From positions 3,131 through 67,130 of the forward strand of contig CALUQY010000001.1 in the NCBI GenBank assembly GCA_944323035.1: DNA of 64,000 nucleotides. Direction: 5' to 3'. This DNA comes from Candidatus Gastranaerophilales bacterium (lineage in GTDB: Bacteria > Cyanobacteriota > Vampirovibrionia > Gastranaerophilales > Gastranaerophilaceae). A program made the translations under genes and the position numbers. Positions 1 through 64,000 of the stretch are shown here, piece after piece. Every line of letters starts with the position of its first letter. Within the stretch, counting starts at the first letter, position 1. Under the pieces are notes generated by a model. That model was not told the origin of the DNA and made no database searches. It worked only from the letters and a program-made list of their open reading frames with translations.

Positions 1-993
1 ATTATTAAATCCGTACCCGACATCGCCGGTTATATCCGGATAATATTGGCGTTTTATGTATGATAAAGAAGCATACATGGCATCTTTTGTCGCCTGAAGC
101 GCCCAGATATCAGGACTGCTTTTTATTGCCAGCTCATAAGCTTTTTCTTCGTCAAACGGAAGTCCGTTTTGGGAACGGTTAAAAAGGAACTCCGTTTTTT
201 TCCCTAAAGTTTCAAGCATTTCCGTATTTTCCAGACACTCATCCTCCGGAAAATCTCTCAAACTGTCAGGTGTGGGCACTATATAGCGCCTAAAATACTC
301 GTTATTTTCAATTGATATGTCTGTTGAATTTATATATAGGCTGTTTGCCAGATTAATCAGAGCATTTTTGTATTCATTATGAGCATCAATAACCCTGATT
401 TTGTGGCGTGTAACAAGGCTTTTCGCGTTTACCATGTCAGAGTGTTCGGACATGCCTCTATCAGCTTTTGCAGTAGAGCGTTTCAGGTTGCGAAGCAGTA
501 TTTTCATAAAATCTTCTTCTATTGCAACCCTCGCCTGCGCCTTCAAAACAGCGTAGTAATTTCTCTTAACGTCAAAAACCGTGTTATAAATACTGTTTGT
601 AAGATTATATTCACCTACAAGCTGATAAAATTTTTCCATTTTGATGAGAGAATTTGCCTTGCCAAAATTCCACAACAGCTGGCTTAATACGATTTGAGCA
701 GAGGGAAGTTCGCTATTCGGCGAACTCAAATAGTTACTATTAGAGTTATACTGCTGGAAAACAGCCGACTGCGCATCAAGTGTCGGGAAATAAACTGATT
801 TTGCGACACCGACATTACCGCGCGCGATTTCAAGATTATAAATATCCTTTTTAATAACAGGACTGTTTTTGATAGCAAGATCAATACAGGAATTTAGCCC
901 CAACGCCGGAGCTGCCTCCTCAATCCCCGCAGCCGGCAATACCAGAACCGCCGATAAACATATTCCCGCTATTGCTTTTAAAACTACTCTCAT
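1..993 (-). CDS. TolC-like outer membrane efflux protein (OEP family), 3' end runs off window
   Basis: Minus-strand reading frame opens at ATG (complement of 991-993) and has no stop before position 1. Signal-peptide-like N-terminus MRVVLKAIAGICLSAVLVLPAAG, then LNSCIDLAIKNSPVIK...YYAVLKAQARV, typical of TolC/OprM repeats. Not in the ORF track because it is incomplete. Confidence 0.55.
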   Translation of the reverse strand, partial: MRVVLKAIAGICLSAVLVLPAAGIEEAAPALGLNSCIDLAIKNSPVIKKDIYNLEIARGNVGVAKSVYFPTLDAQSAVFQQYNSNSNYLSSPNSELPSAQIVLSQLLWNFGKANSLIKMEKFYQLVGEYNLTNSIYNTVFDVKRNYYAVLKAQARVAIEEDFMKILLRNLKRSTAKADRGMSEHSDMVNAKSLVTRHKIRVIDAHNEYKNALINLANSLYINSTDISIENNEYFRRYIVPTPDSLRDFPEDECLENTEMLETLGKKTEFLFNRSQNGLPFDEEKAYELAIKSSPDIWALQATKDAMYASLSYIKRQYYPDITGDVGYGFNN

Positions 994-1178
994 AAATAAT
1001 TTTTATTCTAATTTAAGCGGGATAATAAGTCAAATAAAAAATCATACATATAAAGTATTTTTTTCGGGAAGCCAATATTTACGCCAAATTTAGTTGATTT
1101 TATTTACAGATTGAGTTATACTTTATATATTGATAATAGCTGTATATTATACAATTGCACAGATAGAAAGGTCATTCA

Positions 1179-2966
1179 TTGTTTTTTTGGAATAAAGAAG
1201 CAGTTCCCGTAACAAAGGAACTCATAGAAGAGCTAAAATATAAAAATGATTACAAAAAAATTATAAAACTGATTCGTTCTGAACTAAAAAAAGGCAGACA
1301 ATCGGATTATTTCTACTGCGCACTAGCCGAAGCTATTGAAGCAACTCAGAAAAAACCAAACCTGCATGACCTTACAGAATTGTATACAAACGCGCTAAAA
1401 TTAAATAAACGGAATTCTCTGGCATATTATAAAAGAGCATTAATTAAAATGAAACAAAGCCTTTTACAAGATGCGATAAAAGATCTGAGCACTGCAATAC
1501 AAATTAATCCGAAAGATGCAAAAAGCCACACAGAACTCGGAAATATTAAATTTAAATATGCTAAATTTAAAGAAGCAATTGAATGCTACGATTCCGCACT
1601 AAAATTTGATCCGGAATACATACCAGCACTGGTAGCAAGAGCAAAGGCAAATCTTGAGCTTGAAATGTACGAGCTGGCAATTACGGATCTGTCGCAAGCC
1701 ATTGCGCTTAACAGTGAAGATATTTCTATACTAATTTTACGCGGCGATGCCCGTTTCAAAACCGATGATTTTAGCGGTGCTATAAAAGATTATACCAAAG
1801 CGCTGGAATTCAATCCTAAAGATATTGATACATTCAGTAAAAGGGCAAAAGCATACATTGCAAAAAAGAATTTCAATCTTGCCATTCAGGATTACGAAAC
1901 AATATTACAGATAGATAAGAACAATATTCAGGCACACCTTGACTGTGCAAGAGTTCTTCACCAGTACCTGAAAGGTACAAATGCCGGTATGGCATTAATA
2001 GATAAAGCAGTCAAGATAAAACCGACAAACCCTGATATTTATATGGTAAGAGCTTACATAAAAGCCGACATTAACGATCTTCCCGGCTCTATGGCGGACT
2101 TTAATACCGCAATAAAATACAGCAACAAGGAAAACAAAAATATCGCTGACATCTACAGTCTGCGCGGGGAATTATATTATAAACAGGGTTTTTACGAAGA
2201 AGCAATTCAGGACTATAACAAAATGATTGAAAAACGTCCTAATGATGCCGAACTTTATAAAAAAAGAGCAAAAGCGTTGAAAGAAACCGAACATTATGCA
2301 GCTGCCGCGAAGGATTATTCAAAAATTATCAAATTGAAACCGGACGAAATCGACAATTACTATACACTTGCAAATCTTTATATAGAATATCTGGAAAGTA
2401 AGGAACTCGGTATAAAAGTTCTGGATAAAGCAATTGAAAAGTTAAAAGATACAACTCCTGAAGTTTATCAGCTGAAAGGAGAGGTTCTGTTAAAGATGAA
2501 AAAAATTCCTGAGGCGATTGCAGAATTTAATAATGCACTTGACATTGATCCAAAAAGTGAGGAAGCACTCTATTTTAAAGGCAATGCGGAATTAAAACTG
2601 GGTGAAGTTGATTATGCAATTGAAGATTATACAAAAATAATCCAGAATAATCCTGAATATTATAAAGCATATAACAAAAGAGCCTTCTGTTACATCCAGA
2701 AAAAGAACTATGAAGAAGCGATTAAGGATTACGACCGAACACTTGCGCTGAATTCGGATTTAAGTTCCGCATATATCAACAGAGCGAAATGCAAAGAGAT
2801 AATAAAAGATTTACAGGGTGCTCTGGTGGACTACAGCACTGCGATATCTCTTAACCCGAAAGACCTTGATATTTATGTTTTAAGGGGAAATGTTAAACAG
2901 GCACTGGGAGATAATACAGGTGCACTGGACGATTTTAATAAAGCGGTAAAAGATGAAAGTTTCTAA
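1179..2966 (+). CDS. TPR-repeat protein
   Basis: 595-aa ORF made of ~34-aa repeats with the TPR signature (A..Y....A..L.P......G) throughout. Confidence 0.8.
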   Translation: MFFWNKEAVPVTKELIEELKYKNDYKKIIKLIRSELKKGRQSDYFYCALAEAIEATQKKPNLHDLTELYTNALKLNKRNSLAYYKRALIKMKQSLLQDAIKDLSTAIQINPKDAKSHTELGNIKFKYAKFKEAIECYDSALKFDPEYIPALVARAKANLELEMYELAITDLSQAIALNSEDISILILRGDARFKTDDFSGAIKDYTKALEFNPKDIDTFSKRAKAYIAKKNFNLAIQDYETILQIDKNNIQAHLDCARVLHQYLKGTNAGMALIDKAVKIKPTNPDIYMVRAYIKADINDLPGSMADFNTAIKYSNKENKNIADIYSLRGELYYKQGFYEEAIQDYNKMIEKRPNDAELYKKRAKALKETEHYAAAAKDYSKIIKLKPDEIDNYYTLANLYIEYLESKELGIKVLDKAIEKLKDTTPEVYQLKGEVLLKMKKIPEAIAEFNNALDIDPKSEEALYFKGNAELKLGEVDYAIEDYTKIIQNNPEYYKAYNKRAFCYIQKKNYEEAIKDYDRTLALNSDLSSAYINRAKCKEIIKDLQGALVDYSTAISLNPKDLDIYVLRGNVKQALGDNTGALDDFNKAVKDESF

Positions 2967-3395
2967 CGCGTCAGCCGGTGTGAAGCCACGGTGTCGGCAC
3001 ACGTGAGTGTGACGAGCAGGTGGCGGAACACTACGATGCCGCCGTAGTAAATTTTGCGGGTATGAAGTACCCGCCTAAAATTTATTCAGGCGGTGAAACG
3101 CGTCAGCCGGTGCTCGCCGGCGGTCAAGCCGGTTCCTTAATAGGCTGATTTGTTACCGGTTAGCGATTAATCAATTGTGGATGACACTCAGTGTCCAGGC
3201 GAGCACAATATCAGCGACGTTTCAGCGCGAGCGAGCAGAGAGTGTCGCACGAAGTGCAAACTCGTTTTCTGCGAGTCGAGCAAGACAAAATTAAGCGGGT
3301 GTTATCTACGCCCGCTTAAATTTTGTCAGGAGCTGCGTAAGCCGGTGTGAAGCCACGTGTCGGCACACGGGAGTGTGAGCAGATTCGCAGCACTA
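2967..3395. repeat. GC-rich interspersed hairpin-repeat modules (cgtcagccggtg..., tgtcggcacacgggagtgtgacgagcag)
   Basis: cgtcagccggtg recurs at 2968 and 3100. The agccggtgtgaagccacg..tgtcggcacacg.gagtgtga.gagcag module recurs at 2970-3020 and 3339-3385, with variants at 30061-30110 and 42345-42400. Confidence 0.55.
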
Positions 3396-3397
3396 AA

Positions 3398-3440
3398 AAA
3401 AAGAGCCCTCTAAACATTAGAGGACTCTTTTTTCTTACAA
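3398..3440. terminator. Rho-independent terminator hairpin, likely bidirectional
   Basis: agagccctcta-aacat-tagaggactct followed by a T-run, located 3' of the convergent TPR and SLH genes. Confidence 0.5.
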
Positions 3441-3446
3441 TTCAGA

Positions 3447-4862
3447 TTAGTAGATTATTGTCAACTCTTCATCCGGATTCAATGCAGAATCGTTAGTTGA
3501 TGAAGGGAGAATAACATATCTGATTTCATCACCGATTTCATAAAGTACACCGAAGGTACCGCTTACGACTAATTTACCAATATCGTAAATACCTTTACCA
3601 ATAGTGATAAAGCCGTTGCCTACACTCTTCAATCCTTTAAGCGGGTGAAGAGAGAATGTATCAACGAATGCATCGGAAATATTATCACCTAAGTTTTCAA
3701 CGCTGTCACCAATAACGTCAACACCGGTACCAACAGTTCTGCCAGCTACGCCGACAACTCTTCCTGCCGCGGAGAATGGAGCACCGAAGAGTCTGGAAAC
3801 TATGTTAGGATTTTTTTGACTATCAACCTGAACAGCTGCTAAATCTCTTTGTAAGTCCATAATCGTATCATCATTAGAGATTTCAACGAATTTAACTTTT
3901 ATATAAGCAGGATTTTTAAAGCCAGGTCTATTAACAGCATCTACAACACCTTTAACAGTAGATCCTGCCGGGAAGCAAACATCCTGAATAGTTACATCTT
4001 TTGTAGTCTTAGCTGTGAACACATCACCAACATTAGATGTTCTTGCACTAATTCTTTCTGATAATTTAATACTAATTGCAGTAGGTTTATAAGTAAATGT
4101 ACCCACACTTTGTCCTTTAGCAGCATTCATCAAATAAGTATATCTTAATGTTCCAACTAAATATGCTACCTGTTCTCTTGACAGGTATTCATCGTTAACC
4201 AATTTTTTAGTATTTGGAATATTTCTCAACAAGTCAGATTCCACGACTTCTTTTGTTGCCAGAACTGCCCAGGTTGGAATTTGTTGGATAACTTCGTCAT
4301 TATATTTAGCGAACAGAGATCTGTCTTTCAACGGAACATCAATAACTTTAGCGATAGTAGCAAAAACTTCGGCTTTAGTTACCGGCTGGTCAGGTCTGAA
4401 AGTTCTATCCGGATAGCCTATCATAACATCAGCAGCCAGCGCTTTATCAATCCATTCTTTTGCCCAGTATCCGCCCGGGATATCAGAATAATTATACTTA
4501 GCAGTTGTTGAACCGATTGCCAGCCCTTCTGACATTAAAATAGCCAATTCTGAACGTAAAATAGGCAATTTCGGGTTAAATTCACCTTTATAGCCGCGTT
4601 CCATCATCGCCAGCATATTTGATGCCCATGATTTAATGAAAACATTTTCTTTTCCTGCAACAGGGGCTAGGCAAGGGCATCTTTTTACTTTACCTGCAAC
4701 AACATAAGCAGATTTATCTTTGGTCATCACTTGAGCCTGTGAACCGAACATAGAAGGATGAGCATAAGACTGCATCATCTGTCCTGCCTGACAAGTCAGA
4801 GATAACGAAGCTGCTAAACACAATGCACCGACGGATGCCAATAAACAACTTTTTCTCTTCAT
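3447..4862 (-). CDS. S-layer-homology (SLH) domain protein with signal peptide
   Basis: N-terminal MKRKSCLLASVGALCLAASLS. SLH-type motifs YWAKEWIDKALAADVMIGYPDRTFRPDQPVTKAEVFATIAKV and FNPKLPILRSELAILMSEGL. Confidence 0.7.
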   Translation of the reverse strand: MKRKSCLLASVGALCLAASLSLTCQAGQMMQSYAHPSMFGSQAQVMTKDKSAYVVAGKVKRCPCLAPVAGKENVFIKSWASNMLAMMERGYKGEFNPKLPILRSELAILMSEGLAIGSTTAKYNYSDIPGGYWAKEWIDKALAADVMIGYPDRTFRPDQPVTKAEVFATIAKVIDVPLKDRSLFAKYNDEVIQQIPTWAVLATKEVVESDLLRNIPNTKKLVNDEYLSREQVAYLVGTLRYTYLMNAAKGQSVGTFTYKPTAISIKLSERISARTSNVGDVFTAKTTKDVTIQDVCFPAGSTVKGVVDAVNRPGFKNPAYIKVKFVEISNDDTIMDLQRDLAAVQVDSQKNPNIVSRLFGAPFSAAGRVVGVAGRTVGTGVDVIGDSVENLGDNISDAFVDTFSLHPLKGLKSVGNGFITIGKGIYDIGKLVVSGTFGVLYEIGDEIRYVILPSSTNDSALNPDEELTIIY

Positions 4863-4946
4863 ATTAGAGTCTCCTTTTCATACAATCGTTCAAGCAACGA
4901 TAATAGACTAATTATCTCAATTTTTTAAACTTTTGTCAAGTCATGG

Positions 4947-5879
4947 TTAGTCTTTGTAGTGAACTAATGGCTCAGATTTGAACAAGGATAAGAACGAGCC
5001 TAACGAGAATGCCGTTTTACCGAACCAGTTTCCCCAGAACGTAAGCCCGCCTAATATACTTAACGGAAGAAACGGAATATAAATAAAAAGATTTATAAAA
5101 GTAGTAATGTAATGCAAAGGATTAAGCCTGTGCTGTTTCTTTTTATTATAAATTCGCAAGTAACCATTATTAAAATTACGTTTCCATATAAATTTTAATG
5201 TACCACGGTTAGGGTTAACTATTTCAGTGACTATTGCGTCTTTAGCCCATAAAATTTTATACCCCATCTCATGAATTCTTGCAAAGAAATCTATATCTTC
5301 ACCGGTCATCCGCTTATACTTTTCATCAAACCAGAACTCCATTTTATTAAGAATTTCAGATTTAAAAAGAACATTATTAGTTGACGCGGTAGAACAAACT
5401 CTTTTGTTTTTACGCCTAACCTTCGCCTGAAATATCGTATTACCTTTTATCATTTCAGGGATATTCAAGGGTTGAAAATTAAAATCAACAAAGGTATGTA
5501 ATGCCGGCCCGGTAACGACCCCGGCATCAGTAGACGTTATTATCCTATACAATTCTGAAATCCAGATTTCACATGGATACTCATCATCATCTATTAACGC
5601 AATATAATCAGGTTTAAGCTTCACAACCTGCCTGAGAACCTCATTTCTTACAGAAGCTATTCCTTTACCGTGAAAAGGGAAATAATGAATAGACAATGTT
5701 TTTGATTTTACAATATCTACGGCGATAGACTCTGCGGAGTTATCCACAACAACGACTTCAATAGAAACATTGTCCGGAATTTTCATCACAGAAATCTTGT
5801 CCAAACAAATGTTCAGCAATTCATTCCTATTATATGTACAAATTCCGATTACAATTTTTTCCATATCAACTAAACTCAT
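4947..5879 (-). CDS. Family 2 glycosyltransferase
   Basis: ICTYNRNELL...VVVVDNSAE...ALIDDDEY, i.e. GT-A fold with a DxD motif. Confidence 0.75.
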   Translation of the reverse strand: MSLVDMEKIVIGICTYNRNELLNICLDKISVMKIPDNVSIEVVVVDNSAESIAVDIVKSKTLSIHYFPFHGKGIASVRNEVLRQVVKLKPDYIALIDDDEYPCEIWISELYRIITSTDAGVVTGPALHTFVDFNFQPLNIPEMIKGNTIFQAKVRRKNKRVCSTASTNNVLFKSEILNKMEFWFDEKYKRMTGEDIDFFARIHEMGYKILWAKDAIVTEIVNPNRGTLKFIWKRNFNNGYLRIYNKKKQHRLNPLHYITTFINLFIYIPFLPLSILGGLTFWGNWFGKTAFSLGSFLSLFKSEPLVHYKD

Positions 5880-5950
5880 TTAAACAAAATATACCATATC
5901 ATAAACATTACAATTTGACCACAAATAGTTTTAATGTTTAAATAGGTAAC

Positions 5951-6556
5951 ATGAACTATATTTTTTATTTTCTGATAGTTTTATCAATAATTGCGGGAGC
6001 CGTTAACGGGAAGCTTCCGGATGTAGTCAGCGCAATACTTACCGGAGCAGGGCTTTCTGTCAAAATTGCACTTTCCCTTATCGGGATTATGGCGTTCTGG
6101 CTCGGGATGATGAATATTGCACAAAAAAGCGGACTTATTGAAGTAATTGCGCGCCTGATAAAACCGGTCACAAAGCGGTTATTCAACGAAATTCCGGAAG
6201 ATTCTCCCGCAATCGGCGACATTGCAATGAGTTTTTCGGCTAACGCATTCGGACTTACGAATGCCGCAACGCCTATCGGGATTAAGGCTATGGAAGAGCT
6301 GCAAAAACATAATATTGATAAAACAACGGCGTCAAATGCTATGTGCCTGTTTCTTGCGATGAATACCGCAGGATTTCAGATAATTCCGGCAACGGTTATC
6401 GGAATTCTGGTGGGTGTCGGGTATCCTAATCCGACACAAATAATTGCGCCGACACTTTTTGTCACTACACTGGCCTTTTGTTTTGCGATTATAACGGCAA
6501 AAATCTTCCAGCGCTTCTGGGTACCGCAAAAGATTAACGAAAGCGGGGCGGAATAA
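5951..6556 (+). CDS. spmA: Nucleoside-recognition (Gate) domain membrane protein, SpmA-like
   Basis: Polytopic membrane ORF with an SpmA-like N-terminus (LPDVVSAILTGAGLSVKIALSLIGIMAFWLGMMNIAQKSGLIEVIARLIKPV). Stop overlaps the start of the next ORF (ATGA at 6556). Confidence 0.7.
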   Translation: MNYIFYFLIVLSIIAGAVNGKLPDVVSAILTGAGLSVKIALSLIGIMAFWLGMMNIAQKSGLIEVIARLIKPVTKRLFNEIPEDSPAIGDIAMSFSANAFGLTNAATPIGIKAMEELQKHNIDKTTASNAMCLFLAMNTAGFQIIPATVIGILVGVGYPNPTQIIAPTLFVTTLAFCFAIITAKIFQRFWVPQKINESGAE

Positions 6557-7095
6557 TGTTTCAACAGATAATGGATACTATTTCGCTATGGGCGCTTCCG
6601 GCAATTTTAGTTCTTATTTTGACTTACGGGCTGGTGAAAAAAGTTCCGCTTTATGAAGTTTTTACGGAAGGAGCAAAAGACGGGTTCAAAGTAGCAATAA
6701 ATATAATTCCATATCTTGTGGCGATAATAGTCGGGATTTCAATGCTCAGGGCATCAGGAGTTTTTGAATGGCTCGGCGCAATTCTTGAGCCGGTTTTGAC
6801 GTTCTTTAACATTCCGACAGACATAATTCCTATAATGCTGACCCGCTCGCTTTCAGGCTCTGCAACAATCGGTGTATTTTCAGACATTGCCGGAAATCCT
6901 GCAAGCACCTTTTACACAACAACGCTTGCAGCGGTAATGGTCGGAAGCAGTGAAACAACGTTATATGTCCTTGCGGTTTACTTCGGGGCGGTCGGAATTT
7001 CAAAAATAAGATATGCGCTGCTGGCAGGGCTTCTTGCGGATTTAGCCGGAATTATTTTAGCAATCCTAATTTGCCGCATAATGTTCCTGCATTAG
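6556..7095 (+). CDS. spmB: SpmB-like membrane protein
   Basis: Translationally coupled to the SpmA-like ORF. Motifs EPVLTFFNIPTDIIPIMLTRSLSGSATIGVFSDIAG and VMVGSSETTLYVLAVYFGAVGI. Confidence 0.7.
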   Translation: MFQQIMDTISLWALPAILVLILTYGLVKKVPLYEVFTEGAKDGFKVAINIIPYLVAIIVGISMLRASGVFEWLGAILEPVLTFFNIPTDIIPIMLTRSLSGSATIGVFSDIAGNPASTFYTTTLAAVMVGSSETTLYVLAVYFGAVGISKIRYALLAGLLADLAGIILAILICRIMFLH

Positions 7096-7426
7096 TCACG
7101 TCAACCCAGCTTTGAGTGAAGCTGAAGTTTTCACTTCTCACAGTCTTTTTCATCAAAACGGCATAGTTAACATTGATAAAGTTGACTTTTTCAAGCTTTT
7201 CAACGTTAAATTCAGCCATTCCGCAGTTTGTACAGTGTTTTTCGACAGGGACAATTTTGCCGTTCTTAATCATCGCCTTAACTTTTACCCCGCAGCAGGC
7301 GCAGCGCAAAATAAACCATTGGTTTTCAACTAACTCCCCGCAATCAGGGCAGTAAGCACAATCTACCTCCAGAGGAATTTTGCTGTGAGAACACTCTTTT
7401 TTAGTATATAAAAAATCGAACAACAT
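7052..7426 (-). CDS. Cys-rich zinc-ribbon hypothetical protein
   Basis: CAYCPDCG...CACCG...CTNCG pairs. Overlaps the spmB 3' end by ~44 nt in convergent orientation; the true start may be internal. Confidence 0.35.
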   Translation of the reverse strand: MLFDFLYTKKECSHSKIPLEVDCAYCPDCGELVENQWFILRCACCGVKVKAMIKNGKIVPVEKHCTNCGMAEFNVEKLEKVNFINVNYAVLMKKTVRSENFSFTQSWVDVTNAGTLCGKLGLLK

Positions 7427-7463
7427 ATTTTATATGTAACGATTATTTTATAAAAGTCAAAAG

Positions 7464-8642
7464 TTATCTTTTCACGCACATACTCCGCCCCGGGTGAGTT
7501 TTTAAAGCTTGTGCACAATTCCCTGTATGCAAAGCACAACGCCAACTCCTTGTAGGGTCGCCAATAACCATACTTGAAGAAAAAGCATCCGTCAACGTAA
7601 AATTAATCAAACTTCTGTTAACAAATAAAGATATTAATTCATCCCTGTTGGGCAATCGAACCTCTTCACTTTGCTCACGACAAAATCTGACATTTCCTTC
7701 ATAAACGACTGTAACATCCAGGACTTTATCTGTAGGAACCGGAGCAACAACAGAAGTATCTGTAGGCTGCAACGCAGTTATAAAGCCAATATCCTTACCG
7801 ACAGTATTAGGCCCTCTGCTTCCGTTTAAATCATAAACAAAATTCGCACATACAATTGCCTGTGAACGAAACTCCGATTCGTTATAAATAGATTTACATA
7901 ACGGATTATAATAAACCAAAACGCTTTCGCCATTAGCGGTTTCAAAGGCAGCTGCTTTTGTATTAAGCTGATGATAAGACCAACCGCCGGAATCGAAATC
8001 AAATCTTTCATTAAAATCTACAAGAGTTGTTATATCTTCCAACATAAGTGCAGAAGCTGTAGAGCCTTCGCCTATAAATGGCATTATCTTTTTGGGCAAG
8101 CCGCAATCCTCAAGGTGTTCATTATCACAAATATTGTTGATTTTAAGGACTTTTGCAAGCCCGTTTGTAACAAAAGTTTCAGCCGCTGTATCCTCAATTG
8201 AAGTAGAACCCGCGCTGTCTGTAGTTTCTCTTAATGTACCATAACCGTTCAAAGCAGGCATTAAAGCGATTGCCTGTGAAAATCTTGCATAAAGAGCTTT
8301 TCTTTGCGTGTTCCACGTGCGTTCGTTTATGTTTCCTGTAAGGCTTGGTAAGGTTATCGCCGCGACCACGCCGATTATTGTAAGGGATAACAGGATTTCC
8401 GCCATGGTGAAGGCACATTTCTTGACCGACAGCCTGTTGACCAAACATAGAACAGACTCAGTCGGTGTCATCGCGAGGGCGGAAGCCCGTGGCGATCCAG
8501 TCAAGCTCGTGGCGTCCTCAACTGGATTGCCACGCCGACTTCCGTCGGCTCGCAATGACATCGTGGTGCCCTCAACACCTAATCGGGCGGATAAGGCACG
8601 CCCCCCCCCCGTGTACAGGAATACTCTTCGATTGTTTTTCAT
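7464..8642 (-). CDS. Type IV pilin-like protein (prepilin-type N-terminal methylation domain), long leader, polyG in frame (ON)
   Basis: Class III signal ..KKCA|FTMAEILLSLTIIGVVAAITLPSL with E at +5. Conserved RBS (aaaggatgg) and ATG at 8642 give MKNNRRVFLYTGGGRA, read through the G10 tract in frame into the pilin. C-terminal ~270 aa are shared with three paralogs in this window. Confidence 0.7.
   Translation of the reverse strand: MKNNRRVFLYTGGGRALSARLGVEGTTMSLRADGSRRGNPVEDATSLTGSPRASALAMTPTESVLCLVNRLSVKKCAFTMAEILLSLTIIGVVAAITLPSLTGNINERTWNTQRKALYARFSQAIALMPALNGYGTLRETTDSAGSTSIEDTAAETFVTNGLAKVLKINNICDNEHLEDCGLPKKIMPFIGEGSTASALMLEDITTLVDFNERFDFDSGGWSYHQLNTKAAAFETANGESVLVYYNPLCKSIYNESEFRSQAIVCANFVYDLNGSRGPNTVGKDIGFITALQPTDTSVVAPVPTDKVLDVTVVYEGNVRFCREQSEEVRLPNRDELISLFVNRSLINFTLTDAFSSSMVIGDPTRSWRCALHTGNCAQALKTHPGRSMCVKR
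8601..8610 (-). repeat. Homopolymeric G10 tract (C10 on + strand) in the 5' coding leader of a pilin-like gene
   Basis: Counted directly: cccccccccc at 8601-8610, encoding GGG on the minus strand. Confidence 0.9.
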
Positions 8643-8689
8643 TTTTCCATCCTTTCTTTTATTGCGTTGGGCTGGAAAGCCCAACCTAC

Positions 8690-8890
8690 ATTCTAGTTAA
8701 TGAGTTAATCAGTTAATAAGTTAATTAGGGTTATAAAATGTTACCCGGGTTTATTCTCGTCAATTTCGGTCATATTCCTTATTAACTCTTTAACTTATTA
8801 ACTTTTCTCGGCCTTTCGTCCATTACGACTTATTGCCCTATTGCCCTATTGCCTTATTCATTATGTACCATGTTTTATAATTAGTCAAGA
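8690..8890 (-). promoter_or_regulatory. Conserved pilin-gene upstream module: sigma70-like promoter, 8-bp tandem arrays, hairpin ttgggctttccagcccaa
   Basis: cttgactaa..N..tacataat (TTGACT-N18-CATAAT read on minus) at ~8850-8885. ttattgcc 8-mers at 8830-8860. ttaatNag 8-mer arrays at 8705-8740 and inverted at 8795-8820. Hairpin at 8668-8690. The same layout recurs at 47760-47995 and 57200-57470. Confidence 0.55.
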
Positions 8891-8892
8891 GA

Positions 8893-8925
8893 TAAAAAAC
8901 GAGGCAGTTTAAACTGCCCCGTTTT
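8893..8925 (-). terminator. Rho-independent terminator of the pilC-containing operon
   Basis: On minus strand cggggcagtttaaactgcctcg followed by tttttt, immediately 3' of the pilC stop. Confidence 0.6.
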
Positions 8926-8927
8926 AA

Positions 8928-10148
8928 TTACTCTGACATATATGATGCGAACAACGGCATATAAAGTGCTAATGCCAGTACGCAGACAATCGCACCGATT
9001 ACAAGTAACATTATCGGCTCAATCATTTTGGTTAATGTTGAAATAATATCGTTCAATTTTTTATCAATATAGTTTGTACATTGACCGAGCATGTCGCCCA
9101 GACGACCTGATTGCTCACCAGTTGCTATCATAAACAAAATCATCTTCGGAACAATTCCGGTTGCTCTCAAGGCTACTGAAAGGTGCTGGCCTTTTGATAC
9201 GTTAATAATTGAGGATTCAAGCTGTTCTCTCATTACATCGTTTGTAATAGTCAAAATCGCAAGGTGCAAACATTCAACAATCGGAATCCCCGCATCATAC
9301 GCGACCTGCATAACCGCAATAAAGTTTGAGAAATCCCCAAATGAAAGCATTGTACCCATAACCGGAATTTTCAGCCCCAGCCCGTGGACAACTTTTCTTG
9401 AAGGCGCCCAGCGCATAATCGCCGTGGTCAAAGCACCAAATGCCAGGAACCCGATAGGAATACAAATCCAGTTAGCTTTCATAAACAAACCGGCTTCCAT
9501 CAACACTGCCGTAATCCAAGGTAATTCCTGCCCCATATTATCAAACATATCTTTAAATACAGGGAATACAAACAATAACATAACCAGAATAATTACAACA
9601 GACAAAACAAGTACGAATACCGGATACATCAATGTTCCGATAATTTGCCCCTTGATAGCAGCCTGTTTAGATAACAGTTCCAACAAACGATCCAGTGTTT
9701 TTTCAAGTTCCCCGGTATCTTCGCCGGCTTTACAAAGACCGATATAAATATGCCCGAATTGCAGCGGATATCTCGCAATAGTTCCGGAGAAAGTTCCACC
9801 GGCAATAATCTGTTTTCTTAATTCTTTTGCAACTTTTCTGAGTTTTGCCTTCGCCGCATCGTTTTCAATAAACATGAGGGATTCAATAATCGGAATACCC
9901 GCCTGAACAAGAATCTGCATGGTTGAAGTAAATTCTATTTTATCCTGCAGCCCAAGGTTAGGCAGCGGCGCTAAAGTAGCTTTTGCCTTGTTTTTAGCAG
10001 TAGTATCGCTTCTTTCATCAACAATACTAATCGGAGTATACCCAAGCCGTTTGATACCGGCTCTCGCCTCTGAAATATCAAGAGCTTCGATTTTTCCGTT
10101 TATTAAATCTTTATTATTTTTCAATGCGGTGTAGTTAAATATTGGCAT
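8928..10148 (-). CDS. pilC: Type IV pilus assembly / T2SS platform protein PilC/GspF
   Basis: 406 aa with two GspF-type domains, three TM segments, and typical length and architecture. Confidence 0.8.
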   Translation of the reverse strand: MPIFNYTALKNNKDLINGKIEALDISEARAGIKRLGYTPISIVDERSDTTAKNKAKATLAPLPNLGLQDKIEFTSTMQILVQAGIPIIESLMFIENDAAKAKLRKVAKELRKQIIAGGTFSGTIARYPLQFGHIYIGLCKAGEDTGELEKTLDRLLELLSKQAAIKGQIIGTLMYPVFVLVLSVVIILVMLLFVFPVFKDMFDNMGQELPWITAVLMEAGLFMKANWICIPIGFLAFGALTTAIMRWAPSRKVVHGLGLKIPVMGTMLSFGDFSNFIAVMQVAYDAGIPIVECLHLAILTITNDVMREQLESSIINVSKGQHLSVALRATGIVPKMILFMIATGEQSGRLGDMLGQCTNYIDKKLNDIISTLTKMIEPIMLLVIGAIVCVLALALYMPLFASYMSE

Positions 10149-10159
10149 AATCTTCCTCT

Positions 10160-12172
10160 TTAATCAGTTGCTAAACCCAGTACACGAACAAATTCATCAA
10201 TAGAAGTTTTACCTTCTTTAATATGCCGCAGGCAAGCTGTCTGCAGAACCAGCATACCCTCTTTTACGGCTTCTTCTTCAATATCCAAATCGTGAGCGCC
10301 TTCTGCAATCAGTTTTTTAATTTCTTTCGTAATAGGCATAATTTCGTAAACACCCATACGGCCTTTATAGCCTGTGAAATTACATTCTTCGCAGCCAACA
10401 GGTCTGTAGATAGGTGTTTTCATAAACTCTTCAATCTCAGCTTCATCTTTTAGAACTTTTCTTGCCTCCTGATAGGTCGGGAAGTATTGTTCTTTACACT
10501 TATCGCACAGACGTCTTACAAGACGCTGGGCAATAACACCGGTCAGTGTGGAAGCTACAAGATAATCTTTTGCACCCATTTCGACCAGACGTGTAACGGT
10601 TGCAGCAGCCGAATTGGTGTGGACTGTACTCAAAACAAGGTGCCCTGTTAGTGCTGCAGAAATAGCAATCTCAAGCGTTTCATAATCACGAATTTCACCG
10701 ATAAGGATGATATCAGGGTCTTGTCTTAAGATTGATTTCATACACGCTGCGAATGTAATGCCGGCTTTTACGTTAACCTGCGACTGGTTAATACCGTCAA
10801 GACGAATTTCAATAGGGTCTTCAATTGTCGTAATGTTAACAGTTTCGTCGTTCAGACTCTTCAAAACAGAATAAAGAGTCGTTGTTTTACCGGAACCGGT
10901 TGGACCGGAGGTAAGAATAATTCCGTTCGGAGCACTGCACATATTTTTAACTTTATTGATTTCTTCTTTTGATGCTCCGACAAGGTTAATTGTTTTATCC
11001 ATAGCATTCAAACTTACGGCAGGAGCCAGAATACGGATAACTATCTTTTCTTTACCGGATACCGGAAGCGTTGAAATACGGAAGTCATACGCGCCGCCTT
11101 TGTAATTCATGGAAAACGTACCGTCCTGCGGCCGTCTGTGTTCTGCGATATTCAAACGTGCTATAACTTTAAAACGCGAAATAATTGAGTTTTCAACCTT
11201 ATTTGGGATATCAAAAACTTTTTGCAGCATACCATCTTTACGATAGCGGACTATGTAGTTATTCAAACGCGGCTCAATGTGAATATCTGAAACTTTATTA
11301 TCAATCGCGTTAGTAACAATTTTGTTAACAAACATCGCAACAGAACCGGCAGAATCATTCAAGTCTTTATCGACCATTTCTGCAAGTGTCTGTTCCTGTT
11401 TAAATGCACTGGCTTCTTCTGATGCCATCTGCATTAATTTATCGGTTTCTTTTTTCTCTTCCGAGAAATGTTTTGCCAGAGCGTTTTCAAATTCAAACGC
11501 CGTAATCAAGAGCTGCTTTGGCTGCAAACCGGTGATGTATTGAATATTCTTCAAAATAGCCGGTTTCAGTAATGAAACGGCACCGAGAAGAATTTCTTTT
11601 TCATCGGAATAAACCGGAATACATCTGTTTATACGGATAAATTCTTCAGAAAGCAGGTTGATATATTGTGCCTGCTTTGCAATTTGTTCCGTTGTAACGA
11701 AATCCACACCAGTTTGAACTTTTAAGTATTTCTTTAATTGTTCAAGTGAGATATAACCCAGCTTACAAAGAACAGAACCAACAGGAGTTTTTGTCTTTTT
11801 GCTTTCAGCCATAGCTTCAAGAAGTTGTGCATCAGTGATGATGCCATCATCCAGAAGCATTTCGCCGATTTTATGACGGCTTTCTTTCACCCGCTCGTTA
11901 GTTGCATTAAGGTCAACATTTATATTTGAGGCCTTGATTAACTCAAGCAGATCATCATTAGATAGCTGAATGAATTTAATGGTATAGGTAAAGGTTTCCC
12001 TCAGGATATCGCTGACTTCATCTTTATTAGTATTGGAATTAATTGCAACGAATAAATAATTATCACGCACGTTAATAGGGACAAACAGGTGCTTTTCCAT
12101 AGCTTCAGTGCTAACCTGATTGTATATTTTTTTATTTATGCTGTTTTTTAATTTTATTAATAATTCATTCAT
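10160..12172 (-). CDS. pilB: Type IV pilus assembly ATPase PilB / GspE family
   Basis: Walker A GPTGSGKTTTLYS, Asp/His boxes, CxxC tetracysteine CDKCKE..CEEC, N-terminal GspE_N-like domains. Confidence 0.9.
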   Translation of the reverse strand: MNELLIKLKNSINKKIYNQVSTEAMEKHLFVPINVRDNYLFVAINSNTNKDEVSDILRETFTYTIKFIQLSNDDLLELIKASNINVDLNATNERVKESRHKIGEMLLDDGIITDAQLLEAMAESKKTKTPVGSVLCKLGYISLEQLKKYLKVQTGVDFVTTEQIAKQAQYINLLSEEFIRINRCIPVYSDEKEILLGAVSLLKPAILKNIQYITGLQPKQLLITAFEFENALAKHFSEEKKETDKLMQMASEEASAFKQEQTLAEMVDKDLNDSAGSVAMFVNKIVTNAIDNKVSDIHIEPRLNNYIVRYRKDGMLQKVFDIPNKVENSIISRFKVIARLNIAEHRRPQDGTFSMNYKGGAYDFRISTLPVSGKEKIVIRILAPAVSLNAMDKTINLVGASKEEINKVKNMCSAPNGIILTSGPTGSGKTTTLYSVLKSLNDETVNITTIEDPIEIRLDGINQSQVNVKAGITFAACMKSILRQDPDIILIGEIRDYETLEIAISAALTGHLVLSTVHTNSAAATVTRLVEMGAKDYLVASTLTGVIAQRLVRRLCDKCKEQYFPTYQEARKVLKDEAEIEEFMKTPIYRPVGCEECNFTGYKGRMGVYEIMPITKEIKKLIAEGAHDLDIEEEAVKEGMLVLQTACLRHIKEGKTSIDEFVRVLGLATD

Positions 12173-12217
12173 TGTTCAAAAAAATCATTCCCGTCAAATA
12201 TGATAAAGACCTGTGGT

Positions 12218-14032
12218 TTACAGATCTTCATCATCATAGATAATTTTCGGCGTAATCATGATAATCATTTCTTGTTTGGATTTTTCAGTTGTAGAAGATC
12301 TGAACAAAGCTCCAAGATAAGGAATATCACCTAAACCAGGGATTTTGCTGACGGTTTTGGTATCTTCTTCTTTAATCATACCGCCGATAACAAGTGTTTC
12401 GCCGTCTTTCAATCTGACGTTAGTAAGTTCAAGGTTACGTCTTTGAAGCAGTGTTGCAGCGATATATTCACCGTAACCATCGTTAGCCATAATTCTTTCA
12501 CCGATAGTTGCATAATCCGGTTGAATATCCATCGTTACATAACCGTCAGGACTTATAAACGGAGTAACCGTTACTTTAATACCGTTATCGGATGCGGTAT
12601 TATAAGTTCTTGTTGCAAAAGAACCGGTACCGCTTGCCGTCATTTCGGTAGTTGTATCTGAGATATAATCTGACGTTAAGTCAATCGTTGATTCTTCACC
12701 GTTTGTTACCAGAATTCTCGGATTAGAAACAACACGACCTTTACCGTTTCTCAGTGCATAGCTTACACTATATACGAGAGAAGGTTTATTATATTTAGGG
12801 TTAGTATCTTTAGGGAATTCGGTAACATCGCCGGAAGACTGGTCAAATGTTGGCAGTTGATCCCCGAAGAACCAGATTGGGAAGTTTGTTGCAGTCGAAC
12901 CGTTCATAGCATTGAACGAGAATACATCGCTATAGAATTGCCATGTATTAGACAATGTCTTAGAACCGGATTCTGTCAATTCAATGATAGAAACTTCAAG
13001 ATATGCCTGCGGAATTTTTCTGTCGAATTTTTGAATAAATTCCGAAACCATAGCGATTTGTTCTTCAGATCCGCCGATCATATTAATCAGACCGTTTTGC
13101 TCCTGATAAGAAATTGAGAAGTTTTGCAGATCAAAAGATGTCAAATTACCCGCAGAAGAAGTCGGTTTTACCGTACAAGCCACCTCGCCGGCACCGAGTT
13201 CAAGAGAAGAACCTGAAGCACCACCGGTAATGTACCCGTCGTGAGCGATTTTCAAACCGGTAGAGAGCGGGAGCAGGCTGTCGCTGATTGAATCATTTTT
13301 AATTGTTGTAGGCAGCAGCATCTCGCAAATCATTTCGGCCATTTCTTTAGGTGTTGTATAATTAACTTTGAAAGCTGTGAATGTCGGTTTTTTATCAAAT
13401 CTTTCTACGACCTTTTTGACAATAGAAACATCATTATCAGTACCAAAAACCAGCAATTCATTTGTTACAGGGTTTGTAATAACTATATCGGAGCCTGCAA
13501 GACCCGGTTTTTTCATACCAAAAATGTTTTTATTCAAAAAGTCTGCCATAGAAGCGGCATCGACATATTTAACAGGAATAAAAGTAATTCCCTGTTTCAT
13601 CATATTTATATCAGAGCCGTTTCTTGCAATCACCAGAGTATTACCGTTAATAACAGAATAAGTTAATTGAGAAAGCTCCATAACCAGATCAAATGCTGTA
13701 TTAACCGGTTCATCGACAATATCCAACGTAATTTTTGAAGATATTTTATCGTAGAAAATAATGTTTAAGCCTGCGATATCCGCAAACATTCTCAAGACCT
13801 GTTCAACATCAGAATCTCTCAAGCTCAAAGAAACTTTTTCATCTTTATCTGTTAAAGAAACATCGCCTTTCAATAAAATACCATCGTGCTGATTGTTAAC
13901 GGCGAGTTTAACACCGTTTGCGTCAGTCACTTCAGCAAGAACAGCCGGTGCACTACTCAAACACAATGTCGTTGCCAGCATTGTTCCTAACATTATTTTG
14001 CTTAAAACCGAATTTTTCATGTTCGCTCCCAA
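12218..14032 (-). CDS. pilQ: Secretin PilQ/GspD family
   Basis: C-terminal secretin motif LVIGGMIKEEDTKTVSKIPGLGDIPYLGALFRS and a signal peptide. Confidence 0.85.
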   Translation of the reverse strand: MGANMKNSVLSKIMLGTMLATTLCLSSAPAVLAEVTDANGVKLAVNNQHDGILLKGDVSLTDKDEKVSLSLRDSDVEQVLRMFADIAGLNIIFYDKISSKITLDIVDEPVNTAFDLVMELSQLTYSVINGNTLVIARNGSDINMMKQGITFIPVKYVDAASMADFLNKNIFGMKKPGLAGSDIVITNPVTNELLVFGTDNDVSIVKKVVERFDKKPTFTAFKVNYTTPKEMAEMICEMLLPTTIKNDSISDSLLPLSTGLKIAHDGYITGGASGSSLELGAGEVACTVKPTSSAGNLTSFDLQNFSISYQEQNGLINMIGGSEEQIAMVSEFIQKFDRKIPQAYLEVSIIELTESGSKTLSNTWQFYSDVFSFNAMNGSTATNFPIWFFGDQLPTFDQSSGDVTEFPKDTNPKYNKPSLVYSVSYALRNGKGRVVSNPRILVTNGEESTIDLTSDYISDTTTEMTASGTGSFATRTYNTASDNGIKVTVTPFISPDGYVTMDIQPDYATIGERIMANDGYGEYIAATLLQRRNLELTNVRLKDGETLVIGGMIKEEDTKTVSKIPGLGDIPYLGALFRSSTTEKSKQEMIIMITPKIIYDDEDL

Positions 14033-14038
14033 TTATCT

Positions 14039-14599
14039 TTATTTTCTTCTACCTGCAAATTTAGTTTCCAAAGCAGGGGTTTTTGTTTTATTAACATCAT
14101 ACAAATCTTCGTTTGAAATGATATCGCCGACACCTGCTTTAAAAGTATTAGCGCCCAACTGGACGGTAATATCGTTTTTATCTATTGCGGTTACGACATA
14201 ACCGTTAATTTTATCACCAATTCTTGTTAAGTAATCCTGTCCGCCGATATTAACAATTGCGGAAGAATTAACATTATTTCTGTCATAAATAATTCCGGCA
14301 ACTCTTGCTTTGATAACGTCAAGAGCATCGTTATCCAACCCCGGAACTTCAGGCGGTGCCGCAAGATAATAATCGGTATCTTCATCATAACCGCCAAACA
14401 CCGGTTCAAAAGGGTTATTGCGCCCGACTTCAGTTACAACCATAGACACCTGTTTACGGTCATTTTTAATAGGTTGGATTTGTACTTCATTTGTTTCATC
14501 CGCAGCGTACGCTGTTGGCATAAAACCTGCCGCAACCAGAGAACAGCCTAATAAGGCTATACTTAAATATTTACTTTCAATACTCTCTCTATTCTTCAT
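14039..14599 (-). CDS. Hypothetical exported protein, possible PilP-like pilus assembly component
   Basis: Signal peptide and position immediately upstream of pilQ in the same operon. The PilP call is by context only. Confidence 0.35.
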   Translation of the reverse strand: MKNRESIESKYLSIALLGCSLVAAGFMPTAYAADETNEVQIQPIKNDRKQVSMVVTEVGRNNPFEPVFGGYDEDTDYYLAAPPEVPGLDNDALDVIKARVAGIIYDRNNVNSSAIVNIGGQDYLTRIGDKINGYVVTAIDKNDITVQLGANTFKAGVGDIISNEDLYDVNKTKTPALETKFAGRRK

Positions 14600-14721
14600 A
14601 TTCTACTCTTTGTTTCCCGATTATAAATCTTACATATAATCCACTATTAGAATGATACAACACTTTTAGTTTTTAGATATCAATTATTTAGTGTATTTTT
14701 TGCCTATAAAACAATAATAAT

Positions 14722-15597
14722 CTATTGAAAACTATTGGTTATAGTATAAAGATATTCCAGAATTTGCGAGAAATATCCAAGATCGGAATTCCCGTTTAAG
14801 ACGAAATCTGCCGAATTTCGATGTGGTCTTACGTACTGATACCCGGCGGTTTCAAGATAATTCCACTGTTTTAGTGCATTTTCAGGTGTTTGGTTCCTTT
14901 CTTCACAGGCTCTATGCATGAATCGCCTTTTTCGTATTATATTATCAGACTCTACATAAAGCTTGATATCAAAGATATCACGTACCGTATCAAACATAGT
15001 TGCCGTTCCCTCAACTATTATGAATTTTTCGGAAGACACCGGTAAAGACGACGGGATAGAAATTCCTGTGCCGTTTGGCAAATACGCAGGAGCTTTTATA
15101 TCAATGCCGTCCGCCAGATCCAGTAAGTCACGTCTTAGGATATCCATCTGGAAACTGCTCGGTGCATCTATATCATACCCGCTTTCTATCAATTTGTCAA
15201 AACTTCCGTATTCTGCAATTAATTTGGAAATATCATTAAAGTAATTATCGGTGCTAAGAATAGAAACGGGCATTGAAAGTTCGCTAATAACTGTTTTAAT
15301 AGCTTTACAAATCGTTGATTTACCGGAAGCTGATTCCCCGGTAATACCTATTAAAAAGCGCTTTGTCGGGTTTGTAATCAGACGTCTTGAAAAACTGTTA
15401 GGGAAATTAGGATTCATCTCAATTATCATCGGCTGCGCCTGACGCCTATCATAAGCAATCAATTGTTTGAACTTCGCGTGAAGATAAAACGCGAGGAATT
15501 CTCTGCCTGTTCTGGAATTAAAATCAGGTTTAAGTAACTTGTCGCTTGAATGTGTTTCTTTTTCCAATAATAATTGCATTATATTATCATTTTCCAT
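14722..15597 (-). CDS. Uridine kinase / phosphoribulokinase-family P-loop kinase
   Basis: P-loop ITGESASGKST plus an IVEG..D.KL.V..D...RKRRF..R pattern typical of Udk/PRK-family kinases. Confidence 0.6.
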   Translation of the reverse strand: MENDNIMQLLLEKETHSSDKLLKPDFNSRTGREFLAFYLHAKFKQLIAYDRRQAQPMIIEMNPNFPNSFSRRLITNPTKRFLIGITGESASGKSTICKAIKTVISELSMPVSILSTDNYFNDISKLIAEYGSFDKLIESGYDIDAPSSFQMDILRRDLLDLADGIDIKAPAYLPNGTGISIPSSLPVSSEKFIIVEGTATMFDTVRDIFDIKLYVESDNIIRKRRFMHRACEERNQTPENALKQWNYLETAGYQYVRPHRNSADFVLNGNSDLGYFSQILEYLYTITNSFQ

Positions 15598-15702
15598 AGA
15601 AGTACCGATTTTCAGGTATGTATGATATAATAACCCAGAAATAAAAATTTTGCCACTATCTTAACAATTAATAAGTTTTGTAAAGCTATAAAGGAGAAGA
15701 AC

Positions 15703-16290
15703 ATGAAAAACATAACAAAAGTTATACTTACTATTATATTAATCCTTGCTGCCGGTATGATTGTATTAAAGCTTCCGCTTCCGATGTCGCAGGAGCAGCG
15801 CGAATTTGACGAGGCGATTTTTACAGCGCAAAGGCTGAGGGCAAACGGCAAGTGTCAGAATGCGCTTGAAATTCTGGAAACTCTGGAAGAAGAATTCCCG
15901 ACCACGTCCATATACATTGAGCTTGAAAAAGAGGGCTGCTATAAGGGTTTGAAGCAATACGATAAGATTTACGATTCATGCTTAAATTCCAAACTTACGG
16001 AATACATGCCGGCGCGTGCGGCATTGTGTTCAAAAGAGCTTGCTTCTGCCGGCAGATTTGAAGATGCGCTTTCTATCTGGGATAAAGATATTCAGGACAG
16101 ACCCGAAGAAATTTTCCCTTATTGCAATATCAGTGCTTACGAACAATGGCGTACTAAGACAAATATGAAAATCCAAAATTTCTTTACAAAATTAATACAT
16201 CCGGAAGATTTGACACCAGCAATAAAGGCACAAAGCATAGAGAATATCAACAATCTGAAAAACACGCAGAATAAGAAAAAATCAAAATAA
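15703..16290 (+). CDS. Hypothetical membrane-anchored or exported protein
   Basis: N-terminal TM/signal VILTIILILAAGMIVL; no recognisable domain. Confidence 0.35.
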   Translation: MKNITKVILTIILILAAGMIVLKLPLPMSQEQREFDEAIFTAQRLRANGKCQNALEILETLEEEFPTTSIYIELEKEGCYKGLKQYDKIYDSCLNSKLTEYMPARAALCSKELASAGRFEDALSIWDKDIQDRPEEIFPYCNISAYEQWRTKTNMKIQNFFTKLIHPEDLTPAIKAQSIENINNLKNTQNKKKSK

Positions 16291-17091
16291 TTCCATTTCG
16301 GAACCGACCCCAATAGATTTAACATTCAGGCTTTGGTACATTTTACAGATTGTATCGAAGCCTGTGCAGTGACAAGGGTAAATCATATCTAAATTCTGCG
16401 CCTTAAAATAATCGACTGTTTTATTTATTCTGCTGTCATCCGCTCTTAAAAGATGAAGTCCGCCAATAATGGCAGAAATTTTATTGCAGCCGCAAACTTT
16501 TTTTGCAAATTCACAAATATTTACGATTCCCGAATGTGAACATCCGGTAATTATTACAAGCCCGTTTTTAGACTTAAACGCCAGCGCCGTGTCATCTAAC
16601 AGGAAATCGTCCATGCCGCTCAGCAGTTTTTTACCGTAAGGTGCCGGCGGTTCGAGTTCCGAAATGCGAGGAATTTCACCTAAAAAAATCAGCCCCGGAA
16701 GTACCTCAAACGGTTTATCTTTATAACAGATTTCAAATTTTTCTTCCAAAAGTTCAAGAGGTATATCCAGCCCTATTTTCTCGTCTTTACCGTAAAGCTT
16801 TGGCTCAAACGCGGCAGAATGAGCAATAAGCTTAACACTCTTTTTGAACGACAGATTTAAAAGATGCTTTAAGCCGCCGACATGGTCGTTATGCCCGTGA
16901 GAAATTACGATATAATCCAAATCGTCAAGAGGAATACCCAGCAGTTTTGCATTTTTAATAAAAACATCCGAATAACCTGTATCAAAAAGAACCTTCTTCC
17001 CCCAAGCCTCCAGCAAAAAGGACAATCCAGGCTCACCAAGAAGGTATTTATCTATTAAAGTCGTATTTTCTACAAGAACCGTTAGTTTCAT
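16282..17091 (-). CDS. MBL-fold metallo-hydrolase
   Basis: HGHNDHVGGL metal-binding motif plus downstream conserved D/H residues. Confidence 0.75.
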   Translation of the reverse strand: MKLTVLVENTTLIDKYLLGEPGLSFLLEAWGKKVLFDTGYSDVFIKNAKLLGIPLDDLDYIVISHGHNDHVGGLKHLLNLSFKKSVKLIAHSAAFEPKLYGKDEKIGLDIPLELLEEKFEICYKDKPFEVLPGLIFLGEIPRISELEPPAPYGKKLLSGMDDFLLDDTALAFKSKNGLVIITGCSHSGIVNICEFAKKVCGCNKISAIIGGLHLLRADDSRINKTVDYFKAQNLDMIYPCHCTGFDTICKMYQSLNVKSIGVGSEMELF

Positions 17092-17252
17092 AATTTGAGT
17101 TTAACATAAACAAAAGTAGTAGGTTTTTGAAAAAACTACTACTTTTTTCGCGGGAGAAAAGTCCTAATTTCCGCCGAATATAAACCGCGTAGCGGTGCAA
17201 TAGTTTTCAATAATAACAACCATTATCCTTAATATGTGAGAGGTTTGTTATT

Positions 17253-18167
17253 ATGAAAAAAATCTTGTTATCAATAATATTTATAAATTTACTGTTTGCG
17301 CCGTGTACATTTGCGGCATCAAACACGGAGATTTTGAATAAAATCGAAAATTCCCTGTTCGGTTTTGAATACAATAACGAGGATGAGGCATCGCGCGTAA
17401 ACCGTATTGAGGAAAATGTTTACGGAACGGTTTCAAACGGCGACTTAAACAAACGAATTGCGAAACTAAACAAAGACCTGGGCGCAGAACTCTACGGTCA
17501 GGAAATCGAACCGTGCGAGGATACTCTTGCAAGAGAACAAGAGGAAAAAGAAGTTCTCTCCTCGGAAGATCCGAATATTGATTACCCTGTCATAAACGAA
17601 CTTGAAAAAAGTGTGTTTAATAAAGAGTTTAAAAATATGAAAGTCAAAGATCGTCTTGCGCAGTTAGAGAAAAAAGTTTTCACCAAAGACTATGCCGCCG
17701 ATGATCTTTCGACCCGTGTAGACCGCTTGCGCGAACAGGTTCGCCCGCAGGGGCTTGAACAGCAGCTTGCAAACGCGGTAGATACCTACCACACGGAAGG
17801 CTACTACCCGCCGACTATAGATTATGACGGCATGACAATCGGCGGAACCTCCAGTTCATACGACTCGGATTCTTACAGTTTTCCTATGGCGGGAAGAAAA
17901 GTTAATCTTTCAACGGTTGAAAACGCTCTTTATCACCAGAACTTCAAAAACGAATCTATGTCGAACCGCCTTGCGCGCGTAGAACAGAGTATGTTTGGCG
18001 AAAGTTTTGAAGATCAGGACGAAAAAACGCGTATCGGCAGGATTTCAAGCGCATTTAACGCACAAAAGAGCGCAAGCAAATATGATTCTAACAGATTTGC
18101 GCAAAACATGTCGACCGCAATGCAAATCGGTACAATGATTTTGATGATTTTAGCGTGCATACTGTAG
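17253..18167 (+). CDS. Hypothetical secreted coiled-coil protein with C-terminal hydrophobic anchor
   Basis: Signal peptide MKKILLSIIFINLLFAPCTFAAS; repeated ...NRLARVEQSMFG / SRVNRIEENVYG motifs; C-terminal QIGTMILMILACIL. Confidence 0.4.
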   Translation: MKKILLSIIFINLLFAPCTFAASNTEILNKIENSLFGFEYNNEDEASRVNRIEENVYGTVSNGDLNKRIAKLNKDLGAELYGQEIEPCEDTLAREQEEKEVLSSEDPNIDYPVINELEKSVFNKEFKNMKVKDRLAQLEKKVFTKDYAADDLSTRVDRLREQVRPQGLEQQLANAVDTYHTEGYYPPTIDYDGMTIGGTSSSYDSDSYSFPMAGRKVNLSTVENALYHQNFKNESMSNRLARVEQSMFGESFEDQDEKTRIGRISSAFNAQKSASKYDSNRFAQNMSTAMQIGTMILMILACIL

Positions 18168-18169
18168 TC

Positions 18170-18331
18170 ATTGCTTTGTTTTTATCCCGTTGACATGTTC
18201 TTTAAAAAATTTAATATAATGCCGTGTATCACGAATCTCAGACTCCAAAATCGAAATCAACACACTAATAGTAGTCAAACTCCCATTTAAAACCTCTGAA
18301 TACACTTTCAAATCTTCCAGTTCTGCTGCTT
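18170..18331 (-). CDS. Possible small protein (53 aa), not in ORF track
   Basis: ggagtgaaaATGAAAGCAGCAGAACTGGAAGAT... with a strong SD (GGAG, 5-nt spacer); translates to MKAAELEDLKVYSEVLNGSLTTISVLISILESEIRDTRHYIKFFKEHVNGIKTKQ*. Confidence 0.25.
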
Positions 18332-18464
18332 TCATTTTCACTCCTTTTGTTACGAATTATTAATATATTATTGCCATATACGGCACCATTGCCAAATAAT
18401 ACAAACATAATATCAAGCACGGCCGTATTTGTCAAGTGAGTGACAAATATCGTATACTCAGGTT

Positions 18465-18680
18465 ATGAAATTGAAAGCAAAAGAATTAGTTAAAGTTTTA
18501 TTATCAGAACAAAAGGTTCAACAGAAGGAACTTGCACAAATGTTAAGCGAGAAAGCCGGTAAGAGTTACACGCCAAGCGGTCTTTCGCATAAAATCGGAC
18601 GCGGAACGATTTCATACGACGAGGTTTTACTAATCGCTGACATTCTTGGTTACGAAATATCCGTCAACCGCAAGCCGTAA
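18465..18680 (+). CDS. Small helix-turn-helix DNA-binding protein
   Basis: 71 aa, QKELAQMLSEKAGKSYTPSGLSHKI resembles an HTH. Promoter carries the palindrome TTGTCAagtgagTGACAA (18423-18440) followed by TATACT. Confidence 0.4.
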   Translation: MKLKAKELVKVLLSEQKVQQKELAQMLSEKAGKSYTPSGLSHKIGRGTISYDEVLLIADILGYEISVNRKP

Positions 18681-18683
18681 AAC

Positions 18684-19358
18684 TTACTCAACCCCGATAA
18701 ACTTATGTACCTGCGGGATAACGCGCACACGGTCATAGTGTTTGAGATATTTGTCCAGCACCGCAGAAATAAATTCCGTTGTCACGCTCATTTTATCACC
18801 CAGCATCACAGGAGAAAGCACGAGTTCAAAGTCGTATTTCTTTGCAAGCGCGGCTGTTGCCGCAATTTCTTCATCAGTAATTGAATTGTCAAAAACAATT
18901 TTTGCAAAAAGGTTTTTACCTGTGCAAGCGGCAAAAAACGCATCATGCCTGCAGCCTTTTACTCCCGCCGCGCTTTCAAGCTTGATATCAGCGGAAACAA
19001 TATCAACCAGATCTTTAATTTCTTCAAACTGTTCCGGCAGTGTTGCGTTGGTTTCAAGATAAATCCTGCCAAGCCCGCGCGCAAGCGGTAAAAATTCTTT
19101 TAAAAATTCTGTTTCCAACAGCGGTTCGCCGCCGGTCAAAGAAATTGAATGCAGTCCGGTCAAATCCAGCGCGGATACTACGTCAAAGAGTTCCTGCGCC
19201 GAATACTCTTTTGCACCGGTTGAAGCAAGAAATTCCGTATCACAGTATTTGCATTTCAAATTACAACGGCAAAATCGGATGAATAGCTGTTTATAACCGA
19301 CAAACGGGCCTTCACCCTGAATTGAAACAAAAAATTCTTTTACAAAAGTTTTAGTCAT
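18684..19358 (-). CDS. queE: 7-carboxy-7-deazaguanine synthase (radical SAM)
   Basis: N-terminus FVSIQGEGPFVGYKQLFIRFCRCNLKCKYCDT with a CxxxCxxC radical-SAM cluster, QueE-like. Confidence 0.85.
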   Translation of the reverse strand: MTKTFVKEFFVSIQGEGPFVGYKQLFIRFCRCNLKCKYCDTEFLASTGAKEYSAQELFDVVSALDLTGLHSISLTGGEPLLETEFLKEFLPLARGLGRIYLETNATLPEQFEEIKDLVDIVSADIKLESAAGVKGCRHDAFFAACTGKNLFAKIVFDNSITDEEIAATAALAKKYDFELVLSPVMLGDKMSVTTEFISAVLDKYLKHYDRVRVIPQVHKFIGVE

Positions 19359-20394
19359 TTATAAAATTCTCGCGCAAATTATTGTTAGATAATTTTCTAA
19401 GCTTTTCATAAAGCTTGATTTCATCATCCGATAAATACGCCGGAATTTCAATATGCACGGTTACAAAAATTTCGCAAATTTTACCCTGAATATTTTGCTG
19501 AATACGGAATTTCTGGCCGGATTTTGTTTTTGGAGGAATTTTTACGAGGATATTACCTTCAAGTGTTTTTAGGGAAACCGTTGTGCCAAGAACCGCTTCA
19601 TAGGGTTCAATAGGAACATTGTAGTGTACATTTTTACCCTCGTAACGGACATTGCGGCTGTTTTCAATTTTAATAATAAGGAATAAATCGCCGTTTTTAC
19701 CGCCATTTTTGCCGGTATTGCCCTCGCCTTTGATACGGAGTTTTGTTTCGTGCTTGATATTTGGCGGAATTTTAACGGTCAATTTGCGCTGTTTTGAAGT
19801 TTCACCGGTGCCGTTGCACTCTGTACAGTAGGAACCGTTAATAAACTTCCTGCCGCGGCATTTAGGGCACTGCTCGGTGTGAATAATATTTACAACTTTT
19901 GAAGTGCCGTTTTTTGCTTCCGATATATTAATACTAATGTCGGCAGTCAAATCCGAACCGTTTTGCGGCTCTTGCTTTTCGGATTTAGAAGAAAAGATTT
20001 CTTCAAAAAAGTTTTTTTCATCACGCGGCTTTTTAGCTTTTGGCGCATCATTTTTCGTTTCACGTTTTTGCTCTGATTTTGATGTTTTTGGCGGAGTTTC
20101 GCGTTTTGCTTCTTTTTTTTGCGCAGACGCTTGTGAAGTTTCTCTCTTTGGTTCTGTCTTTGGCTCTTGCGGCGGCGGCGCTTTGCGGTAAAAGCCGAAA
20201 AGCATATTGTATTGCATACGTTTGCGCTCATTGGAAAGCGTTTCGTAGGCTTCATTTATCTCTTTGAATTTATTAATATTACCTTCTGCCATATCCGGAT
20301 GATATTTGCGCGCGAGATTGCGGTATGCCGATTTAATTTCGCGCATATCACTATCGGGAGTAACACCAAGGGTTTCGTAATAATTATTCTTCAT
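19351..20394 (-). CDS. DnaJ-domain (J-protein) chaperone with zinc-finger-like CxxC pairs and KE-rich linker
   Basis: J-domain YYETLGVTPDSDMREIKSAYRNLARKYHPDM; CPKCRGRK...CTECNGTG; C-terminal DnaJ-C-like beta region. Confidence 0.7.
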   Translation of the reverse strand: MKNNYYETLGVTPDSDMREIKSAYRNLARKYHPDMAEGNINKFKEINEAYETLSNERKRMQYNMLFGFYRKAPPPQEPKTEPKRETSQASAQKKEAKRETPPKTSKSEQKRETKNDAPKAKKPRDEKNFFEEIFSSKSEKQEPQNGSDLTADISINISEAKNGTSKVVNIIHTEQCPKCRGRKFINGSYCTECNGTGETSKQRKLTVKIPPNIKHETKLRIKGEGNTGKNGGKNGDLFLIIKIENSRNVRYEGKNVHYNVPIEPYEAVLGTTVSLKTLEGNILVKIPPKTKSGQKFRIQQNIQGKICEIFVTVHIEIPAYLSDDEIKLYEKLRKLSNNNLRENFIND

Positions 20395-20429
20395 ACATAA
20401 ATATATAATTATGTATTCAAAAAAATCAA

Positions 20430-20965
20430 GCTGCCATGCGGCATAAGAAAACAGTTTTCTGCTGCTTCGTCCAGCGTCTTGCCCGAATTGGGCTTAACCG
20501 GATAACTTTTAAAATGTCATTCCGAATTGCGCGAGCGAGCAGTTCGGAATGACATGAGGGGGCGGCGTTGGTTGACTGGATTGCCGCGCGGTCTGCGACC
20601 GCTCGCAATGACAAATACTTTACGGACTTCACGCTTACTTTTCTCGTGGTACAGTCGCACGGGTAATAAAGCAGTTCTCCGCCGCACCGCCTCGCTGAAC
20701 GGCGAGCCGTTAGCGGCTGCGCTGTCTAATACGCCACTCAAAAGACTCGCTTGCGTGAGCGGGAGTTGCCCTGCAACTCATTCACGCCACGTTCCTTATC
20801 GCGAGTCTTTCTCGGACAAATATGACCGAATTGACGAGAAAAAAACCGGATAAAATCCCATAATCCTAATTAACTTATTAACTTATTAACTTTTGTCGTC
20901 CATTCGGCCATTACGACTTATTGCCTCATTGCCTTATTCACTTATTGCCTTCTTTATTATGTACG
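20430..20965 (-). repeat. Repeat-laden 5' leader: GC-rich hairpin modules plus TTAATAAG arrays and a pilin-type promoter upstream of the J-protein gene
   Basis: Hairpins gtcattccgaa..ttcggaatgac (20518-20555) and cattgcgagcggtcgcagaccgcgcggcaatcc. aataaagcagttctccgccgcaccgcctcgc..acgccactcaaaagactcg (20660-20760) is ~identical to 27098-27200. taattaacttattaacttattaac at 20868-20895. Promoter cttgattaaa..cgtacataat at 20935-20965 (minus). Confidence 0.55.
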
Positions 20966-20975
20966 ATTTTTCTCT

Positions 20976-21254
20976 TTAATCAAGCCCGTGCAGATATTCG
21001 TGTATATCCAGAACTTCATCAATCGTTATCGGTTCTGCCCCCTGAACAATTTCCAGCGGTTCGTGCGGCTGGCCGACGCCCTCGTGAACTTTTAAAATTC
21101 CAAGCCCGAAATCCTTACCGCATTTCGGACAGACCATTCTGACAACATTAGCACCTTTTTCCTTGCGGACAACCGTAAACGCATCACGGTCAATATCGTT
21201 CTTACAGTAGGAACAACACAAATTTGAAAATAATCGCTTAAACTTCTTTCCCAT
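20976..21254 (-). CDS. Hypothetical zinc-ribbon protein
   Basis: CCSYCKND...CPKCGKD. Confidence 0.3.
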   Translation of the reverse strand: MGKKFKRLFSNLCCSYCKNDIDRDAFTVVRKEKGANVVRMVCPKCGKDFGLGILKVHEGVGQPHEPLEIVQGAEPITIDEVLDIHEYLHGLD

Positions 21255-21390
21255 ACCAACATTCTATACTAAAAGTAAATTTATTAAAGCTGCCTATTCC
21301 ATTTTTACTTATTTTTTAATATAATATACATGTCCACACCTCTCTTATGGCGGGGTTCGGAATTAGTAAAAGGTAAGATGAGGGATAATA

Positions 21391-23298
21391 ATGAACAAAA
21401 ATCAATCAACAGGGATGTATATAATCTTAGGAATTCTCGTTATGGTCTTTGTTTCGTCCATTTTAATGGCGGGGCCGACAACCACAACAAAAGAACTCAC
21501 CTACTCTGCATTTCTGGAAAAACTCGCAAATAAAGAATTTAAATCAATTGAAAAAGCAGACGATTTTCTGATTGCAGTACCTGTTGAGCAGCCGCAGGCT
21601 GCAGAAACAGCTGAGCCGCAGACTCCGTCAAACGATATTCTTAATCCGTTTTTGACAACGACTCCGGAAAAACGCAAACCCCAATTAAGATATAAAGTTT
21701 TGACGCCCGATGATCCGACTTTGACTCAAAAAATTGAAGAAGCAGGCGTTGAATTCTCTGTGCTGAAACCAAGCGAATCCAGCCAGATTTTAAACCTCTT
21801 TGGTTCATTACTAATCCCGCTTTTATTCTTTATTTTTATACTTATTATGATAAAAAGCATTCAGGCTGGCGGTTCTCAAGCCATGTCGTTTGGCAAAAGC
21901 AAGGCTAAAATGCTTCTGGACAGCAAGGTTAAAACTACGTTCCAAAACGTTGCAGGCATTGACGAAGAGAAAAAAGAACTTGAAGAAATAGTTGATTTTC
22001 TCAAAAACGGTGCAAAATATATAAAACTCGGCGCAAAAATTCCGAAAGGCGTTTTGCTTGTAGGCCCTCCGGGTACAGGTAAAACATTAATGGCAAAAGC
22101 CGTTGCAGGCGAAGCCGGTGTTCCGTTCTTCTCAATAAGCGGCTCCGATTTCGTTGAAATGTTCGTCGGCGTTGGTGCAAGCCGGGTCCGCGACCTTTTT
22201 GAACAGGCTAAAAAACACCAGCCTTGCATTATATTCATAGATGAAATTGATGCTGTCGGACGTCAGCGCGGTGCAGGACTCGGCGGCGGGCACGATGAAC
22301 GCGAACAAACCCTTAACCAGTTACTCGTTGAAATGGACGGGTTTGATGAAACCACAAACATCATAGTTATCGCAGCAACAAACAGACCGGATATCTTAGA
22401 TAATGCACTTTTAAGACCGGGAAGATTTGACAGACAAATTTATATCAACGCGCCGGATGTTAAAGGCAGAGAACAAATTCTGAAAGTTCATGCTAAAAAC
22501 AAACAAATTTCACCGGAAGTTGATTTAAAAATTCTGGCAAAACGCACACCGGGCTTCACCGGCGCGGATTTGCAAAACCTGCTTAACGAAGCGGCTCTGC
22601 TTGCTGCAAGAAACAACAAAACTCAAATAGAAATGGAAGATATTGATGCTTCAATCGACAGGGTAATCGCAGGTATTGAAAAGAAAAGTAAAGTTATGAC
22701 AGAACAGGATAAAGAATTGACTTCATACCACGAAGTCGGCCACGCATTAATCGCGAAACTGGTCAAAGATTCTAACGAACTTCACAAAGTTTCAATTATT
22801 CCGCGCGGTTACGCATTAGGTATTACCTGGACGCGTCCGAAAGATGAAAAGGTTCACACAAGCAAAGCACAGCTTCTGGCTCAAATTACCGTGTCACTCG
22901 GCGGCCGCGCGGCAGAAGAAATAGTTTACGGTAAAGATAACGTCAGCACAGGCGCTTCACAGGATCTTTCGACTGTCACCAATCTTGCGCGCAAAATGGT
23001 TACTGCCTGGGGTATGTCCGATAAACTCGGCAATATGACTTACGGCAAAAATCAGGAAAATGTCTTTATGGGCCGCGACTTTGGGCATCAGAGAGATTAC
23101 TCTGAACAGGTCGCCTACGAAATTGACGAAGAAATTAAACATATTATTGATGAAAGATACAACCTCGCAAAACAACTTCTAACCGAAAACCGCGATATGT
23201 TAGAAGAAATCTCCAAAGAACTTCTTGAAAAAGAAACGATTGACGAGAAAGAATTTGATGAAATTATGAAAAGAGTCGAAGAACAACGAAATGCATAA
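21391..23298 (+). CDS. ftsH: ATP-dependent zinc metalloprotease FtsH
   Basis: N-terminal TM segments; AAA Walker A GPPGTGKT, Walker [12 protein letters not shown]; zinc site HEVGHAL. Confidence 0.95.
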
Positions 23299-23299
23299 A

Positions 23300-23336
23300 A
23301 AAGAAAGGCGCCGGCAATGCCGGCGCCTTTCTTTTT
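23300..23336. terminator. Bidirectional rho-independent terminator
   Basis: aaaggcgccggcaatgccggcgccttt flanked by A- and T-runs, between convergent ftsH and the Gly-rich ORF. Confidence 0.7.
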
Positions 23337-23356
23337 TATATAATGTTTCCTTTATT

Positions 23357-23917
23357 TTACTTATTTGCGTGGCATTTATCCCACTCGTTGTTTTCACTCC
23401 ATTTGTGACCTGTGAACCAGTTAGCAAAGCCCTTGCCAATATATGCGAAGGTATTACCAATCTGTTTACCGGTCCAGGATAAACCTTTCCAGATAGCTTT
23501 TCCGGCCGGTTTAAGTACGCTATTCCAAGTCCAGGTTGCAGCAGGCTTAATTGCTTTATTCCACGTCCACGACGCGGCTTTACCAATACCACGGAAAATC
23601 GGCCCGCCGAGAGGGCTTGCGAGTAAGCCGATGCCTGCACCTATACCGAGTGCCCACCAGGCGCCTTTGGAGCTAATTCCACCGCCGCCGCAGCATCCGC
23701 CGCCATAGTAACCGCCGTAATAAGGAGCACCGAAAATTCCGCCGCTATGACAGCCGCCCCCGTAATTATAATTTTTTACGGAGATAAAGGTATTTGATTT
23801 TACGCCGCCGCCTGTTCCTGCCCAGTAAGCTCTGTTGCCGCTGTACGAGCCTGAAACATAAGCGCTTCCGAATGGCGATCTCGCACCGGAACTACGGAAT
23901 ATGAAACTGCCGCCCAT
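23357..23917 (-). CDS. Glycine/tryptophan-rich repeat protein (hypothetical)
   Basis: YYGGYYGGGCCGGGGISS and tandem K(A/P)A.TWTWN / WTGKQ repeats; no signal peptide evident. Confidence 0.4.
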   Translation of the reverse strand: MGGSFIFRSSGARSPFGSAYVSGSYSGNRAYWAGTGGGVKSNTFISVKNYNYGGGCHSGGIFGAPYYGGYYGGGCCGGGGISSKGAWWALGIGAGIGLLASPLGGPIFRGIGKAASWTWNKAIKPAATWTWNSVLKPAGKAIWKGLSWTGKQIGNTFAYIGKGFANWFTGHKWSENNEWDKCHANK

Positions 23918-24011
23918 AACTTATACCTCTCTTGTAGTACTCTCTATGTATATATAAAGTATATAAGATAAGAATTATTGCTTTTTTCGGGTCGTGAAAG
24001 TTTACATTTCG

Positions 24012-24818
24012 TTACAAAAGCGTCTTAAATGCCCGAGGCAGGTAGTTTATAAGGTCATTTGGCAGAACGCAATACGCAGTCAAATCTTCACGTGCAATAT
24101 CCCCTGCAAGTCCGTGAAGATATACACCAAGCGCCGCGGCTTCAAACGGCTCCATTTTCTGAGCAAGAAAAGAGGTTATAATTCCGGCAAGGACATCACC
24201 GCTTCCGGCCTTTGCCATTGCGGAATTGCCGGTATTGTTAATATAAACTTCCCCGTAAGGCGAAGTCACGACAGTATTATGAATTTTCAATACAGTTACA
24301 CAGTTATAGCGCTGCGATATTTCACCTGCAAAGTGAACTGTATCGTTCAGAATTTTATCAACATCAACGCCGCCGAGAAGTCTTGAAGCTTCAAGCGGAT
24401 GCGGGGTCAGAATAAGTCTTTCCGGAAGCCACTCCGTCCCGTATTGGGATAAAATATTTAACCCGTCCGCATCTATAACCGTTGGGATTTCCGTATGCGT
24501 ATCAAATGTTCGTTTGAAAATTTCCGTGGCACGCAGGTCTGTGCCAAGCCCGCAGCCGATTAACAAAGCCTGTGAGTTTTTCAAATGTTCGGCAATTGAA
24601 GCGGTATGTGCAAAAACAATAGCAGAGGTCTGCCACGAACCGCAATTCATAACGCTTTCATCCGTTGCAAGGAATACATAGCCGCAGCCGGATTTTAATG
24701 CCGCCATAGATGAAATTAGTGCGGCACCCGGCATATATTTAGAGCCGGAAATATTCAAAACTTTACCAAAAGTGCCTTTGTGCGAAATTTCCCCGCGCGG
24801 CGGAAGTTTAAAGTCCAT
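24012..24818 (-). CDS. nnrD: ADP-dependent NAD(P)H-hydrate dehydratase (YjeF C-terminal domain)
   Basis: GTFGKVLNISGS...GCGLGTD...KAGSGDVLAGII motifs. Start probably at the internal MDFKL, which leaves a small overlap with trmL. Confidence 0.8.
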   Translation of the reverse strand: MDFKLPPRGEISHKGTFGKVLNISGSKYMPGAALISSMAALKSGCGYVFLATDESVMNCGSWQTSAIVFAHTASIAEHLKNSQALLIGCGLGTDLRATEIFKRTFDTHTEIPTVIDADGLNILSQYGTEWLPERLILTPHPLEASRLLGGVDVDKILNDTVHFAGEISQRYNCVTVLKIHNTVVTSPYGEVYINNTGNSAMAKAGSGDVLAGIITSFLAQKMEPFEAAALGVYLHGLAGDIAREDLTAYCVLPNDLINYLPRAFKTLL

Positions 24819-25269
24819 TTTGTCTAATCGCCTCATACGCAACAATCGCAACGGAATTGGAAAGATTTAAGCTTCTTTGCCCCTCAATCATCGGGATTGT
24901 AAGCGCATTTTTATCAGTAACATATTTTTCAGGAAGCCCTCTTGATTCCGGCCCGAAAACAATAAAATCACCCTCCTGAAATTTGACATCAGTATATTTT
25001 CGTTTTGTCTTGGTTGTCAGATAATAAAAGTTAGCACCTTTATTTGCCACAAACAATTCGTCCATAGAATTAATCCTGTGAAGGTCAACGCTCTGCCAGT
25101 AATCCATACCGGCGCGTTTCGTGTATTTATCGGTAAGTGCAAAGCCTAATTTTCCGACAAGATAAAGGCTTGAGCCGGTACAAGCGCAAAGACGCGCAAT
25201 ATTTCCGGTATTTTGCGGGATTTCAGGTTCATACAGAACAATGTTTAACTTACTCATTTTTCCATTCAT
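24808..25269 (-). CDS. trmL: tRNA (cytidine/uridine-2'-O)-methyltransferase TrmL (SpoU family)
   Basis: LNIVLYEPEIPQNTGNIARLCACTGSSLYLV....IVFGPESRGLP. Confidence 0.8.
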   Translation of the reverse strand: MNGKMSKLNIVLYEPEIPQNTGNIARLCACTGSSLYLVGKLGFALTDKYTKRAGMDYWQSVDLHRINSMDELFVANKGANFYYLTTKTKRKYTDVKFQEGDFIVFGPESRGLPEKYVTDKNALTIPMIEGQRSLNLSNSVAIVAYEAIRQNGL

Positions 25270-25303
25270 CCAACGTCAGCCTTATACTTTTAACGTATTA
25301 CAT

Positions 25304-25897
25304 TTACCCTTTGCCTTCACTCAGAACAGATTTAGCTTCTATCACAACAGGCAGCCCGCGCACGACACAGAACACAATCGCAATAACCGCAAGCCAGTAG
25401 CCGACTTCAAAGACGATATCTGCGTGCGGAAGCCCCGGAATTTTAGAGGCAACAATTACAATAAATGCAACGACTTTTGCAACCGCATAGCTTATTCTCA
25501 TAAATCTGGAGCCGGTAATAAATTTACAAACCGGATTTTGCTGCATTCCGAACGGCGTAAAACCTTTTTCCATAGCAGCGCTTCTGATAGTGTCTGTGAT
25601 AAATCCCCTTGTAATCGCAATGAGCGGGAACAAAATCGACAACCAACCCTGAACAGCAAAGAGAATCCAGTAAGTGTTTTCAACTATTCTATCGCTCATA
25701 ATATCTAAAAGCGCGCCGAGTTTTGATTCTTCATGGAATTTTCTAGCGACCCAGCCGTCAACTCCGTCAAGAGCAAACGCCAGAATTGTCAGGACAAGCG
25801 CCCAAACGTATGCGGCAACGCTCTGCGGCAGCGCTATAATCAAATACACCGCGATAAACATTAAAAATACTCTGAAAATTGTTATAAAATTTGCCAT
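25304..25897 (-). CDS. CDP-alcohol phosphatidyltransferase family protein
   Basis: DGVDGWVARKF...SKLGALLDIMSDR (D-G-x2-A-R...G-x3-D-x3-D). Confidence 0.75.
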   Translation of the reverse strand: MANFITIFRVFLMFIAVYLIIALPQSVAAYVWALVLTILAFALDGVDGWVARKFHEESKLGALLDIMSDRIVENTYWILFAVQGWLSILFPLIAITRGFITDTIRSAAMEKGFTPFGMQQNPVCKFITGSRFMRISYAVAKVVAFIVIVASKIPGLPHADIVFEVGYWLAVIAIVFCVVRGLPVVIEAKSVLSEGKG

Positions 25898-25950
25898 TCT
25901 GCCTCTTTCCTTTTATTCCGGCGGTGCAAACCGCCATTGATGCAATACAT

Positions 25951-26952
25951 TTACCCTTTCTTTGTACGGGAAAGCGCAAAATCGACTTTATCAAGCTGTT
26001 CTGTCTTATCCCCGAGCATCATTTTTTCAGCCTGCTCCAGAATTGATACGACTAAATAACCATTGTGGCCGTCAGAACGTGCTTTTTTACCTTCTTCACA
26101 GCATCTGATAAAGTGCTGGCATTCAAGTTTCAACGGTTCAATTTCAAGATAGTCGGAATGAATAACCTGCGAACTGTTTGCAACAAAGTTATCATAAATT
26201 GTCAACTTGTTTTCAGCAAGCGTATCATCAAGAATTGCTGTCGCCTTGGTTCCGCGCAGGAGAAGAACAACGTGTTTTTTCGGAGTAATCCAGCTGTCCG
26301 AAATCTGTCCAATCATTCCGCCTTCAAACTCAATTCCGACATGGGTAATATCCATAATATTATTTCTTTCGGAAGAGCAGCCCAGCGCCGAAATTACGCG
26401 TACAGGGTCTTTCCCCGTCACATAACTTATCATGGAAACATCGTGAGGCGCCAGATCCCACATAACACTTCTGTCATTTTTAAAATAATTCACATTGAGT
26501 CTGTCGCTTTGTGCGTAAACGATATCCCCGAGAACCCCTTCTTCCACAAGCATTTTCAACCTGTTAACCGCAGGGTGGTAAAGAAGCAGGTGCCCGACCA
26601 TAAGAACCAGATTTTTAGCTTCCGCAAGCTCCATTAAATCTTTTGCTTCCTGCGCCACTGTTGAAATCGGTTTTTCAACGTAAACGTGCTTGCCGGCTTC
26701 CAGTAAAGCTTTAACTATTTTATAGTGAGTGTGGCTCGGGGTAACAACAACAACACCGGTCACGATATCACTTTTCAGGATATCATTAAAATCTTTAGTA
26801 ACTTTCACCCCCGGGTACTGTTCCTGAACCTTTTTCAAATTTTCTTCATCAAGATCACAAACGACTTCCAGTGCATTAAGATTGTAGAAATTCCTAACGA
26901 TATTTCTACCCCAGCACCCGCAGCCGATAACAGCTATTCTTTGATTACGCAT
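25951..26952 (-). CDS. Gfo/Idh/MocA-family NAD(P)-dependent oxidoreductase
   Basis: Rossmann N-terminus MRNQRIAVIGCGCWGRNIV. The internal start with RBS aaggaag is preferred over the ORF-track start at 27024. Confidence 0.8.
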   Translation of the reverse strand: MRNQRIAVIGCGCWGRNIVRNFYNLNALEVVCDLDEENLKKVQEQYPGVKVTKDFNDILKSDIVTGVVVVTPSHTHYKIVKALLEAGKHVYVEKPISTVAQEAKDLMELAEAKNLVLMVGHLLLYHPAVNRLKMLVEEGVLGDIVYAQSDRLNVNYFKNDRSVMWDLAPHDVSMISYVTGKDPVRVISALGCSSERNNIMDITHVGIEFEGGMIGQISDSWITPKKHVVLLLRGTKATAILDDTLAENKLTIYDNFVANSSQVIHSDYLEIEPLKLECQHFIRCCEEGKKARSDGHNGYLVVSILEQAEKMMLGDKTEQLDKVDFALSRTKKG

Positions 26953-27029
26953 ATCTTCTTCCTTATTACAAATATTCCCTGACAGTATTATATTACAAAA
27001 AGGGATTTGGGCAAGGGTTTGCAAAAAGT

Positions 27030-27275
27030 TAATGAGTTAATAGGTTAATGAGGAATATGACCAAATGGATAAATAGTAGAATTAAGATTATTTCCTAATA
27101 AAGCAGTTCTCCGCCGCTCCGCCTCGCTGAACCGCGAGCCGTGGCGGCTTCGCTGTCTAATACGCCACTCAAAAGGCTCGCTCACGTTCCTTATCGCGAG
27201 CCTTTCTCGGACAATAATCCTAATTAACAGCAGCCGCAGGCTGCGATTAACTTATTAACTTATTAACTATTTTAA
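27030..27275. mobile_element. MITE-like element: inverted TTAATNAG octamer arrays flanking a GC-rich hairpin core
   Basis: gttaatgagttaataggttaatgagg (27030-27055) and the inverted cgattaacttattaacttattaac (27250-27275) bracket a core (27090-27235) that is ~identical to 20660-20800. Confidence 0.5.
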
Positions 27276-28225
27276 AAATGGAACCCGCTGTTATCGCCGA
27301 ACCCGAAAGTATCATCTGCCGGTTTTTCTTCCGGCGGCTCCTCAGCCCGCATAGCTTCACGCTCAGCTTCAAGCGTTTTAAGAGCTTCCGTTCTGATAAG
27401 TTCAATTCTTGCAGCATAGTCCATAAAATACTGCTTATCCTGCGGCGGATAAAATTCCGCAAGTTTTTCCAACAACGGCTTCGGGAAACGAGAGTATTTA
27501 ATCATATCCTCAAGAACATCATCCGTCATTTTATAAAGATTTCTGTAATTCTTAAAGAAAATACGCGAGATTTCCTCGTTGGTTTTATCAGTAAGCGTAT
27601 AAGATTTCTCACCGAATTTGCAGGTAACAATATTTTTCTCGAAAATAACCGGCTTGCACCGCGCCATAGTCATCCTGATTATCAAATCATAGTCAGCCAT
27701 GATTTTAAATTTTTCATCAAAATAATCAACCTTTGCAATAGCGGATTTTTTGAACATCATTGCCTGACGAACACAAGGCGAAACTTCAAAAATATTATAA
27801 GGAGAAGGCGGGAATTCAAACACGAACCCGTCCGGATGCCTGCAATAAGCAGTAGCCATAAGGAAATCAGCCTCTTCTTCTTCCATAAGTTCAACACCCG
27901 TTTTAAGCGCGGTAATGTCATGCACGAAATCATCACAACTCAAAAACATTACATACTTACCCTTTGCGCGCAGCACGCCCTTATTGAACCCCTCAAACTT
28001 TGACGTGTCTTTTTCAGAATAAAAAGTAAAATACCCCTTGTTTTTATACTCTTTCAAAAGCTCAATTGTTCCGTCATTTGATTGGTTATCAATAACAATG
28101 GTTTCCATTTCATTTAGCGTTTGAATATCCAAAAGCTGTAACAAAAGGTTAAAATCATCAACCTGATTTTTTTCTAAAAGATTGTGAGTAGTGATAATAA
28201 CAGTTAGCAAAATTTCGTCCGGCAT
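27272..28225 (-). CDS. Family 2 glycosyltransferase
   Basis: VIITTHNL...IVIDNQSNDGT...FLSCDDF. Confidence 0.75.
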   Translation of the reverse strand: MPDEILLTVIITTHNLLEKNQVDDFNLLLQLLDIQTLNEMETIVIDNQSNDGTIELLKEYKNKGYFTFYSEKDTSKFEGFNKGVLRAKGKYVMFLSCDDFVHDITALKTGVELMEEEEADFLMATAYCRHPDGFVFEFPPSPYNIFEVSPCVRQAMMFKKSAIAKVDYFDEKFKIMADYDLIIRMTMARCKPVIFEKNIVTCKFGEKSYTLTDKTNEEISRIFFKNYRNLYKMTDDVLEDMIKYSRFPKPLLEKLAEFYPPQDKQYFMDYAARIELIRTEALKTLEAEREAMRAEEPPEEKPADDTFGFGDNSGFHF

Positions 28226-28244
28226 ATAGTCTACTATCTCCTGT

Positions 28245-28375
28245 TGCCCGCCATGTCATCCCGAATTTGTTTCGGGATCTGACCGGTATTGAAATCAGAA
28301 TATATACTCTGACCCGCCTGTTCCGCGATGTTTGACAGATGCTGAAACAAGTTCAGCATGACAAAAGAGGGCTCT
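28245..28375. repeat. GC-rich hairpin-repeat modules (gtcatcccgaatttgtttcgggatc ; gatgctgaaacaagttcagcatgaca)
   Basis: Same two hairpin modules recur at 47518-47605 and 56958-57050. Confidence 0.6.
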
Positions 28376-28644
28376 CTTATTTACATATTTTAATATTACC
28401 CGAAAAAAGCTTTATAAACAAGTTTGAAGTGCTACAATAATAAAAACCCTGATAATGCCTGATACCAAAGTGCATGGGATATGCAGAACTTCCGAATATT
28501 AAGAATTGTAAAATTTAACTTAAAAAAGACGCAATTTTTAAAATTCAGGAATTTTAATATAGTTGTAGTAGAATAAAGTAAAAGGTTATTATCTTTTATT
28601 AGGTAGAAACTAACAAATAGTGTATAGATAAAGGAGAATTACTT

Positions 28645-29748
28645 ATGTCAGAACAAAATCAAATGGCAATTAGCCCGGTTACCGCAGGCTTAACAGGCGC
28701 CGCAATCGGTGGTATTGGTAACTATTTCTTAGGGGTTGGTGCTGCACCTAAAAAAGGTTACAAAGATGCAAAAGAATTGTTAACCTTAGAACCAGACAAG
28801 TTTGAAGAACTTAAAAAGAAAATTGACGCCAGCAGCAATGAGGAAGCAAAAACAGAATTTAAAAAGTTAGAAGATGGTAGAAAAATCGTTTCTTCTGCCG
28901 GCGATACTCTTGAAAAAGAACAAGCTGCAGCAAGAAAAGATATGGATGCCGCTATTGAAAAAGATTTAGAAAAAAACCTTACCGGAGATGCAAAAACTAA
29001 ATTCACTGATGCTGTTAAAACAGAAAAAGATGCTTTAACTAAAGCCCAAAATGACTATGCAACAGTAGGTCAAGAAAGAAAAAAAGCCGGCACTGAATTA
29101 GCAAAAGCAAGAGAAGATTACAAAAATAAATTAACGACTAAATATAATGCAATTGTTAATGACAAGGCAGACGGAACTTTAGGTAAACAATTAGCAGATT
29201 TAGAAGCTTCAAAAGCCGGTAAAACAGGCGATGAATTAGCAAAAATCGAAAAAGATATCAAAGCTAAAAAAGCAGAAATTCATGCAAAGGCATTAGAAGA
29301 TGCTGAGGTAAAAGCTGCCGCTGAAAAGTTAAAAACTGAACGTAAAGCAGTAACAACAGCTAATAAAGCAAAAATTGATGCTGTTCCTACAGCACAGGAA
29401 GCGTACAATAAAAAGTTAGTAGACTCAGCTGATGAAGCTCTTAAAGATGTAAAAGCTAACAAAGACGGTAATGCTTTAGAAAAATTAAAAGCCGACATTA
29501 ATAACTGGAAGACAAAATTAGCTGAAAAGGTTGACGATGTGAAAGCTAAAAATATTGAAGCACTTATGAGTGATGATGGTGTTGATGGCGTTAAATTGAA
29601 AGACCTTGATACAGGTAAATTCAAGAAATTCTTACCAAAAGCTAAAACTTGGCCGACAGTTATCGCAGCAGCAGCTTTGGGTCTTGCAGGCGTAGCTCTA
29701 GCTTATATGGTAGGCCCTAAAAACACAACTCCTGCTGATGTGGCATAG
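28645..29748 (+). CDS. K/E/A-rich coiled-coil protein with Gly-rich hydrophobic N-terminus and C-terminal transmembrane anchor (hypothetical)
   Basis: 367 aa with ~300 aa of low-complexity KEAD helix. Hydrophobic N-terminus AISPVTAGLTGAAIGGIGNYFLGVGAA and C-terminus VIAAAALGLAGVALAYMV. Codon usage looks atypical for the window (TTA/AAA/GCA bias). Confidence 0.5.
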   Translation: MSEQNQMAISPVTAGLTGAAIGGIGNYFLGVGAAPKKGYKDAKELLTLEPDKFEELKKKIDASSNEEAKTEFKKLEDGRKIVSSAGDTLEKEQAAARKDMDAAIEKDLEKNLTGDAKTKFTDAVKTEKDALTKAQNDYATVGQERKKAGTELAKAREDYKNKLTTKYNAIVNDKADGTLGKQLADLEASKAGKTGDELAKIEKDIKAKKAEIHAKALEDAEVKAAAEKLKTERKAVTTANKAKIDAVPTAQEAYNKKLVDSADEALKDVKANKDGNALEKLKADINNWKTKLAEKVDDVKAKNIEALMSDDGVDGVKLKDLDTGKFKKFLPKAKTWPTVIAAAALGLAGVALAYMVGPKNTTPADVA

Positions 29749-29749
29749 C

Positions 29750-30400
29750 CCGAGCAGAGGCAGGAGCAAGGCAAAGCCTTGCGAACAGGCGAACACGCGA
29801 CCGGCAAAACCGCGATTTTGGCGGCAAGTGTGAGCGGTGCCGTTTAACGCGAGGGCGTAAAAGCTCACAAAAAACGGGAAATCTATACAATAGACAATAA
29901 GTAATTTTCAAATAAAAAAAGCCATTCCTGACGGAATGGCTTTTTAATAAAGCAGTTCTCCGCCGCACCGCCTCGCGTCTTGCTCGACTCACGTTTAACG
30001 GCATTCAGGCAAAAACGCGGTTTTGCCTTGGAATGCCTCAGTTCGCTCGCGCTGAATGCATCAGCCGATGTTCGCAGTGTCGGCACACGGGAGTGTGACG
30101 AGCAGGCGAACATAATATCTCCGCCGTTTCTAATCTTTGATTTGACAGGCGGAAGAAACCGCGAGCCGCGCGTTTCCCTCTCGAAAAACAGTTCACTGAA
30201 TTGTTTTTCTCGGCAGAGTGCTGTCTACCTCTCGCGAAACAATTCACTGGATTGTTTCGCTCGGCAGAGTGCCACTCAAAAGACTCGGCCACTGAGTGGC
30301 TTCCACATTCAGTGTATACGCTCACTGTAACGATTGATACAAGTATGGCTCCGGCTCAGCCGGGCGCGAGTCTTTCTCGGACAATTTATTACAACATCTT
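29750..30400. repeat. Cluster of GC-rich interspersed repeat modules including a 2-copy ~45-bp tandem
   Basis: aataaagcagttctccgccgcaccgcctcgc at 29945 (also at 20665 and 27100). tcagccgatgttcgcagtgtcggcacacgggagtgtgacgagcag at 30061. Tandem aacagttcactgaattgtttttctcggcagagtgc / aacaattcactggattgtttcgctcggcagagtgc at 30185-30285. gccactcaaaagactcg at 30280; gcgagtctttctcggacaa at 30366. Confidence 0.6.
29921..29945 (+). terminator. Terminator hairpin gccattcctgacggaatggc + T-run (copy 1 of a 30-bp direct repeat)
   Basis: Exact hairpin plus flanks repeated at 31013-31037. Confidence 0.65.
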
Positions 30401-30433
30401 GACAACCACTGGTTGTCATGTTATAATAAGGAT

Positions 30434-30712
30434 ATGATTAAATCATTCAAACATAAAGGTTTGGAAGAGTTTTTTAACACCGGCTCAAAAAAAGGCATCC
30501 AAGCTATACACGCAGAAAAATTAGTATTAATTCTGGCAATCCTTGATACAATGAAAAATCTTGAACCTTTACAACCGGCAATGTTCAGACTCCACAAACT
30601 TGAAGGTAAAATGAATGATTTATGGTCAATTACAGTTCAGGCAAACTGGCGGATAACTTTTCGATTTGAAAATGAAAATGTTTATGTCGTTGATTATCTG
30701 GACTACCACTAA
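30434..30712 (+). CDS. higB: HigB-family (RelE/ParE-fold) toxin
   Basis: MIKSFKHKGLEEFF...RLHKLEG...WSITV..NWRITFRFENENVYVVDYLDYH, the classic HigB 'killer protein' pattern. SD aaggat sits 3 nt upstream of this ATG, which is preferred over the track start at 30413. Confidence 0.85.
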   Translation: MIKSFKHKGLEEFFNTGSKKGIQAIHAEKLVLILAILDTMKNLEPLQPAMFRLHKLEGKMNDLWSITVQANWRITFRFENENVYVVDYLDYH

Positions 30713-30723
30713 GGAGGTCGAAT

Positions 30724-31002
30724 ATGTTTAACCCGCCGCATCCGGGAAAAATATTAAAAGAAATCTATCTTAAAGATTATAATCTGACTGTCACTGAATT
30801 CGCACTAAAAATCGGAGTTTCCAGAAATACGGCTTCGGAACTCATAAACGGCAAAAATCGTGTGACTGCAGAAATGGCACTAAAATTGGCTAAAGCATTT
30901 AAAGTGTATCCACAATTTTGGCTGGATTTACAAGCAAAATATGACCTATGGAATGCAGAACAGTCTGTTAATCTTGATAACGTTCAGGTAATTGCAATAT
31001 AA
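30724..31002 (+). CDS. higA: HigA antitoxin (XRE-family HTH)
   Basis: HPGKILKEIYL.....TVTEFALKIGVSRNTASELINGKNRVTAEMALKLAKAF....FWLDLQAKYDL. Confidence 0.85.
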   Translation: MFNPPHPGKILKEIYLKDYNLTVTEFALKIGVSRNTASELINGKNRVTAEMALKLAKAFKVYPQFWLDLQAKYDLWNAEQSVNLDNVQVIAI

Positions 31003-31012
31003 AAAAAGAAAA

Positions 31013-31037
31013 GCCATTCCTGACGGAATGGCTTTTT
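31013..31037 (+). terminator. Terminator hairpin gccattcctgacggaatggc + T-run (copy 2)
   Basis: Identical to 29921-29945; sits 3' of higA. Confidence 0.65.
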
Positions 31038-31045
31038 ATTAACAC

Positions 31046-31186
31046 TTGAAAAAATTTTCAAAACTGGTATAATAATAAAAAAGGGAGCCGGCTAAGCTCT
31101 TCCCAGCCTAACCGGTTTGTCACCCCCTTTAAATGAACAATTGAATTAATTTAATCAAGAACTCTAGCACTCCTAGAGTTCTTTTT
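31046..31186 (+). ncRNA. Candidate small RNA 1 (~105 nt): consensus sigma70 promoter to intrinsic terminator
   Basis: -35 TTGAAA (31046-51), 16-nt spacer, -10 TATAAT (31068-73). Terminator gaactctag-cactc-ctagagttc + TTTTT at 31159-31186. No credible ORF in between. Confidence 0.35.
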
Positions 31187-31284
31187 ATTAACTCTCTATT
31201 CATCGTATCAGCTCCCTTCTTCGCCTATTATCACCATAATATTTGTTGCTCGAGGGGAGTTGGCAGGGCTACCCTTTTTAATAC

Positions 31285-31417
31285 TTGAAAAATTTTCAAA
31301 AACCGGTATAATGAAAGTATAGGGAGGCGGTTGCGCCAACAACCGCCAACGCAGTCCCTATATGAATAACGAAATAATTTGTAAAACTTGTCCTAAGAAT
31401 GCCAGGGCAAGTTTTTT
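31285..31417 (+). ncRNA. Candidate small RNA 2 (~100 nt): duplicated promoter, long 5' hairpin, intrinsic terminator
   Basis: Identical TTGAAA-N16-TATAAT at 31285-31312. Hairpin tataggga-ggcggttg..caaccgcc..tccctata at 31329-31371. Terminator cttgtcc..gggcaag + T6 at 31387-31417. Confidence 0.35.
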
Positions 31418-31423
31418 AATGTT

Positions 31424-32578
31424 CTATTTCATATTAATAAACGGGATGGAATTGCCCATCATGTATTGCGGCAAAATTCCGTTCCATTTTTGTACCGCTT
31501 CATATTCAACAAGAGCTTTGTTTTGTGTCAGGGCGTTCGCTCTGATACTCATTGATTTCGCTTCTGCTTCTGCTGAAATAACCTTTTGTTTTGCTTCTTC
31601 CTGAATTTGAACGGTTTTATTTTTAGCTTTCAGAGCGTCTTGTTCTGCCGTTACTTTGCTTTCAATCGCGCGTTCAAAGACTTCGGAATATCCAATATCA
31701 ATTATTTGGAAATCTGTTACGTTAACATATCTTTCTGTAAGCTGCTCTTTTAATTTTGCGAGGATATCATTTGTTGCTTCTTCACGGTTTGCAACAAGAT
31801 CCTGCGCGTTCCATTTACCGATAACGTCTTTGATTGTACCTTCAAGAACAGGATTGATTACTTTTGATACGTAATCCATACCTACTTCCTGATACATTCT
31901 ATATGCGCTGTCCGCAACAAGATTATAGTTTACAACATAAGAAATTTTTGCCTGTTGAATATCTTTTGTGTAAACGTGGGTTTGAGTAGTGTATTTTTGG
32001 GTTTTAACATCCATTTTCGCTATTCTCTGGATGTACGGCATGATAAAGTGCATACCTTCACCAAGGCTTTCCGGCGAAACTTTTCCCAGAGTAACTTTTA
32101 CACCGCGTTGTCCTACCCCGACAACAACAATAGGATTACAAAGCAGCACTGCTATCACAAACAGTATCAAAACTGTAACCACACCTGCTACACCATTTTT
32201 GTCCATGTTTTTTACCTCTTTTCCTGTATTTGTAATATAACTTTGAAATTTATCTATAAAATCCTTGAAAGGATTTACACCTGAAACCTTTTTATCATCA
32301 ACCCAGGCTTCAACATCAATCACGTCATCTTCATCTGTTTTCTTTTTCGTTGCATGCCTGTCCGTTTTAGAAAAATTTGTTCTTCGCCGCGCATTTATTT
32401 TGGCGTTTACAATAAACGGCGGACTGAAAATCAGCACCAGAACGACAATGATAAAAATAAAATCAAACAAATTGCCCAATATTCCACTTTTAAGCGACGG
32501 TAATGTCATTGCCGCAATGACCCCTAGAATTCCAAGAATAACAAAAATTTCTGCAAGAGTATAACTTTTATATCTCAT
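31424..32578 (-). CDS. SPFH/band-7 (prohibitin/HflC-like) domain protein with N-terminal membrane region
   Basis: C-terminal two-thirds reads VVVGVGQRGVKVTLGKV...MHFIMPYIQRI.KMDVKTQ......DIQQAKISYVVNYNL then a coiled-coil, i.e. a band-7 domain. N-terminal 120 aa are membrane and charged segments. Confidence 0.6.
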   Translation of the reverse strand: MRYKSYTLAEIFVILGILGVIAAMTLPSLKSGILGNLFDFIFIIVVLVLIFSPPFIVNAKINARRRTNFSKTDRHATKKKTDEDDVIDVEAWVDDKKVSGVNPFKDFIDKFQSYITNTGKEVKNMDKNGVAGVVTVLILFVIAVLLCNPIVVVGVGQRGVKVTLGKVSPESLGEGMHFIMPYIQRIAKMDVKTQKYTTQTHVYTKDIQQAKISYVVNYNLVADSAYRMYQEVGMDYVSKVINPVLEGTIKDVIGKWNAQDLVANREEATNDILAKLKEQLTERYVNVTDFQIIDIGYSEVFERAIESKVTAEQDALKAKNKTVQIQEEAKQKVISAEAEAKSMSIRANALTQNKALVEYEAVQKWNGILPQYMMGNSIPFINMK

Positions 32579-32775
32579 TATTGCCCTCCAAGCCCGAGAA
32601 TTGACATAACAATAAACGTTATAATCACAAGTAGTGCGAAACCGGCATAACCGATTAAAATTTCTTTGCCGAACCGTCTGTACATATTAACGCCAAAAAT
32701 AAGCCCGACAAGCGATATCACAAGGTTTGTTATCACAACGAACGCCAATAAAAAAATCAAAATTCTTACAGCCAT
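32578..32775 (-). CDS. Small two-TM membrane protein (possibly NfeD-like partner of the SPFH protein)
   Basis: 65 aa, two hydrophobic helices, translationally coupled upstream of the SPFH gene. Confidence 0.3.
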   Translation of the reverse strand: MAVRILIFLLAFVVITNLVISLVGLIFGVNMYRRFGKEILIGYAGFALLVIITFIVMSILGLGGQ

Positions 32776-32836
32776 AATGCCTCTCTATCCATAACTAAAA
32801 AGCATTATAGCTTACTATAGAGTTTCTGCAATCATC

Positions 32837-34870
32837 TTAAAAGAGTACAATCTGCGGATAAACCTCATTAAGAAATCGCTGCGCATCCTCAAGCGGGAAA
32901 ATACCGACAGAAAATTCCGCGCGGTTGAAACCGGGCTGTTGTGCTTCCGGAACTTCAATAGGCGGGCCGGCAGGGGTTGTACGGCAAGGATTTGAAGGGT
33001 TAGAAATCACACCAACGCTTCTTAAAAGCGTAACTTTCAGAGAATTTTCCTCAACCTCGTATTCGGTCAAACCTTTTGTAATGACACCAAGCCCCTGCGC
33101 CCAGACGAAACGCTGCATCGGCGCAAAATTTGTTTTAACTTCGTGTCCGCGCTCGTGCGGGAGGTTTTCGCGAACTTTCCAGTCAGGGTCAAACCCGCGG
33201 CGGATAATCTCATTCATATCTTCGGAAAAAGTTTCCACAACAGGAGAAGGAAGATTAAATTTCGCCTGCCAGAGCGTATTTTTGAATTTATTATCCCAAT
33301 CAATTTTAAAATTCAAGAGGGAGGAATTTTTATTCAACGTAATAACAACGTCAAAGAAAGTCGTTTTGACCTTCAACCCGACCCGCAAATCGCCCTCAAA
33401 AAGAATATCGTAAGAAATTATAAACGCCCTCTCCGGCACAACACCCGCGACAAGCCCGTGATTATAGGTATCTCCGATATCGCGAACCCGCGTAAATTCA
33501 ATGAAATTCTCCCATTTTTGCCCGCCTGCATAAAGGTTAAATTCCCCCTGCTCAATTTTCATAGTGAGATGAGAATTACCGATTTCCGTATCAAGAATAT
33601 GCAAAACATCACTTGACGGCTCGATTTCACGCAGGTTGGTATAAATCGTTGTGTAATCCTCTGTAACAGGAATCCGCTGCGTATCATGAAGGAGCTTTGT
33701 TTCAAAGCCTTTACGCTCTGCAACAACCTGACTTTCAATCTGCGTGCTCTCATATTCAATTACGCCTTTAAAATCAGAAAAATTAATCAATCCGGAGTGG
33801 GTTAAACGCAATTCTTCAATAACCGTATTCGCAATTTGAAGCACTTTTTTATACCTTATAACGTTTTCTTCGTGTGTTTCATCGGTAGAACAGCCGCAAA
33901 TTCCGTCGTGTGCCAGATTTTGCAAAAGCAATTTATAAGCATATTCAATTTGCGAATCATACCCACCGCCAAAATACTTTTGAAGTTTATCTGCGAAATG
34001 AAGCTTATTTGAAGCCTCGACATTTAACTGTTTTATCTTAGTGCGCGCAGAATAGCTTCCGGGAAGAATAAAAGTTGCGGAGTTATCGCGGAGTTCGTCA
34101 TTCCACTCAAACCCTGAAAACCGTTCTTTAACCGCAGCGAAATAATCAAAAGGCGTTCCAAGCTGAATTTCATAATCTTCCAACAGCAGATTTACACTTT
34201 CAATTTGCTCTGCAATATTCTCTTCTACCCCAAGGTGATCTGCACCGATAGGCAAAAGAAGAACATCCCCTGATTTTTGCGCAATCAAGTCCAAATTTTT
34301 CTTTAAAAACTGAGCCTTTTCTTCCACCGTCACCGATGATGAAAACATATCCATAAAATATCCGCGAACCAAATTCACCGTATCAACCCCGTTGAATTTG
34401 AATTCTGCCGGAACCGACTCCGGACACCCACGCCAGACCATACATTTATCAATACCAAATTGCGCCAGAATTTTCGGAACATTTTGACTGTGTCCGAAGG
34501 TATCTGCAAGATAGCCTATAAAATCTTCACACCCGAACCCGCGTGCGATTTTCAGCCCTATTTCAAGATTTTTCTCAAAACAAATACGGTCAGTTAAAAA
34601 TTCATCAACGAGGCAGTAAAAAGGCCCTATAAAAAGTTTTTTCTCCGCGATAAATCTGCGGATAAGCGGTTCTTTTTCAGGTCTGATTTCAAGGTAATCA
34701 AGGAGCGCAGCGACCTGCCCGTCAAAATAGAATGAAGGAATTGCTCCGGACTCAAGCATAGTCAAAACCCGGTCAAACACGCGCACAAGCCTCATCCTAA
34801 AGACTTCAAACTCTCTATACCACTCCCTATCCCAGTGAGTGTGCAAATACGCAATAACTGTTTTTGTCAT
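32837..34870 (-). CDS. Glycoside hydrolase family 38-like (alpha-mannosidase-type) protein
   Basis: N-terminus VIAYLHTHWDREWY resembles the GH38 H-x-H-x-D-x-x-W metal-binding motif. Size is compatible with bacterial GH38 enzymes. Confidence 0.45.
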   Translation of the reverse strand: MTKTVIAYLHTHWDREWYREFEVFRMRLVRVFDRVLTMLESGAIPSFYFDGQVAALLDYLEIRPEKEPLIRRFIAEKKLFIGPFYCLVDEFLTDRICFEKNLEIGLKIARGFGCEDFIGYLADTFGHSQNVPKILAQFGIDKCMVWRGCPESVPAEFKFNGVDTVNLVRGYFMDMFSSSVTVEEKAQFLKKNLDLIAQKSGDVLLLPIGADHLGVEENIAEQIESVNLLLEDYEIQLGTPFDYFAAVKERFSGFEWNDELRDNSATFILPGSYSARTKIKQLNVEASNKLHFADKLQKYFGGGYDSQIEYAYKLLLQNLAHDGICGCSTDETHEENVIRYKKVLQIANTVIEELRLTHSGLINFSDFKGVIEYESTQIESQVVAERKGFETKLLHDTQRIPVTEDYTTIYTNLREIEPSSDVLHILDTEIGNSHLTMKIEQGEFNLYAGGQKWENFIEFTRVRDIGDTYNHGLVAGVVPERAFIISYDILFEGDLRVGLKVKTTFFDVVITLNKNSSLLNFKIDWDNKFKNTLWQAKFNLPSPVVETFSEDMNEIIRRGFDPDWKVRENLPHERGHEVKTNFAPMQRFVWAQGLGVITKGLTEYEVEENSLKVTLLRSVGVISNPSNPCRTTPAGPPIEVPEAQQPGFNRAEFSVGIFPLEDAQRFLNEVYPQIVLF

Positions 34871-34929
34871 ACATTTTATCTTAACATAAAATGGCAAAAA
34901 TTAACATTTTTGATGAAAACCGCTTTCTA

Positions 34930-36309
34930 TTACAGAAACTTCCTTTTTACAAAACAGAATAGAAACCGCTCAACCGTTTGAAGTATTACAACATCGGCAT
35001 CCCCTATATTACTTTTCTTGACGTCATAAGTCCAATAGTAAGATACATCACGGAAAGTATTAGAAATAAACGGTAACATCGCACGGGAAAATGAATCCCG
35101 AAACATAACAAGTTTTGGTGCATCAATGTCCTTATGTGAAAACATATCATTATGCGACAACAAATCGCTCGGAGTGGTATCTTTTATAGAAAATTCATAG
35201 TCTTTTGTTATAAATGCATCTACATATTCGGTATTTGCAGCCGCACTCTTAGATAATCCAATCAACATATTATCTAATTCTTTAATTCCCGCCTTATATC
35301 TAACAAATTTTTCAGGTTTTACCGGCTCAATATCAACGCCATCATTAATCAATGCATCTGCCAATGCTTTATACCCGACATATCCGCCTAAAGAGTTCCA
35401 ATGCGTATCATTTTTCCAGTATAAAAGCTCGCCTTTTTCCTTAGCCTGATACAGTTCATTATATGGATAAATCACCTTAATATCCGTATGTTTATGCAAA
35501 TAATTTATCAACTGCATAACACGGCTTTTGCTATTAGGAATAGTTTGTTTTATATAATCAGGATAATACTCACCATAGATTTTATTCTTATCCGGTCCAA
35601 TAAAGAAATAAAAACGCTTATTCCTTTGTTTACAATATTCATCAACTGAAACCAGATAGTTAGCAATATATTTTAATTCATCATCGGTAAACAAATCTAA
35701 ATTCAGGAAATTACGAACACCATTCTCTCCTTTATAAAATAACCAGTCATCTTTGCCTATCACAACATCCGGCTGATTTTTATCTAAAACAAATTTTGCA
35801 TTAAACTTTAGCAGCAGATTTCTTAAGTTAAATCTGTCACTGAACCATTTGTCATAATCGCGGCCAAAATTATAGTTTATTTGTCCTTTTTTGTTGATAA
35901 ATGGCTTCCATACCGCAAGATTTCGGTTCTCTGCATCTGATTTTTTTGCATCTGAGATATGGCTCATCGGAAGAAACATTATTACTGTACATACTGCCAA
36001 AAATACTATATCTATACGGGAATACTTCTTCTCTGTCTTAAAATCCGCAAGATATGAAGTCAGTTTATACGATAGCAGATAACCTAATATCGCAATGATT
36101 ATAAACGGCAACGCGTCAAACTTTACACTCGGACGAACGGGTTTGCGAGATTGGCTGTTTATAGCGGGTAAGGCACGCCCCCCCCCCCCCCGCACTGTTT
36201 GCACGGCAACAGGTGATTTCGGTTTTATCGTAAGCCACGCATTGTGGCTCAAGCCTAATATCACGAATACAAGTAATATACTTATTATACTTCTTTTACG
36301 CATTAACAT
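34930..36309 (-). CDS. AlgJ/AlgX-like (DHHW-family) polysaccharide O-acyltransferase-associated protein, paralog A, in-frame G14 tract
   Basis: TM1, then R-GGGG-R encoded by G14, then TM2/TM3 (ALPFIIIAILGYLLSYKLTSYLADF), then a periplasmic domain NRNLAVWKPFINKKGQINYNFGRDYD...WKNDTHWNSLG (DHHW-type motif variant DTHW). Confidence 0.6.
   Translation of the reverse strand: MLMRKRSIISILLVFVILGLSHNAWLTIKPKSPVAVQTVRGGGGRALPAINSQSRKPVRPSVKFDALPFIIIAILGYLLSYKLTSYLADFKTEKKYSRIDIVFLAVCTVIMFLPMSHISDAKKSDAENRNLAVWKPFINKKGQINYNFGRDYDKWFSDRFNLRNLLLKFNAKFVLDKNQPDVVIGKDDWLFYKGENGVRNFLNLDLFTDDELKYIANYLVSVDEYCKQRNKRFYFFIGPDKNKIYGEYYPDYIKQTIPNSKSRVMQLINYLHKHTDIKVIYPYNELYQAKEKGELLYWKNDTHWNSLGGYVGYKALADALINDGVDIEPVKPEKFVRYKAGIKELDNMLIGLSKSAAANTEYVDAFITKDYEFSIKDTTPSDLLSHNDMFSHKDIDAPKLVMFRDSFSRAMLPFISNTFRDVSYYWTYDVKKSNIGDADVVILQTVERFLFCFVKRKFL
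36178..36191 (-). repeat. Homopolymeric G14 tract (C14 on +) inside coding region
   Basis: Counted: ccc + cccccccccc + c at 36178-36191; encodes RGGGGR in frame. Confidence 0.9.
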
Positions 36310-36314
36310 TTCTC

Positions 36315-37718
36315 CTAAAATCTAAAATAAATAAACGGATTATACGTTGAAGCCGCTATGGTCGCAGTTGAGAAAATCAACAGCACAATAAGCCAAACAT
36401 TCACAAAGGCTTTTACAATTTTGTTTTCCTGTTGCAGCATCTTCCCGCACAACGGCGTACAGCAAATAAATGCAGCTGCAAAAATTATAAATTCAAAATT
36501 ATCAACATAATACGGCAATGCATAAATTACATCATGAACTTTAACCAGCCCGAACATATTTTTAATATATGTCCACGCATACGCCATATCTTCAGCCCTG
36601 AACATTACCCAGCCGATTACAAATACAAGAATTGTATAAATATGTTGAAGGACTTTCTGCCAGATATATTGTTTTTCTTCATGCCAGCCGGTTAATTTTT
36701 CCAGAATAATAAAGAACCCGTTCCACGCGCCCCATACAACAAAATTCCACGCAGCACCATGCCAGATACCAGTCAGGAGAAAAACTATACCCAAATTCCG
36801 GATAGTTTTCCATTTTCCGGCTCTGTTTCCGCCAAGCGAAATATACACATACTGTTTGAACCATGTCGAAAGTGATATATGCCACCTGCGCCAAAATTCC
36901 GTAATAGATTTTGAAATATAAGGATAATTAAAGTTTTCAAGGAAATGAAACCCGAAAATAAGCCCAAGACCTATTGCCATATCCGAATATCCCGAGAAAT
37001 CAAAGAACAACTGCAAAGAATATGCAATGCTTCCCAGCCATGCAATAAGCGGCGAAAAAGTATCCGGCGCCTGAGAAAATATTTTATCCGCAATAGCCCC
37101 CATTGTATTTGCCAGAAGCATCTTTTTAGATAAACCTACAATAAAACGCTTTGTTCCGAATACAACTTTTTCAAAGTTAACATCACGATTATCTATCTGA
37201 TCCGCGACATCATGGTATTTAACAATCGGCCCTGCTATTAACTGCGGGAACAAACATATATAAAGCGCAAGTTTATAAACATCCTGCTGTGCCTTACATT
37301 CTCCACGATACACGTCTACGACATAAGACAAAGCCTGAAAGGTATAAAAAGAAATACCAATCGGCATTACAATATGGAGTAAATCAATATGAGAATGGAA
37401 AAGTCCATTAATATTCTCAATTAAGAAGTTAAAATATTTGAAGTAAATAAGTGAGCCTAGATTGATACAAATAGTCAAAATCAAAGGAATCTTAGCATTT
37501 CTGCCGGATTCTTTAAACTTTTCAACGATTTTTGCGCCATAAAAATTAACAAGTATCGTTAAAAGCATTATAGCCAGATACTTAGGCTCACCCCATGCAT
37601 AAAATATTATGCTTGCGACAAGTAAAATCGGATTGTGAAGCTCTTTTTTGGAAATCAAATAGAGCAAGCACACAATCGGCATAAACATATACACAAACGT
37701 CATTGACGAAAATAACAC
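36315..37718 (-). CDS. MBOAT-family membrane-bound O-acyltransferase (AlgI/DltB/PatA-like)
   Basis: Multi-TM protein; MBOAT signature WRRWHISLSTWF...GIWHG with the conserved His. Confidence 0.85.
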   Translation of the reverse strand: MLFSSMTFVYMFMPIVCLLYLISKKELHNPILLVASIIFYAWGEPKYLAIMLLTILVNFYGAKIVEKFKESGRNAKIPLILTICINLGSLIYFKYFNFLIENINGLFHSHIDLLHIVMPIGISFYTFQALSYVVDVYRGECKAQQDVYKLALYICLFPQLIAGPIVKYHDVADQIDNRDVNFEKVVFGTKRFIVGLSKKMLLANTMGAIADKIFSQAPDTFSPLIAWLGSIAYSLQLFFDFSGYSDMAIGLGLIFGFHFLENFNYPYISKSITEFWRRWHISLSTWFKQYVYISLGGNRAGKWKTIRNLGIVFLLTGIWHGAAWNFVVWGAWNGFFIILEKLTGWHEEKQYIWQKVLQHIYTILVFVIGWVMFRAEDMAYAWTYIKNMFGLVKVHDVIYALPYYVDNFEFIIFAAAFICCTPLCGKMLQQENKIVKAFVNVWLIVLLIFSTATIAASTYNPFIYFRF

Positions 37719-39442
37719 TAATTACCCTCCTTGTATAAAAATTTTAATCTTATAGCAGATGATAAACAGAGCACTAATACATTTGTATTATTATTCAATA
37801 TATCCTTTTCAAAACGTTCAATATTTAAGTTTTTAAAAGCCAGACTAATTTCCGGAAGCCAGGTATAAATTCTTTCTGTATTTTTAAAGCTATAAACAAT
37901 AGATTGTAAAAGATTTTCACCCATAGAATCTCCCCAAAGAGTCAAATTTGGAGCGGCAACATCATGTTTAAAATGTTTTAGCTTGTAATTTGCAGGATAA
38001 TTGGAATCAATCTTTAATGAAACATTTTCAGATTCTTTATTTTTATAATACTTATATTCAGTATCAAAAATTTTTTCATCTTTTAAGTGTAATACATTTG
38101 CAGTAAAACCGTTATGAAATGGGCGTTCCGGTTCGACCCTTACCTTTGGTGAATAAAAATAACTAAAATCACTCTCGTCATTAACATAAATAGAAGGAAA
38201 ATCCTTTTTTATATACTGCATTAAACATTTATATGCAAGATAAGCACCCTCATCAGTCCAATGGTGATCAGTCTTGTAAAAAAGCAATTCTTTACCGTTT
38301 GCAGCATTCTTAAATTCATCAATCGGATACAAAATATCAACATTTATCTTATTTTTAACATACTCTTTCACTTGCATCGTACGTGCATATTCATTACTTT
38401 TTGCAACCAGCGGAAATAGATTTGCTGAATAAACGTCATATTTTGAAGGGGCAATTAAAATATAAAATTTTATATTATTTTTCAGACAAAATTGTTTTAA
38501 ACGATTTATACTATAAACTATTCGTTCCAATTCCTCATTATTATAATAGCCGGATGATGGCCAATACGTATTACTCATCCAATTATTTCTTTTATTTATA
38601 AATCCCTGTTTATTTTCAAAATAATAAAATGCTATTTTATATTTAAATTGATTATAAAAAGATACTAAATATTCACGTAAATTAAACCTGTCACTGAACC
38701 AATTATCGTAATCACGCCCAAAATTATAGTTTATTTGACCTTTCTTATTAATAAATGGCTTCCAGACTGCAAGATTACGGTTTTCAGCATCTGAAAGTTT
38801 AGCATCAGAAATATGACTCATTGGTAAGAATAAAAATAACGCACAAATAATTAAAAATATTATATCTATACGGGAGTAATTACCAACGACCTTAAAATCT
38901 GCCAAATATGAGGTCAGTTTATACGACAGCAGATAACCTAATACCGCAATGATTATGAATGTCAATGCTTCAAATTTTATACCGGAGCGGACTTTTAGTT
39001 TTTCAGGATATGTCAAGCTGAAAGTATTAGCAGAAGGCATTAAGGAGTCCCCCCCCCCCCCGTACGTAGCACAGGACGCTAACTTAAACTCGGATACAGA
39101 TGGAAATTTAAACTTACCATTCTTCAGCGTAATATCTTTTATTTCAATTGGAGATAAATTCGATGATTTAACTACAATTCTAAAGCGTTTTGGGAATCTA
39201 GCTCTATCTATTTGACATTCACATTTCTGTATATTTCCATTCAAGTGTTTCTTTATAACGCACTGTTTTACTTTTTTAAAATCCTCATTATCCTTCTTAT
39301 TCAACTGGACGGTAAATGTATAATCTCCGTTACCTTTTACCAGAAAACTCACCGGCATTGGTTTAAATATCAGCCAGTGATTGCAGGTAAGAGCTAGCAT
39401 AATTATTGTCAAAACCCCGCTTATAATATCTCTTCTTCGCAT
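37718..39442 (-). CDS. AlgJ/AlgX-like DHHW-family protein, paralog B, in-frame G13 tract
   Basis: FYKTDHHWTDEGAYLAYK (canonical DHHW). N-terminal 200 aa are ~identical to paralog C. ATY-GGGG-DS encoded by G13. Confidence 0.65.
   Translation of the reverse strand: MRRRDIISGVLTIIMLALTCNHWLIFKPMPVSFLVKGNGDYTFTVQLNKKDNEDFKKVKQCVIKKHLNGNIQKCECQIDRARFPKRFRIVVKSSNLSPIEIKDITLKNGKFKFPSVSEFKLASCATYGGGGDSLMPSANTFSLTYPEKLKVRSGIKFEALTFIIIAVLGYLLSYKLTSYLADFKVVGNYSRIDIIFLIICALFLFLPMSHISDAKLSDAENRNLAVWKPFINKKGQINYNFGRDYDNWFSDRFNLREYLVSFYNQFKYKIAFYYFENKQGFINKRNNWMSNTYWPSSGYYNNEELERIVYSINRLKQFCLKNNIKFYILIAPSKYDVYSANLFPLVAKSNEYARTMQVKEYVKNKINVDILYPIDEFKNAANGKELLFYKTDHHWTDEGAYLAYKCLMQYIKKDFPSIYVNDESDFSYFYSPKVRVEPERPFHNGFTANVLHLKDEKIFDTEYKYYKNKESENVSLKIDSNYPANYKLKHFKHDVAAPNLTLWGDSMGENLLQSIVYSFKNTERIYTWLPEISLAFKNLNIERFEKDILNNNTNVLVLCLSSAIRLKFLYKEGN
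39049..39061 (-). repeat. Homopolymeric G13 tract (C13 on +) inside coding region
   Basis: Counted cc + 10c + c at 39049-39061. Confidence 0.9.
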
Positions 39443-39532
39443 TTACTCCTCCTTACCTAAACTATATTACAAACAGGGAGAATATTCATTCAAACATTCA
39501 ACATTTTAAATAAAATGTTACAATAAAACAAT

Positions 39533-41257
39533 TTACAACTTTTCCTCAAAAATATCCATAAAAGAATCCATATTTAAGAAACGTTGTAAAAAACGTTCTG
39601 TCGTTTCTATAATTAATATATCCGGTTTTTCAGAAAACAATAGACGTTTCATGTTTTCATTCAAAACAAAATTTCTACCACCACCAAAGAATAGATATTT
39701 ATAGATATGAAAATTTTCAGCCATGAAATACCTACAACGTAATTGAAAACTGTCACCAATTAAAACAAGTTTTAAATCATTTTGAGATTTTGCATTACTA
39801 TACTCATATAGTACATCATCTGAATTATTAGTAACATGTATGATAGATTCTTTAGCATTTGGATATTTGAGTTTATAATAATTAAAGCGATCTTCATATT
39901 TTGCTATAATGTTTTTATTTGTAATATTAAGACTGTCACCAATACGTTTACTACTAACCAATTCAACATCACTAAAATCTAATGGCTGAATATCTACAAA
40001 ATCTTTTTGTAAAGTCGACAGAATCGTTTGATACTCTATAAATGCCCCATCATAATTTAAATGGCTATCAGTTTTAAAAAATACATTTAGCTTTTTTGAA
40101 ACTAATAATAATTTTTCCTTAGAGGTTATTACTGACAAATCATTAATGTGTGAGATTATTGCTAATAATTGTTCATAACGGCTTTGACAATTATTTTGTA
40201 AATAATACTTCGGATAATATTCGGGGTAGATACTTTCTTTATCTGGTGACAACATAATATATAATTTAACATTGTGCTTTTTACAATATAAGTTTAATTC
40301 ATTTAAATTTTGCTGTATTGTAAACAACTCTTCTTTAGAAAATAGATTGTTTTTCAAATACATTTGAGTTGCATTATATGATTTGCGATAACAATAACCC
40401 GAAACCTTATCTAATATCATGACTCTTGTTTCATAGTACCTACCGGGAAGAATAAAATGTAATTGTTCATACAAACCAAACAATACACTCCGTAAACCAA
40501 ACCTGTCACTAAACCAGTTATCATAATCACGACCAAAATTATAATTTATTTGACCTTTTTTATTAATAAATGGCTTCCAGACGGCAAGATTTCGGTTCTC
40601 TGCATCTGATTTTTTTGCATCTGAGATATGACTCATTGGTAAGAATAAAAATAACGCACAAATAATTAAAAATATTATATCTATACGGGAGTAATTACCA
40701 ACGACCTTAAAATCTGCCAAATATGAGGTCAGTTTATACGACAGCAGATAACCTAATACCGCAATGATTATGAATGTCAATGCTTCAAATTTTATACCGG
40801 AGCGGACTTTTAGTTTTTCAGGATATGTCAAGCTGAAAGTATTAGCAGAAGGCATTAAGGAGTCCCCCCCCCCCCCGTACGTAGCACAGGACGCTAACTT
40901 AAACTCGGATACAGATGGAAATTTAAACTTACCATTCTTCAGCGTAATATCTTTTATTTCAATTGGAGATAAATTCGATGATTTAACTACAATTCTAAAG
41001 CGTTTTGGGAATCTAGCTCTATCTATTTGACATTCACATTTCTGTATATTTCCATTCAAGTGTTTCTTTATAACGCACTGTTTTACTTTTTTAAAATCCT
41101 CATTATCCTTTTTATTCAATTGAACTGTAAACGTATAATCCCCATTCCCTTTAACGAAAAAGGTTACAGGTAAAGGTTTAAATATTAACCAGAATTTACT
41201 CGTCAAAACAAGCAATATTATGGTCAAAATAGCACTTATAATATCCCTTCTACGCAT
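39533..41257 (-). CDS. AlgJ/AlgX-like family protein, paralog C (degenerate DSHL motif), in-frame G13 tract
   Basis: N-terminal ~215 aa identical to paralog B (DNA 40615-41257 = 38800-39442). C-terminal domain diverged, FFKTDSHLNYDGAF. Confidence 0.55.
   Translation of the reverse strand: MRRRDIISAILTIILLVLTSKFWLIFKPLPVTFFVKGNGDYTFTVQLNKKDNEDFKKVKQCVIKKHLNGNIQKCECQIDRARFPKRFRIVVKSSNLSPIEIKDITLKNGKFKFPSVSEFKLASCATYGGGGDSLMPSANTFSLTYPEKLKVRSGIKFEALTFIIIAVLGYLLSYKLTSYLADFKVVGNYSRIDIIFLIICALFLFLPMSHISDAKKSDAENRNLAVWKPFINKKGQINYNFGRDYDNWFSDRFGLRSVLFGLYEQLHFILPGRYYETRVMILDKVSGYCYRKSYNATQMYLKNNLFSKEELFTIQQNLNELNLYCKKHNVKLYIMLSPDKESIYPEYYPKYYLQNNCQSRYEQLLAIISHINDLSVITSKEKLLLVSKKLNVFFKTDSHLNYDGAFIEYQTILSTLQKDFVDIQPLDFSDVELVSSKRIGDSLNITNKNIIAKYEDRFNYYKLKYPNAKESIIHVTNNSDDVLYEYSNAKSQNDLKLVLIGDSFQLRCRYFMAENFHIYKYLFFGGGRNFVLNENMKRLLFSEKPDILIIETTERFLQRFLNMDSFMDIFEEKL
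40864..40876 (-). repeat. Homopolymeric G13 tract (C13 on +) inside coding region
   Basis: Counted 7c + 6c at 40864-40876. Confidence 0.9.
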
Positions 41258-41425
41258 TCAAAACCTCCTTATAAGAATATACAACAAAAAGGCCCATTTC
41301 CCTATTGAGCCCTAAATATACTAAACAAAATGTTACATAACAAAATAATTATCCTAATACATAGCCAAATCAGAGAATAACTGTAACAAAAAAGGCACCT
41401 ATAATTCTAAAAAAGGAGTTGAGCG

Positions 41426-41815
41426 ATGAAAAAAATATGTAAAATTTTAGGGATTTTCTCTCTGTTAATAATTACCGCAAGTCAGGCAAACGCAGGGATT
41501 TTCTCCAAATTCCGGAGCTGGGGAAACAATTTCTGGAACAACGGCTGGGGCAGCGGTAGATATTATAATGGCTACAACTGCCCTTATCACAATCATTACT
41601 ATGGCAACAGACCTCCGCGCGGATTTTTCCACAGCGGTAATATGACCGGATTTACCCCGCCTATTAACGGAAGCATCTATCCGGGTTACGGGAATTTCAA
41701 CCGTCCTATGTATCCCGGAAGTCATATAAACTCTATAAATTCTATGCCGCAGCAGGTTATTACGGATTTTAATTCCAATGTCGGCACCCGCACAGGCGTC
41801 ACTATTTTAGATTAA
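41426..41815 (+). CDS. Secreted Gly/Asn/Tyr-rich small protein (hypothetical)
   Basis: Signal peptide MKKICKILGIFSLLIITASQANA, then low-complexity NGWGSGRYYNGYNCPYHNHYYGNRPP. Confidence 0.4.
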   Translation: MKKICKILGIFSLLIITASQANAGIFSKFRSWGNNFWNNGWGSGRYYNGYNCPYHNHYYGNRPPRGFFHSGNMTGFTPPINGSIYPGYGNFNRPMYPGSHINSINSMPQQVITDFNSNVGTRTGVTILD

Positions 41816-41877
41816 TTATTGACTTTATACCGCAAGATATGATACAACTATACTGTAAGAATTACAGGAGAGTTAGT

Positions 41878-42066
41878 ATGGGTAAATTAATCGTTATCAT
41901 ATTGCTTGCAATAGGTGCATATTTTATCTATGAAAATCAGGACGAACTTTTAGCCAGTGCAAAAGAACTTTTTCTAAAAGAAAAAACTGTCATGAAAGTT
42001 AACAACGCCAGTGCAGAAAAGCAAAAAGCCATTGAAAATGCTATGGATCAGGCATTGGAGTATTAA
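41878..42066 (+). CDS. Small membrane-anchored hypothetical protein
   Basis: MGKLIVIILLAIGAYFIY then charged helix. Start at MGK is preferred over the track start. Confidence 0.3.
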   Translation: MGKLIVIILLAIGAYFIYENQDELLASAKELFLKEKTVMKVNNASAEKQKAIENAMDQALEY

Positions 42067-42069
42067 AAA

Positions 42070-42342
42070 ATGGCTACAGAAGTTTTTCAATTTAAACCGC
42101 AGGGTGTCTGCTGTCAGTTAATGCAAATTTCTGTCAATGACGGAATCGTAGAAGATGCACAATTTATGGGCGGCTGCCACGGCAACCTTCAGGGCATCGG
42201 CAAACTCGTCAAAGGAATGCCCGTTGATGAAGTTATTACAAAGCTTCAGGGAATAAAATGCGGAAGTAGACCGACAAGCTGCCCTGATCAGTTGACCCAA
42301 GCACTAGTTGCATATAAAGATCACAAAAATGCTCCTGTATAG
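42070..42342 (+). CDS. TSCPD-domain protein
   Basis: C..........GGCHGNLQGI..L..G........KL.GIKCGSRPTSCPDQL, which includes the eponymous TSCPD motif. Confidence 0.55.
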   Translation: MATEVFQFKPQGVCCQLMQISVNDGIVEDAQFMGGCHGNLQGIGKLVKGMPVDEVITKLQGIKCGSRPTSCPDQLTQALVAYKDHKNAPV

Positions 42343-42494
42343 CGTCGGCCGGTGCTCACAGTGCCAACACATGTTAGTGTGGTGAGCAGGTGAGCATTAC
42401 GATACCGCCGTTACGATTGGAGCAGAGCGTAAAGAATGTACAGAAAATCCTATAGCAATGCTATAGGATTTTTTGCCTGACGTGAAAGCGTTTT

Positions 42495-43565
42495 TTATTT
42501 AGTAATTTCCCTGTTATTTTCAACCATTTTCCACGCCTGACGCGGGCAGAGCGCCGCACAAATTCCGCAGCCTATACACTTATTATCATCGGAATGGTAA
42601 ATTTTTGCCTCTGTAGAAATCGCATTTTGCGGACAGTTTTTAACACAAATATCACACCCGATACAAAGTTCTTTATTCCACTGCGGAATACGGCATCTGG
42701 CATCACCGGTTCCTGCAAGTTCAAACACCGCATAATCATCTGTAATAAAATCCCCGAAAATCCCGCCCGGAATCCATTCTTTTTGACGGAATTCCGCAAC
42801 CGGCATTCTGTTCTTTGAGGATTGTGCAACGGTTTGAATTTTATGCCATTCTTTAAAGTTTGTAAGTTCATTATAAAGTTCAGACCGACCGATTTTATCA
42901 AGAAATCTTTTCAGTCCGGAGCGCAAAAATTCAATATCTTTTTCATCAAGGTTCAGGATTTCGACGCAATGCGACAGGTTTTCAACTTTTCCGCGCACAA
43001 AAATTGTACCGCCGACCATTCCGCCGCAGGAGCCTTTCCCTAATACAGATTCCAGCCTGTCGCAGTCATAACCGCAGACAATTGCAATACCGCCGCCCAT
43101 AAATTCAAAACTATAAGAACCCGTATTTTTTAAAACCCAGAATTCAGGGATTTTAAAACGCGGATCGTGTTTCATCAGAGCGCCCGAACGGGTTCCGACA
43201 CGTCCGCCGATGTAGATTTCACCTGACGCGGCACAATGAGCGGTCGTATCACCGCTATCTCCTTTTACAATAATTTCCGCGCCGGAATTTAACCAGCCGG
43301 TATCCGCCGGAACTGAACCCTCAACAATAATTTGGGTACCTTTCATACCCATTGCCCCGACACGCTGACCCGGATTCTTAACAAGAAAATGCAAAGTTTT
43401 GCTTCTGTCGCGCGCCCAGCTTGAACCGCCGATATTATGCTGTCCGCAGCCGTTTATCTCAAAATCAGTATACCCCTCGTCAATTTTTGCCTGAATTAAT
43501 TGCAAAAGTTCCTGAGTGGACATTCTGTTTTCATTTATTAAAGTTTCAATTTTAAATCTTTCCAT
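42495..43565 (-). CDS. Glutamate synthase domain-3 (GXGXG) protein fused to 2x[4Fe-4S] ferredoxin (archaeal-type split GltB)
   Basis: Repeated G-x-G-x-G beta-helix motifs (GSVPADTGWLNSGAEIIVKGDSGDTTAHCAASGEIYIGGRVG..). C-terminal CIGCDICVKNCP...CIGCGICAALCP. Confidence 0.65.
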   Translation of the reverse strand: MERFKIETLINENRMSTQELLQLIQAKIDEGYTDFEINGCGQHNIGGSSWARDRSKTLHFLVKNPGQRVGAMGMKGTQIIVEGSVPADTGWLNSGAEIIVKGDSGDTTAHCAASGEIYIGGRVGTRSGALMKHDPRFKIPEFWVLKNTGSYSFEFMGGGIAIVCGYDCDRLESVLGKGSCGGMVGGTIFVRGKVENLSHCVEILNLDEKDIEFLRSGLKRFLDKIGRSELYNELTNFKEWHKIQTVAQSSKNRMPVAEFRQKEWIPGGIFGDFITDDYAVFELAGTGDARCRIPQWNKELCIGCDICVKNCPQNAISTEAKIYHSDDNKCIGCGICAALCPRQAWKMVENNREITK

Positions 43566-43576
43566 AAAAATTTTAC

Positions 43577-45205
43577 CTAGATTGAATACTGGATATCAAG
43601 CCGCCTTGCAATGTGTTTATCAACTGTAATCAAAGCATCAGAACGCCCGATAGGGAGAGTTGAACAGCCCACAGGCCCCATTAACTTTTTCAGTTCCATA
43701 TCCGTTGCAACAATAAAATTAACCAGATTTTCGGCAACTTTGTCTATATCAAGGCGTTTTGTCAGACAAGCTTTTTGAGAAGTTAACCCTGCCGGACAGT
43801 TTCCTGTTGAGCAGGCATTACATTTTTCAGTATCGTTGCCACAGCAGCCCGCGATTTGTAAAAGCAGACGACCTGTAAACACACCGTTTGCGCCAAGACA
43901 AATCAATTTAAACGCATCCGCAGCAAAGCTTCCGGTTTGCCCCAAGCCGCCGCCGGCAAATAGCGGAATTTCACCCTGACGCCCCTGATGAACCGCTGCA
44001 AGATAGCAATCACGAAGTTTTGACGTTATCGGATGCCCTGTATGGTTTAAAGAAATTTCGTGCGCCGCTCCCGTGCCGCCGGCAAAACCGTCGATAAAGA
44101 AGCCGCCGACAATATTATACGGGTCGCGAAGCAGATTATTATAAACCGCAACACTTGTAACTGACGCTGCCACCTTAATCGCAACCGGAACGCGGAAATT
44201 AAACGCCGCGTTCATAGATAAGAACATCTTTTGAACACTTTCCTCAATCGAATAAAGCCCCTGATGCGTCGGCGGGCTCATCAGATCAGCCTTCGGAACC
44301 CCGCGGATTTCCTGAACATATTTTGAAACTTTATTTGCAAGCAGCAGCCCGCCGTCACCCGGTTTTGCGCCCTGTCCGATTTTGATAAGAATACCGGCAG
44401 GATCCTCAACCATTTCGGGCATTGTTTCAATAATCCTGTTCCAGCCGAAATGCCCTGACGCAATTTGCAAAATCATATATTTTAAATATCTTGATTTCAA
44501 AAGGCTTACCGGAATTCCGCCCTCACCCGTTCCCATTCGGATAGGAATACCCATTTTCTCGTTAAGATAAGCCGTTGCAATTGCAATCGCTTCCCACATT
44601 CTCGAGGAAATTGCGCCGATTGACATATCCCCGAAAATTATCGGATAAATCCAACGGTTTGGCGGCAAGGGTTTTGTTTGCAGGATTTTATCACCTTCAA
44701 CTTCAAATCCGAGCTTATCAGCTGATAAGACCCTTCCAAAAGGCGTTTTTATCTCAAATGTATGGCGAACCGGATCCAGTGACGGATCTGTCATTTGCGA
44801 AATTCTGCCGATTTTAATTTTATCCAGCGTTCTGCCTTCTGTATTAAGGTTAGACCGCCCGCCGCGCTTCAAAGATTCACCTTTTTCCGCACGATAACGG
44901 ATTGCATACCTGTCATCAAAATTTCTAACAGCCTTAATCGCGCCATTCGGACATACGTTTGCACACATTCCGCAGCCTACACAGTGGTTTTCAAACCCGA
45001 CATTCTGCTTGATAACCATAACTTTCTCATAACTATTTTTTTCGTTAATACTGCCGGATTTTTTGCGCATTTCAACAGCAGGACTAATCGCGCCAAAGGA
45101 ACAGACCGCCATACATTTGCCGCACTGAATACATCTGGATTCGTCATATTCAATAATCCAGGGTAAATCTTCTTTATGCAATTCATTAACTTTTACTGCT
45201 GCCAT
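43577..45205 (-). CDS. Glutamate synthase FMN-binding domain-2 protein with N-terminal ferredoxin (archaeal-type GltB)
   Basis: CIQCGKCMAVC...CVGCGMCANVCP, then a TIM-barrel FMN domain with GEGG...GG..G motifs. Confidence 0.75.
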   Translation of the reverse strand: MAAVKVNELHKEDLPWIIEYDESRCIQCGKCMAVCSFGAISPAVEMRKKSGSINEKNSYEKVMVIKQNVGFENHCVGCGMCANVCPNGAIKAVRNFDDRYAIRYRAEKGESLKRGGRSNLNTEGRTLDKIKIGRISQMTDPSLDPVRHTFEIKTPFGRVLSADKLGFEVEGDKILQTKPLPPNRWIYPIIFGDMSIGAISSRMWEAIAIATAYLNEKMGIPIRMGTGEGGIPVSLLKSRYLKYMILQIASGHFGWNRIIETMPEMVEDPAGILIKIGQGAKPGDGGLLLANKVSKYVQEIRGVPKADLMSPPTHQGLYSIEESVQKMFLSMNAAFNFRVPVAIKVAASVTSVAVYNNLLRDPYNIVGGFFIDGFAGGTGAAHEISLNHTGHPITSKLRDCYLAAVHQGRQGEIPLFAGGGLGQTGSFAADAFKLICLGANGVFTGRLLLQIAGCCGNDTEKCNACSTGNCPAGLTSQKACLTKRLDIDKVAENLVNFIVATDMELKKLMGPVGCSTLPIGRSDALITVDKHIARRLDIQYSI

Positions 45206-46335
45206 CTTTCCACCGTCAAATCATTTTTTACAATAATAGTTTCATTTTCTGCCGGATAAATATCTTTGCTCAAATCTCTGTCCGGCAAAAGTTCGTTAAT
45301 CCCCGTAACTTCCGAGGTCATAACCACCATATCTTCATTCTGCCCGATTACTACCGGCCGTAATTTTTTGGAGTCACAAACGCAAATTAAATCATAATCC
45401 GGTGTAACTCCGAGAATTGTGTTCGGCCCGTTAATCTCAAGGTGCGACAACGAGGCCTTAATTCGCAACAATACATCTTTATCCGCACGTTTTTCAATTT
45501 TATCAATAGGAAGCGGTGTTATTACGTGCTTGTAGTATTGAATAGGCCATTTTAAAATTTTGTGCAGATAGTGCAGGGTGTACAAAAAGCACTGCGAATC
45601 TGATTCAAATCCCATATAAGCACGGTTTAGCTTCATTTGATAATACTTATTCTTTTCGTAAAAAGTGTTTTCGCCGTTAGCCAGAACCGTGTAGCCTTCA
45701 AGGAAAAACGGGTGTGCAGCATAGCGTACAATATCATAATTCGTATTCTGGCGGCATTGCGCGGTTATAACTTTTGAGCAAAGTTCCGTATTTTCTTCCC
45801 GGAGATTAAAATAAGTTCCGATATCTTTCGGGCTGCCAATTTCTTTCAACACAAGCGTGTCCGGCCAGAAAGCATAAATATAGCCGGAATTATCTTCTTC
45901 AAGAGCCTTTCTTATTTTCAGCGCAGTATCAAGAAGCAATTCTTCTTTTTCTTCCTGAGTTGCATATTTATGGCTCTTTGGATACTGCACGGCTTCAAAA
46001 ACATAGTTAGGAAGCGGGTCAATTTTTAAACCTTTTTTATTTGTAATATGGGGCGTCCACTGCAAAACACGCTTAAACCCCAAATCCATAAGAATATCTT
46101 CGGCCTTACGCGCACCCTCAACGGTTCCGGCCATAGAAAGTATAGGTAAATCCTTATGATGTTCAAAGATTCCGCCCAAATCCTGCATCACAAACGCGAA
46201 CCCGGAATCATCGTGGCCTTTTTGCTGGGAGCGCATAAGTTTTAAAGCGATTGAGGGGTGTAAATACTTCTTGGATTTAATGGCGCCAATTCTACACATA
46301 TAAGTTATTGTAGGGTTGAAAAATCTGCTTGTCAA
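45193..46335 (-). CDS. Class-II glutamine amidotransferase domain protein (GltB domain 1)
   Basis: Ntn-hydrolase start M-C-RIGAI (catalytic Cys2). Adjacent to and co-oriented with the other glutamate synthase domain ORFs. Confidence 0.7.
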   Translation of the reverse strand: MTSRFFNPTITYMCRIGAIKSKKYLHPSIALKLMRSQQKGHDDSGFAFVMQDLGGIFEHHKDLPILSMAGTVEGARKAEDILMDLGFKRVLQWTPHITNKKGLKIDPLPNYVFEAVQYPKSHKYATQEEKEELLLDTALKIRKALEEDNSGYIYAFWPDTLVLKEIGSPKDIGTYFNLREENTELCSKVITAQCRQNTNYDIVRYAAHPFFLEGYTVLANGENTFYEKNKYYQMKLNRAYMGFESDSQCFLYTLHYLHKILKWPIQYYKHVITPLPIDKIEKRADKDVLLRIKASLSHLEINGPNTILGVTPDYDLICVCDSKKLRPVVIGQNEDMVVMTSEVTGINELLPDRDLSKDIYPAENETIIVKNDLTVERWQQ

Positions 46336-46354
46336 CTAAGGGTAAAGAAAGTTG

Positions 46355-46382
46355 AAGGGCGAAGCCTGCGGCTTCGCCCTTT
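46355..46382 (-). terminator. Terminator-like hairpin 3' of pilin-like gene
   Basis: aagggcgaagcctgcggcttcgccctt; the T-run on the gene strand is weak. Confidence 0.4.
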
Positions 46383-46408
46383 CTAAAAGGATAGATAAAT
46401 TTAACGTT

Positions 46409-47747
46409 TTAACGTTCAACACATCGGGAACTATATCTATTATTCCTTGAAACCAACATTCTGGCTCCTGAAGAGATATTTTGAGCCCAAGCCTTTGTAC
46501 CGGAAGTCGTATACCCCAAAGAAGATGTCCAAATTGAGCCATTACCGGTTCCGATAAAATGATCACGACTTTGCATTCTTTTATTAACAAAAATGGCTCC
46601 TGCTTCTTCTGTTGTTGGAAGTCTATACTTATTATCCTGTGCAGTACAATATTTAGCGGCATCAATCCAGCCGTTTTCATGAACAGCATTTTCACGTTTT
46701 ACATAAGGTGCTGCCAAAACGCTATCCGTTGGATAAAAAGCGGTCATAAAACCTATATCTTTACCAACAGTATTCGGCCCTTTAAGTCCATTAAGATCAT
46801 ATACAAAATTTGCGCAAACCATTGTCTGTATTGGCACATGAGCTTCAGAAGATTTTAAATCTGCAACGCAGTTTTTATTATAATAAACAGCAATACTTTC
46901 ACCGTTAGCAGTTTCAAACGCAACAGCTTTACTCCGTATAGCGCTATAAGAATACGTAGAGTCATAACTTGAGCTTGCCAGAACCATCTGTGTATTTAAA
47001 GCAGCCATTGTTGTGGGGAAATTAAAATCTGCTTCACCAGAAAGGCGTGTTATTGTTTTAGGTAAACCGCAATCTTTAAAATGTTCATTGTCACAGATAT
47101 TATTAATTTTTAAGACTTTAGCCAGTCCTGCAGTGACGAAAGTTTCAGCAGCTGTATCCGCCGTGACACTGCCGGAATCATCTTCCGCTAGTGTACCATA
47201 ACCATTAAGATTAGGCATTAAGGCAATTGCCTGACTCATTCTGGCATAGAGGGCTTTTCGCTGCGTGTTCCATGTGCGCTCGTTAATGTTTCCCGTAAGG
47301 CTCGGTAAGGTTATCGCCGCCACCACACCTATTATCGTGAGGGATAAGAGTATCTCCGCCATAGTAAAAGCTAATCGCGCCAACCGCCCCACGTCATTGC
47401 GAGCGACCACCGGGAGCGTGGCAATCCACCGGCGGTCAAGCCGGCTTCCTAATTGGTTGGGCGTTAAAAAGTCATGTTCTACCAGTTGTGGATGCCACTC
47501 AGCGGTCGGTTCAGCCGGTGTCATCCCGAATTTATTTCGGGATCTGTCCGGCGACACTGATAGCCCGCATCGCTGGCCAGATGCTGAAACGAGTTCAGCA
47601 TGACAGTTTTGTTTCACATTCTCGCTTTGTGCCTCTGTTCGCTCGCGCTGTTCGCAATGACAATTATAGGCTTTCGACTCGCCAATAGTGCCTGTTAAGA
47701 GAGGCCCCCCCCCCCCCTGCATTAATGCTTACTCTTCGGTTTTTCAT
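46409..47747 (-). CDS. Type IV pilin-like paralog, polyG OUT of frame (phase OFF) relative to conserved start
   Basis: Conserved RBS + ATG at 47747 gives MKNRRVSINAGGGG.. and terminates after 27 codons with G13. Pilin frame 46409-47722 contains ..LARLA|FTMAEILLSLTIIGVVAAITLPSL. G12 or G15 would fuse the two frames. Confidence 0.65.
47705..47717 (-). repeat. Homopolymeric G13 tract (C13 on +)
   Basis: Counted 6c + 7c at 47705-47717. Confidence 0.9.
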
Positions 47748-47759
47748 TCTTTCCATCCT

Positions 47760-47995
47760 TTCTTTTGTTGCGTTGGGCTGGAAAGCCCAAACTACTGGAA
47801 TAAGGCAATAGGTCATTAAGGCATTAAGGCAATATGACCTTTATATTATTTTCTGCCATTTCGGTCATATTCCTTATTAACTTTTTAACCTATTAACTTA
47901 TTAACTTTTCTCGTCCATTTGACCATATTGCCTTATTCTCTTATTGCCTTCTTCATTATGTACAATGTTTTCTATTTAGTCAAGCCTACAGGCTG
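47760..47995 (-). promoter_or_regulatory. Pilin upstream module (hairpin, 8-mer arrays in inverted pairs, TTGACT-N18-CATAAT promoter)
   Basis: ttgggctggaaagcccaa at 47771-47790. Arrays ggcaataggtcattaaggcattaaggcaatatgacc and the inverted ccttattaac..ttattaac. Promoter cttgactaaatagaaaacattgtacataat (minus) at 47955-47990. Confidence 0.55.
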
Positions 47996-48789
47996 AACGA
48001 GTCGTCTTTCAAAAGCTGCTGTTCAATTGTTTCTGACGGCGGAGTTATTCTTACAGGTATGCCTTTTTTATAATATTTCAGCCCGATACCTTCGTTCGGA
48101 ACCGGTTTAACATTGTCGGAATAATCTATAGTTTTATTTTCCAGCCGCAAGATAACGTTTTCTTCAACATCTTTCGCTATAATATTTTTGGAAAACGAAC
48201 GGACTTTTTCATAGTTATCAGCTGCAGCTGAGAAATTTTTCGCAGAAAAAGGCTTCTTATTTGATGCAAGCGGCATTGTATAGGATTTGTGCCACAGCGC
48301 AACCCCGTCTGTGTTATCAATAAGCATTACCATTGTAGTCCAATTGTATTGATAATCTATTTGAAAATCCGAAGCAAGCTTCAAAACATCCCATAGTTCA
48401 AGTTTTGCCTCATTTTTATCCTCAACATAGCCCACAACAAGTAACGTTTTATCAGCAGTACTTCTTAAAGATTTTACGAGTTTATCATAATCAATCAAAC
48501 CGGTTTTTCTGAACTTTTCCGCTGCAGTTTTAACATTAAAGTCATTGGCGGTCAAAGCTTTAACACTATCAAGCCGTGTGGTACTTATCTTATCACCTAA
48601 CAGAAAGTTCTGAATTATCTCACCGGCAACGATTTCAGAAGCCGTTTCAAACCCGTAAAAATTATTATTTTGAACATCAGTCATATAAAGCGGCAGCACA
48701 AAGATTTCCTCTTCTTTTGCGCACGCTGCCAAACCAATAAACATAAAAATAAATACCAGTAATTTTTTCATATCAATATTATACTCCAA
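47986..48789 (-). CDS. Hypothetical lipoprotein
   Basis: Lipobox-like MKKLLVFIFMFIGLAACAKEEE. Confidence 0.4.
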   Translation of the reverse strand: MEYNIDMKKLLVFIFMFIGLAACAKEEEIFVLPLYMTDVQNNNFYGFETASEIVAGEIIQNFLLGDKISTTRLDSVKALTANDFNVKTAAEKFRKTGLIDYDKLVKSLRSTADKTLLVVGYVEDKNEAKLELWDVLKLASDFQIDYQYNWTTMVMLIDNTDGVALWHKSYTMPLASNKKPFSAKNFSAAADNYEKVRSFSKNIIAKDVEENVILRLENKTIDYSDNVKPVPNEGIGLKYYKKGIPVRITPPSETIEQQLLKDDSFSL

Positions 48790-48842
48790 ATAAACGATTT
48801 TACAAAGAACAAATTATACTAAAATACTTTTTGAGGTGTCTT

Positions 48843-49226
48843 ATGAATTACCGTGAATTATTAGATAAAGCAAAAGAAGTTTCCCAAAACGCGTACGTAC
48901 CGTATTCAAAGTTTAAAGTCGGCGCGTGTGTATTAACGGAAGATGACAGCACTTTTTGCGGCTGCAATTTTGAAAACGCAAGCTACGGGCTTACGATTTG
49001 TGCCGAGCGCAACGCTATCGGAACAGCCATTGCAAACGGTCATACCAGAATAAAAGCTATTGCAATATATTCACCAAACGAGGATAACTGTTTCCCATGC
49101 GGAGCTTGCAGGCAGGTTATGACAGAATTCCGCGCCGGCGGCGATATGGACATCGTAACCGAAGTCAAAGGTGAACCGCAAATTTACAAACTTAGTTACC
49201 TCATGCCTGAAAGTTTTAAACTTTAA
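48843..49226 (+). CDS. cdd: Cytidine deaminase
   Basis: CAERNAIGTAIANG...PCGACRQVM, i.e. zinc ligands (H/C)AE...PCxxC of the homotetrameric CDA family. Confidence 0.8.
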   Translation: MNYRELLDKAKEVSQNAYVPYSKFKVGACVLTEDDSTFCGCNFENASYGLTICAERNAIGTAIANGHTRIKAIAIYSPNEDNCFPCGACRQVMTEFRAGGDMDIVTEVKGEPQIYKLSYLMPESFKL

Positions 49227-49426
49227 TGTATTTAATTGAACTTATTGTAAAATTATTCAGTAAAAAGAACGGCTACATCAGGCAGAAAACGCCGGAAGAG
49301 CTTGAGGAAGAACGCTGCGACCATGTTTTTATGCCGGTTGACAGCACCGGAGAAATTCTTGCCTGCCGGAACTGCGGCGCCATTGTGCACAAAAGCAATC
49401 TCAAAAAATATAAAAAACAAGATTAA
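49226..49426 (+). CDS. Small zinc-ribbon hypothetical protein
   Basis: CDHVFMP...CRNCGAIVH. Confidence 0.3.
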   Translation: MYLIELIVKLFSKKNGYIRQKTPEELEEERCDHVFMPVDSTGEILACRNCGAIVHKSNLKKYKKQD

Positions 49427-50135
49427 TTAAAAAATCCGCAACAAGCATATAAATCGTGGAAAGTATTGATGCCCGGGTCGTTGATATTCCGACCTGCTTT
49501 GCCCCGCCGGTTGTTGTATAACCCTGCGTTGCGCACACAAGCGTTATCAATGCTCCAAAAATCATTGCCTTAAAAAGGCTTATATAAACATCCCGAATTG
49601 AAAGCCATGCCCATACAGAACTTATGTATCTTGCCGGATGAAGGTCAATTGTCGCCTGAGCAACAAACATTCCGCCGACAATCCCGACGAATTCTGCAAG
49701 TAATACAACCATAGGAACAGTGAAAAATCCTGCCAGAATTCTCGGTGTAAAATAATACCCCACAGGATCAACTTTTAAGGTTTTAAGCGCATCAACCTGA
49801 GAAGTTACCTGCATATTTGCAATTTCTGCACTAATTGCAGTACCTGCCCTTGCGCCGATTGCAAGCGCCACAAACCCCGGGGCAATTTCTCTTATCATAA
49901 CAATTGCAATAGAACCGCCGATATACGTATCAGCCCCAGACATTGCAAAACTTTTCGCCACCTGAATTGTCATTACAAGAGAAGCGATAAATACAATCAT
50001 CAGGGATATCGGCAATGAGTCGTAACTTATTGCCGATGCCTGTGAAATTATTGTACTAAAACGCGCCTGTCCTGAGAACAAGTATTTAAAACAGCGTATT
50101 AAGTTTTGAACACATAAACCTAAGAATGTAAACAT
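49401..50135 (-). CDS. MlaE-like ABC transporter permease
   Basis: MlaE/YrbE-type multi-TM permease with conserved ...SLPISLMIVFIASLVMTIQVAKSFAMSGADTYIGGSIAIVMIREIAPGFVALAIGARAGTAISAEIANMQVTSQVDAL. Confidence 0.65.
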   Translation of the reverse strand: MFTFLGLCVQNLIRCFKYLFSGQARFSTIISQASAISYDSLPISLMIVFIASLVMTIQVAKSFAMSGADTYIGGSIAIVMIREIAPGFVALAIGARAGTAISAEIANMQVTSQVDALKTLKVDPVGYYFTPRILAGFFTVPMVVLLAEFVGIVGGMFVAQATIDLHPARYISSVWAWLSIRDVYISLFKAMIFGALITLVCATQGYTTTGGAKQVGISTTRASILSTIYMLVADFLINLVFYIF

Positions 50136-50149
50136 CTGTCCTATTAATT

Positions 50150-50262
50150 GTTAATAAATTAATGAGTTAATCACTGCCTCCGGCAGCGTTAATAAGGATT
50201 TTGTGAATTAACCCGAATTAATATTCATCAATTTGGTTATATTCCTAATTAACTTATTAACA
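50150..50262. mobile_element. Short MITE-like element with inverted TTAATNAG arrays
   Basis: ttaataaattaatgagttaatcac ... inverted cctaattaacttattaac, with conserved inner aatttggttatattcc. Confidence 0.45.
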
Positions 50263-50274
50263 TTATTTTGTCGA

Positions 50275-51186
50275 TTAGTACACCGGCATACACCAGTGTT
50301 TGTATTTAGCAACTTTACCTTTTACAACGTCAAAATACAGATTTTGTAATTTTGCCGCAACAGGGCCGACTTTACCGTCACCCAGTTTTCTGCCGTCAAT
50401 TTCAACAATCGGGCTGACCTGTGCACCTGTTCCGCAATAGAAAGCTTCATCCGCAAGGTAAAGTTCCGAACGGTCAATTGCGCGTTCTTCAACTTCAATA
50501 CCCAGATCTTTGGCAAGTTCAATAATAGTGTTTCTTGTGATGCCTATTAAAATACTGTCTGTTTTTGCAGAGGTAACAAGTTTTCCGTTCATAACCATAA
50601 AGAAGTTCATTGCAGAACCTTCTGTAACCTGTCCGCATTCATCCAGAACAATCGCATCATCAAAACCGGCATTATGCGCATCTGTCTTAATTAAAGCAGA
50701 GTTTGCATAAGCGCCGCTCACTTTAGCACGAGGCGGAATAGCATTATCGCTGTTTCTTCTCCACGAAGAAACACAAACCCGCAAACCTTTTGAAGTATCA
50801 ATATAATCGCCCATTTTGTTCGTCAAAAGAACAAAAGCGTCAGGGTTATCATAAAGCCCCGGCCCTACTTTTTGCGCGCATTTATATAAAGTTGGACGAA
50901 TATAAGTATTTTCTCTGTAATTATTCTTTTTCAACTGTTCAACAGTTAATTTGCAATATTCATCAATGCTCATAGTCGGCGTCATAAACATAATTTTCGC
51001 GCTTGCGAACATTCTTTCATAGTGTTCTCTGACCCTGAATGCATAAAGTTGCTTTTCTTCTTCGTTCCAATAAGCTCTTATACCCTCAAACACAGAAGTT
51101 CCATACAAAAAAGCATGCGTTCTGACCGGTATAGAAGCCTTTGTCGAATCAACCCATTCCCCGTTCAAATAAAAATATTCTGTCAT
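50275..51186 (-). CDS. ilvE: Branched-chain amino acid aminotransferase (class IV PLP fold)
   Basis: YLNGEWVDS..A.IPV..HAFLYGTSVFEGIRAY... and the typical IlvE layout. Confidence 0.8.
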   Translation of the reverse strand: MTEYFYLNGEWVDSTKASIPVRTHAFLYGTSVFEGIRAYWNEEEKQLYAFRVREHYERMFASAKIMFMTPTMSIDEYCKLTVEQLKKNNYRENTYIRPTLYKCAQKVGPGLYDNPDAFVLLTNKMGDYIDTSKGLRVCVSSWRRNSDNAIPPRAKVSGAYANSALIKTDAHNAGFDDAIVLDECGQVTEGSAMNFFMVMNGKLVTSAKTDSILIGITRNTIIELAKDLGIEVEERAIDRSELYLADEAFYCGTGAQVSPIVEIDGRKLGDGKVGPVAAKLQNLYFDVVKGKVAKYKHWCMPVY

Positions 51187-51341
51187 ATTTCTCTCCTTCT
51201 AAAACTTCTATTGCTATCATAGTACCACGAAAGATTATGAAAATACTGATTTTTATACTTTTATGAACAATTATTAATAATTAGGGCTTGCCAAAATACG
51301 CCAAAAGTGCTACAATAGTAGCAAAGGTGTGAGGTAGAATT

Positions 51342-51767
51342 ATGTTAGGTGCTATTATAGGAAACGGATTGTACGGAAATAAGTATGCCTTCGGGTTTCA
51401 GAATGCGAAAAAATCACAGGACGAACCGCAGGATGAGGAAAAACAGGCTTTAATAAAAAAGAATTATAATGAAATTTACGCCCACGAACTTGCACATAAA
51501 ACCGCAGGCGGACATCTTGCGGGTGCAATTGTGATAGAGCGTAATGCCGACGGCATACCTTTTGCCGGACATGTGGCTATAAAAATGCCATCCCTTAATC
51601 CTAATAACCCGCAGCAAACGATTAACGATGCAAATACGGTAATACGCTCCGCTATGGCACCGGCAGACCCTTCCGGTCAGGACTACAAGGTTGCGGCACA
51701 GGCAAGGAACATTAAATCCGAAGCTCAAAATATGGCAAGCAAACAAAGATTAAATTTATTAGCATAA
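51342..51767 (+). CDS. Hypothetical protein with HExxH motif
   Basis: YAHELAHKTAGGHL. Confidence 0.3.
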   Translation: MLGAIIGNGLYGNKYAFGFQNAKKSQDEPQDEEKQALIKKNYNEIYAHELAHKTAGGHLAGAIVIERNADGIPFAGHVAIKMPSLNPNNPQQTINDANTVIRSAMAPADPSGQDYKVAAQARNIKSEAQNMASKQRLNLLA

Positions 51768-51769
51768 AA

Positions 51770-51793
51770 AGGAGCCGGTTGGCTCCTTTTTTA
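51770..51793. terminator. Bidirectional terminator
   Basis: aaaggagccggttggctcctttttt between convergent genes. Confidence 0.65.
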
Positions 51794-53030
51794 TTAATTA
51801 CGCTTGACGCATTTGACCCTTTTGGCTTCTGTTTCATCTATAGGTTCAAGAAATATTCTTCCGGTTGTGCCGCTCATATTCCATGCTTTAGTTGAATCAT
51901 AGCGGCTGGATGACCAATAGTGTAGACTTGCAATATTAAGCAATTTGCTATTATAAAACATAGAAATAACTTCACCTATGTTTGGCACACGGTATTCTGC
52001 ATCCAAAGCCGTACAGGCCTTGGGTGCCTCATTAAAGTCAACTTCAACGCCCGCATTCCGAGGATACAGCATCGGGGCGACAACAAGGCTGTCTGACGGA
52101 TACAACACCGTCATTACACCGATGTCTTTACCAACAGCATTCGGACCTTTGCTGCCGTTTAGGTCATACACAAAGTTCGCACAAACCTTGCTCGCACCAT
52201 AGTAATCTGTTTCCTGCATATCTGCCCTGCAAGTTGGATTATAGAAGGCGAGAATACTTTCGCCATTCTGGGTTTCAAAAGCAGCGGCTTCGCTATCTAC
52301 ATTACTATAAGAATAGTCTATTGGTGTTGAAGCAGTAGTATCGGTAAATGACATACTTGTGTTTTTAGGGTTCAATTCACTGACGAGTTTTGGCATTGAC
52401 GTTGTACTGCCAGCGTTATCCGTAATCTGTTTTGAGGTTATTCCGCAATCTTCAAGGTGGTCTTTGTCGCAGATATTATTAATTTTCAAAACCTTAGAAA
52501 GCCCGGCCGTTACAAAAGTTTCGGCATCGGAATAGCCGTTCATTGAATCCATTAACGAAACTGCCTGTGAAAACCTTGCATATAGCGCTTTTCTTTGCGT
52601 ATTCCACGTTCGTTCATTAATGTTTCCTGTAAGTGACGGAAGCGTTATCGCTGCGACTACGCCGATAATTGTTAGGGATAACAGTATCTCAGCCATGGTA
52701 AACGCTGACCGTAAGCTGACCAGACCATTGTGGAACCGGCTCAGCCGGGCTGCCATCGTGAATGCGCAACGTTGGTTCTCCCGCCTGTCAAATTCTACGC
52801 AACGATTATCAATCGTTGCAGAATTTGTCCGCTCCTTACACTCGCGCTCCAGTCGCAACGGCGGCATCGTCCAGTTGCGCGCCCTGCCCGTTTCGCTCGC
52901 GCGAACCGGCGCCGGCTCTCCGCCCTTCGCTGTAGCTTTCACGCCGTCCGTGAGCACGGATTGCTTAGATAGAACCGGCTCAGCCGGCCCCCCCCCCCCC
53001 TGCATAAGTAATTACACTTCGGTTTTTCAT
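51794..53030 (-). CDS. Type IV pilin-like paralog, polyG OUT of frame (phase OFF)
   Basis: ATG at 53030 gives MKNRSVITYAGGGGAG*. Pilin frame 51794-53005 contains ..LRSA|FTMAEILLSL. C-terminal ~240 aa are identical to the 56046-57149 paralog. Confidence 0.65.
52988..53000 (-). repeat. Homopolymeric G13 tract (C13 on +)
   Basis: Counted ccc + 10c at 52988-53000. Confidence 0.9.
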
Positions 53031-53116
53031 AAGTTTTTCTATCCTTTCTGGCTTCTCGCCATTATCTAATTGTGCATATCGCAATACGACACATTGTTAT
53101 TATGTACTATTTTTTT

Positions 53117-53150
53117 AAAAAAGTAAAGCCCCTTTCGGGGCGTTACTTTT
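53117..53150 (-). terminator. Terminator hairpin 3' of oxidoreductase operon
   Basis: gtaaagcccctttcggggcgttac with flanking T/A runs. Confidence 0.5.
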
Positions 53151-53422
53151 TATTTTCTTTCAATTCTGATTGCACTGTCCGGACAAGTTAATTCACAAGT
53201 TCCGCAGGCAATACATATTGAAGGATCCGGTTCAACCGCAGGGGTTTGGAAAAGTCCGGTTTCTTTTGACCATTTTAAGCAGTCTTTACCCATTTTATTC
53301 ATTGGGCATTTTGCGATACAAAGCCCGCAGCCTTTGCAAAGGTCAGTGTAAACATAATAATCAGCTTTTCCTTTGCCTACACCTTCAATTTTGTATCCTT
53401 TATATTGTAATTGTTCTGTCAT
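53150..53422 (-). CDS. porD: 2-oxoacid:ferredoxin oxidoreductase delta subunit (2x[4Fe-4S] ferredoxin)
   Basis: CKGCGLCIAKCP...CIACGTCELTCP. Substrate specificity (pyruvate vs 2-ketoisovalerate vs 2-oxoglutarate) cannot be assigned from sequence alone. Confidence 0.7.
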   Translation of the reverse strand: MTEQLQYKGYKIEGVGKGKADYYVYTDLCKGCGLCIAKCPMNKMGKDCLKWSKETGLFQTPAVEPDPSICIACGTCELTCPDSAIRIERK

Positions 53423-53440
53423 TTTAATTACCTTTCCAAG

Positions 53441-53998
53441 TTATACCGCTGCATTAACCATTTCCATACCCATTTCAAGAGCTTTATAGTTTAATTCTCT
53501 CAATTCAGGTTTTACAGCGAATTTTTTACCTAACGCCAGCTCCATTGCGTTTTTGATATCTTCAACTTTCAAAACATTAGTTGCCGCAAGCAATACGCCA
53601 AGAATAATGATATTGAATACACGTGCGCTAAGTTTTTCATTAGCAATTCTGTTAGCATCAACACCGATAATCTTTTTGCATTTGCATTCCGGTTTTTTTG
53701 TACAAACTGATGTATCATAAACCACAATAGAATTTTCGTCAACGTAAGTATCGCATCTGTCGATAGCTCTGTCAGAAAGCATTATAACGATATCTCCTTT
53801 TGCGAAACGAGGTTCGCCGATTTTTTCATCAGCGATTTGACAGAATGCAATAGAAACCCCGCCGCGTTGTTCTACGCCGAAGTTCGGGATATATAATACT
53901 TGCTTGCCTGCTTCATAGCCGGCTTCAACAAGAATTTTAGCAACAGATTGAACGCCTTGGCCGCCTTCACCTGCTAATACCATTTTTGTTCTACTCAT
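53441..53998 (-). CDS. porC: 2-oxoacid:ferredoxin oxidoreductase gamma subunit
   Basis: N-terminal GEGGQG; size and position in the delta-gamma-beta-alpha cluster. Confidence 0.7.
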   Translation of the reverse strand: MSRTKMVLAGEGGQGVQSVAKILVEAGYEAGKQVLYIPNFGVEQRGGVSIAFCQIADEKIGEPRFAKGDIVIMLSDRAIDRCDTYVDENSIVVYDTSVCTKKPECKCKKIIGVDANRIANEKLSARVFNIIILGVLLAATNVLKVEDIKNAMELALGKKFAVKPELRELNYKALEMGMEMVNAAV

Positions 53999-54035
53999 AT
54001 TTTTACCTTTCTCCTATGTTAAACCACGCCCGATA

Positions 54036-54791
54036 TTATTCCAAGCCTTCTCTAACAAGGAATTCGTTAACTTCAAAAACGCTTTCCATTTGTTCCAATC
54101 TGCCCCACGTATCAACATTATTAGTTCTCCAGTTGAGCGGGCAAAGAGAGAGGACTTCAACAAATGAGAAGCCGCCCATTTCAACGTTTTTAAGCGCTTT
54201 TTTGAATGTTGCGCGAAGTTTTTTCAGGTTAGAAACAGACGCTCTTGCGACATAAGATTTTGCAGGATCCGCAATTGCCGCAACCATTTCCGCGCCTTTT
54301 GCAGGACGGCCAGTAACATCACAATCACGTCCGTAAGGAGTTGTTTCCGTTTTTTGACCCGGCATTGTAGTCGGTGACATTTGTCCGCCTGTCATACCAT
54401 AGTTAGTATTATTTGTAACGATAATCAGCATTCTTTCGGAACGAACAGTTGCGTTGACAAGGTGCTGTGAACCAATTGCCAAACCGCCGCCGTCACCCAT
54501 ATAAGCAATACCAATGGCATCTTTATTAGCTCTGGTAAACCCGTAGATTACAGGAGTTGTACGTCCGTGGTGGGTTTGAACGGTGTCTAAATCCATATAA
54601 TTCCACGAAAGCAATGAGCATCCGATATCACAACCGAAAACTGCTTTTTGTTTTAAACCTAAATCATCAATAGCCCAGGCTAGTGATTTTAATATCATAC
54701 CGTGACCGCAGCCGGGACAAAATTTGGAAGCGCCGACTTCCGCATTTTGTGCGTCAGGCAATTTTGGAGGCATTGTTAATAATTCTGTCAT
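54036..54791 (-). CDS. porB: 2-oxoacid:ferredoxin oxidoreductase beta subunit (TPP-binding)
   Basis: FCPGCGHG...GDGG TPP-binding motifs. Confidence 0.75.
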   Translation of the reverse strand: MTELLTMPPKLPDAQNAEVGASKFCPGCGHGMILKSLAWAIDDLGLKQKAVFGCDIGCSLLSWNYMDLDTVQTHHGRTTPVIYGFTRANKDAIGIAYMGDGGGLAIGSQHLVNATVRSERMLIIVTNNTNYGMTGGQMSPTTMPGQKTETTPYGRDCDVTGRPAKGAEMVAAIADPAKSYVARASVSNLKKLRATFKKALKNVEMGGFSFVEVLSLCPLNWRTNNVDTWGRLEQMESVFEVNEFLVREGLE

Positions 54792-54809
54792 TTTGTTTTT
54801 CTCCTTTTA

Positions 54810-55913
54810 CTAAACTGCTGCCGGAACGTCAGCCATTTCAACAACTTTGTTAACAATATCATCACCGGTAACACCTACACCCATTTTGAATAATGTTTGA
54901 TAAGGTGTTGTTAAGCCGTAGATTTTTTCAAGTACCATTTGTGCCAATTGACCGTTTGCAGATTCTGTAAACAGAACCTGTTTAGCTCTTGCTACTGCTG
55001 CTCTAAGCGGTTTAACATCAAGCGGTCTGATTGTAATCGGTCTGAATAAGCCGGCTTTAATACCTTTTGCTCTTAATTCATCAACAGCGGTCATTGCAGA
55101 ACGAGCTACAATACCGTGAGCAATAATAAGAATTTCAGCATCTTCCGTTTTATATTCAAAAGATTCAGCGACTTCTTCAGCCATTTTGTCGTAGTCAACC
55201 TGATACCGGTCAAGAACTTCCATAAGTTCTTCTTCCATATTGTAAGTATTTCTAAGGTGAACCGATTTTCTGTCTTTGCCGATTTCGCCTTCGCCGAGCA
55301 AGTAAGGAGAAACAGGAACCATTTTAATACCGCGGGAAGCAGGATCGTATAAGGTAACAGGTTCTCTCATTTTACCTTGATATCCGTCTGCCAGTAGGTA
55401 TGTAGGGAACTTATAAGTCCAGGCAGTGTTGAACGCCTTAATCATATAATCGTAAAGATCCTGGTGACCGGCAGTTGAATAAACGATTCTGAAACCTTCA
55501 CCATTTCCGCCAAAACAGGTCAAACGGGTTTCCTGCTGTGCGTAAATTACTGTAGCGGTAGAAGGGCCGCCTCTTTGCATAACCGCACAGACAAAAGGTA
55601 TTCTCATCATTTCCGCCATAGATTGGGCATCCTGCATGATTACGTTGCCAGGGCCTGCGGTTGCAGTGAAAGCTCTTTTACCGGCTAAAATTCCGCCGAT
55701 AGTCGAAAAGCCTGCGGAGATTTCGTCTTCTGTCTGTAAAAATCCTGCCTCTGTTTTTGGAAGCAATTTACACCAGGTGTGCATAATTTCGTTTTGCGGG
55801 GTGATTGGATAACCATACATAAAGTCAGCTTCCGCAGCGTTTGCAGCGTATGCCAGAACTTCATTCCCCGTCAAAAACATCTTTGTGTCTTCTTTGATCA
55901 GTTTGTTTACCAT
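54810..55913 (-). CDS. porA: 2-oxoacid:ferredoxin oxidoreductase alpha subunit
   Basis: FLTGNEVLAYAA... alpha-subunit N-terminus. Start at MVNKL, with RBS aagaaggtag, is preferred over the track start. Confidence 0.75.
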   Translation of the reverse strand: MVNKLIKEDTKMFLTGNEVLAYAANAAEADFMYGYPITPQNEIMHTWCKLLPKTEAGFLQTEDEISAGFSTIGGILAGKRAFTATAGPGNVIMQDAQSMAEMMRIPFVCAVMQRGGPSTATVIYAQQETRLTCFGGNGEGFRIVYSTAGHQDLYDYMIKAFNTAWTYKFPTYLLADGYQGKMREPVTLYDPASRGIKMVPVSPYLLGEGEIGKDRKSVHLRNTYNMEEELMEVLDRYQVDYDKMAEEVAESFEYKTEDAEILIIAHGIVARSAMTAVDELRAKGIKAGLFRPITIRPLDVKPLRAAVARAKQVLFTESANGQLAQMVLEKIYGLTTPYQTLFKMGVGVTGDDIVNKVVEMADVPAAV

Positions 55914-56018
55914 AAGTTCTACCTTCTTTTTACAAAAAATACATGTATCTTTTAATACATGTAATATAATATTATAAAAAATGATTTTAGGCAAAAAGAT
56001 TAAAGTAATGTAAATAAA

Positions 56019-56040
56019 AAGGCGGGAACATTGCCCGCCT
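56019..56040 (-). terminator. Rho-independent terminator of pilin-like gene
   Basis: aggcgggcaatgttcccgcct + T-run on minus. Confidence 0.6.
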
Positions 56041-56045
56041 TTGTG

Positions 56046-57149
56046 TTAACGCTTAACGCATTTAACCATTTTCCATCCGGTTGAGCTAATTGGCTCAATA
56101 AATATTCTTCCTGTTGTTCCGCTCATATTCCAGGCTTTAGTTGAATCATAGCGGCTGGATGACCAATAGTGCCTATTTGCAATATTAAGCAATTTGCTAT
56201 TATAAAACATAGAAATAACTTCACCTATGTTTGGCACACGGTATTCTGCATCCAAAGCCGTACAGGCCTTGGGTGCCTCATTAAAGTCAACTTCAACGCC
56301 CGCATTCCGAGGATACAGCATCGGGGCGACAACAAGGCTGTCTGACGGATACAACACCGTCATTACACCGATGTCTTTACCAACAGCATTCGGACCTTTG
56401 CTGCCGTTTAGGTCATACACAAAGTTCGCACAAACCTTGCTCGCACCATAGTAATCTGTTTCCTGCATATCTGCCCTGCAAGTTGGATTATAGAAGGCGA
56501 GAATACTTTCGCCATTCTGGGTTTCAAAAGCAGCGGCTTCGCTATCTACATTACTATAAGAATAGTCTATTGGTGTTGAAGCAGTAGTATCGGTAAATGA
56601 CATACTTGTGTTTTTAGGGTTCAATTCACTGACGAGTTTTGGCATTGACGTTGTACTGCCAGCGTTATCCGTAATCTGTTTTGAGGTTATTCCGCAATCT
56701 TCAAGGTGGTCTTTGTCGCAGATATTATTAATTTTCAAAACCTTAGAAAGCCCGGCCGTTACAAAAGTTTCGGCATCGGAATAGCCGTTCATTGAATCCA
56801 TTAACGAAACTGCCTGTGAAAACCTTGCATAAAGCGCTTTTCTTTGCGTGTTCCATGTTCGCTCGTTGATGTTACCGGTAAGGCTCGGTAATGTTATCGC
56901 TGCCACCACGCCGATTATCGTCAGGGATAATAATATCTCTGCCATTGTGAACGCTGCGTTTTTCGTCATCCCGAATTTAGTTCGGGATCTGTCCAACGTT
57001 ACCGGTAGCTCGCTTTGCTGGACAGACCCTGAATCAAGTTCAGGGTGACAATAAAATTTTACGTTGTCCGTGAGCACGCTTTCCGATTGTAGAACCGGCT
57101 CAGCCGGCCCCCCCCCCCCCGTGCAAATACTTACACTCTGTTTTTTCAT
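56046..57149 (-). CDS. Type IV pilin-like paralog, polyG in frame (ON)
   Basis: MKKQSVSICTGGGGPAEP... runs through G13 in frame to ..MTKNAA|FTMAEILLSL; an alternative short leader MTKNAA is also available. Shares its 3' ~720 bp with the 51794 paralog. Confidence 0.7.
   Translation of the reverse strand: MKKQSVSICTGGGGPAEPVLQSESVLTDNVKFYCHPELDSGSVQQSELPVTLDRSRTKFGMTKNAAFTMAEILLSLTIIGVVAAITLPSLTGNINERTWNTQRKALYARFSQAVSLMDSMNGYSDAETFVTAGLSKVLKINNICDKDHLEDCGITSKQITDNAGSTTSMPKLVSELNPKNTSMSFTDTTASTPIDYSYSNVDSEAAAFETQNGESILAFYNPTCRADMQETDYYGASKVCANFVYDLNGSKGPNAVGKDIGVMTVLYPSDSLVVAPMLYPRNAGVEVDFNEAPKACTALDAEYRVPNIGEVISMFYNSKLLNIANRHYWSSSRYDSTKAWNMSGTTGRIFIEPISSTGWKMVKCVKR
57108..57120 (-). repeat. 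Homopolymeric G13 tract (C13 on +)
   Basis: Counted ccc + 10c at 57108-57120. Confidence 0.9.
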
Positions 57150-57199
57150 TTCTTCTATCCTTTCTGGCTTCTCGCCATTGTCTAATTATGATACCGGCT

Positions 57200-57470
57200 T
57201 GACCGCCGGTCCTTTCTTTGTTTTGCGTTGGGCTGGCAAGCCCAAACCTACTGGTCTAAGGCAATAGGTCAATAGGGCATCATGGCAATAGGACTATTTC
57301 TTTTTTCCATTCGGTCATTACGACTCATTGCCTTATTTTCTTATTGCCTTCCTTATTATGTACCATATTTCAATTTTAGTCAAGACCGATAGCAAGGGTC
57401 TAATTAGGAGGCCGCCTTGACCGGCGGTTATGTACCATGTTTTCAATTTAGTCAAGTTATGATATAACAA
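57200..57470 (-). promoter_or_regulatory. Pilin upstream module with tandemly duplicated promoter unit
   Basis: Hairpin ttgggctggcaagcccaa at 57222-57240; 8-mer arrays; two copies of cttgactaaa..ggtacataa at ~57350-57385 and 57440-57470. Confidence 0.5.
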
Positions 57471-57474
57471 TAAT

Positions 57475-58119
57475 ATGTTTACAGGTATAATTGAAGAAAT
57501 CGGAGAAATAAAAAGTTTTCAACGCACGGCATCCGGAAGCGCTGTCGTAGAAGTATTCTGCCGCAAAATTCTTGAAGATATAAAGCTTGGCGACAGTATC
57601 GCAATTAACGGTGTGTGCCAGACTGTTGTTGAATTTACTCTTAACTTTTTTAAAGTGGAAGTCAGCCCGGAAACACTTGCGGTAACGAACTTTTCGGAGC
57701 TTCATGCCGGAATACCTGTAAACCTTGAGCGCGCGCTTACACCGGCGACGCGTATGGGCGGACACATCGTTCAGGGGCATGTTGATTTGACAGGCAGGCT
57801 TTTAAAAGTTGAAAAGCTTGATAATTTTTACAATATGTACTTTGAAACAACAGACACAAAATATATTGTAAAAAAGGGTTCAATTGCAGTAAACGGAATA
57901 AGTTTAACGGTTGCGGACGTCAATGAAACCTGTTTCAAAATCGCCGTGATACCGCACACGTTTGAAAATACAACCCTTAAATTGCTTAAAACCGGAGAGA
58001 GCGTAAACATTGAAACCGACATTCTCGGGCGTTATGTTGAAAAATTTTTATCTCTGAATGATAATAATGTTGAAAGTAAGATAAGTATGGAGTTTCTAAG
58101 GGAAAATGGGTTTGTTTAG
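57475..58119 (+). CDS. ribE: Riboflavin synthase (alpha chain)
   Basis: MFTGIIEEIGEI...NGVCQTV... with duplicated lumazine-binding half-domains. Confidence 0.85.
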   Translation: MFTGIIEEIGEIKSFQRTASGSAVVEVFCRKILEDIKLGDSIAINGVCQTVVEFTLNFFKVEVSPETLAVTNFSELHAGIPVNLERALTPATRMGGHIVQGHVDLTGRLLKVEKLDNFYNMYFETTDTKYIVKKGSIAVNGISLTVADVNETCFKIAVIPHTFENTTLKLLKTGESVNIETDILGRYVEKFLSLNDNNVESKISMEFLRENGFV

Positions 58120-59320
58120 TTTCAAATTTGATAAAATAGAAGACGCGATTAAGGATTATAAAGCAGGAAAGCCTGTTATTGTAGCTGATGACGAGGATAG
58201 AGAGAATGAAGGCGATCTGATTTGTTCGGCACAAATGGCAACGCCTGAGATTATAAACTTTATGGCGCGTGAATGCCGCGGGCTGATATGCCTCGCGATA
58301 GACCACACTATTGCAGAGCGGCTTGAATTACCGCAAATGGTTGAAAATAATACAGAAGGGATGAAAACAGCTTTCACGCTAAGTATTGACGGCGCAGAGA
58401 AATTCGGTGTTACCACAGGGATTTCAGCTTATGACAGAGCAAAAACTATTGAAATCGCGATTGCACCTGACGCGGTTCCGTCAGATTTAAGACGTCCGGG
58501 GCACGTTTTCCCGTGTATGGCAAGGAAAGGCGGGGTTCTAACCCGTACAGGGCACACAGAAGCTGCCGTTGATCTTGCAAAAATCTGCGGTCACGCTCCG
58601 GCGGGTGTCATGTGCGAAATTATGATGGACGACGGTCAAATGGCAAGACGCGACGATTTAAGACAATTTGCCAATCATCACGATATCAAATTCATTTCTG
58701 TAGCACAATTGATTGCATACCGGCTTCAATCCGAGAAATTCGTGACACGCGATGCAGAAGCAAATCTTCCGACACAATTCGGCGATTTTAAAATTTACGG
58801 CTACACGAACCACCTTAACGGTCAGGAACACGTTGCGCTTGTAAAAGACGACGGTTCTGACAAAATGCCGTTAATCCGTGTCCACAGTGAATGTTTAACA
58901 GGAGATATTTTCCATAGTTTAAAATGCGACTGTAATCAACAGCTTCACGAAGCACTAAAAATGATAAACGAACACGGCAAAGGCGCACTTGTTTATCTCA
59001 AAGGACAGGAAGGCCGCGGCATCGGAATTGTTAATAAAATCAAAGCTTATGCCCTGCAAGAACAGGGGCAGGATACTATAGAAGCTAATATTTCTCTCGG
59101 ATTCAAACCGGATTTGCGCGAATACGGCGTAGGCGCACAGATTATCCGCGATATAGGTTTTATGGAATTTGACCTCATTACAAACAACCCTAAAAAAATA
59201 GTTGGGTTGGAGGGTTACGGATTGACTATTCATGATATAGTTAATATAAAGCCTGAAATTAATCAGTACAATGAAAAATATATCAACACAAAAAAAGAGA
59301 AAATGTGTCACATGATATAA
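58106..59320 (+). CDS. ribBA: Bifunctional 3,4-dihydroxy-2-butanone-4-phosphate synthase / GTP cyclohydrolase II
   Basis: RibB motif DDEDRENEGDL; RibA zinc site CLTGD....CDC. Confidence 0.9.
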   Translation: MGLFSFKFDKIEDAIKDYKAGKPVIVADDEDRENEGDLICSAQMATPEIINFMARECRGLICLAIDHTIAERLELPQMVENNTEGMKTAFTLSIDGAEKFGVTTGISAYDRAKTIEIAIAPDAVPSDLRRPGHVFPCMARKGGVLTRTGHTEAAVDLAKICGHAPAGVMCEIMMDDGQMARRDDLRQFANHHDIKFISVAQLIAYRLQSEKFVTRDAEANLPTQFGDFKIYGYTNHLNGQEHVALVKDDGSDKMPLIRVHSECLTGDIFHSLKCDCNQQLHEALKMINEHGKGALVYLKGQEGRGIGIVNKIKAYALQEQGQDTIEANISLGFKPDLREYGVGAQIIRDIGFMEFDLITNNPKKIVGLEGYGLTIHDIVNIKPEINQYNEKYINTKKEKMCHMI

Positions 59321-59338
59321 ACCGAAAAAGGATATTAG

Positions 59339-60334
59339 ATGCAGGAATTAACCAGATGCGTAAAAGTTTTATCAAGAAAATACTATGCCGCATTCAAACC
59401 GTTGTATGAAGACTTCTGCCGTAGCGCCGTTACGGAATATAAATTTGAACTCGACCCGCTTGATTACGACAGCTTTATTGAATCACTTGAAAACCGTTTA
59501 ATTAACTGCATTATTTATATTGAAAACGAAATCCCAAAGGCTTTTCTCGTTTATACCCTGGCAATTTCAGAATCAATAGAGTTGAATATAATTCACAGCC
59601 AGAATTTTGAACATCTGGCTCAAAGAAGCTGTGCTCTGATTAAATTTTTTATGGAAGAGGTTAAAACGGAAAGAAGAGAAAAAGTTGTCTGCTATCCTAT
59701 GCTTGGCAAGCAAAAAGGAATTGTCGGCGAGATTTCACTTCTGGGCTTTAAATTTGTAGGCATTGCTGTTTTAAGATTTTTACTTCACGAAACGACCTCG
59801 CGCCAGATATTGAATATTGCTGCAATGAGCGAAATGCCAAAAGATTATTCAATTAAATACTGGGAAGATAAATATATGAATGATGCGGTTCGCGTCGTTC
59901 AGAATGCGTTTTCGACCAGTGCTGACGCACTTTTTGACACAAGATTTGCCTCTCTTGACGGGACTTATGACATCCTGAACAAAATTGTCACAAATGTTTA
60001 CGCAGACTTTTTCCCTGCAGCATCAACCGTCCTGATGTATAAAGGGAAACCCGTCGGGTTTTGTTTTGCAAATGTCACAGGGGGCAGAATTGTTAATATC
60101 CCTATTTTTGCAATTGCAAAAAAACATCAGGCAAAAGGCTTATCAAAATACCTTCTTGCCGAAACCCTCAACAGAGTTCTGGCAATAAGCGATGAAAACC
60201 AGCTTCCTATTACCGAAATCAATACGAATACTGAAACAAATAATTTTCAGGCTCTGAAAATGTACAGAAACCTCGGTTTCAAAGAAGATTACAACTATCC
60301 TCAATCATACCTTCCGGCAACGAACAAATTTTAA
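59339..60334 (+). CDS. Hypothetical protein with C-terminal GNAT acetyltransferase-like domain
   Basis: C-terminus ...GFCFANV...IAKKHQAKGLSKYLLAETLNRV...ALKMYRNLGFKE resembles the GNAT motif A region. Confidence 0.45.
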   Translation: MQELTRCVKVLSRKYYAAFKPLYEDFCRSAVTEYKFELDPLDYDSFIESLENRLINCIIYIENEIPKAFLVYTLAISESIELNIIHSQNFEHLAQRSCALIKFFMEEVKTERREKVVCYPMLGKQKGIVGEISLLGFKFVGIAVLRFLLHETTSRQILNIAAMSEMPKDYSIKYWEDKYMNDAVRVVQNAFSTSADALFDTRFASLDGTYDILNKIVTNVYADFFPAASTVLMYKGKPVGFCFANVTGGRIVNIPIFAIAKKHQAKGLSKYLLAETLNRVLAISDENQLPITEINTNTETNNFQALKMYRNLGFKEDYNYPQSYLPATNKF

Positions 60335-60383
60335 ATTTTTATGTTATACTCAATAGCGGAAGGATTATTAGGGAGAATGTGCT

Positions 60384-61220
60384 ATGTTAAGAGGACCTTT
60401 TTTAGACAGAAGCTGGATGGGACAAAATGAAGATTACAACTCTTCTTCAATTGTAATGCTCGGACTGCCGTTTGACGGAACTGTTTCATACCGCTCAGGC
60501 TCGCGTTTTGCGCCGGAGCAGATAAGACTTGCAAGCTGGGGGCTGGAAGAATATTCTCCGCGTTTTGATAAAACTCTTGAGGCAGTAAACTTTCACGATG
60601 CCGGCGACCTTGAATTTCCGCTCGGCAACACTTATAAAACACTTGAGGTCATAGAACAAAATGTAGAAGACATTTACCGTGACGGCAAACGCGTTTTCGG
60701 CATAGGCGGCGAACACCTCGTAACTTTACCGGAAATAAAAGCTGTATCAAAGTTTTATGATAATCTCGCAATTATCCATTTTGACGCGCACACAGACCTT
60801 AGAGAAGAATATTTAGGCGAAGAAATGTCACACTCTGCCGTAATCCGCCATGCCTCAAAAATTGTCGGGCCGCAAAACATTAAGCAAATCGGAATTCGCT
60901 CCGGTATGAAAGAGGAGTGGGAATTTATGAAAAAATACAACACGCTTGCACATAAATATTCCGATTTAGATGAACTGCGCGGCAAAAATATTTTTGTTAC
61001 GGTGGATTTAGATGTTTTAGACCCTTCCGTCATGCCGGGAACCGGTACTCCTGAAGCCGGCGGGCTTGAATTTAACGAGCTTGCTGGCTGGTTTGAATAC
61101 CTGAAAAACTTTAATATTATCGGCGCAGACGTAGTAGAACTTGCACCGGACTACGATGCATCAGGTGTTTCAACCGCCGTTGCGACAAAAGTTATCAGAG
61201 AATTACTCATGGTGATGTGA
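60384..61220 (+). CDS. speB: Arginase-family ureohydrolase, probably agmatinase
   Basis: Mn ligand motifs GGEH..T...I.....HFDAHTDL...SAVI...VDLDVLDPS. Confidence 0.65.
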   Translation: MLRGPFLDRSWMGQNEDYNSSSIVMLGLPFDGTVSYRSGSRFAPEQIRLASWGLEEYSPRFDKTLEAVNFHDAGDLEFPLGNTYKTLEVIEQNVEDIYRDGKRVFGIGGEHLVTLPEIKAVSKFYDNLAIIHFDAHTDLREEYLGEEMSHSAVIRHASKIVGPQNIKQIGIRSGMKEEWEFMKKYNTLAHKYSDLDELRGKNIFVTVDLDVLDPSVMPGTGTPEAGGLEFNELAGWFEYLKNFNIIGADVVELAPDYDASGVSTAVATKVIRELLMVM

Positions 61221-61267
61221 GCCTGAAACTCTTTTACAACCGTATTATTACGAATTATACGACCTAG

Positions 61268-63256
<1,989 letters not shown>

Positions 63257-63260
63257 TAAT

Positions 63261-63689
63261 ATGAAAAAGAATAAATTGAGAGTTATACAAATATCAGGTA
63301 TCAGAGGCCTGCTTTCCGCAGCATTTATAGTAATCTGCCTTGCCGCAGGCTTTATTGGTTTTCCGGCACTGGTTCTAAATAAACTCTGGAACCATATCGC
63401 AGACATTACCGGCGCAATCCCGTATATAAATATGTTTCAGGGGCTGATACTCTGGGCTATCCTTGCGGTTTCATACCTCATCATCAATAAAAAGCAAAAA
63501 TACCTCGTTGCGTTTGAACCGCAAACAAGTAAAAGAGAAATTAAAGACATCATAAACGAAATAAAATCCCAAACCGCCGAGTTGAAACACGAAACTCCTC
63601 CGCTGGAAACTCAGGATATAAAAATTCAACCGGCAGCACAAAAAAATTCAGAACAAAAGGAAGAAGAAAAATCTAAAGAGGTAGTTTAA
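63261..63689 (+). CDS. Hypothetical membrane protein
   Basis: Two TM helices, then a charged tail. Coupled to ligA upstream and to the next ORF by TAATG overlap. Confidence 0.4.
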   Translation: MKKNKLRVIQISGIRGLLSAAFIVICLAAGFIGFPALVLNKLWNHIADITGAIPYINMFQGLILWAILAVSYLIINKKQKYLVAFEPQTSKREIKDIINEIKSQTAELKHETPPLETQDIKIQPAAQKNSEQKEEEKSKEVV

Positions 63690-64000
63690 TGAAAAAGAAA
63701 AATTTACTTGCAATATTCTTATTATTGCTTTTTGCAATGTGTGTAACAACTCCGGTACAGGCAAAACCGCAGGGTTCAATCTATGTTGATGCAACCTCCA
63801 ACCTTGACCTTAAACCGGACGTGGTCGAATTTAACGTAATCGTTACGACAAAAGACAAAACTTCACTTGAAAATGCGTCAATCGCAAACAAAGAAATTTC
63901 AACAAAAGTTTATCAAGCCTTAAACACTATGATTGACAAAACAAAGGGCGATTATATTAAAACAATAGACTACTCCGCAAGCCCTTCATATTACTACAAC
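63689..64000 (+). CDS. SIMPL-domain (DUF541) periplasmic protein, 3' end beyond window
   Basis: Signal peptide, then GSIYVDATSNLDLKPDVVEFNVIVTTKDKTSLENASIANKEISTKVYQAL, matching the SIMPL N-terminal pattern. Confidence 0.5.
   Translation, partial: MKKKNLLAIFLLLLFAMCVTTPVQAKPQGSIYVDATSNLDLKPDVVEFNVIVTTKDKTSLENASIANKEISTKVYQALNTMIDKTKGDYIKTIDYSASPSYYYN

Follow-up and report, generated by a model that had tools for sequence, protein, structure and literature searches.

How does a single MBOAT acyl donor come to be accompanied by three paralogous partner genes, and what is the role of the long G tract inside each of them? These questions are raised by a locus of a gut Gastranaerophilales bacterium (Melainabacteria), an uncultured relative of cyanobacteria from an order for which we know of no isolate. 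We analyzed this locus in a window of 64,000 nucleotides (GCA_944323035.1 CALUQY010000001.1:3131-67130), the whole stretch of DNA from whose first letter all positions are counted. In our reading, to which we assign a probability of about 0.8, the locus encodes a hub-and-spoke system that acylates an extracytoplasmic cell-surface glycan and whose spokes are contingency genes.

Gene content and layout of the locus

ORF calling in the window revealed four minus-strand genes of the same orientation at 34930-41257, in the order C-B-MBOAT-A. A first-pass annotation had described an MBOAT gene with three AlgJ/AlgX-like partner genes (henceforth A, B, and C), each interrupted by an in-frame G13 or G14 tract, and our ORF calls and homopolymer scan recovered these genes and tracts at exactly the same positions, with all three partner genes reading through their own tract in frame. 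The features are as follows, the tracts being written as G on the coding strand:

34930-36309, minus strand: partner A, ORF of 459 aa, the short form; TM1, loop of ~40 aa, TM2, TM3, and catalytic domain; triad D301, H303, S406; Pfam ALGX match, aligned to PatB1 and AlgJ
35822-36121, minus strand: 300-nt module common to all partners, copy in A
36178-36191, minus strand: G14 tract in A, encoding R-GGGG-R in an extracytoplasmic loop
36315-37718, minus strand: MBOAT acyl donor, 467 aa; Pfam MBOAT match, aligned to DltB (6BUG)
36318-36335, minus strand: C-terminal hexapeptide of the MBOAT, F462-I-Y464-F-R-F467 (FIYFRF), which fits the FXYXXF acyl-tyrosine shuttle motif
36879-36893, minus strand: WRRWH of the MBOAT with catalytic His H280, from an alignment to DltB 6BUG (E 1.3e-25) that covers the RWH(I/M)SLS motif
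37718-39442, minus strand: partner B, 574 aa, domains and TM segments as in C; triad D392, H394, S506; AlphaFold model, Foldseek search, and Pfam ALGX match
38676-38975, minus strand: 300-nt module, copy in B
38811-39295, minus strand: 485-nt block in B, 100% identical to 40626-41110 in C, with both tracts inside
39049-39061, minus strand: G13 tract in B, encoding Y-GGGG-D; Gly 128-131 lie between strands 125-127 and 133-136
39533-41257, minus strand: partner C, 574 aa (P0002 in the family alignment); TM1, CBM-like beta-sandwich, TM2, TM3, and AlgX/DHHW-like catalytic domain; triad D397, H399, S503
40491-40790, minus strand: 300-nt module, copy in C
40864-40876, minus strand: G13 tract in C, encoding Y-GGGG-D (GGGG plus the first base of the Asp codon) in a beta-sandwich loop

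The stop codon of B shares 1 nt with the MBOAT start codon (TAGTG), while A likely starts at its second ATG, at 36303, which would yield a protein of 457 aa. In each partner, the Gly run separates the first of three hydrophobic segments from the second. The stretch between these two segments had initially been taken for a linker, a description that does not hold for B and C, as the AlphaFold model of B (pLDDT 89.1) folds the region between TM1 and TM2 into a CBM-like beta-sandwich of ~135 residues in which the Gly run is one loop.

The locus is flanked by genes for a GH38 mannosidase, a Band_7 protein, a TSCPD protein, and glutamate synthase. We found no conserved gene neighbours beyond the MBOAT-partner pair, and the context therefore gives no pointer to the target. 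Poly-G-controlled genes resembling those for pilins are also present in the window. The standard arrangement, with one partner immediately 5' of the MBOAT, is found in 69 of 90 loci, but partner number varies from strain to strain: strains with an identical MBOAT protein may lack B and C altogether, their sole partner being either A or one upstream gene.

The partner family and its MBOAT

Pfam ALGX (PF16822) is the strongest Pfam family match for A, B, and C, with E-values of 3.7e-15, 2.1e-11, and 3.2e-11 and scores of 56.8, 44.4, and 43.8 bits, respectively, all above the gathering cutoff of 26.5. The nearest solved sequences are PatB1 (5V8D, 5e-8) and AlgJ. A Foldseek search, conducted with the B model only, retrieved PatB1 (3e-12), the DHHW protein 4NZK (1e-11), AlgJ (5e-8), and AlgX (1e-5), each with a probability of 1.00, indicating a permuted SGNH-like alpha/beta/alpha core; the TM-score against PatB1, normalised to the target, is 0.66. 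The assignment of the partners to AlgJ/AlgX/DHHW proteins thus held, since the HMM and fold searches group all three with AlgX/DHHW. The sequence motifs are likewise those originally described, with DTHW at 301 and RDS at 404 in A (Block V, NDTHW), DHHW at 392 and GDS at 504 in B (Block V, TDHHW), and DSHL at 397 and GDS at 501 in C (Block V, TDSHL). Despite a motif that had been called degenerate, C keeps the catalytic triad, with Asp, His, and Ser in family-conserved columns: His and Ser are found in 70/70 homologues, and the remaining triad residue is Asp in 65/70 and Glu in 5/70.

Matches to Pfam DHHW (PF14286) are marginal for A (26.0) and B (25.3, cutoff 25), and C has none. The sequence blocks do not support membership in the PatB1-type DHHW proteins, as TDHHW is complete only in B and the Block II Arg is not conserved. 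In PatB1, this Arg of the DxRY block forms the oxyanion hole (PMC9487903); at the corresponding position, 41 of 70 family members have R, B has Y, and C has F. From these comparisons, the three partners are best regarded as forming a subfamily of their own within the AlgX/DHHW group.

The MBOAT matches its Pfam family with 123.1 bits (PF03062, gathering cutoff 27, E = 2e-35). Its WRRWH280 aligns with the NRWHMSLS motif of DltB, and RWH[IM]S is kept in 81/81 MBOAT orthologues. The C-terminal FXYXXF motif, present in 80/81 orthologues, is the acetyl-Tyr shuttle of PatA-type MBOATs and, when fused, marks MBOATs of the acyl-CoA class, for which neither DltX nor DltC is needed (PMC12148441). Membership in the DltB/DltD D-alanylation system was rejected, as the TIGR04091 score of 157 bits is far under the equivalog cutoff of 375, no dltA, dltC, or dltX was found among the flanking genes, and the fused FXYXXF replaces DltX.

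The 300-nt module common to all partners (79-94% DNA identity) encodes TM2, TM3, and a juxtamembrane segment, SDAENRNLAVWKPF...FSDRF, and its protein sequence is nearly identical across the partners; all family members have E220 and R222 in this region. We regard the module as a putative MBOAT-docking and recombination segment. In L091, the partner is a chimera of a C-like 5' module (93% identity) and an A-like catalytic domain (81% identity), and the switch from one parent to the other lies inside the 300-nt module. The catalytic domains of A, B, and C are only ~25-35% identical and therefore probably act on different acceptors or positions. Even between species with MBOAT identities of 90% or more, the median identity of the partner catalytic domains is ~31%, so this part of the protein is hypervariable and shuffled. 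The 485-nt identity between B and C reflects gene conversion or a recent duplication.

Tract length variation and alternative explanations

Long G tracts are strongly over-represented. The window contains 26 overlapping G10 matches, compared to 0.03 expected from dinucleotide-preserving shuffles, and 1.25 Mb of related loci (34% GC) contain 44 G/C tracts of at least 9 nt, compared to 0.24 expected, with ~20 of the 44 (~45%) in this partner gene family. Across species, 17 of 66 loci have a tract of G9-G17 or C9-C10 in the corresponding position (9 ON, 11 OFF). The sequences flanking these tracts are not conserved, and neither is the Gly run as protein in relatives without a tract.

Tract length also differs between close relatives. 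Six contigs (9.6-16.4 kb) that come from independent samples have 1-5 differences to the window, nearly all of them in or beside the tracts; these are comparisons of contig assemblies, several with only 8-10x coverage, and long G tracts tend to slip in PCR and sequencing. Over 16.4 kb, L092, from another sample, has no mismatches and two indels, both of them poly-G length changes, while L093 has no mismatches and a single indel over 14.3 kb, at the A tract. In L082 and L086-L089 together, 13 of the 16 departures from the window fall within or directly beside the three tracts. The near-isogenic contigs have an A tract of G14, G13 (OFF), or G11 (ON) and a B/C tract totalling 14, 13, or 12 nt. 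Similarly, a second lineage has A tracts of G14 and G13, and a third locus layout shows C14 (ON, 553 aa) versus C15 (OFF, 137 + 405 aa).

Thus, the lengths of the A and B/C tracts are not invariant, in line with the slippage initially proposed. As to the further claim that independent switching permits eight combinatorial states, three of the eight are seen (A/BC = ON/ON, OFF/ON, and OFF/OFF). B and C tract states are always equal in the contigs compared, an agreement that the 485-nt identical block may have created artificially during assembly; because both tracts lie inside this block, which short-read assemblies do not resolve, these contigs do not separate the switching of B from that of C. 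Taken together, the comparisons strongly support phase variation, by which a cell could probably switch each surface modification on or off at random.

We regard it as highly improbable that the tracts are mere flexible Gly-linker codons and that homopolymer sequencing or assembly noise creates the length differences between contigs. Runs of G13-G14 are error-prone, several contigs are of low coverage judging from their names, contigs often stop at or near a tract (L093, L005, L047, and L061), and the B and C states always agree, all of which noise would explain. It would not explain why tracts are present in the HiFi chromosome assemblies L001 and L010, or why the same contig has tracts both equal to and different from those of the window, which argues against a systematic miscount. 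A linker function is at odds with a perfect run of GGG codons in genes of ~30-37% GC, with the continuation of the run into adjoining Arg and Asp codons, with the lack of a Gly run at this site in tract-less relatives, and with the poly-C (Pro) that some species have in the same loop; nor would either noise or a linker be expected to place ~45% of the long G/C tracts of 1.25 Mb within one gene family. It is very unlikely, too, that the tract, instead of turning the gene off, alternates a fused product with an active one that is split or has lost its N terminus. Here, the -1 state of B/C is suggestive, since the upstream frame stops at a TAA overlapping an in-frame ATG (TAATG) and gene callers give products of 133 aa and 440 aa, and for A at G13, translation from a GTG in another frame would yield a 435-aa product reading through the tract. 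However, the post-tract ATG is confined to the lineage of the window, L001, and L002 and absent from other tract-bearing species. Moreover, the tract sits in the middle of the beta-sandwich, so that a split would break a folded domain, and without TM1, the TM2-TM3 pair is expected to leave the catalytic domain in the cytoplasm.

Two further alternatives accept the enzymes but assign them other tasks. In one, A, B, and C are obligatory relay steps on one polymer, such that loss of any one abolishes modification. The precedent is alginate acetylation, which is reported to require both AlgJ and AlgX along with the MBOAT AlgI (PMC4148444; bioRxiv 10.1101/2023.07.25.550544), and the catalytic triad is indeed kept in all three partners. 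In contrast to AlgJ and AlgX as portrayed there, the extra partners here are accessory: a single partner is the rule across the order (69/90 loci), including strains with an identical MBOAT protein, and the same membrane docking module in A, B, and C suggests competition for the same MBOAT site, making an obligatory relay distinctly unlikely. The other holds that the target is an invariant housekeeping polymer, modified by peptidoglycan O-acetylation (PatA/PatB) or D-alanylation (DltB/DltD). This is unlikely, although the free-standing two-gene module resembles patA-patB in having no conserved adjacent polysaccharide synthesis genes, and the best NCBIfam and PDB matches of the MBOAT are to DltB. 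The low DltB equivalog score and the fused FXYXXF as a marker of the acyl-CoA class (PMC12148441) argue against D-alanylation; an enzyme acting on a conserved polymer would not be expected to have hypervariable catalytic domains, accessory paralogues, or ON/OFF switching, and PatB1, the closest solved structure, acts on a secondary cell-wall polysaccharide rather than on peptidoglycan (PMC9487903).

Known systems and the proposed mechanism

Envelope acylation by an MBOAT with an SGNH-like enzyme and poly-G switching of surface-modifying genes, the latter in a few well-studied pathogens, are known separately, but we found no report in the literature that combines the two, nor any that describes repeat-based phase variation in Gastranaerophilales or Melainabacteria. 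In enzymology, the locus resembles PatA1-PatB1 of Bacillus cereus/anthracis, where an MBOAT is likewise coupled with a circularly permuted SGNH-like enzyme; sequence and fold searches both rank PatB1 first, and it shares Block V (TDHHW, complete only in B) and the Block I (K/G/R)DS serine. By contrast, the hosts of PatA1-PatB1 are Gram-positive, PatB1 has the Block II Arg and a single N-terminal anchor instead of three TM segments (plus a beta-sandwich in B and C), and in the PatA1-PatB1 literature we came across no description of repeat tracts, multiple partners for one MBOAT, or hypervariable catalytic domains. The alginate (AlgI/AlgJ/AlgF/AlgX) and cellulose (WssH/WssI) systems likewise pair an MBOAT with AlgX-family proteins, in the case of alginate with more than one SGNH-like protein per MBOAT. 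Unlike the locus described here, where only the MBOAT-partner pair is conserved and no AlgF or AlgK equivalents were seen, their genes lie within polysaccharide synthesis and export operons and are not known to be phase-variable. Gram-negative PatA/PatB (PMC12148441) is a free-standing two-gene module with the same C-terminal FXYXXF shuttle in the MBOAT, but PatB is a canonical SGNH protein outside the AlgX/DHHW group, with invariant peptidoglycan as target and no known phase variation.

In logic, the closest match is cj1421c/cj1422c of Campylobacter jejuni, paralogous MeOPN transferase genes of the capsule locus with poly-G tracts, whose ON/OFF combinations alter the surface pattern and influence resistance to phages (PMC8355987). 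Both cases have paralogous surface-glycan transferases with an intragenic poly-G tract in each; the Campylobacter enzymes, however, belong to an unrelated family with a different chemistry and no shared membrane donor enzyme, and their tracts are G8-G11 in a pathogen, as opposed to G13-G14 in an uncultured commensal lineage. Stochastic ON/OFF O-acetylation of a surface glycan, as proposed here, is also known for AT3-type O-acetyltransferases (H. influenzae oafA; Salmonella oafB/GtrC; PMC9558356). There, an AT3 domain acts as membrane donor and often forms one polypeptide with SGNH, switching relies on tetranucleotide repeats or Dam/OxyR epigenetics, and each transferase has one donor, whereas here one MBOAT could serve several separately switching transferases.

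How would the proposed hub-and-spoke system operate? By analogy with its family, the MBOAT would draw an acyl group, most likely acetyl, from a cytoplasmic donor, most likely acetyl-CoA, and use His280 to load it onto its own Tyr464 (in FIYFRF) at the membrane's outer face. An AlgX/DHHW-type partner would dock on the MBOAT via the shared TM2-TM3-ENR module and accept the acyl group on its Ser (S406 in A, S506 in B, and S503 in C) with the assistance of His and Asp, before passing it to a hydroxyl of the extracytoplasmic glycan; to call this glycan an "exopolysaccharide" is an assumption. Sequence comparison shows that the G13/G14 tract early in each partner coding sequence changes length far more often than the surrounding DNA. 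A change of +1 or -1 would terminate translation either past TM1 or partway through the beta-sandwich, while a 3-base change would merely add or remove one Gly, and the population would become mixed for acylation states. Premature termination in C or B could lower the expression of the downstream MBOAT, in which case the states would not be independent. Over longer timescales, catalytic domains have been exchanged and partner genes gained or lost. We give about even chances to the broader model in which a set of interchangeable transferases, specific for their acceptors, all draw on one Tyr-shuttle MBOAT as donor hub, each being independently switched by poly-G or poly-C and open to rebuilding by recombination at the docking module. 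This would equip a gut commensal from the sister lineage of cyanobacteria with a combinatorial and evolvable acylation code and form, along with the pilin-like genes, the first contingency-locus repertoire described in Melainabacteria/Vampirovibrionia.

If the hub-and-spoke reading is correct, a widespread uncultured gut lineage shares the bet-hedging strategy of Campylobacter or Neisseria, which implies strong fluctuating selection on the surface of Gastranaerophilales by phages, IgA, or other bacteria. Metagenome pipelines will then routinely call the partner genes pseudogenes or split ORFs (133 + 440 aa; 137 + 405 aa). The family would also constitute a natural experiment on MBOAT-partner specificity, with one donor and shuttle, many divergent catalytic domains (identity of only ~27%), and a constant docking module, and could guide the study of what encodes acyl-Tyr hand-off and the choice of acceptor.

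A four-gene cluster built around one MBOAT

ORF calling delineates four co-oriented minus-strand genes spanning 34930-41257 of the window, three of which encode AlgX/DHHW-like partner proteins (A, B and C), each gene with an internal G tract:

39533-41257, minus strand: C, ORF of 574 aa
37718-39442, minus strand: B, ORF of 574 aa
36315-37718, minus strand: MBOAT, ORF of 467 aa
34930-36309, minus strand: A, ORF of 459 aa (457 aa from its second ATG)
40864-40876, minus strand: G13 tract in C
39049-39061, minus strand: G13 tract in B
36178-36191, minus strand: G14 tract in A

The second ATG of A is the start chosen by gene callers on related contigs (457 aa). Since the MBOAT start shares 1 base with the stop codon of B (TAGTG), and gaps of 5 nt and 90 nt separate A from the MBOAT and B from C, respectively, we infer that C, B, MBOAT and A may form one operon. 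In this putative operon, a promoter scan found promoter-like sites to be no commoner than in shuffled sequence, and a terminator scan found no terminator on the gene strand.

Pfam identifies the fourth gene as an MBOAT, and its alignment to DltB spans the catalytic-His motif; DltB is its only NCBIfam match, with a score far under the equivalog cutoff. The MBOAT ends in FIYFRF, which fits the FXYXXF motif present in 80 of 81 orthologues. In PatA, FXYXXF acts as an acyl-tyrosine shuttle: it is auto-acetylated, and the SGNH partner then receives the acetyl group from it (Anderson et al., PMC12148441). A, B and C all match Pfam ALGX above the gathering score, while the Pfam DHHW match is marginal for A and B and no NCBIfam model was found for any of the three. 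Among solved structures, PatB1 (B. cereus) and AlgJ are nearest to A in sequence. We built an alignment of 70 homologues for the partner family and modelled B (mean pLDDT 89.1); a Foldseek search with this model retrieved PatB1 (E = 3e-12), the DHHW protein 4NZK, AlgJ and AlgX. These matches bear out the AlgJ/AlgX/DHHW relationship put forward in the first-pass annotation and establish the family membership and motifs of the MBOAT and its partners, and the family assignment of the system is almost certainly correct.

Within the alignment, H394 and S506 of B show no variation, and D392 is conserved to at least 90%. The catalytic triad of C had been questioned on account of its degenerate DSHL motif; C retains Asp, His and Ser in the conserved family columns and is, for that reason, probably catalytically competent. 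The Block II motif of PatB1 is DxRY, with an arginine (PMC9487903), and this arginine is not conserved in the partner family. We class the partners as a distinct subfamily within the AlgX/DHHW group and not as strict DHHW members.

Each partner has three hydrophobic segments. The predicted model of B is organized as follows:

residues 3-23: TM1
residues 24-157: beta-sandwich
residues 159-185: TM2
residues 191-209: TM3
C-terminal to TM3: catalytic domain

The stretch between TM1 and TM2, initially described as a linker, is thus a beta-sandwich in the model of B, with the Gly run (residues 128-131) forming a loop inside it. In A, which is without the beta-sandwich, TM1 and TM2 are joined by a ~40-residue loop that contains the tract. 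At the DNA level, A, B and C have in common a ~300-nt segment (79-94% identity) encoding TM2, TM3 and SDAENRNLAVWKPF...FSDRF, henceforth the TM2-TM3-ENR module, while their catalytic domains scarcely align. B and C also share a 485-nt block of 100% identity that includes the tracts of both.

G-tract length variation and the reading frame

Overlapping G10 matches number 26 in the window, against 0.03 expected from shuffled sequence, and all seven G tracts of at least 10 nt sit on the coding strand of their own genes. A homopolymer scan returned exactly the positions first claimed for the tracts of A, B and C, and the open frame continues in frame across each of them. We rejected a two-colour Illumina poly-G artefact as their source: the tracts are contig-internal, in frame and present in HiFi chromosomes, and homologous tract sites occur in many independent assemblies.

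Variation was scored on contigs from independent metagenome samples that encode an identical MBOAT or an identical 129-aa neighbour; the window's strain was found in six such samples. Over 16.4 kb, contig L092 shows 0 mismatches and 2 indels relative to the window, one in the A tract (G13 versus G14 in the window) and one in a pilin-like gene, whose poly-G at 47705-47717 is G13 in the window and G14 in L092 (position 14280), the contigs being otherwise identical. Contig L093 shows 0 mismatches over 14.3 kb and a single indel, again the A tract. Among the differences between the window and five further contigs (L082 and L086-L089), 13 of 16 fall within or abut the three tracts. Taking lengths from assembled contigs, in which long G runs are error-prone and coverage is sometimes low, the A tract occurs as G14 (ON, full-length frame open), G13 (OFF, frame broken) and G11 (ON, with one Gly fewer). 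The B and C tracts, scored jointly because short reads do not resolve the 485-nt identical block, occur as G13+A or G14 (ON) and as 13 nt or G12+A (OFF). Three combined states of A and B/C were seen: ON/ON, OFF/ON and OFF/OFF. The variable tract lengths anticipated from the window are therefore found, with ON and OFF frames both represented.

The same holds further afield. A second lineage has G14 versus G13 in A, and a third locus layout has C14 (553 aa) versus C15 (137 + 405 aa). A G9-G17 or C9-C10 tract occupies the equivalent place in 17 of 66 complete loci, with unrelated flanks; across species, 9 are ON and 11 OFF. Related loci totalling 1.25 Mb contain 44 G/C tracts of at least 9 nt (0.24 expected), about 20 of them in the partner gene family. 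Protein databases contain GGG, GGGG and GGGGG forms of the partners, as well as products starting just past the tract; in JGI metagenome contigs, a query made of the A-tract flank plus G9 had 0 matches. The tracts are polymorphic and their length sets the reading frame, and their hypermutability is very probably real.

The tract might instead toggle a split or re-initiated protein rather than switch the gene off, and a TAATG stop-start overlap does follow the B/C tract. However, this overlap is restricted to the closest lineage, and in the predicted model the B/C tract lies midway through a folded domain, which argues against a split protein. We consider this explanation improbable and retain ON/OFF switching of the partner genes.

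In some species poly-C (Pro) replaces poly-G on the coding strand in the hypervariable loop of the beta-sandwich (L020 304, C10; L055 6505, C9; L070 8696, C10), and some partner homologues carry PPP or PPPP. In long-form partners the tract can occupy one of two loops, around residue 97 or 127. Several short-read contigs begin or end within about 100 nt of poly-G (L005 83, L047 75, L061 68 and the L093 end), which fits assembly breaks at heterogeneous or low-quality sites.

Long ORFs elsewhere in the window carry four further poly-G tracts (one G10, three G13) at their 5' ends; these ORFs end in paralogous type-IV-pilin-like proteins with a common prepilin N-terminus, AFTMAEILLSLTIIGVVAAITLPSL:

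7464-8684, minus strand: pilin-like ORF, tract 8601-8610
46409-47722, minus strand: pilin-like ORF, tract 47705-47717
51794-53005, minus strand: pilin-like ORF, tract 52988-53000
56046-57149, minus strand: pilin-like ORF, tract 57108-57120

Three of the four proteins have a weak Lcl_C-like C-terminal domain, and in two ORFs the tract directly follows the ATG (MQGGGGP...). The gene with the 47705-47717 tract is called at 402 aa in L092 versus 437 aa, and the L093 contig end falls inside this tract. Between tract and prepilin N-terminus, 60-140 codons are open in frame (window about 46900-47700, 52500-53000, 56850-57110 and 8350-8600), and their translations resemble repeat elements (CHPELDSGSV..., WIATLPVVARNDV, SLRADGSRRGNPVEDA); these stretches could be either prepilin leaders of unusual length or fortuitously open REP-like intergenic repeats. 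The more distant MAGs labelled Akkermansia show a different repeat placement, with G9-G10 near the 3' ends of ORFs (L075 9756, 13066 and 16429; L077 9746; L078 4211), ~550 codons open before the tract, ~77 codons after it and a recurring TATATAAAATTA-like downstream flank.

Mosaic partners and locus distribution

Searching with the MBOAT yielded 80 species-level loci; the label is Gastranaerophilales or Melainabacteria for nearly all of them and another taxon for some, and the closest is on the complete chromosome OZ007029.1. The standard layout, with one partner immediately upstream of the MBOAT, accounts for 69 of 90 loci, while two upstream partners plus one downstream (5 of 90) are confined to the strain lineage of the window.

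For pairs of species whose MBOATs share at least 90% identity, the last 330 residues of the partners have a median identity of ~31%, about equal to that between distant species. At least four layouts coexist in one population: A only; C, B and A; one upstream partner only; and one upstream partner plus A. The single partner of locus L091 is a chimera of a C-like 5' module (93% identity) and an A-like catalytic domain (81% identity). Modular mosaicism is thus established for the partners. The two parental matches of L091 overlap within the TM2-TM3-ENR module, as would fit catalytic cassettes being swapped through recombination in this conserved segment. The layout variants are located at L091 6171-7832, L094 6061-7723, L097 6095-7831, upstream of L081 6001, and in L090, whose different partner set includes a 260-aa and 288-aa pair without poly-G.

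When 778 neighbouring ORFs from the 80 species were clustered, the MBOAT and partner were the sole conserved genes of the neighbourhood, and this context gave no pointer to the target polymer. The next commonest neighbour (16 of 80 loci) is a ~2000-aa multi-domain protein that, judged by eye, is a glycosyltransferase. At about 30435-31003 of the window (from L082 12716-13284), a few kb past the GH38 and Band_7 genes flanking the MBOAT locus, there is a toxin-antitoxin pair (HigB-like and HTH, respectively).

A candidate phase-variable acylation hub

In structure and chemistry, the nearest known systems are PatA1/PatB1, AlgI/J/X and PatA/PatB. In logic, the closest parallels are found in C. jejuni, whose paralogous MeOPN transferases are switched by poly-G (PMC8355987), and among phase-variable AT3 O-acetyltransferases (PMC9558356). 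In the open-access literature we found neither a combination of MBOAT systems with repeat-mediated switching nor a link between Gastranaerophilales/Melainabacteria and phase variation.

The feature is real, and its interpretation in the first-pass annotation as a phase-variable glycan O-acylation system is supported. In the proposed mechanism, acetyl-CoA would serve as acyl donor to the MBOAT, and the acyl group would pass from Tyr464 of the MBOAT to the partner Ser. A, B and C are likely to be alternative partners rather than a relay, and may differ in acceptor specificity. The target would be a variable surface glycan, a variable polysaccharide being somewhat favoured over peptidoglycan. We put the probability of the overall model, a phase-variable acylation hub with several partners, at roughly 0.8; under it, OFF alleles would confer null phenotypes.

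Follow-up and report, generated by a model that had tools for sequence, protein, structure and literature searches.

Probable polyG switching and module exchange among three predicted O-acetyltransferase partners of one MBOAT enzyme in a gut Melainabacterium

The window, by which we mean the whole 64-kb stretch of DNA analyzed here, comes from the chromosome of a gut bacterium, Candidatus Gastranaerophilales (Melainabacteria). On its minus strand, at 34930-41257, lies a locus consisting of one MBOAT gene (M) and three genes (A, B and C) for predicted O-acetyltransferases of the AlgJ/AlgX/PatB1 fold, with C and B upstream and A downstream of M. Gene C (39533..41257, minus strand, 574 aa; Pfam ALGX, 3.2e-11) is an open reading frame whose product is laid out as TM1, a beta-sandwich N-domain, the residues encoded by a G13 tract, a TM hairpin, a linker and an AlgX/AlgJ-like catalytic domain, here called catC. 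Gene B (37718..39442, minus strand, 574 aa; Pfam ALGX, 2.1e-11, and DHHW) is an open reading frame of the same layout but with an unrelated catalytic domain, catB. Gene M (36315..37718, minus strand) codes for a 467-aa MBOAT acyl-donor membrane enzyme of the PatA/AlgI/DltB kind, and gene A (34930..36309, minus strand, 459 aa; Pfam ALGX, 3.7e-15) has a short N-terminus with TM1, followed by a G14 tract, TM hairpin, linker and the catalytic domain catA. The stop codon of B abuts the start of M, A begins 5 nt past M, and C and B are separated by a spacer of 90 nt. All three partners possess three TM segments, two of them the additional beta-sandwich domain, and each of the three genes is complete and has a start codon and a ribosome-binding-like sequence. 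Neighboring genes code for a GH38-like hydrolase and housekeeping functions and give no clear hint of the substrate; genes for AlgF, AlgK or a polymer synthase do not adjoin the locus. We found 80 syntenic loci, labeled mostly as Gastranaerophilales or Melainabacteria, and no viral relatives. The number of paralogs ranges from one to three depending on the strain.

M matched the Pfam family MBOAT (PF03062) at 2e-35 and DltB structures at 1e-25. The MBOAT His320 can be read from its sequence in WHGAAW, and its C-terminus (...NPFIYFRF) ends in FIYFRF, which fits the C-terminal hexapeptide with an invariant Tyr described as an MBOAT motif (PMC12148441). For B the best sequence match in the PDB was PatB1 (7e-14), and its AlphaFold model (pLDDT 81), the only one made for the three partners, was matched by Foldseek to PatB1 (1.7e-12) and AlgJ (1.5e-9) and also resembles DHHW 4NZK and AlgX in fold. 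Asp-x-His...Ser motifs are present in A (NDTHW/RDS), B (TDHHW/GDS) and C (TDSHL/GDS), and 21 family members all retain D/E392, H394 and S506 despite catalytic-domain identities of 17-45%. An adjacent MBOAT, the Tyr hexapeptide and His, an SGNH-like fold and the catalytic residues, which together characterize MBOAT-SGNH pairs, were all found. The partnership with an MBOAT is not obligatorily local, because in the related lineage L092 three AlgJ-like genes occur in a locus from which the MBOAT is absent.

Seven homopolymer tracts of at least 10 nt are present in the 64-kb window, whose GC content is 39.8%. The G13 tract of B (39049..39061, minus strand, C13 on the plus strand) is in frame (YGGGGD), that of C, likewise in frame, lies at 40864..40876 (minus strand), and the G14 tract of A (36178..36191, minus strand) is in frame at a length of 14 or 11 and out of frame at 13. 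Over 21.7 kb, assembly L081 differs from the window solely in two polyG lengths. Lengths recorded per sample were 14, 13 and 11 for A, 14, 13, 12 and 11 for B and C, and 12, 13 and 14 for another gene. Simulation of the reading frames predicted truncation to 133-138 aa for B and C and to 49-64 aa for A, and samples with G12 show split gene calls (133+440 aa) in agreement with the simulated frames. Of 72 homologues, 18 have a polyG tract directly upstream of the TM hairpin, two of them in long-read (HiFi) MAGs. The on/off switching assumed when this DNA was read from its sequence alone is supported by tract lengths that differ between otherwise identical assemblies. With in-frame tracts that are length-polymorphic between such genomes and toggle the frame, the locus is a contingency locus, in which predicted on/off switching is combined with the module exchange described below.

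That sequence-only reading also held that B and C share an identical block of 640 bp, including the promoter-proximal region, TM1, the N-domain, the polyG tract and TM2/TM3. By direct comparison, however, 38800-39442 and 40615-41257 show 42 mismatches over 643 positions, an identity of 93.5%, and the exact match is a single unbroken run of 485 bp in this short-read assembly, at 38811..39295 in B and, with an offset of 1815, at 40626..41110 in C (both minus strand). On the coding strand the block spans CDS nt 148-632 (codons 50-211), i.e. the beta-sandwich domain of ~85 aa, the G13 tract and TM2/TM3. Along the first 790 nt of the two CDS there are 71 mismatches, none of them within this run; in 200,000 permutations the longest run was 190 (analytic P ~3e-28). 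The 5' ends of the genes, coding for codons 1-49 with TM1, lie outside the block (39296..39442 in B and 41111..41257 in C, minus strand) and are 73% identical, with 39 differing positions in the first 147 nt of the CDS, while the intergenic DNA upstream of B is ~50-65% identical to that upstream of C. The N-domain, tract and TM2/TM3 are therefore shared as had been claimed, whereas the promoter and TM1 regions, about 55-73% identical, are not. Codons 1-49 contain 21 synonymous and 10 non-synonymous codon differences, as against 1 in the 162 codons of the block window. The edges of the block are sharp, with a step from 0% to 27% divergence on both sides, and its flanks are saturated in synonymous divergence. 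Between the tract of B and the two block edges there are 234 and 238 nt. Two plus-strand ORFs of 88 aa, antisense to the B and C genes (38949-39215 and 40764-41030), are identical, as had been noted earlier, because both fall inside the block; they matched no Pfam family and are probably non-genic. In L007 and L018, which belong to other species and carry two upstream paralogs, the copies are ~71% identical throughout and no conversion block was seen.

A shorter exact match connects A with C. It covers 47 nt, at 40584..40630 in C, directly 3' of the B=C block on the coding strand, and at 35915..35961 in A (both minus strand), and reads CATATCTCAGATGCAAAAAAATCAGATGCAGAGAACCGAAATCTTGC on the coding strand; the A copy also matches gene 2 of locus L092. 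At the corresponding positions of B (38769-38815) there are nine differences, so the earlier observation of a patch exact in A and C and different in B is correct. In the surrounding 332 nt, with 73 mismatches between A and C, a run of this length has a permutation P of 1.8e-4. The TM hairpin and linker (35822..36138 in A, minus strand; DNA 80-83% identical to B and C) form the most conserved module of the family. According to the PatAB model, the N-terminal membrane region of the SGNH-like partner touches the MBOAT (PMC12148441), and by analogy the hairpin and linker are the probable part docking to M. The catalytic parts of A, B and C, of which those of B and C had been said to be unrelated at the DNA level, indeed cannot be aligned as DNA and are 21-29% identical as protein (21% between B and C). 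The same disparity recurs among homologues: P0003 and P0008 have 96% identity in their N-termini as against 22% in the catalytic domain, and in P0015, P0025 and P0027 N-terminal modules of 90-94% identity precede catalytic domains of 17-22%, while P0009 has a hairpin with 93% identity to that of A, yet joined to an N-domain of the B/C type. Cassette-like diversification beyond on/off switching, which had been proposed from the window, is supported by these N-terminal modules of 90-96% identity on catalytic domains of 17-22%.

We compared five alleles of the same species, taken from assemblies with 97-100% identical flanks, as combinations of the segment classes {c,b} x {x,x''} x {y,z} x {catC, catB, catC', catA'}, where c and b are the 5' ends, x-type segments precede and y/z segments follow the polyG tract. 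In the window C is c.x.y.catC and B is b.x.y.catB; elsewhere L093 carries c.x.z.catC', L094 and L098 c.x.z.catA', and L101 b.x''.y.catC'. Segments in common between alleles are 100% identical and alternatives 50-80%. Accordingly, the 5' end of C recurs with 100% identity in L093, L094 and L098, and that of B in the single upstream gene of L101, and one N-terminal module is found on both catC-like and catA-like domains. Considered pairwise, the segment classes occur in all combinations (four-gamete violations), which is expected only under recombination. Junctions are located at codon ~49, at the polyG tract (in C, the point where x meets the alternatives y or z in other strains), in the linker and inside the MBOAT gene, of which the 5' ~600 nt (37120..37718, minus strand) move with the variable cassette, being 86-93% identical in L093 and L101, while the more 3' sequence is 99-100% identical. 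The half of the block before the tract (x) accompanies the 5' end of C itself elsewhere among the strains, and the half after it (y) accompanies that of B in another strain, hence each of B and C appears to have gained one half from the other type. As judged from these sequences, the 485-bp block is a product of recombination. The comparison across strains that had been proposed as a check revealed the alternative joins x|z, x''|y, catC' and catA', and recombination or gene conversion among the paralogs, as originally suggested, is supported by both the sharp block edges and the re-pairing of segments in other assemblies.

The same-species assemblies all derive from short-read metagenomes, with names of the SPAdes or scaffold type, and repeat collapse or chimeric joining could have produced the 485-bp identity or even the whole C-B tandem. 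Wherever both copies were assembled, B and C have equal tract lengths (13/13, 12/12, 14/14) that differ between assemblies, and they share one A->G variant after the tract; because length and variant co-vary, the repeat may be a collapsed node traversed twice, so that the 100% identity of B and C and their single switch states do not represent independent measurements. Contig L082, moreover, ends within the polyG tract of A, and joins exactly at polyG could in principle be chimeric joins of co-existing strains. However, the unique sequences that flank each copy (the C- and B-specific 5' ends, catC, the 90-nt C-B spacer and catB-M) recur contiguously in 11 further samples of two series (BRZ and ONAT22-1), which indicates that the tandem arrangement is not artefactual. 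A de Bruijn graph merges only near-identical copies, and collapse therefore cannot make a 485-bp identity out of ~75%-identical sequence; it hides at most a few SNPs and the tract length of each copy. The mosaic is also seen between the single-copy alleles L093, L094 and L101, where there is no intragenomic repeat. We consider an assembly origin of the pattern unlikely.

Programmed shuffling by an invertase shufflon, a diversity-generating retroelement or silent cassettes of the pilE/pilS kind would fit the cassette-like segments and the junction at a G-rich tract, but 33000-43000 contains 0 inverted repeats, and recombinase and RT domains are absent from the scanned ORFs of the window and from the Pfam-annotated genes of matching contigs. 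The three copies in the window are complete, none being a promoterless fragment, and the alternative segments sit in different strains and are not stored in one genome, which makes such a system highly improbable. Plain tandem duplication followed by divergence, with the middle of B and C merely unchanged so far, has in its favor that the genes are adjacent, both of 574 aa and of one architecture. It is at odds with the abrupt steps at the block edges, with the 21 synonymous changes in codons 1-49 set against a single changed codon in the block, and with catalytic domains that are 21% identical; since the fully identical halves of the block are found apart elsewhere, x with z and y with x'', a simple duplication history is ruled out, and we give duplication without conversion very little credence. 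That a nucleic-acid function, such as the antisense ORFs identical in both blocks or a regulatory RNA, keeps the block constant is scarcely credible, as no family matched the antisense ORF, x'' and z alternatives of 50-80% identity occur among strains of the same species, which means that the block sequence is not constrained, paralogs of other species are ~71% identical over this region, and no conservation of an antisense ORF or structured RNA was seen across the x/x'' and y/z alternatives.

To return to recombination of modules, it is likely that the locus as a whole comprises one MBOAT with three alternative partners, diversified by polyG switching and homologous recombination. According to the MBOAT-SGNH model, M would move acetyl from acetyl-CoA onto the Tyr of its own C-terminal FIYFRF and pass it to the catalytic Ser of the partner expressed at the time, and the divergent catalytic domain of this partner would set the envelope glycan or the position that is acetylated. 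The plan of the partners is modular: TM1 with or without the beta-sandwich, polyG, TM hairpin with linker, and a hypervariable catalytic domain. Variation would arise in two ways: by slipped-strand changes in the G11-15 tract, leading to frameshift, and by homologous recombination at conserved module borders, leading to segment swaps, which would be gene conversion if between paralogs and would follow DNA uptake if between strain alleles. The direction and timing of the conversions, and phage or host immunity as the selective agent, are what we infer. In the G12 state of y-type alleles the TAA stop of the N-terminal fragment overlaps an in-frame ATG (TTAATG), and here a change in tract length might convert a fused into a split protein and back, instead of simply turning the gene off. 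A tentative idea, which we hold to be rather doubtful, is that the polyG tract is both the switch and a preferred junction or initiation site of recombination. Pointers in this direction are that the block is centred on the tract, that x|y, x|z and x''|y all meet exactly there, and that the pre-tract and post-tract halves of the block differ in ancestry. If the tract, being hypermutable, stalls replication or breaks, then conversion over short stretches in both directions, and exchange of alleles, could start from it; phase variation and module shuffling would in that case be linked mechanistically.

Among known systems, PatA1/PatB1 of Bacillus cereus, acting on the secondary cell-wall polysaccharide (PDB 5V8D/5V8E), is the best match by sequence (7e-14) and fold (1.7e-12), and shares the adjoining MBOAT partner gene and the D-x-H...S residues. 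It differs in that here three alternative partners, each with polyG and three TMs, are arranged around one MBOAT, two of them with an added beta-sandwich domain, that identity is just ~18-20%, and that the host is a diderm Melainabacterium. The Gram-negative systems PatA/PatB, AlgI/AlgJ/AlgF/AlgX and WssH/WssI, which carry out MBOAT-SGNH acetylation of peptidoglycan, alginate and cellulose, have in common with our locus the MBOAT Tyr hexapeptide, a membrane-anchored SGNH-like partner and the AlgJ/AlgX fold matches, but not the lack of adjacent AlgF, AlgK or polymer synthase genes. We know of no report of phase variation or modular allele exchange in PatA/PatB, Alg or Wss systems, and a literature search gave none. 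Paralogs with a near-identical N-terminal and a different C-terminal part are also represented by cj1421/cj1422 of Campylobacter jejuni. These adjacent capsule MeOPN transferase genes, like other polyG contingency genes, have intragenic polyG switches that generate combinatorial surface states (PMC8437040, PMC3417653). The resemblance lies in neighboring paralogous modifiers of surface glycans, each with an intragenic polyG switch; the differences are the phylum, phosphoramidate transfer there as opposed to predicted acetylation by an MBOAT relay here, and the strain alleles that document segment exchange at our locus, with one junction at the tract itself. In Neisseria opa and Helicobacter pylori babA/babB, 5'-proximal repeats switch the frame, and the paralogs, made up of conserved and hypervariable segments, also undergo mosaic recombination or gene conversion. 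Those are dispersed genes for outer-membrane adhesins with CTCTT or CT repeats, while here the paralogs are enzymes with polyG repeats, placed in tandem around one common partner enzyme.

The strategy is thus familiar from surface variation elsewhere and, to our knowledge, previously undescribed in Melainabacteria and in the MBOAT-SGNH enzyme family. For metagenomics it calls for caution, as short-read assembly of such loci leads to collapsed repeats, broken contigs and genes wrongly called as split or truncated. With one donor enzyme and several interchangeable partners, the locus is a natural experiment for the MBOAT-SGNH mechanism, in which docking and specificity parts are marked because the partners share the hairpin and linker and differ almost wholly in the catalytic domain. 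The surface biology of gut Melainabacteria, which are uncultured, is barely charted. Judging by the locus, acetylation of their envelope glycans is under strong pressure to diversify, presumably exerted by phage or host antibody, and a Melainabacterium answers it with the kit of a pathogen, hypermutable tracts together with recombination.

The minus strand of the window carries, between 34930 and 41257, four tightly packed genes in the order C-B-M-A: C (39533-41257, 574 aa; Pfam ALGX, SGNH-like acetyltransferase, E 3.2e-11), B (37718-39442, 574 aa; ALGX E 2.1e-11, also DHHW), M (36315-37718, 467 aa; Pfam MBOAT 2e-35) and A (34930-36309, 459 aa; ALGX E 3.7e-15, also DHHW). A, B and C are the only paralogs of this type inside the window, and a GH38-like hydrolase gene comes next after the cluster. 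By sequence, the closest solved structures are Bacillus cereus PatB1 for B (7e-14) and DltB for M (1e-25). The AlphaFold model of B (pLDDT 81) comprises TM1 (3-23), a beta-sandwich (24-157) with weak MmpS5/PLAT-like fold matches only, a TM hairpin (159-205) and a catalytic domain (~214-561) matching the folds of PatB1 (1.7e-12), a DHHW protein, AlgJ (1.5e-9) and AlgX. All 21 homologues compared keep D/E392, H394 and S506 (positions as in B), most invariant columns lie in the hairpin and linker (L168...R256), and the C-terminus of M (...NPFIYFRF) carries a tyrosine motif. The MBOAT search led to 80 syntenic loci, mostly labelled Candidatus Gastranaerophilales (Melainabacteria), and the source organism is a bacterium of this group; its window has 39.8% GC and contains type II secretion and Mla genes. 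A HigB-like toxin/HTH antitoxin pair lies ~4 kb from the locus, at ~30434-31002 (converted from the annotation of an identical contig, L081, 18440-19008). Consensus scans of 34800-41900 found 43 promoter-like sites (36+/-6 expected) and no terminator on the minus strand, and are uninformative on transcription units.

The sequence-only reading had described two identical 643-bp intervals in B and C. Compared directly these differ at 42 positions, and exact identity is confined to one 485-bp run, 38811-39295 = 40626-41110, which corresponds to codons 50-211 and takes in the beta-sandwich (residue 50 onwards) together with the G13 tract and TM2/TM3. The promoter-proximal region and TM1, also said to be common to both genes, fall outside this run and are not shared, since 39 of the 147 nt in the first 49 codons, which hold TM1, are mismatched (codon differences: 21 synonymous, 10 non-synonymous) and the DNA upstream is ~50-65% identical. 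On the 3' side, changes among 51 linker codons are synonymous in 14 and non-synonymous in 7; catB and catC, the catalytic domains, are indeed unalignable as DNA, as proposed, and 21% identical as proteins. Given 71 mismatches in 790 nt between B and C, an uninterrupted match of 485 nt would arise with P~3e-28, and the longest clean run in 200,000 permutations of the mismatches was 190. The patch reported as common to A and C is likewise exact (47 nt, 35915-35961 = 40584-40630; permutation P 1.8e-4), B being mismatched at 9 of its sites, and an exact copy is found in gene 2 of L092, a locus from a related lineage. A survey of intralocus repeats in 80 other species found no comparable near-identical paralog block beside the MBOAT gene in loci L007 and L018, so the conversion block is lineage-specific and not a general feature. 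Near-identical direct repeats (95-99%, 0.3-2.1 kb) were seen in other Gastranaerophilales MBOAT loci: 8-786 and 2997-3775 in L055, 11300-13405 and 14670-16768 in L075, and 13847-14185 and 14842-15180 in L053.

Other strains' contigs were found by an exact look-up of a 129-aa flanking protein and by protein matches; they match the window at 97-100% identity in the flanks and differ from it at the locus itself. For comparison, the upstream gene was taken as five consecutive parts: S0 (promoter and codons 1-49; types c and b), S1 (codon 50 to the polyG tract; x and x''), the polyG tract, S2/3 (TM hairpin and linker; y and z) and S5 (the catalytic domain; primes mark strain alternatives). In the window, with its C-B-M-A locus, C reads c.x.y.catC and B reads b.x.y.catB. 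Strain contig L093 has c.x.z.catC', lacks the B gene and leads directly into M; L094 and L098, from two samples, have c.x.z.catA', an M allele 84.7% identical and no downstream A gene; in L101 the gene is b.x''.y.catC', with M and A after it. In DNA, catA' of L094/L098 is about 80-83% identical to window A. Segments common to alleles are 100% identical and alternative versions 50-80%. The joins between segments map to CDS nt ~147, the polyG tract, nt ~706-767, where NYNFGRDYDNWFSDRF is conserved, and a stretch inside M (window ~37120-37350). All combinations of segment classes are found, which requires recombination; the proposed cassette-like exchange is thus borne out by segments recombined between flanks 97-100% identical and without a single difference inside the common segments.

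The same modularity is visible in homologous proteins. P0003 and P0008 share 96% identity over residues 1-135 against 22% over their catalytic domains; for P0015, P0025 and P0027 the N-terminal values are 90-94% and the catalytic ones 17-22%; and in P0009 an N-domain of B/C type precedes a hairpin with 93% identity to the A hairpin (316 bp, 96.5% DNA identity). Domains of catA type follow N-termini of either type and are found upstream as well as downstream of the MBOAT gene, and across syntenic loci the MBOAT is 70-95% conserved while adjoining catalytic domains are 20-45% identical. Searching all fetched loci for donors of z, x'', catC', catA' and the L094 M allele gave matches in related assemblies only and identified no donor species. 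The N-terminal module alone retrieved 4 fragments, and no further fusion partners, from a set of 5.8 billion proteins, and an exact query with the x end plus polyG junction had no match in JGI metagenomes. In L092 (6504-11208; ERZ16268189 scaffold_198), with flanks ~90% identical, the neighbouring genes on both sides are those of the window and enclose three AlgJ-like genes in tandem and no MBOAT gene; the first of the three (gene 1) pairs an A-type N-terminus with G13, and the second (gene 2) joins a B/C-type N-domain to a hairpin 96.5% identical to that of window A. Glutamate-synthase-like housekeeping genes adjoining the locus (42669-42975 and 43000-44400) also show short patches of 82-96% identity to L084, L093 and L094 in strains that are otherwise identical, which suggests frequent imports by homologous recombination throughout the species.

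In the other strains x accompanies the C-type 5' end (c.x.z) and y the B-type 5' end (b.x''.y), so the x-polyG-y block of the window is composite. Its x half in B seems to come from a C-type gene and its y half in C from a B-type gene; this direction of transfer is our interpretation. The seam is the polyG tract, almost exactly in mid-block (234 vs 238 nt). As C continues with the 47 nt identical to A and then its own linker and catalytic domain, it is a mosaic of at least four parts. That the polyG tract itself promotes segment exchanges is conceivable, though we consider it doubtful.

Seven G/C tracts of at least 10 nt are present in the window, three of them within A, B and C. Contigs from other samples encode proteins exactly as in the window, and L081 is identical to it across 21.7 kb save +/-1 G at two tracts. 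The A tract has 14 G in the window, 13 in six samples and 11 in one; the B/C tract has 13 in the window and five samples, 12 in three, and 14 or 13 in two that also carry A->G after the tract; in one sample the C tract has 11. Simulated out-of-frame products are 133-138 aa for B/C and 49-64 aa for A, in agreement with the 133+440-aa split gene calls of G12 samples. Judged from these assemblies, phase variation at the locus is real. Across the order, 18/72 homologous genes have polyG shortly before the TM hairpin, and two long-read (HiFi) MAGs are among the carriers (L001 with G13 and G15, L010 with G13). Contig L082 ends inside the A tract (13252-13281, window ~36178-36191) with 19 G and then C9, apparently a break or error of assembly at this homopolymer and a warning against trusting tract lengths read at the end of a contig. 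In the G12 state the TAA stop of the 133-aa fragment of B/C overlaps an in-frame ATG (cTTAATGcc; 39040-39048 in B, 40855-40863 in C, just 3' of the polyG on the coding strand) that opens the remaining 440 aa, so that termination-reinitiation, with a split versus a fused B/C protein, may be possible; the overlap is not conserved, since z-type alleles have TTAACG and lack the ATG. Four other proteins, paralogous to one another (43-80% identical), have polyG at about codon 10 of a common leader (MKNRRVS.../MKKQSV...), with tracts at 8601-8610, 47705-47717, 52988-53000 and 57108-57120 in minus-strand genes 7464-8684, 46409-47722, 51794-53005 and 56046-57149. In all four, a conserved hairpin-like sequence (GGTTTGGGCTTTCCAGCCCAACGCAA) stands upstream and the prepilin-like motif FTMAEILLSLTIIG is present, and one has an Lcl_C match below Pfam's threshold. 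The tract at 47717 has 12, 13 or 14 G among near-identical strains, so the organism's set of polyG contingency genes is wider than this locus.

All same-species contigs come from short-read assemblies, and the exactness of the B/C identity could be a pure assembly artefact. Tract length and the A->G variant match wherever both copies were assembled, yet vary between samples; were the copies switching independently, perfect agreement in nine to ten assemblies would be unlikely, of the order of 0.002 by our estimate, assuming about 0.5 agreement per assembly. Conversion may hold the two copies together; alternatively, a single graph node may have been traversed twice, which would mask a few SNPs and the switch state of each copy. 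The 'G13+C' in both copies of L085, at first taken as an assembly error proving collapse, is compatible with collapse or concerted evolution, A->G being a natural allele (G14+CTCC) in L094, L100 and L101. An artefact would leave the tandem standing, as the unique junctions (c|x, b|x, y|catC, catC-spacer-b, y|catB-M) were found again in 11 samples, drawn from two series, and would leave the mosaic among single-copy alleles unexplained. Chimerism could account for joins placed exactly at the polyG tract; three samples, however, have x|z and eleven have x|y. We regard the artefact as improbable, and it bears on exactness only. Duplication without conversion is rejected on the sharp block edges and the incongruence of segments, and sequence-level constraint or antisense ORFs on the lack of any family match and on alternative versions being 50-80% identical. 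Programmed shuffling is rejected as well: 33000-43000 has no inverted repeats, the window has no silent copies, and no recombinase or RT turned up among the ORFs scanned or in genes annotated on the matching contigs. The family-alignment query of IMG/VR returned no viral relatives, which also speaks against programmed shuffling and rules out a phage-borne serotype-conversion cassette.

Among MBOAT-SGNH acetylation systems, PatA1/PatB1 is enzymatically nearest to the locus. Neisseria opa and H. pylori bab are classical contingency loci to which it may be likened; the paralogs cj1421 and cj1422 of C. jejuni may share an identical N-terminus. Genetically the locus resembles such loci as the polyG capsule-modification genes of C. 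jejuni (PMC8437040, PMC3417653). Our literature searches found no report of phase variation in Gastranaerophilales/Melainabacteria or in AlgJ/MBOAT systems. What appears to be new is that one MBOAT has several switchable, modular partners, that the tract lies mid-gene between accessory domain and membrane hairpin, and that it is a recurrent recombination seam. In the PatA/PatB model a tyrosine-bearing C-terminal motif of the MBOAT shuttles the acetyl group, and the PatB membrane region docks onto PatA helices 1 and 17 (PMC12148441). By analogy, the C-terminal tyrosine of M would take over acetyl from acetyl-CoA and pass it to the Ser of one partner, A, B or C; the conserved hairpin and linker of the partners probably dock onto M. 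Divergent catalytic domains would set acceptor specificity, polyG slippage would decide which partners get made, and modules would be replaced by recombination at conserved borders. The outcome would be variable acetylation of envelope glycans under phage or immune pressure.

Follow-up and report, generated by a model that had tools for sequence, protein, structure and literature searches.

The window analysed here, a stretch of 64,000 nucleotides with a GC content of 39.8% from Candidatus Gastranaerophilales bacterium (contig CALUQY010000001.1 of assembly GCA_944323035.1, forward-strand positions 3,131 to 67,130), carries on its minus strand four paralogous pilin-like genes, designated A to D, and three AlgX-like acetyltransferase genes, each of the seven containing a long G homopolymer (Table 1).

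Table 1. Pilin-like and AlgX-like genes of the window, with their tracts, leaders and promoters (ON, conserved ATG in frame with the pilin; OFF, out of frame)
Feature	Positions	Strand	Remarks
Third AlgX-like paralog	34930..36309	-	G14 at 36178-36191, codons 42-46, in frame
MBOAT partner gene of third AlgX-like paralog	36315-37718		
AlgX/DHHW-like acetyltransferase gene	37718..39442	-	internal G13 at 39049-39061, in frame
Tandem AlgX/DHHW-like paralog	39533..41257	-	internal G13 at 40864-40876, in frame
Paralog A, pilin-like gene	7464..8642	-	ON with G10 from conserved ATG 8642; mature F codon 8411
Paralog A, G10 tract	8601..8610	-	
Paralog A, leader (tract to mature F codon)	8412..8600	-	189 nt; stops: 0 in pilin frame, 3 in each other frame; REP-like hairpins
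Paralog A, promoter TTGACT-N17-CATAAT	8860..8888	-	
Paralog B, pilin-like gene	46409..47747	-	conserved ATG 47747, +1 out of frame with G13 (OFF); mature F codon 47368
Paralog B, G13 tract	47705..47717	-	
Paralog B, leader	47369..47704	-	336 nt; stops: 0 in pilin frame, 8 and 7 in the others
Paralog B, promoter TTGACT-N17-CATAAT	47955..47983	-	followed by a hairpin-forming 5'UTR insert of ~200 nt (47762-47950)
Paralog C, pilin-like gene	51794..53030	-	conserved ATG 53030, +1 out of frame with G13 (OFF); mature F codon 52702
Paralog C, G13 tract	52988..53000	-	
Paralog C, leader	52703..52987	-	285 nt; stops: 0 in pilin frame, 6 and 3 in the others; duplicated AFTMA remnant inside
Paralog D, pilin-like gene	56046..57149	-	conserved ATG 57149, ON with G13; mature F codon 56951
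Paralog D, G13 tract	57108..57120	-	
Paralog D, leader	56952..57107	-	156 nt; stops: 0 in pilin frame, 4 and 3 in the others
Paralog D, promoter TTGACT-N17-CATAAT	57355..57383	-	

Tracts and reading frames in the window

All four pilin-like genes are built alike: a strong Shine-Dalgarno sequence and an ATG are followed by 29-32 nt, a run of ten or thirteen G, a leader of 156-336 nt and the N-terminus of the mature protein. The tracts, which lie as G on the coding strand and as C on the forward strand, were recovered at exactly the coordinates and lengths given in the initial annotation (one C10 and three C13), and the conserved ribosome-binding site that it had described takes the form AAAGGAT(G/A)G 5' of all four starts. 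Its inventory was correct for the pilin-like genes and incomplete for the window, as the three G13-14 tracts inside AlgX-like genes had been overlooked. The window thus holds seven tracts in total where shuffling of its sequence gives an expectation of 0.03 (26 overlapping matches to runs of C10 or longer over the whole window, against the same 0.03), and it has no run of nine or more A or T, which agrees with the earlier judgement that a G13 at about 40% GC is far from chance.

Adding the distance between ATG and tract to the length of the tract gives 32+10 nt in A and 29+13 nt in D, both in frame with the downstream pilin, and 30+13 nt in B and C, both +1, so that A and D are fused to their conserved start and B and C are not, as first proposed. 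Reading of B and C from this start stops after 27 and 17 codons respectively; in both genes the tract leads into an uninterrupted pilin frame. Between tract and mature N-terminus, all four genes have a spacer whose length is a multiple of three; it is free of stops in the pilin frame, has three to eight in each other frame and ends at an invariant A↓FTMAEILLSL, where the arrow marks the predicted cleavage site. A second ATG (ATGCA-G13) stands in frame with the pilin in B and C, which is why ORF callers give them starts of the MQGGGG... type. Just 5' of the promoter of D lies a second, hairpin-disrupted copy, a 64-nt insertion relative to orthologs; beyond mature residue 45, C and D are 96% identical.

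The paralog family and its tract-length variation

The survey of leaders covered 72 distinct paralogous loci, from six genomes and the window. The arrangement of Shine-Dalgarno sequence, ATG and tract recurs in about 60 paralogs besides the four window copies, and at least 23 tract-bearing paralogs occur in one 2-Mb genome. Across 702 kb of related loci we found 92 tracts of G10 or longer, 83 of them in pilin leaders. The leader is open in the pilin frame at 71 of the 72 loci and the spacer is a multiple of three at 63; a reading of the 3170 leader codons in the pilin frame meets a single stop, and the other two frames contain 208 and 171, which strongly indicates that translation starts upstream of the tract and reads through it. 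These counts speak decisively against initiation being normally downstream of the tract whatever its length, the outcome that the initial annotation had named as refuting its proposal. Such an internal start close to the cleavage site, with the upstream ATG and tract forming a separate small uORF that gates nothing, appears very improbable to us. An in-frame ATG does occur in several leaders, 4-13 codons upstream of the F codon (MTKNAA↓F of D is one such case), gene callers chose such starts (MTKNAA, MTFA, MALSA, MSCG) in OFF variants, and paralogs devoid of a tract use canonical short leaders of this type, such as MKKA↓F or MKRFLDA↓F. However, no Shine-Dalgarno sequence precedes the internal ATGs, which are frequently part of the 3' arm of a REP hairpin, A and B have only TTG or GTG near the site, and neither the near absence of stops from one frame nor the spacers in multiples of three would have a reason.

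The comparison of tract lengths across related metagenome contigs, suggested at the outset, revealed differences at the orthologs of all four genes. Contig NODE_263 of ERZ24773409 (18.6x) reproduces the window sequence across 2538 nt at B and 2436 nt at C, departing from it only by one gap in each case, G12 replacing G13. Both G12 versions are ON and encode the fusions MKNRRVSINAGGGGPLLTG... and MKNRSVITYAGGGGPAEPV..., so that the return to frame predicted for B and C with G12 or G15 was realised, in its G12 form, by an independent contig with no mismatch over 2.4-2.5 kb. The ortholog of D in a 2.08-Mb contig has G15 instead of G13 with otherwise identical flanks, and an ortholog of A has G13, also in frame, where the window copy has G10. 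Another paralog has G11, G12 or G13 over 21 independent contigs, and a single SNP haplotype (209 informative sites) bears all three lengths. The AlgX/DHHW-like gene at 37718..39442 has G12 in three other samples, where it falls into two ORFs (133 and 440 aa) and is otherwise identical over 2.7 kb. In protein clusters built at 90% identity, N-termini of the forms MKxRxVxIxxGGGG... and MQGGGG/MHGGGGG... alternate at orthologous loci.

Illumina quality falls at poly-G, and long reads of the kind used for hicanu assemblies are prone to homopolymer error. The consensus for G12-G15 may accordingly be wrong in individual assemblies, many contigs breaking or carrying N at the tracts, and two contig ends show evidently spurious runs of G52-54 and one 3.4x contig is garbled immediately before its tract. 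It is nevertheless scarcely conceivable that the tracts or their length differences are artefacts of sequencing or assembly, as the same codon position is occupied in more than 70 loci of six genomes obtained by differing technologies, including a closed long-read (hicanu) metagenome-assembled genome, as G12 and G13 are each backed by many independent contigs at 18-46x coverage, and as lengths range over 10-16 nt in the 72-locus survey and cluster at 11-15 nt.

Among 68 loci, 20 are ON, 38 are +1 and 10 are +2, with a mixture in every genome; in the closed genome only two of 23 tract loci are ON. This last proportion would be odd if the OFF state were absolute, and it could fit a leaky attenuator, in which stuttering of RNA polymerase or re-pairing of tRNA-Gly on the ribosome at a G13 would give some in-frame product at any length, all paralogs being made at low, graded levels that DNA length merely tunes. 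Transcriptional realignment demands a homopolymer longer than the RNA:DNA hybrid of about 9 bp, as the tracts of this family are, and re-pairing would be perfect since the run encodes Gly in every frame. Slippage is, however, best documented for A/T runs, and DNA length is the sole change between otherwise identical strains and toggles the frame exactly. We regard the attenuator as unlikely; it would add to a DNA switch and not replace it.

Two recombinational mechanisms were considered and rejected. Conversion of the pilE/pilS type from promoterless silent cassettes does not agree with the promoter, Shine-Dalgarno sequence and start that nearly every paralog has of its own, nor with the 15-25% nucleotide difference between paralogs in the conserved N-terminal coding region. 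An invertible promoter is contradicted by the position of the 5'UTR inverted repeats of A, B and D, which lie downstream of the promoter and belong to an insert missing from most paralogs.

Predicted features of the encoded proteins

As in a class III signal, a hydrophobic helix comes after the cleavage site A↓FTMAE, positions +5 and +22 being Glu and Pro. TIGR02532 recognises D (16.7) and A (18.4) above its cut-off of 16.3, and PF07963 scores 17.4-18.6, under its cut-off of 21.2. The earlier description of major or minor pilin-like proteins holds as far as the class III signal; the label of major or minor pilin would go beyond that signal. Of 113 homologs, 82 have Ala at -1 and 31 have Gly, the canonical residue, which counts against the favoured explanation. 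With the conserved ATG as first codon and the tract read ON, the window leaders measure 66-127 aa and exceed the short basic leader of about 6-30 aa by which type IV pilin-like proteins are recognised. Leaders of the family span 19-146 aa (median of the homologs 83 aa, some well over 100 aa); characterised prepilin leaders are all far shorter, a point against the explanation that we favour.

Mature residues 1-45 (FTMAEILLSLTIIGVVAAITLPSLTGNINERTWNTQRKALYAR) differ by at most one amino acid among paralogs, and the DNA encoding them differs at 20-34 of 135 nt. A search with a structural model returned no pilin-fold match for the middle domain. At its C-terminal end the model resembles, over ~100 residues, two ligand-binding adhesin heads, the C-terminal domain of Legionella Lcl and the fibre-tip domain of Bdellovibrio Bd2740, and the fold agrees with solved members of the C-type-lectin-like family PF07603/DUF1566. 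Sequence scores for this family (17.4 bits in D, 24.4 in B) do not reach the gathering cut-off of 34.9, and many homologs have a precomputed assignment to it. No genes for pilus or type II secretion machinery were found within the window; pilB, pilC, pilD and pilT are reported from Ca. Gastranaerophilus termiticola (PMC5877343).

A putative slipped-strand switch and its counterparts

The anatomy of the genes, the open leaders and the G12/G13 change as sole difference between otherwise identical strains support the reading of the initial annotation, and we consider it highly probable from the sequence data that the genes of the window are homopolymeric-tract contingency loci subject to slipped-strand phase variation. 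A gene of this kind has a sigma70-type promoter to itself, and its strong Shine-Dalgarno sequence leads to an ATG, about ten codons (MKNRxVxIxx) and a run of G10-G16, read as Gly in any frame; the leader after the tract is open in the pilin frame alone and ends at a predicted prepilin cleavage site of the form Ala/Gly↓Phe. In the mature protein, 45 invariant first residues are followed by a variable body and a C-type-lectin-like (Lcl C-terminal/DUF1566) C-terminal domain. Slipped-strand mispairing during replication, presumably at high and reversible rates within a lineage, would add or remove one G and so bring the Shine-Dalgarno-linked start into or out of the pilin frame, each paralog thereby being ON or OFF independently. 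Provided that OFF means no protein, as the frames suggest, that a prepilin peptidase removes the leader and that type IV pilus machinery delivers the product to the surface, the lectin-headed, pilin-like adhesins displayed by a population would be an ever-changing selection from the whole family.

The leaders are filled with REP/MITE-like hairpin elements, in all likelihood mere passengers whose presence is tolerated: the leader would be cleaved off, and for this reason only frame-preserving insertions would survive in it. In B and C, two of the three tract-length classes give an in-frame start and could yield strong, weak and off levels of expression. Such an ATG (ATGCA-Gn) is present at 8 of about 48 OFF loci, lacks a Shine-Dalgarno sequence and is probably incidental.

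Close counterparts are known from other bacteria. Jonsson et al. (1991) reportedly located the tract of Neisseria pilC within the sequence for the signal peptide, which is cleaved away, as the leader would be here. In N. gonorrhoeae and N. meningitidis, in-ORF poly-G tracts occur in pilC1/pilC2, pglA, pglI and lgt genes, and the run of 9-20 G near the 5' end of pilC, which encodes a pilus-associated adhesin, turns it ON or OFF by slipped-strand mispairing (PMC5953494). PilC, however, is a large protein of the pilus tip or of pilus assembly, bears a Sec signal and exists in two copies, whereas the present family has a class III (prepilin-type) signal, dozens of paralogs per genome and leaders expanded by repeat elements; moreover, Neisseria varies its pilin by pilE/pilS gene conversion, of which none was seen among the paralogs here. 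The phasome of Campylobacter jejuni consists of coding-strand G tracts in genes for surface structures and their modification, with length variation between isolates (PMC3025981). Both organisms share many such tracts in surface genes of a small, low-GC, gut-associated genome with standing length variation, and the AlgX-like/MBOAT tracts parallel those of Campylobacter glycan-modifying genes, but Campylobacter tracts are mostly G8-G12 in unrelated genes, unlike the concentration here in one family at one conserved position.

In Helicobacter pylori, sabA, hopZ and oipA carry CT repeats in the signal-sequence coding region, so that there too a repeat in a cleaved N-terminal region gates paralogous adhesins, although these repeats are dinucleotides, the signals are of Sec type and the products are a handful of beta-barrel outer-membrane proteins. 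The lic1A gene of Haemophilus influenzae has a repeat tract and alternative start codons in different frames, comparable to the second ATG of B and C in a frame other than that of the Shine-Dalgarno-linked one. The Lcl and Bd2740 domains sit on collagen-like or trimeric fibre stalks, whereas their counterpart here follows a prepilin N-terminus.

The mechanism itself would be slipped-strand phase variation of the classical type; the novelty lies in the lineage, in the scale (the paralog number given above for a single genome) and in the long prepilin leaders made of in-frame REP-like elements. We found no report in the literature of poly-G frame switches in the Gastranaerophilus lineage (Melainabacteria) of non-photosynthetic cyanobacterial relatives, to which contingency loci in the style of Neisseria and Campylobacter would now extend. 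Gastranaerophilales are, to our knowledge, uncultured gut commensals whose interaction with the host is almost wholly obscure. They are reportedly enriched in non-industrialised human populations (bioRxiv 10.64898/2026.04.24.720558). So many independently switchable lectin-headed pilin-like genes would point to strong and fluctuating selection on surface adhesins, with antibody, phage and changing glycan ligands as candidate forces, and the in-frame REP elements of a cleaved leader would be a rare, clean case of repeats filtered by reading-frame selection. In practice, these tracts break assemblies and lead gene-calling programs to predict hundreds of proteins with a wrong start (MQGGGG...), and their lengths are ready markers of within-host population dynamics in metagenomes.

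A bolder proposal, which we hold to be doubtful, is that the prepilin leader is a purpose-built, evolvable switch module within a combinatorial surface code of more than 25 independently switching lectin-headed pilins and phase-variable O-acetylation. REP hairpins in the translated leader would then adjust how often the gene switches, how stable its mRNA is or how well it is translated, three expression levels would come from alternative ATGs, and the tract would move jointly with the first module after it (of the PAEPV, RALPAKLG or PLLTGTI type). A junction of the G run with CGTGCCTTACCCGC is common to pilin leaders and an AlgX-like gene.

Poly-G tracts and frame states

The window has a GC content of 39.8% and contains seven long homopolymers, all of them C on the plus strand; the genes are on the minus strand, and their coding strand therefore has G. 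Shuffled sequence yields only 0.03 C10 matches by chance, and the window lacks A or T runs of nine or more nucleotides; the tracts are thus far from chance, as stated in the initial annotation. Four of them belong to the pilin-like paralogs A, B, C and D, the only genes in the window for which a six-frame search found a pilin-type N-terminus, all reading ...A-FTMAEILLSLTIIGVVAAITLPSLTGNINERTWNTQRK (hyphen, predicted cleavage site). These tracts lie 29-32 nt 3' of an ATG that is preceded in all four copies by AAAGGAT(G/A)G. Our recount of the frame arithmetic gave the same four tracts and the same states as first described, A and D being in frame and B and C out of frame, with the conserved start of B and C terminating after 27 and 17 codons, respectively.

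Poly-G tracts and repeat-type elements in the window (frame: conserved ATG relative to the pilin; +1, out of frame)
Feature	Position	Strand	Length	ATG to tract + tract	Frame or remark
G tract, paralog A (7464-8642)	8601-8610	-	10 nt	32 + G10	in frame
G tract, AlgX-like gene 34930-36309	36178-36191	-	14 nt		
G tract, AlgX/DHHW-like gene 37718-39442	39049-39061	-	13 nt		
G tract, AlgX/DHHW-like gene 39533-41257	40864-40876	-	13 nt		
G tract, paralog B (46409-47747)	47705-47717	-	13 nt	30 + G13	+1
G tract, paralog C (51794-53030)	52988-53000	-	13 nt	30 + G13	+1
G tract, paralog D (56046-57149)	57108-57120	-	13 nt	29 + G13	in frame
5'UTR insert between promoter and SD, A	8660-8855	-	~150-200 nt		
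5'UTR insert between promoter and SD, B	47762-47950	-	~150-200 nt		
5'UTR insert between promoter and SD, D	57190-57350	-	~150-200 nt		
REP/MITE-like double-hairpin element, tgtcatgctgaacttgtttcagcat ... atcccgaaacaaattcgggatgaca	28254-28363	-			ordinary 5' intergenic region; element family filling pilin leaders
Elements related to the 28254-28363 element	20575-20613, 3117-3141, 30034-30054				

A protein search recovered 2374 homologs, and most of the leaders listed start either with MKxRxVxIxxGGGG or directly with the glycine run (MQGGGG, MHGGGGG). Starts of the second kind are a product of the gene caller where the conserved start is not in frame. A second ATG (the MQGGGG start) was considered as a general alternative start and rejected, as it was found in only 8 of about 48 out-of-frame (OFF) loci. 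In a second N-terminus class, MKN(F/L)KAENPC.., the tract follows 46-51 nt after the start.

Tract length variation and predicted translation through the leader

Contigs from two different projects match the window at locus B over 2538 and 2215 nt with no mismatch and one gap (G12 versus G13 in the window), and an independent contig does so at locus C over 2436 nt, again with no mismatch and the same G12/G13 gap. G12, the sole difference in otherwise identical contigs, restores the fusion at both loci, as had been predicted, and gives at B a product of 445 aa (MKNRRVSINAGGGGPLLTG...). At locus D, the window and one other sample have G13, and a 2.08-Mb contig with identical flanks has G15; locus A has G10 in the window and G13 elsewhere, in frame in both. 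For a further paralog, located between a GGDEF gene and ychF, 21 independent contigs carry G11 (one), G12 (ten) or G13 (ten), counts that are not frequencies because the contigs were picked by protein state. Over 209 informative SNP columns, a single haplotype of this paralog occurs with G11 (L104), G12 (L084) and G13 (L095, L099, L103), and two other haplotypes each occur with both G12 and G13. The comparison across related assemblies proposed in the initial annotation revealed length differences at all five loci. Tract length therefore evolves far more rapidly than the surrounding sequence acquires point substitutions, and does so repeatedly.

Among 68 scorable loci, 20 were ON (SD-linked ATG in frame with the pilin through the tract), 38 were +1 and 10 were +2, each genome being a mixture. 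The closed 2.02-Mb hicanu MAG OZ007029.1 accounts for at least 33 paralogs among the best 80 loci of the scan with one genome per species, 23 of them with scorable tracts; only 2/23 are ON, an outcome with a probability of ~0.005 under equal likelihood of the three frames, and one to be read with possible homopolymer consensus error of long reads in mind. In short-read assemblies the tracts are a systematic cause of breaks and corrupted sequence (loci L017, L020, L061, L062, L064 and L067 of MOYE01, and L046 and L060). N runs lie directly 3' of G tracts in the MAG Zag_221 of Ca. Gastranaerophilus phascolarctosicola, about 20 of 102 pilin matches are at most 450 nt from a contig end, and at two ends there are G52-54 artefacts.

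Prepilin leaders normally have 6-30 residues, and translation of the region between tract and pilin is therefore the crux. The distance from the tract to the F codon that begins the mature protein is 189 nt in A, 336 in B, 285 in C and 156 in D, all multiples of three, and this interval contains no stop in the pilin frame in any of the four copies and 3-8 stops in each other frame. When the count was extended to 72 distinct paralogous loci (six related genomes plus the window), 3170 leader codons included one stop in the pilin frame, compared with 208 and 171 in the two alternative frames, and the spacer was a multiple of three in 63/72. The bias is explained only if translation across the tract and on into the pilin is under selection, and it argues against normal initiation downstream of the tract regardless of its length, the alternative raised at the outset.

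The three tandem AlgX/DHHW-like SGNH acetyltransferase paralogs lie on either side of one MBOAT gene (34930-41257, minus strand), each with one internal G13-14 tract and all in frame in the window. In three other samples, whose sequence across 2.7 kb shows no further difference, gene 37718-39442 has G12 and is broken into two ORFs of 133 and 440 aa. From this G12/G13 split we infer a small phasome that also takes in a putative surface O-acetylation system, and the arrangement suggests a phase-variable choice among alternative O-acetylation partners; the phasomes of Campylobacter and Neisseria likewise cover surface modification.

Leader modules and upstream regions

Short hairpin elements, among them tgtcatgctgaac..gttcagcat and atcccgaa..ttcgggat, make up the leaders in a patchwork; translated leaders would contain peptides such as VSINAGGGGPLLTGTIGESK. 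Elements occur in both orientations (CHxEL... translation in 49 homologs, reverse-strand ...QxLxxVQxD in seven), and close orthologs differ by whole modules, one having a leader of 19 aa versus 127 aa in the window. That the modules are pilin-specific sequence is ruled out by the presence of these hairpin elements also in ordinary intergenic DNA (e.g. 28254-28363). Spacers in other Gastranaerophilus species are mostly 12-33 nt; the core switch thus does without long leaders, which are an accretion specific to this lineage. As the leader would be discarded after cleavage, insertions would be tolerated, and reading-frame selection would decide which of them persist. Tract-less paralogs have canonical short leaders (e.g. 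MKKA-F, MKRFLDA-F, MKTFNA-F), which fixes the predicted cleavage site.

In copy C, the leader includes a degenerate second pilin N-terminus (CAFTMAARLSRFHNGLVSLRSA-FTMAE; 52703-52790, minus strand), with AFTMA duplicated around a CCCGGCTGAGCCGG hairpin element, an arrangement resembling the trace of an inserted element that duplicated its target; the module AFTMA(A/D)RLSRFHNGLVxLRSA recurs in many homologs. The G tract of AlgX-like gene 34930-36309 is followed by CGTGCCTTACCCGC (36164-36191, minus strand) and that of copy A by CGTGCCTTATCCGC (8587-8610, minus strand), and many homologs have a leader module, RALPAKLG, that starts with a similar RALP translation, a hint that a tract and its first leader module might travel as a unit.

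Nearly all copies have a conserved promoter, TTGAC(T/A)-N17-CATAAT, 75-340 nt upstream of the tract. The 5'UTR inserts of A, B and D are rich in AAGGCAATAAG / CTTATTGCCTT and TTAATAAG repeats (aaggcaataag repeats), fold into a single long imperfect hairpin (-52.6 kcal/mol, z -4.65) and look like a MITE-type element. A role as core regulatory element or inverton was ruled out, since the insert is missing from most paralogs, in which promoter and tract are 75-90 nt apart. Rfam gave no known riboswitch or leader RNA upstream (whole window, gathering thresholds). Compared with orthologs L081 and L083, copy D has a 64-nt insertion (57384-57447, minus strand), which duplicates the promoter (TTGACTAAATTGAAAACATGGTACATAA...) and includes a small hairpin, CCGCCGGTCAAGGCGG.

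Protein features, known systems and distribution

Paralogs A and D score above the curated cut-off of TIGR02532 (prepilin-type cleavage/methylation domain), and PF07963 scores just under cut-off. The first 45 mature residues of the four paralogs are 0-1 amino acid apart whereas their DNA differs at 20-34 of 135 positions, which rules out gene conversion and points to purifying selection on the protein as the source of the invariant N-terminus. Beyond these residues, identity is 40-49% between A, B and C/D, and 96% between C and D. The middle domain gave no match to a pilin fold, so that "pilin-like" refers solely to the N-terminus.

The mechanism of our loci would be the classical one, in line with the contingency loci first invoked, and operates also in those Helicobacter adhesin genes that carry repeats where the signal peptide is encoded. 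Neisseria pilC (G9-20, genic), pgl and lgt (PMC5953494) and Campylobacter poly-G loci (PMC3025981) are likewise switched by tract length. Three traits are unusual: the position of the tract, inside a class III (prepilin) leader; the dozens of paralogs, which combine an invariant putative assembly stalk with variable lectin-like heads; and the make-up of the leaders from in-frame repeat elements. A literature search found nothing relevant on phase variation, homopolymeric tracts, slipped-strand/contingency loci or a pilin repertoire in Gastranaerophilales, Melainabacteria or Vampirovibrionia, which agrees with the earlier view that such loci are undescribed in this kind of organism.

G10+CCGGCTGAGCCGGT had no match in a JGI metagenome scan. 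A scan with one genome per species returned 504 relatives, and these assign the family to gut MAGs of Candidatus Gastranaerophilus / Gastranaerophilales (Melainabacteria). The MAG "Fusobacterium sp. isolate NALB_7963_5" (JAMPIJ01; L002 and others), whose label is probably mistaken, also has numerous copies of the family, which is specific to Gastranaerophilus.
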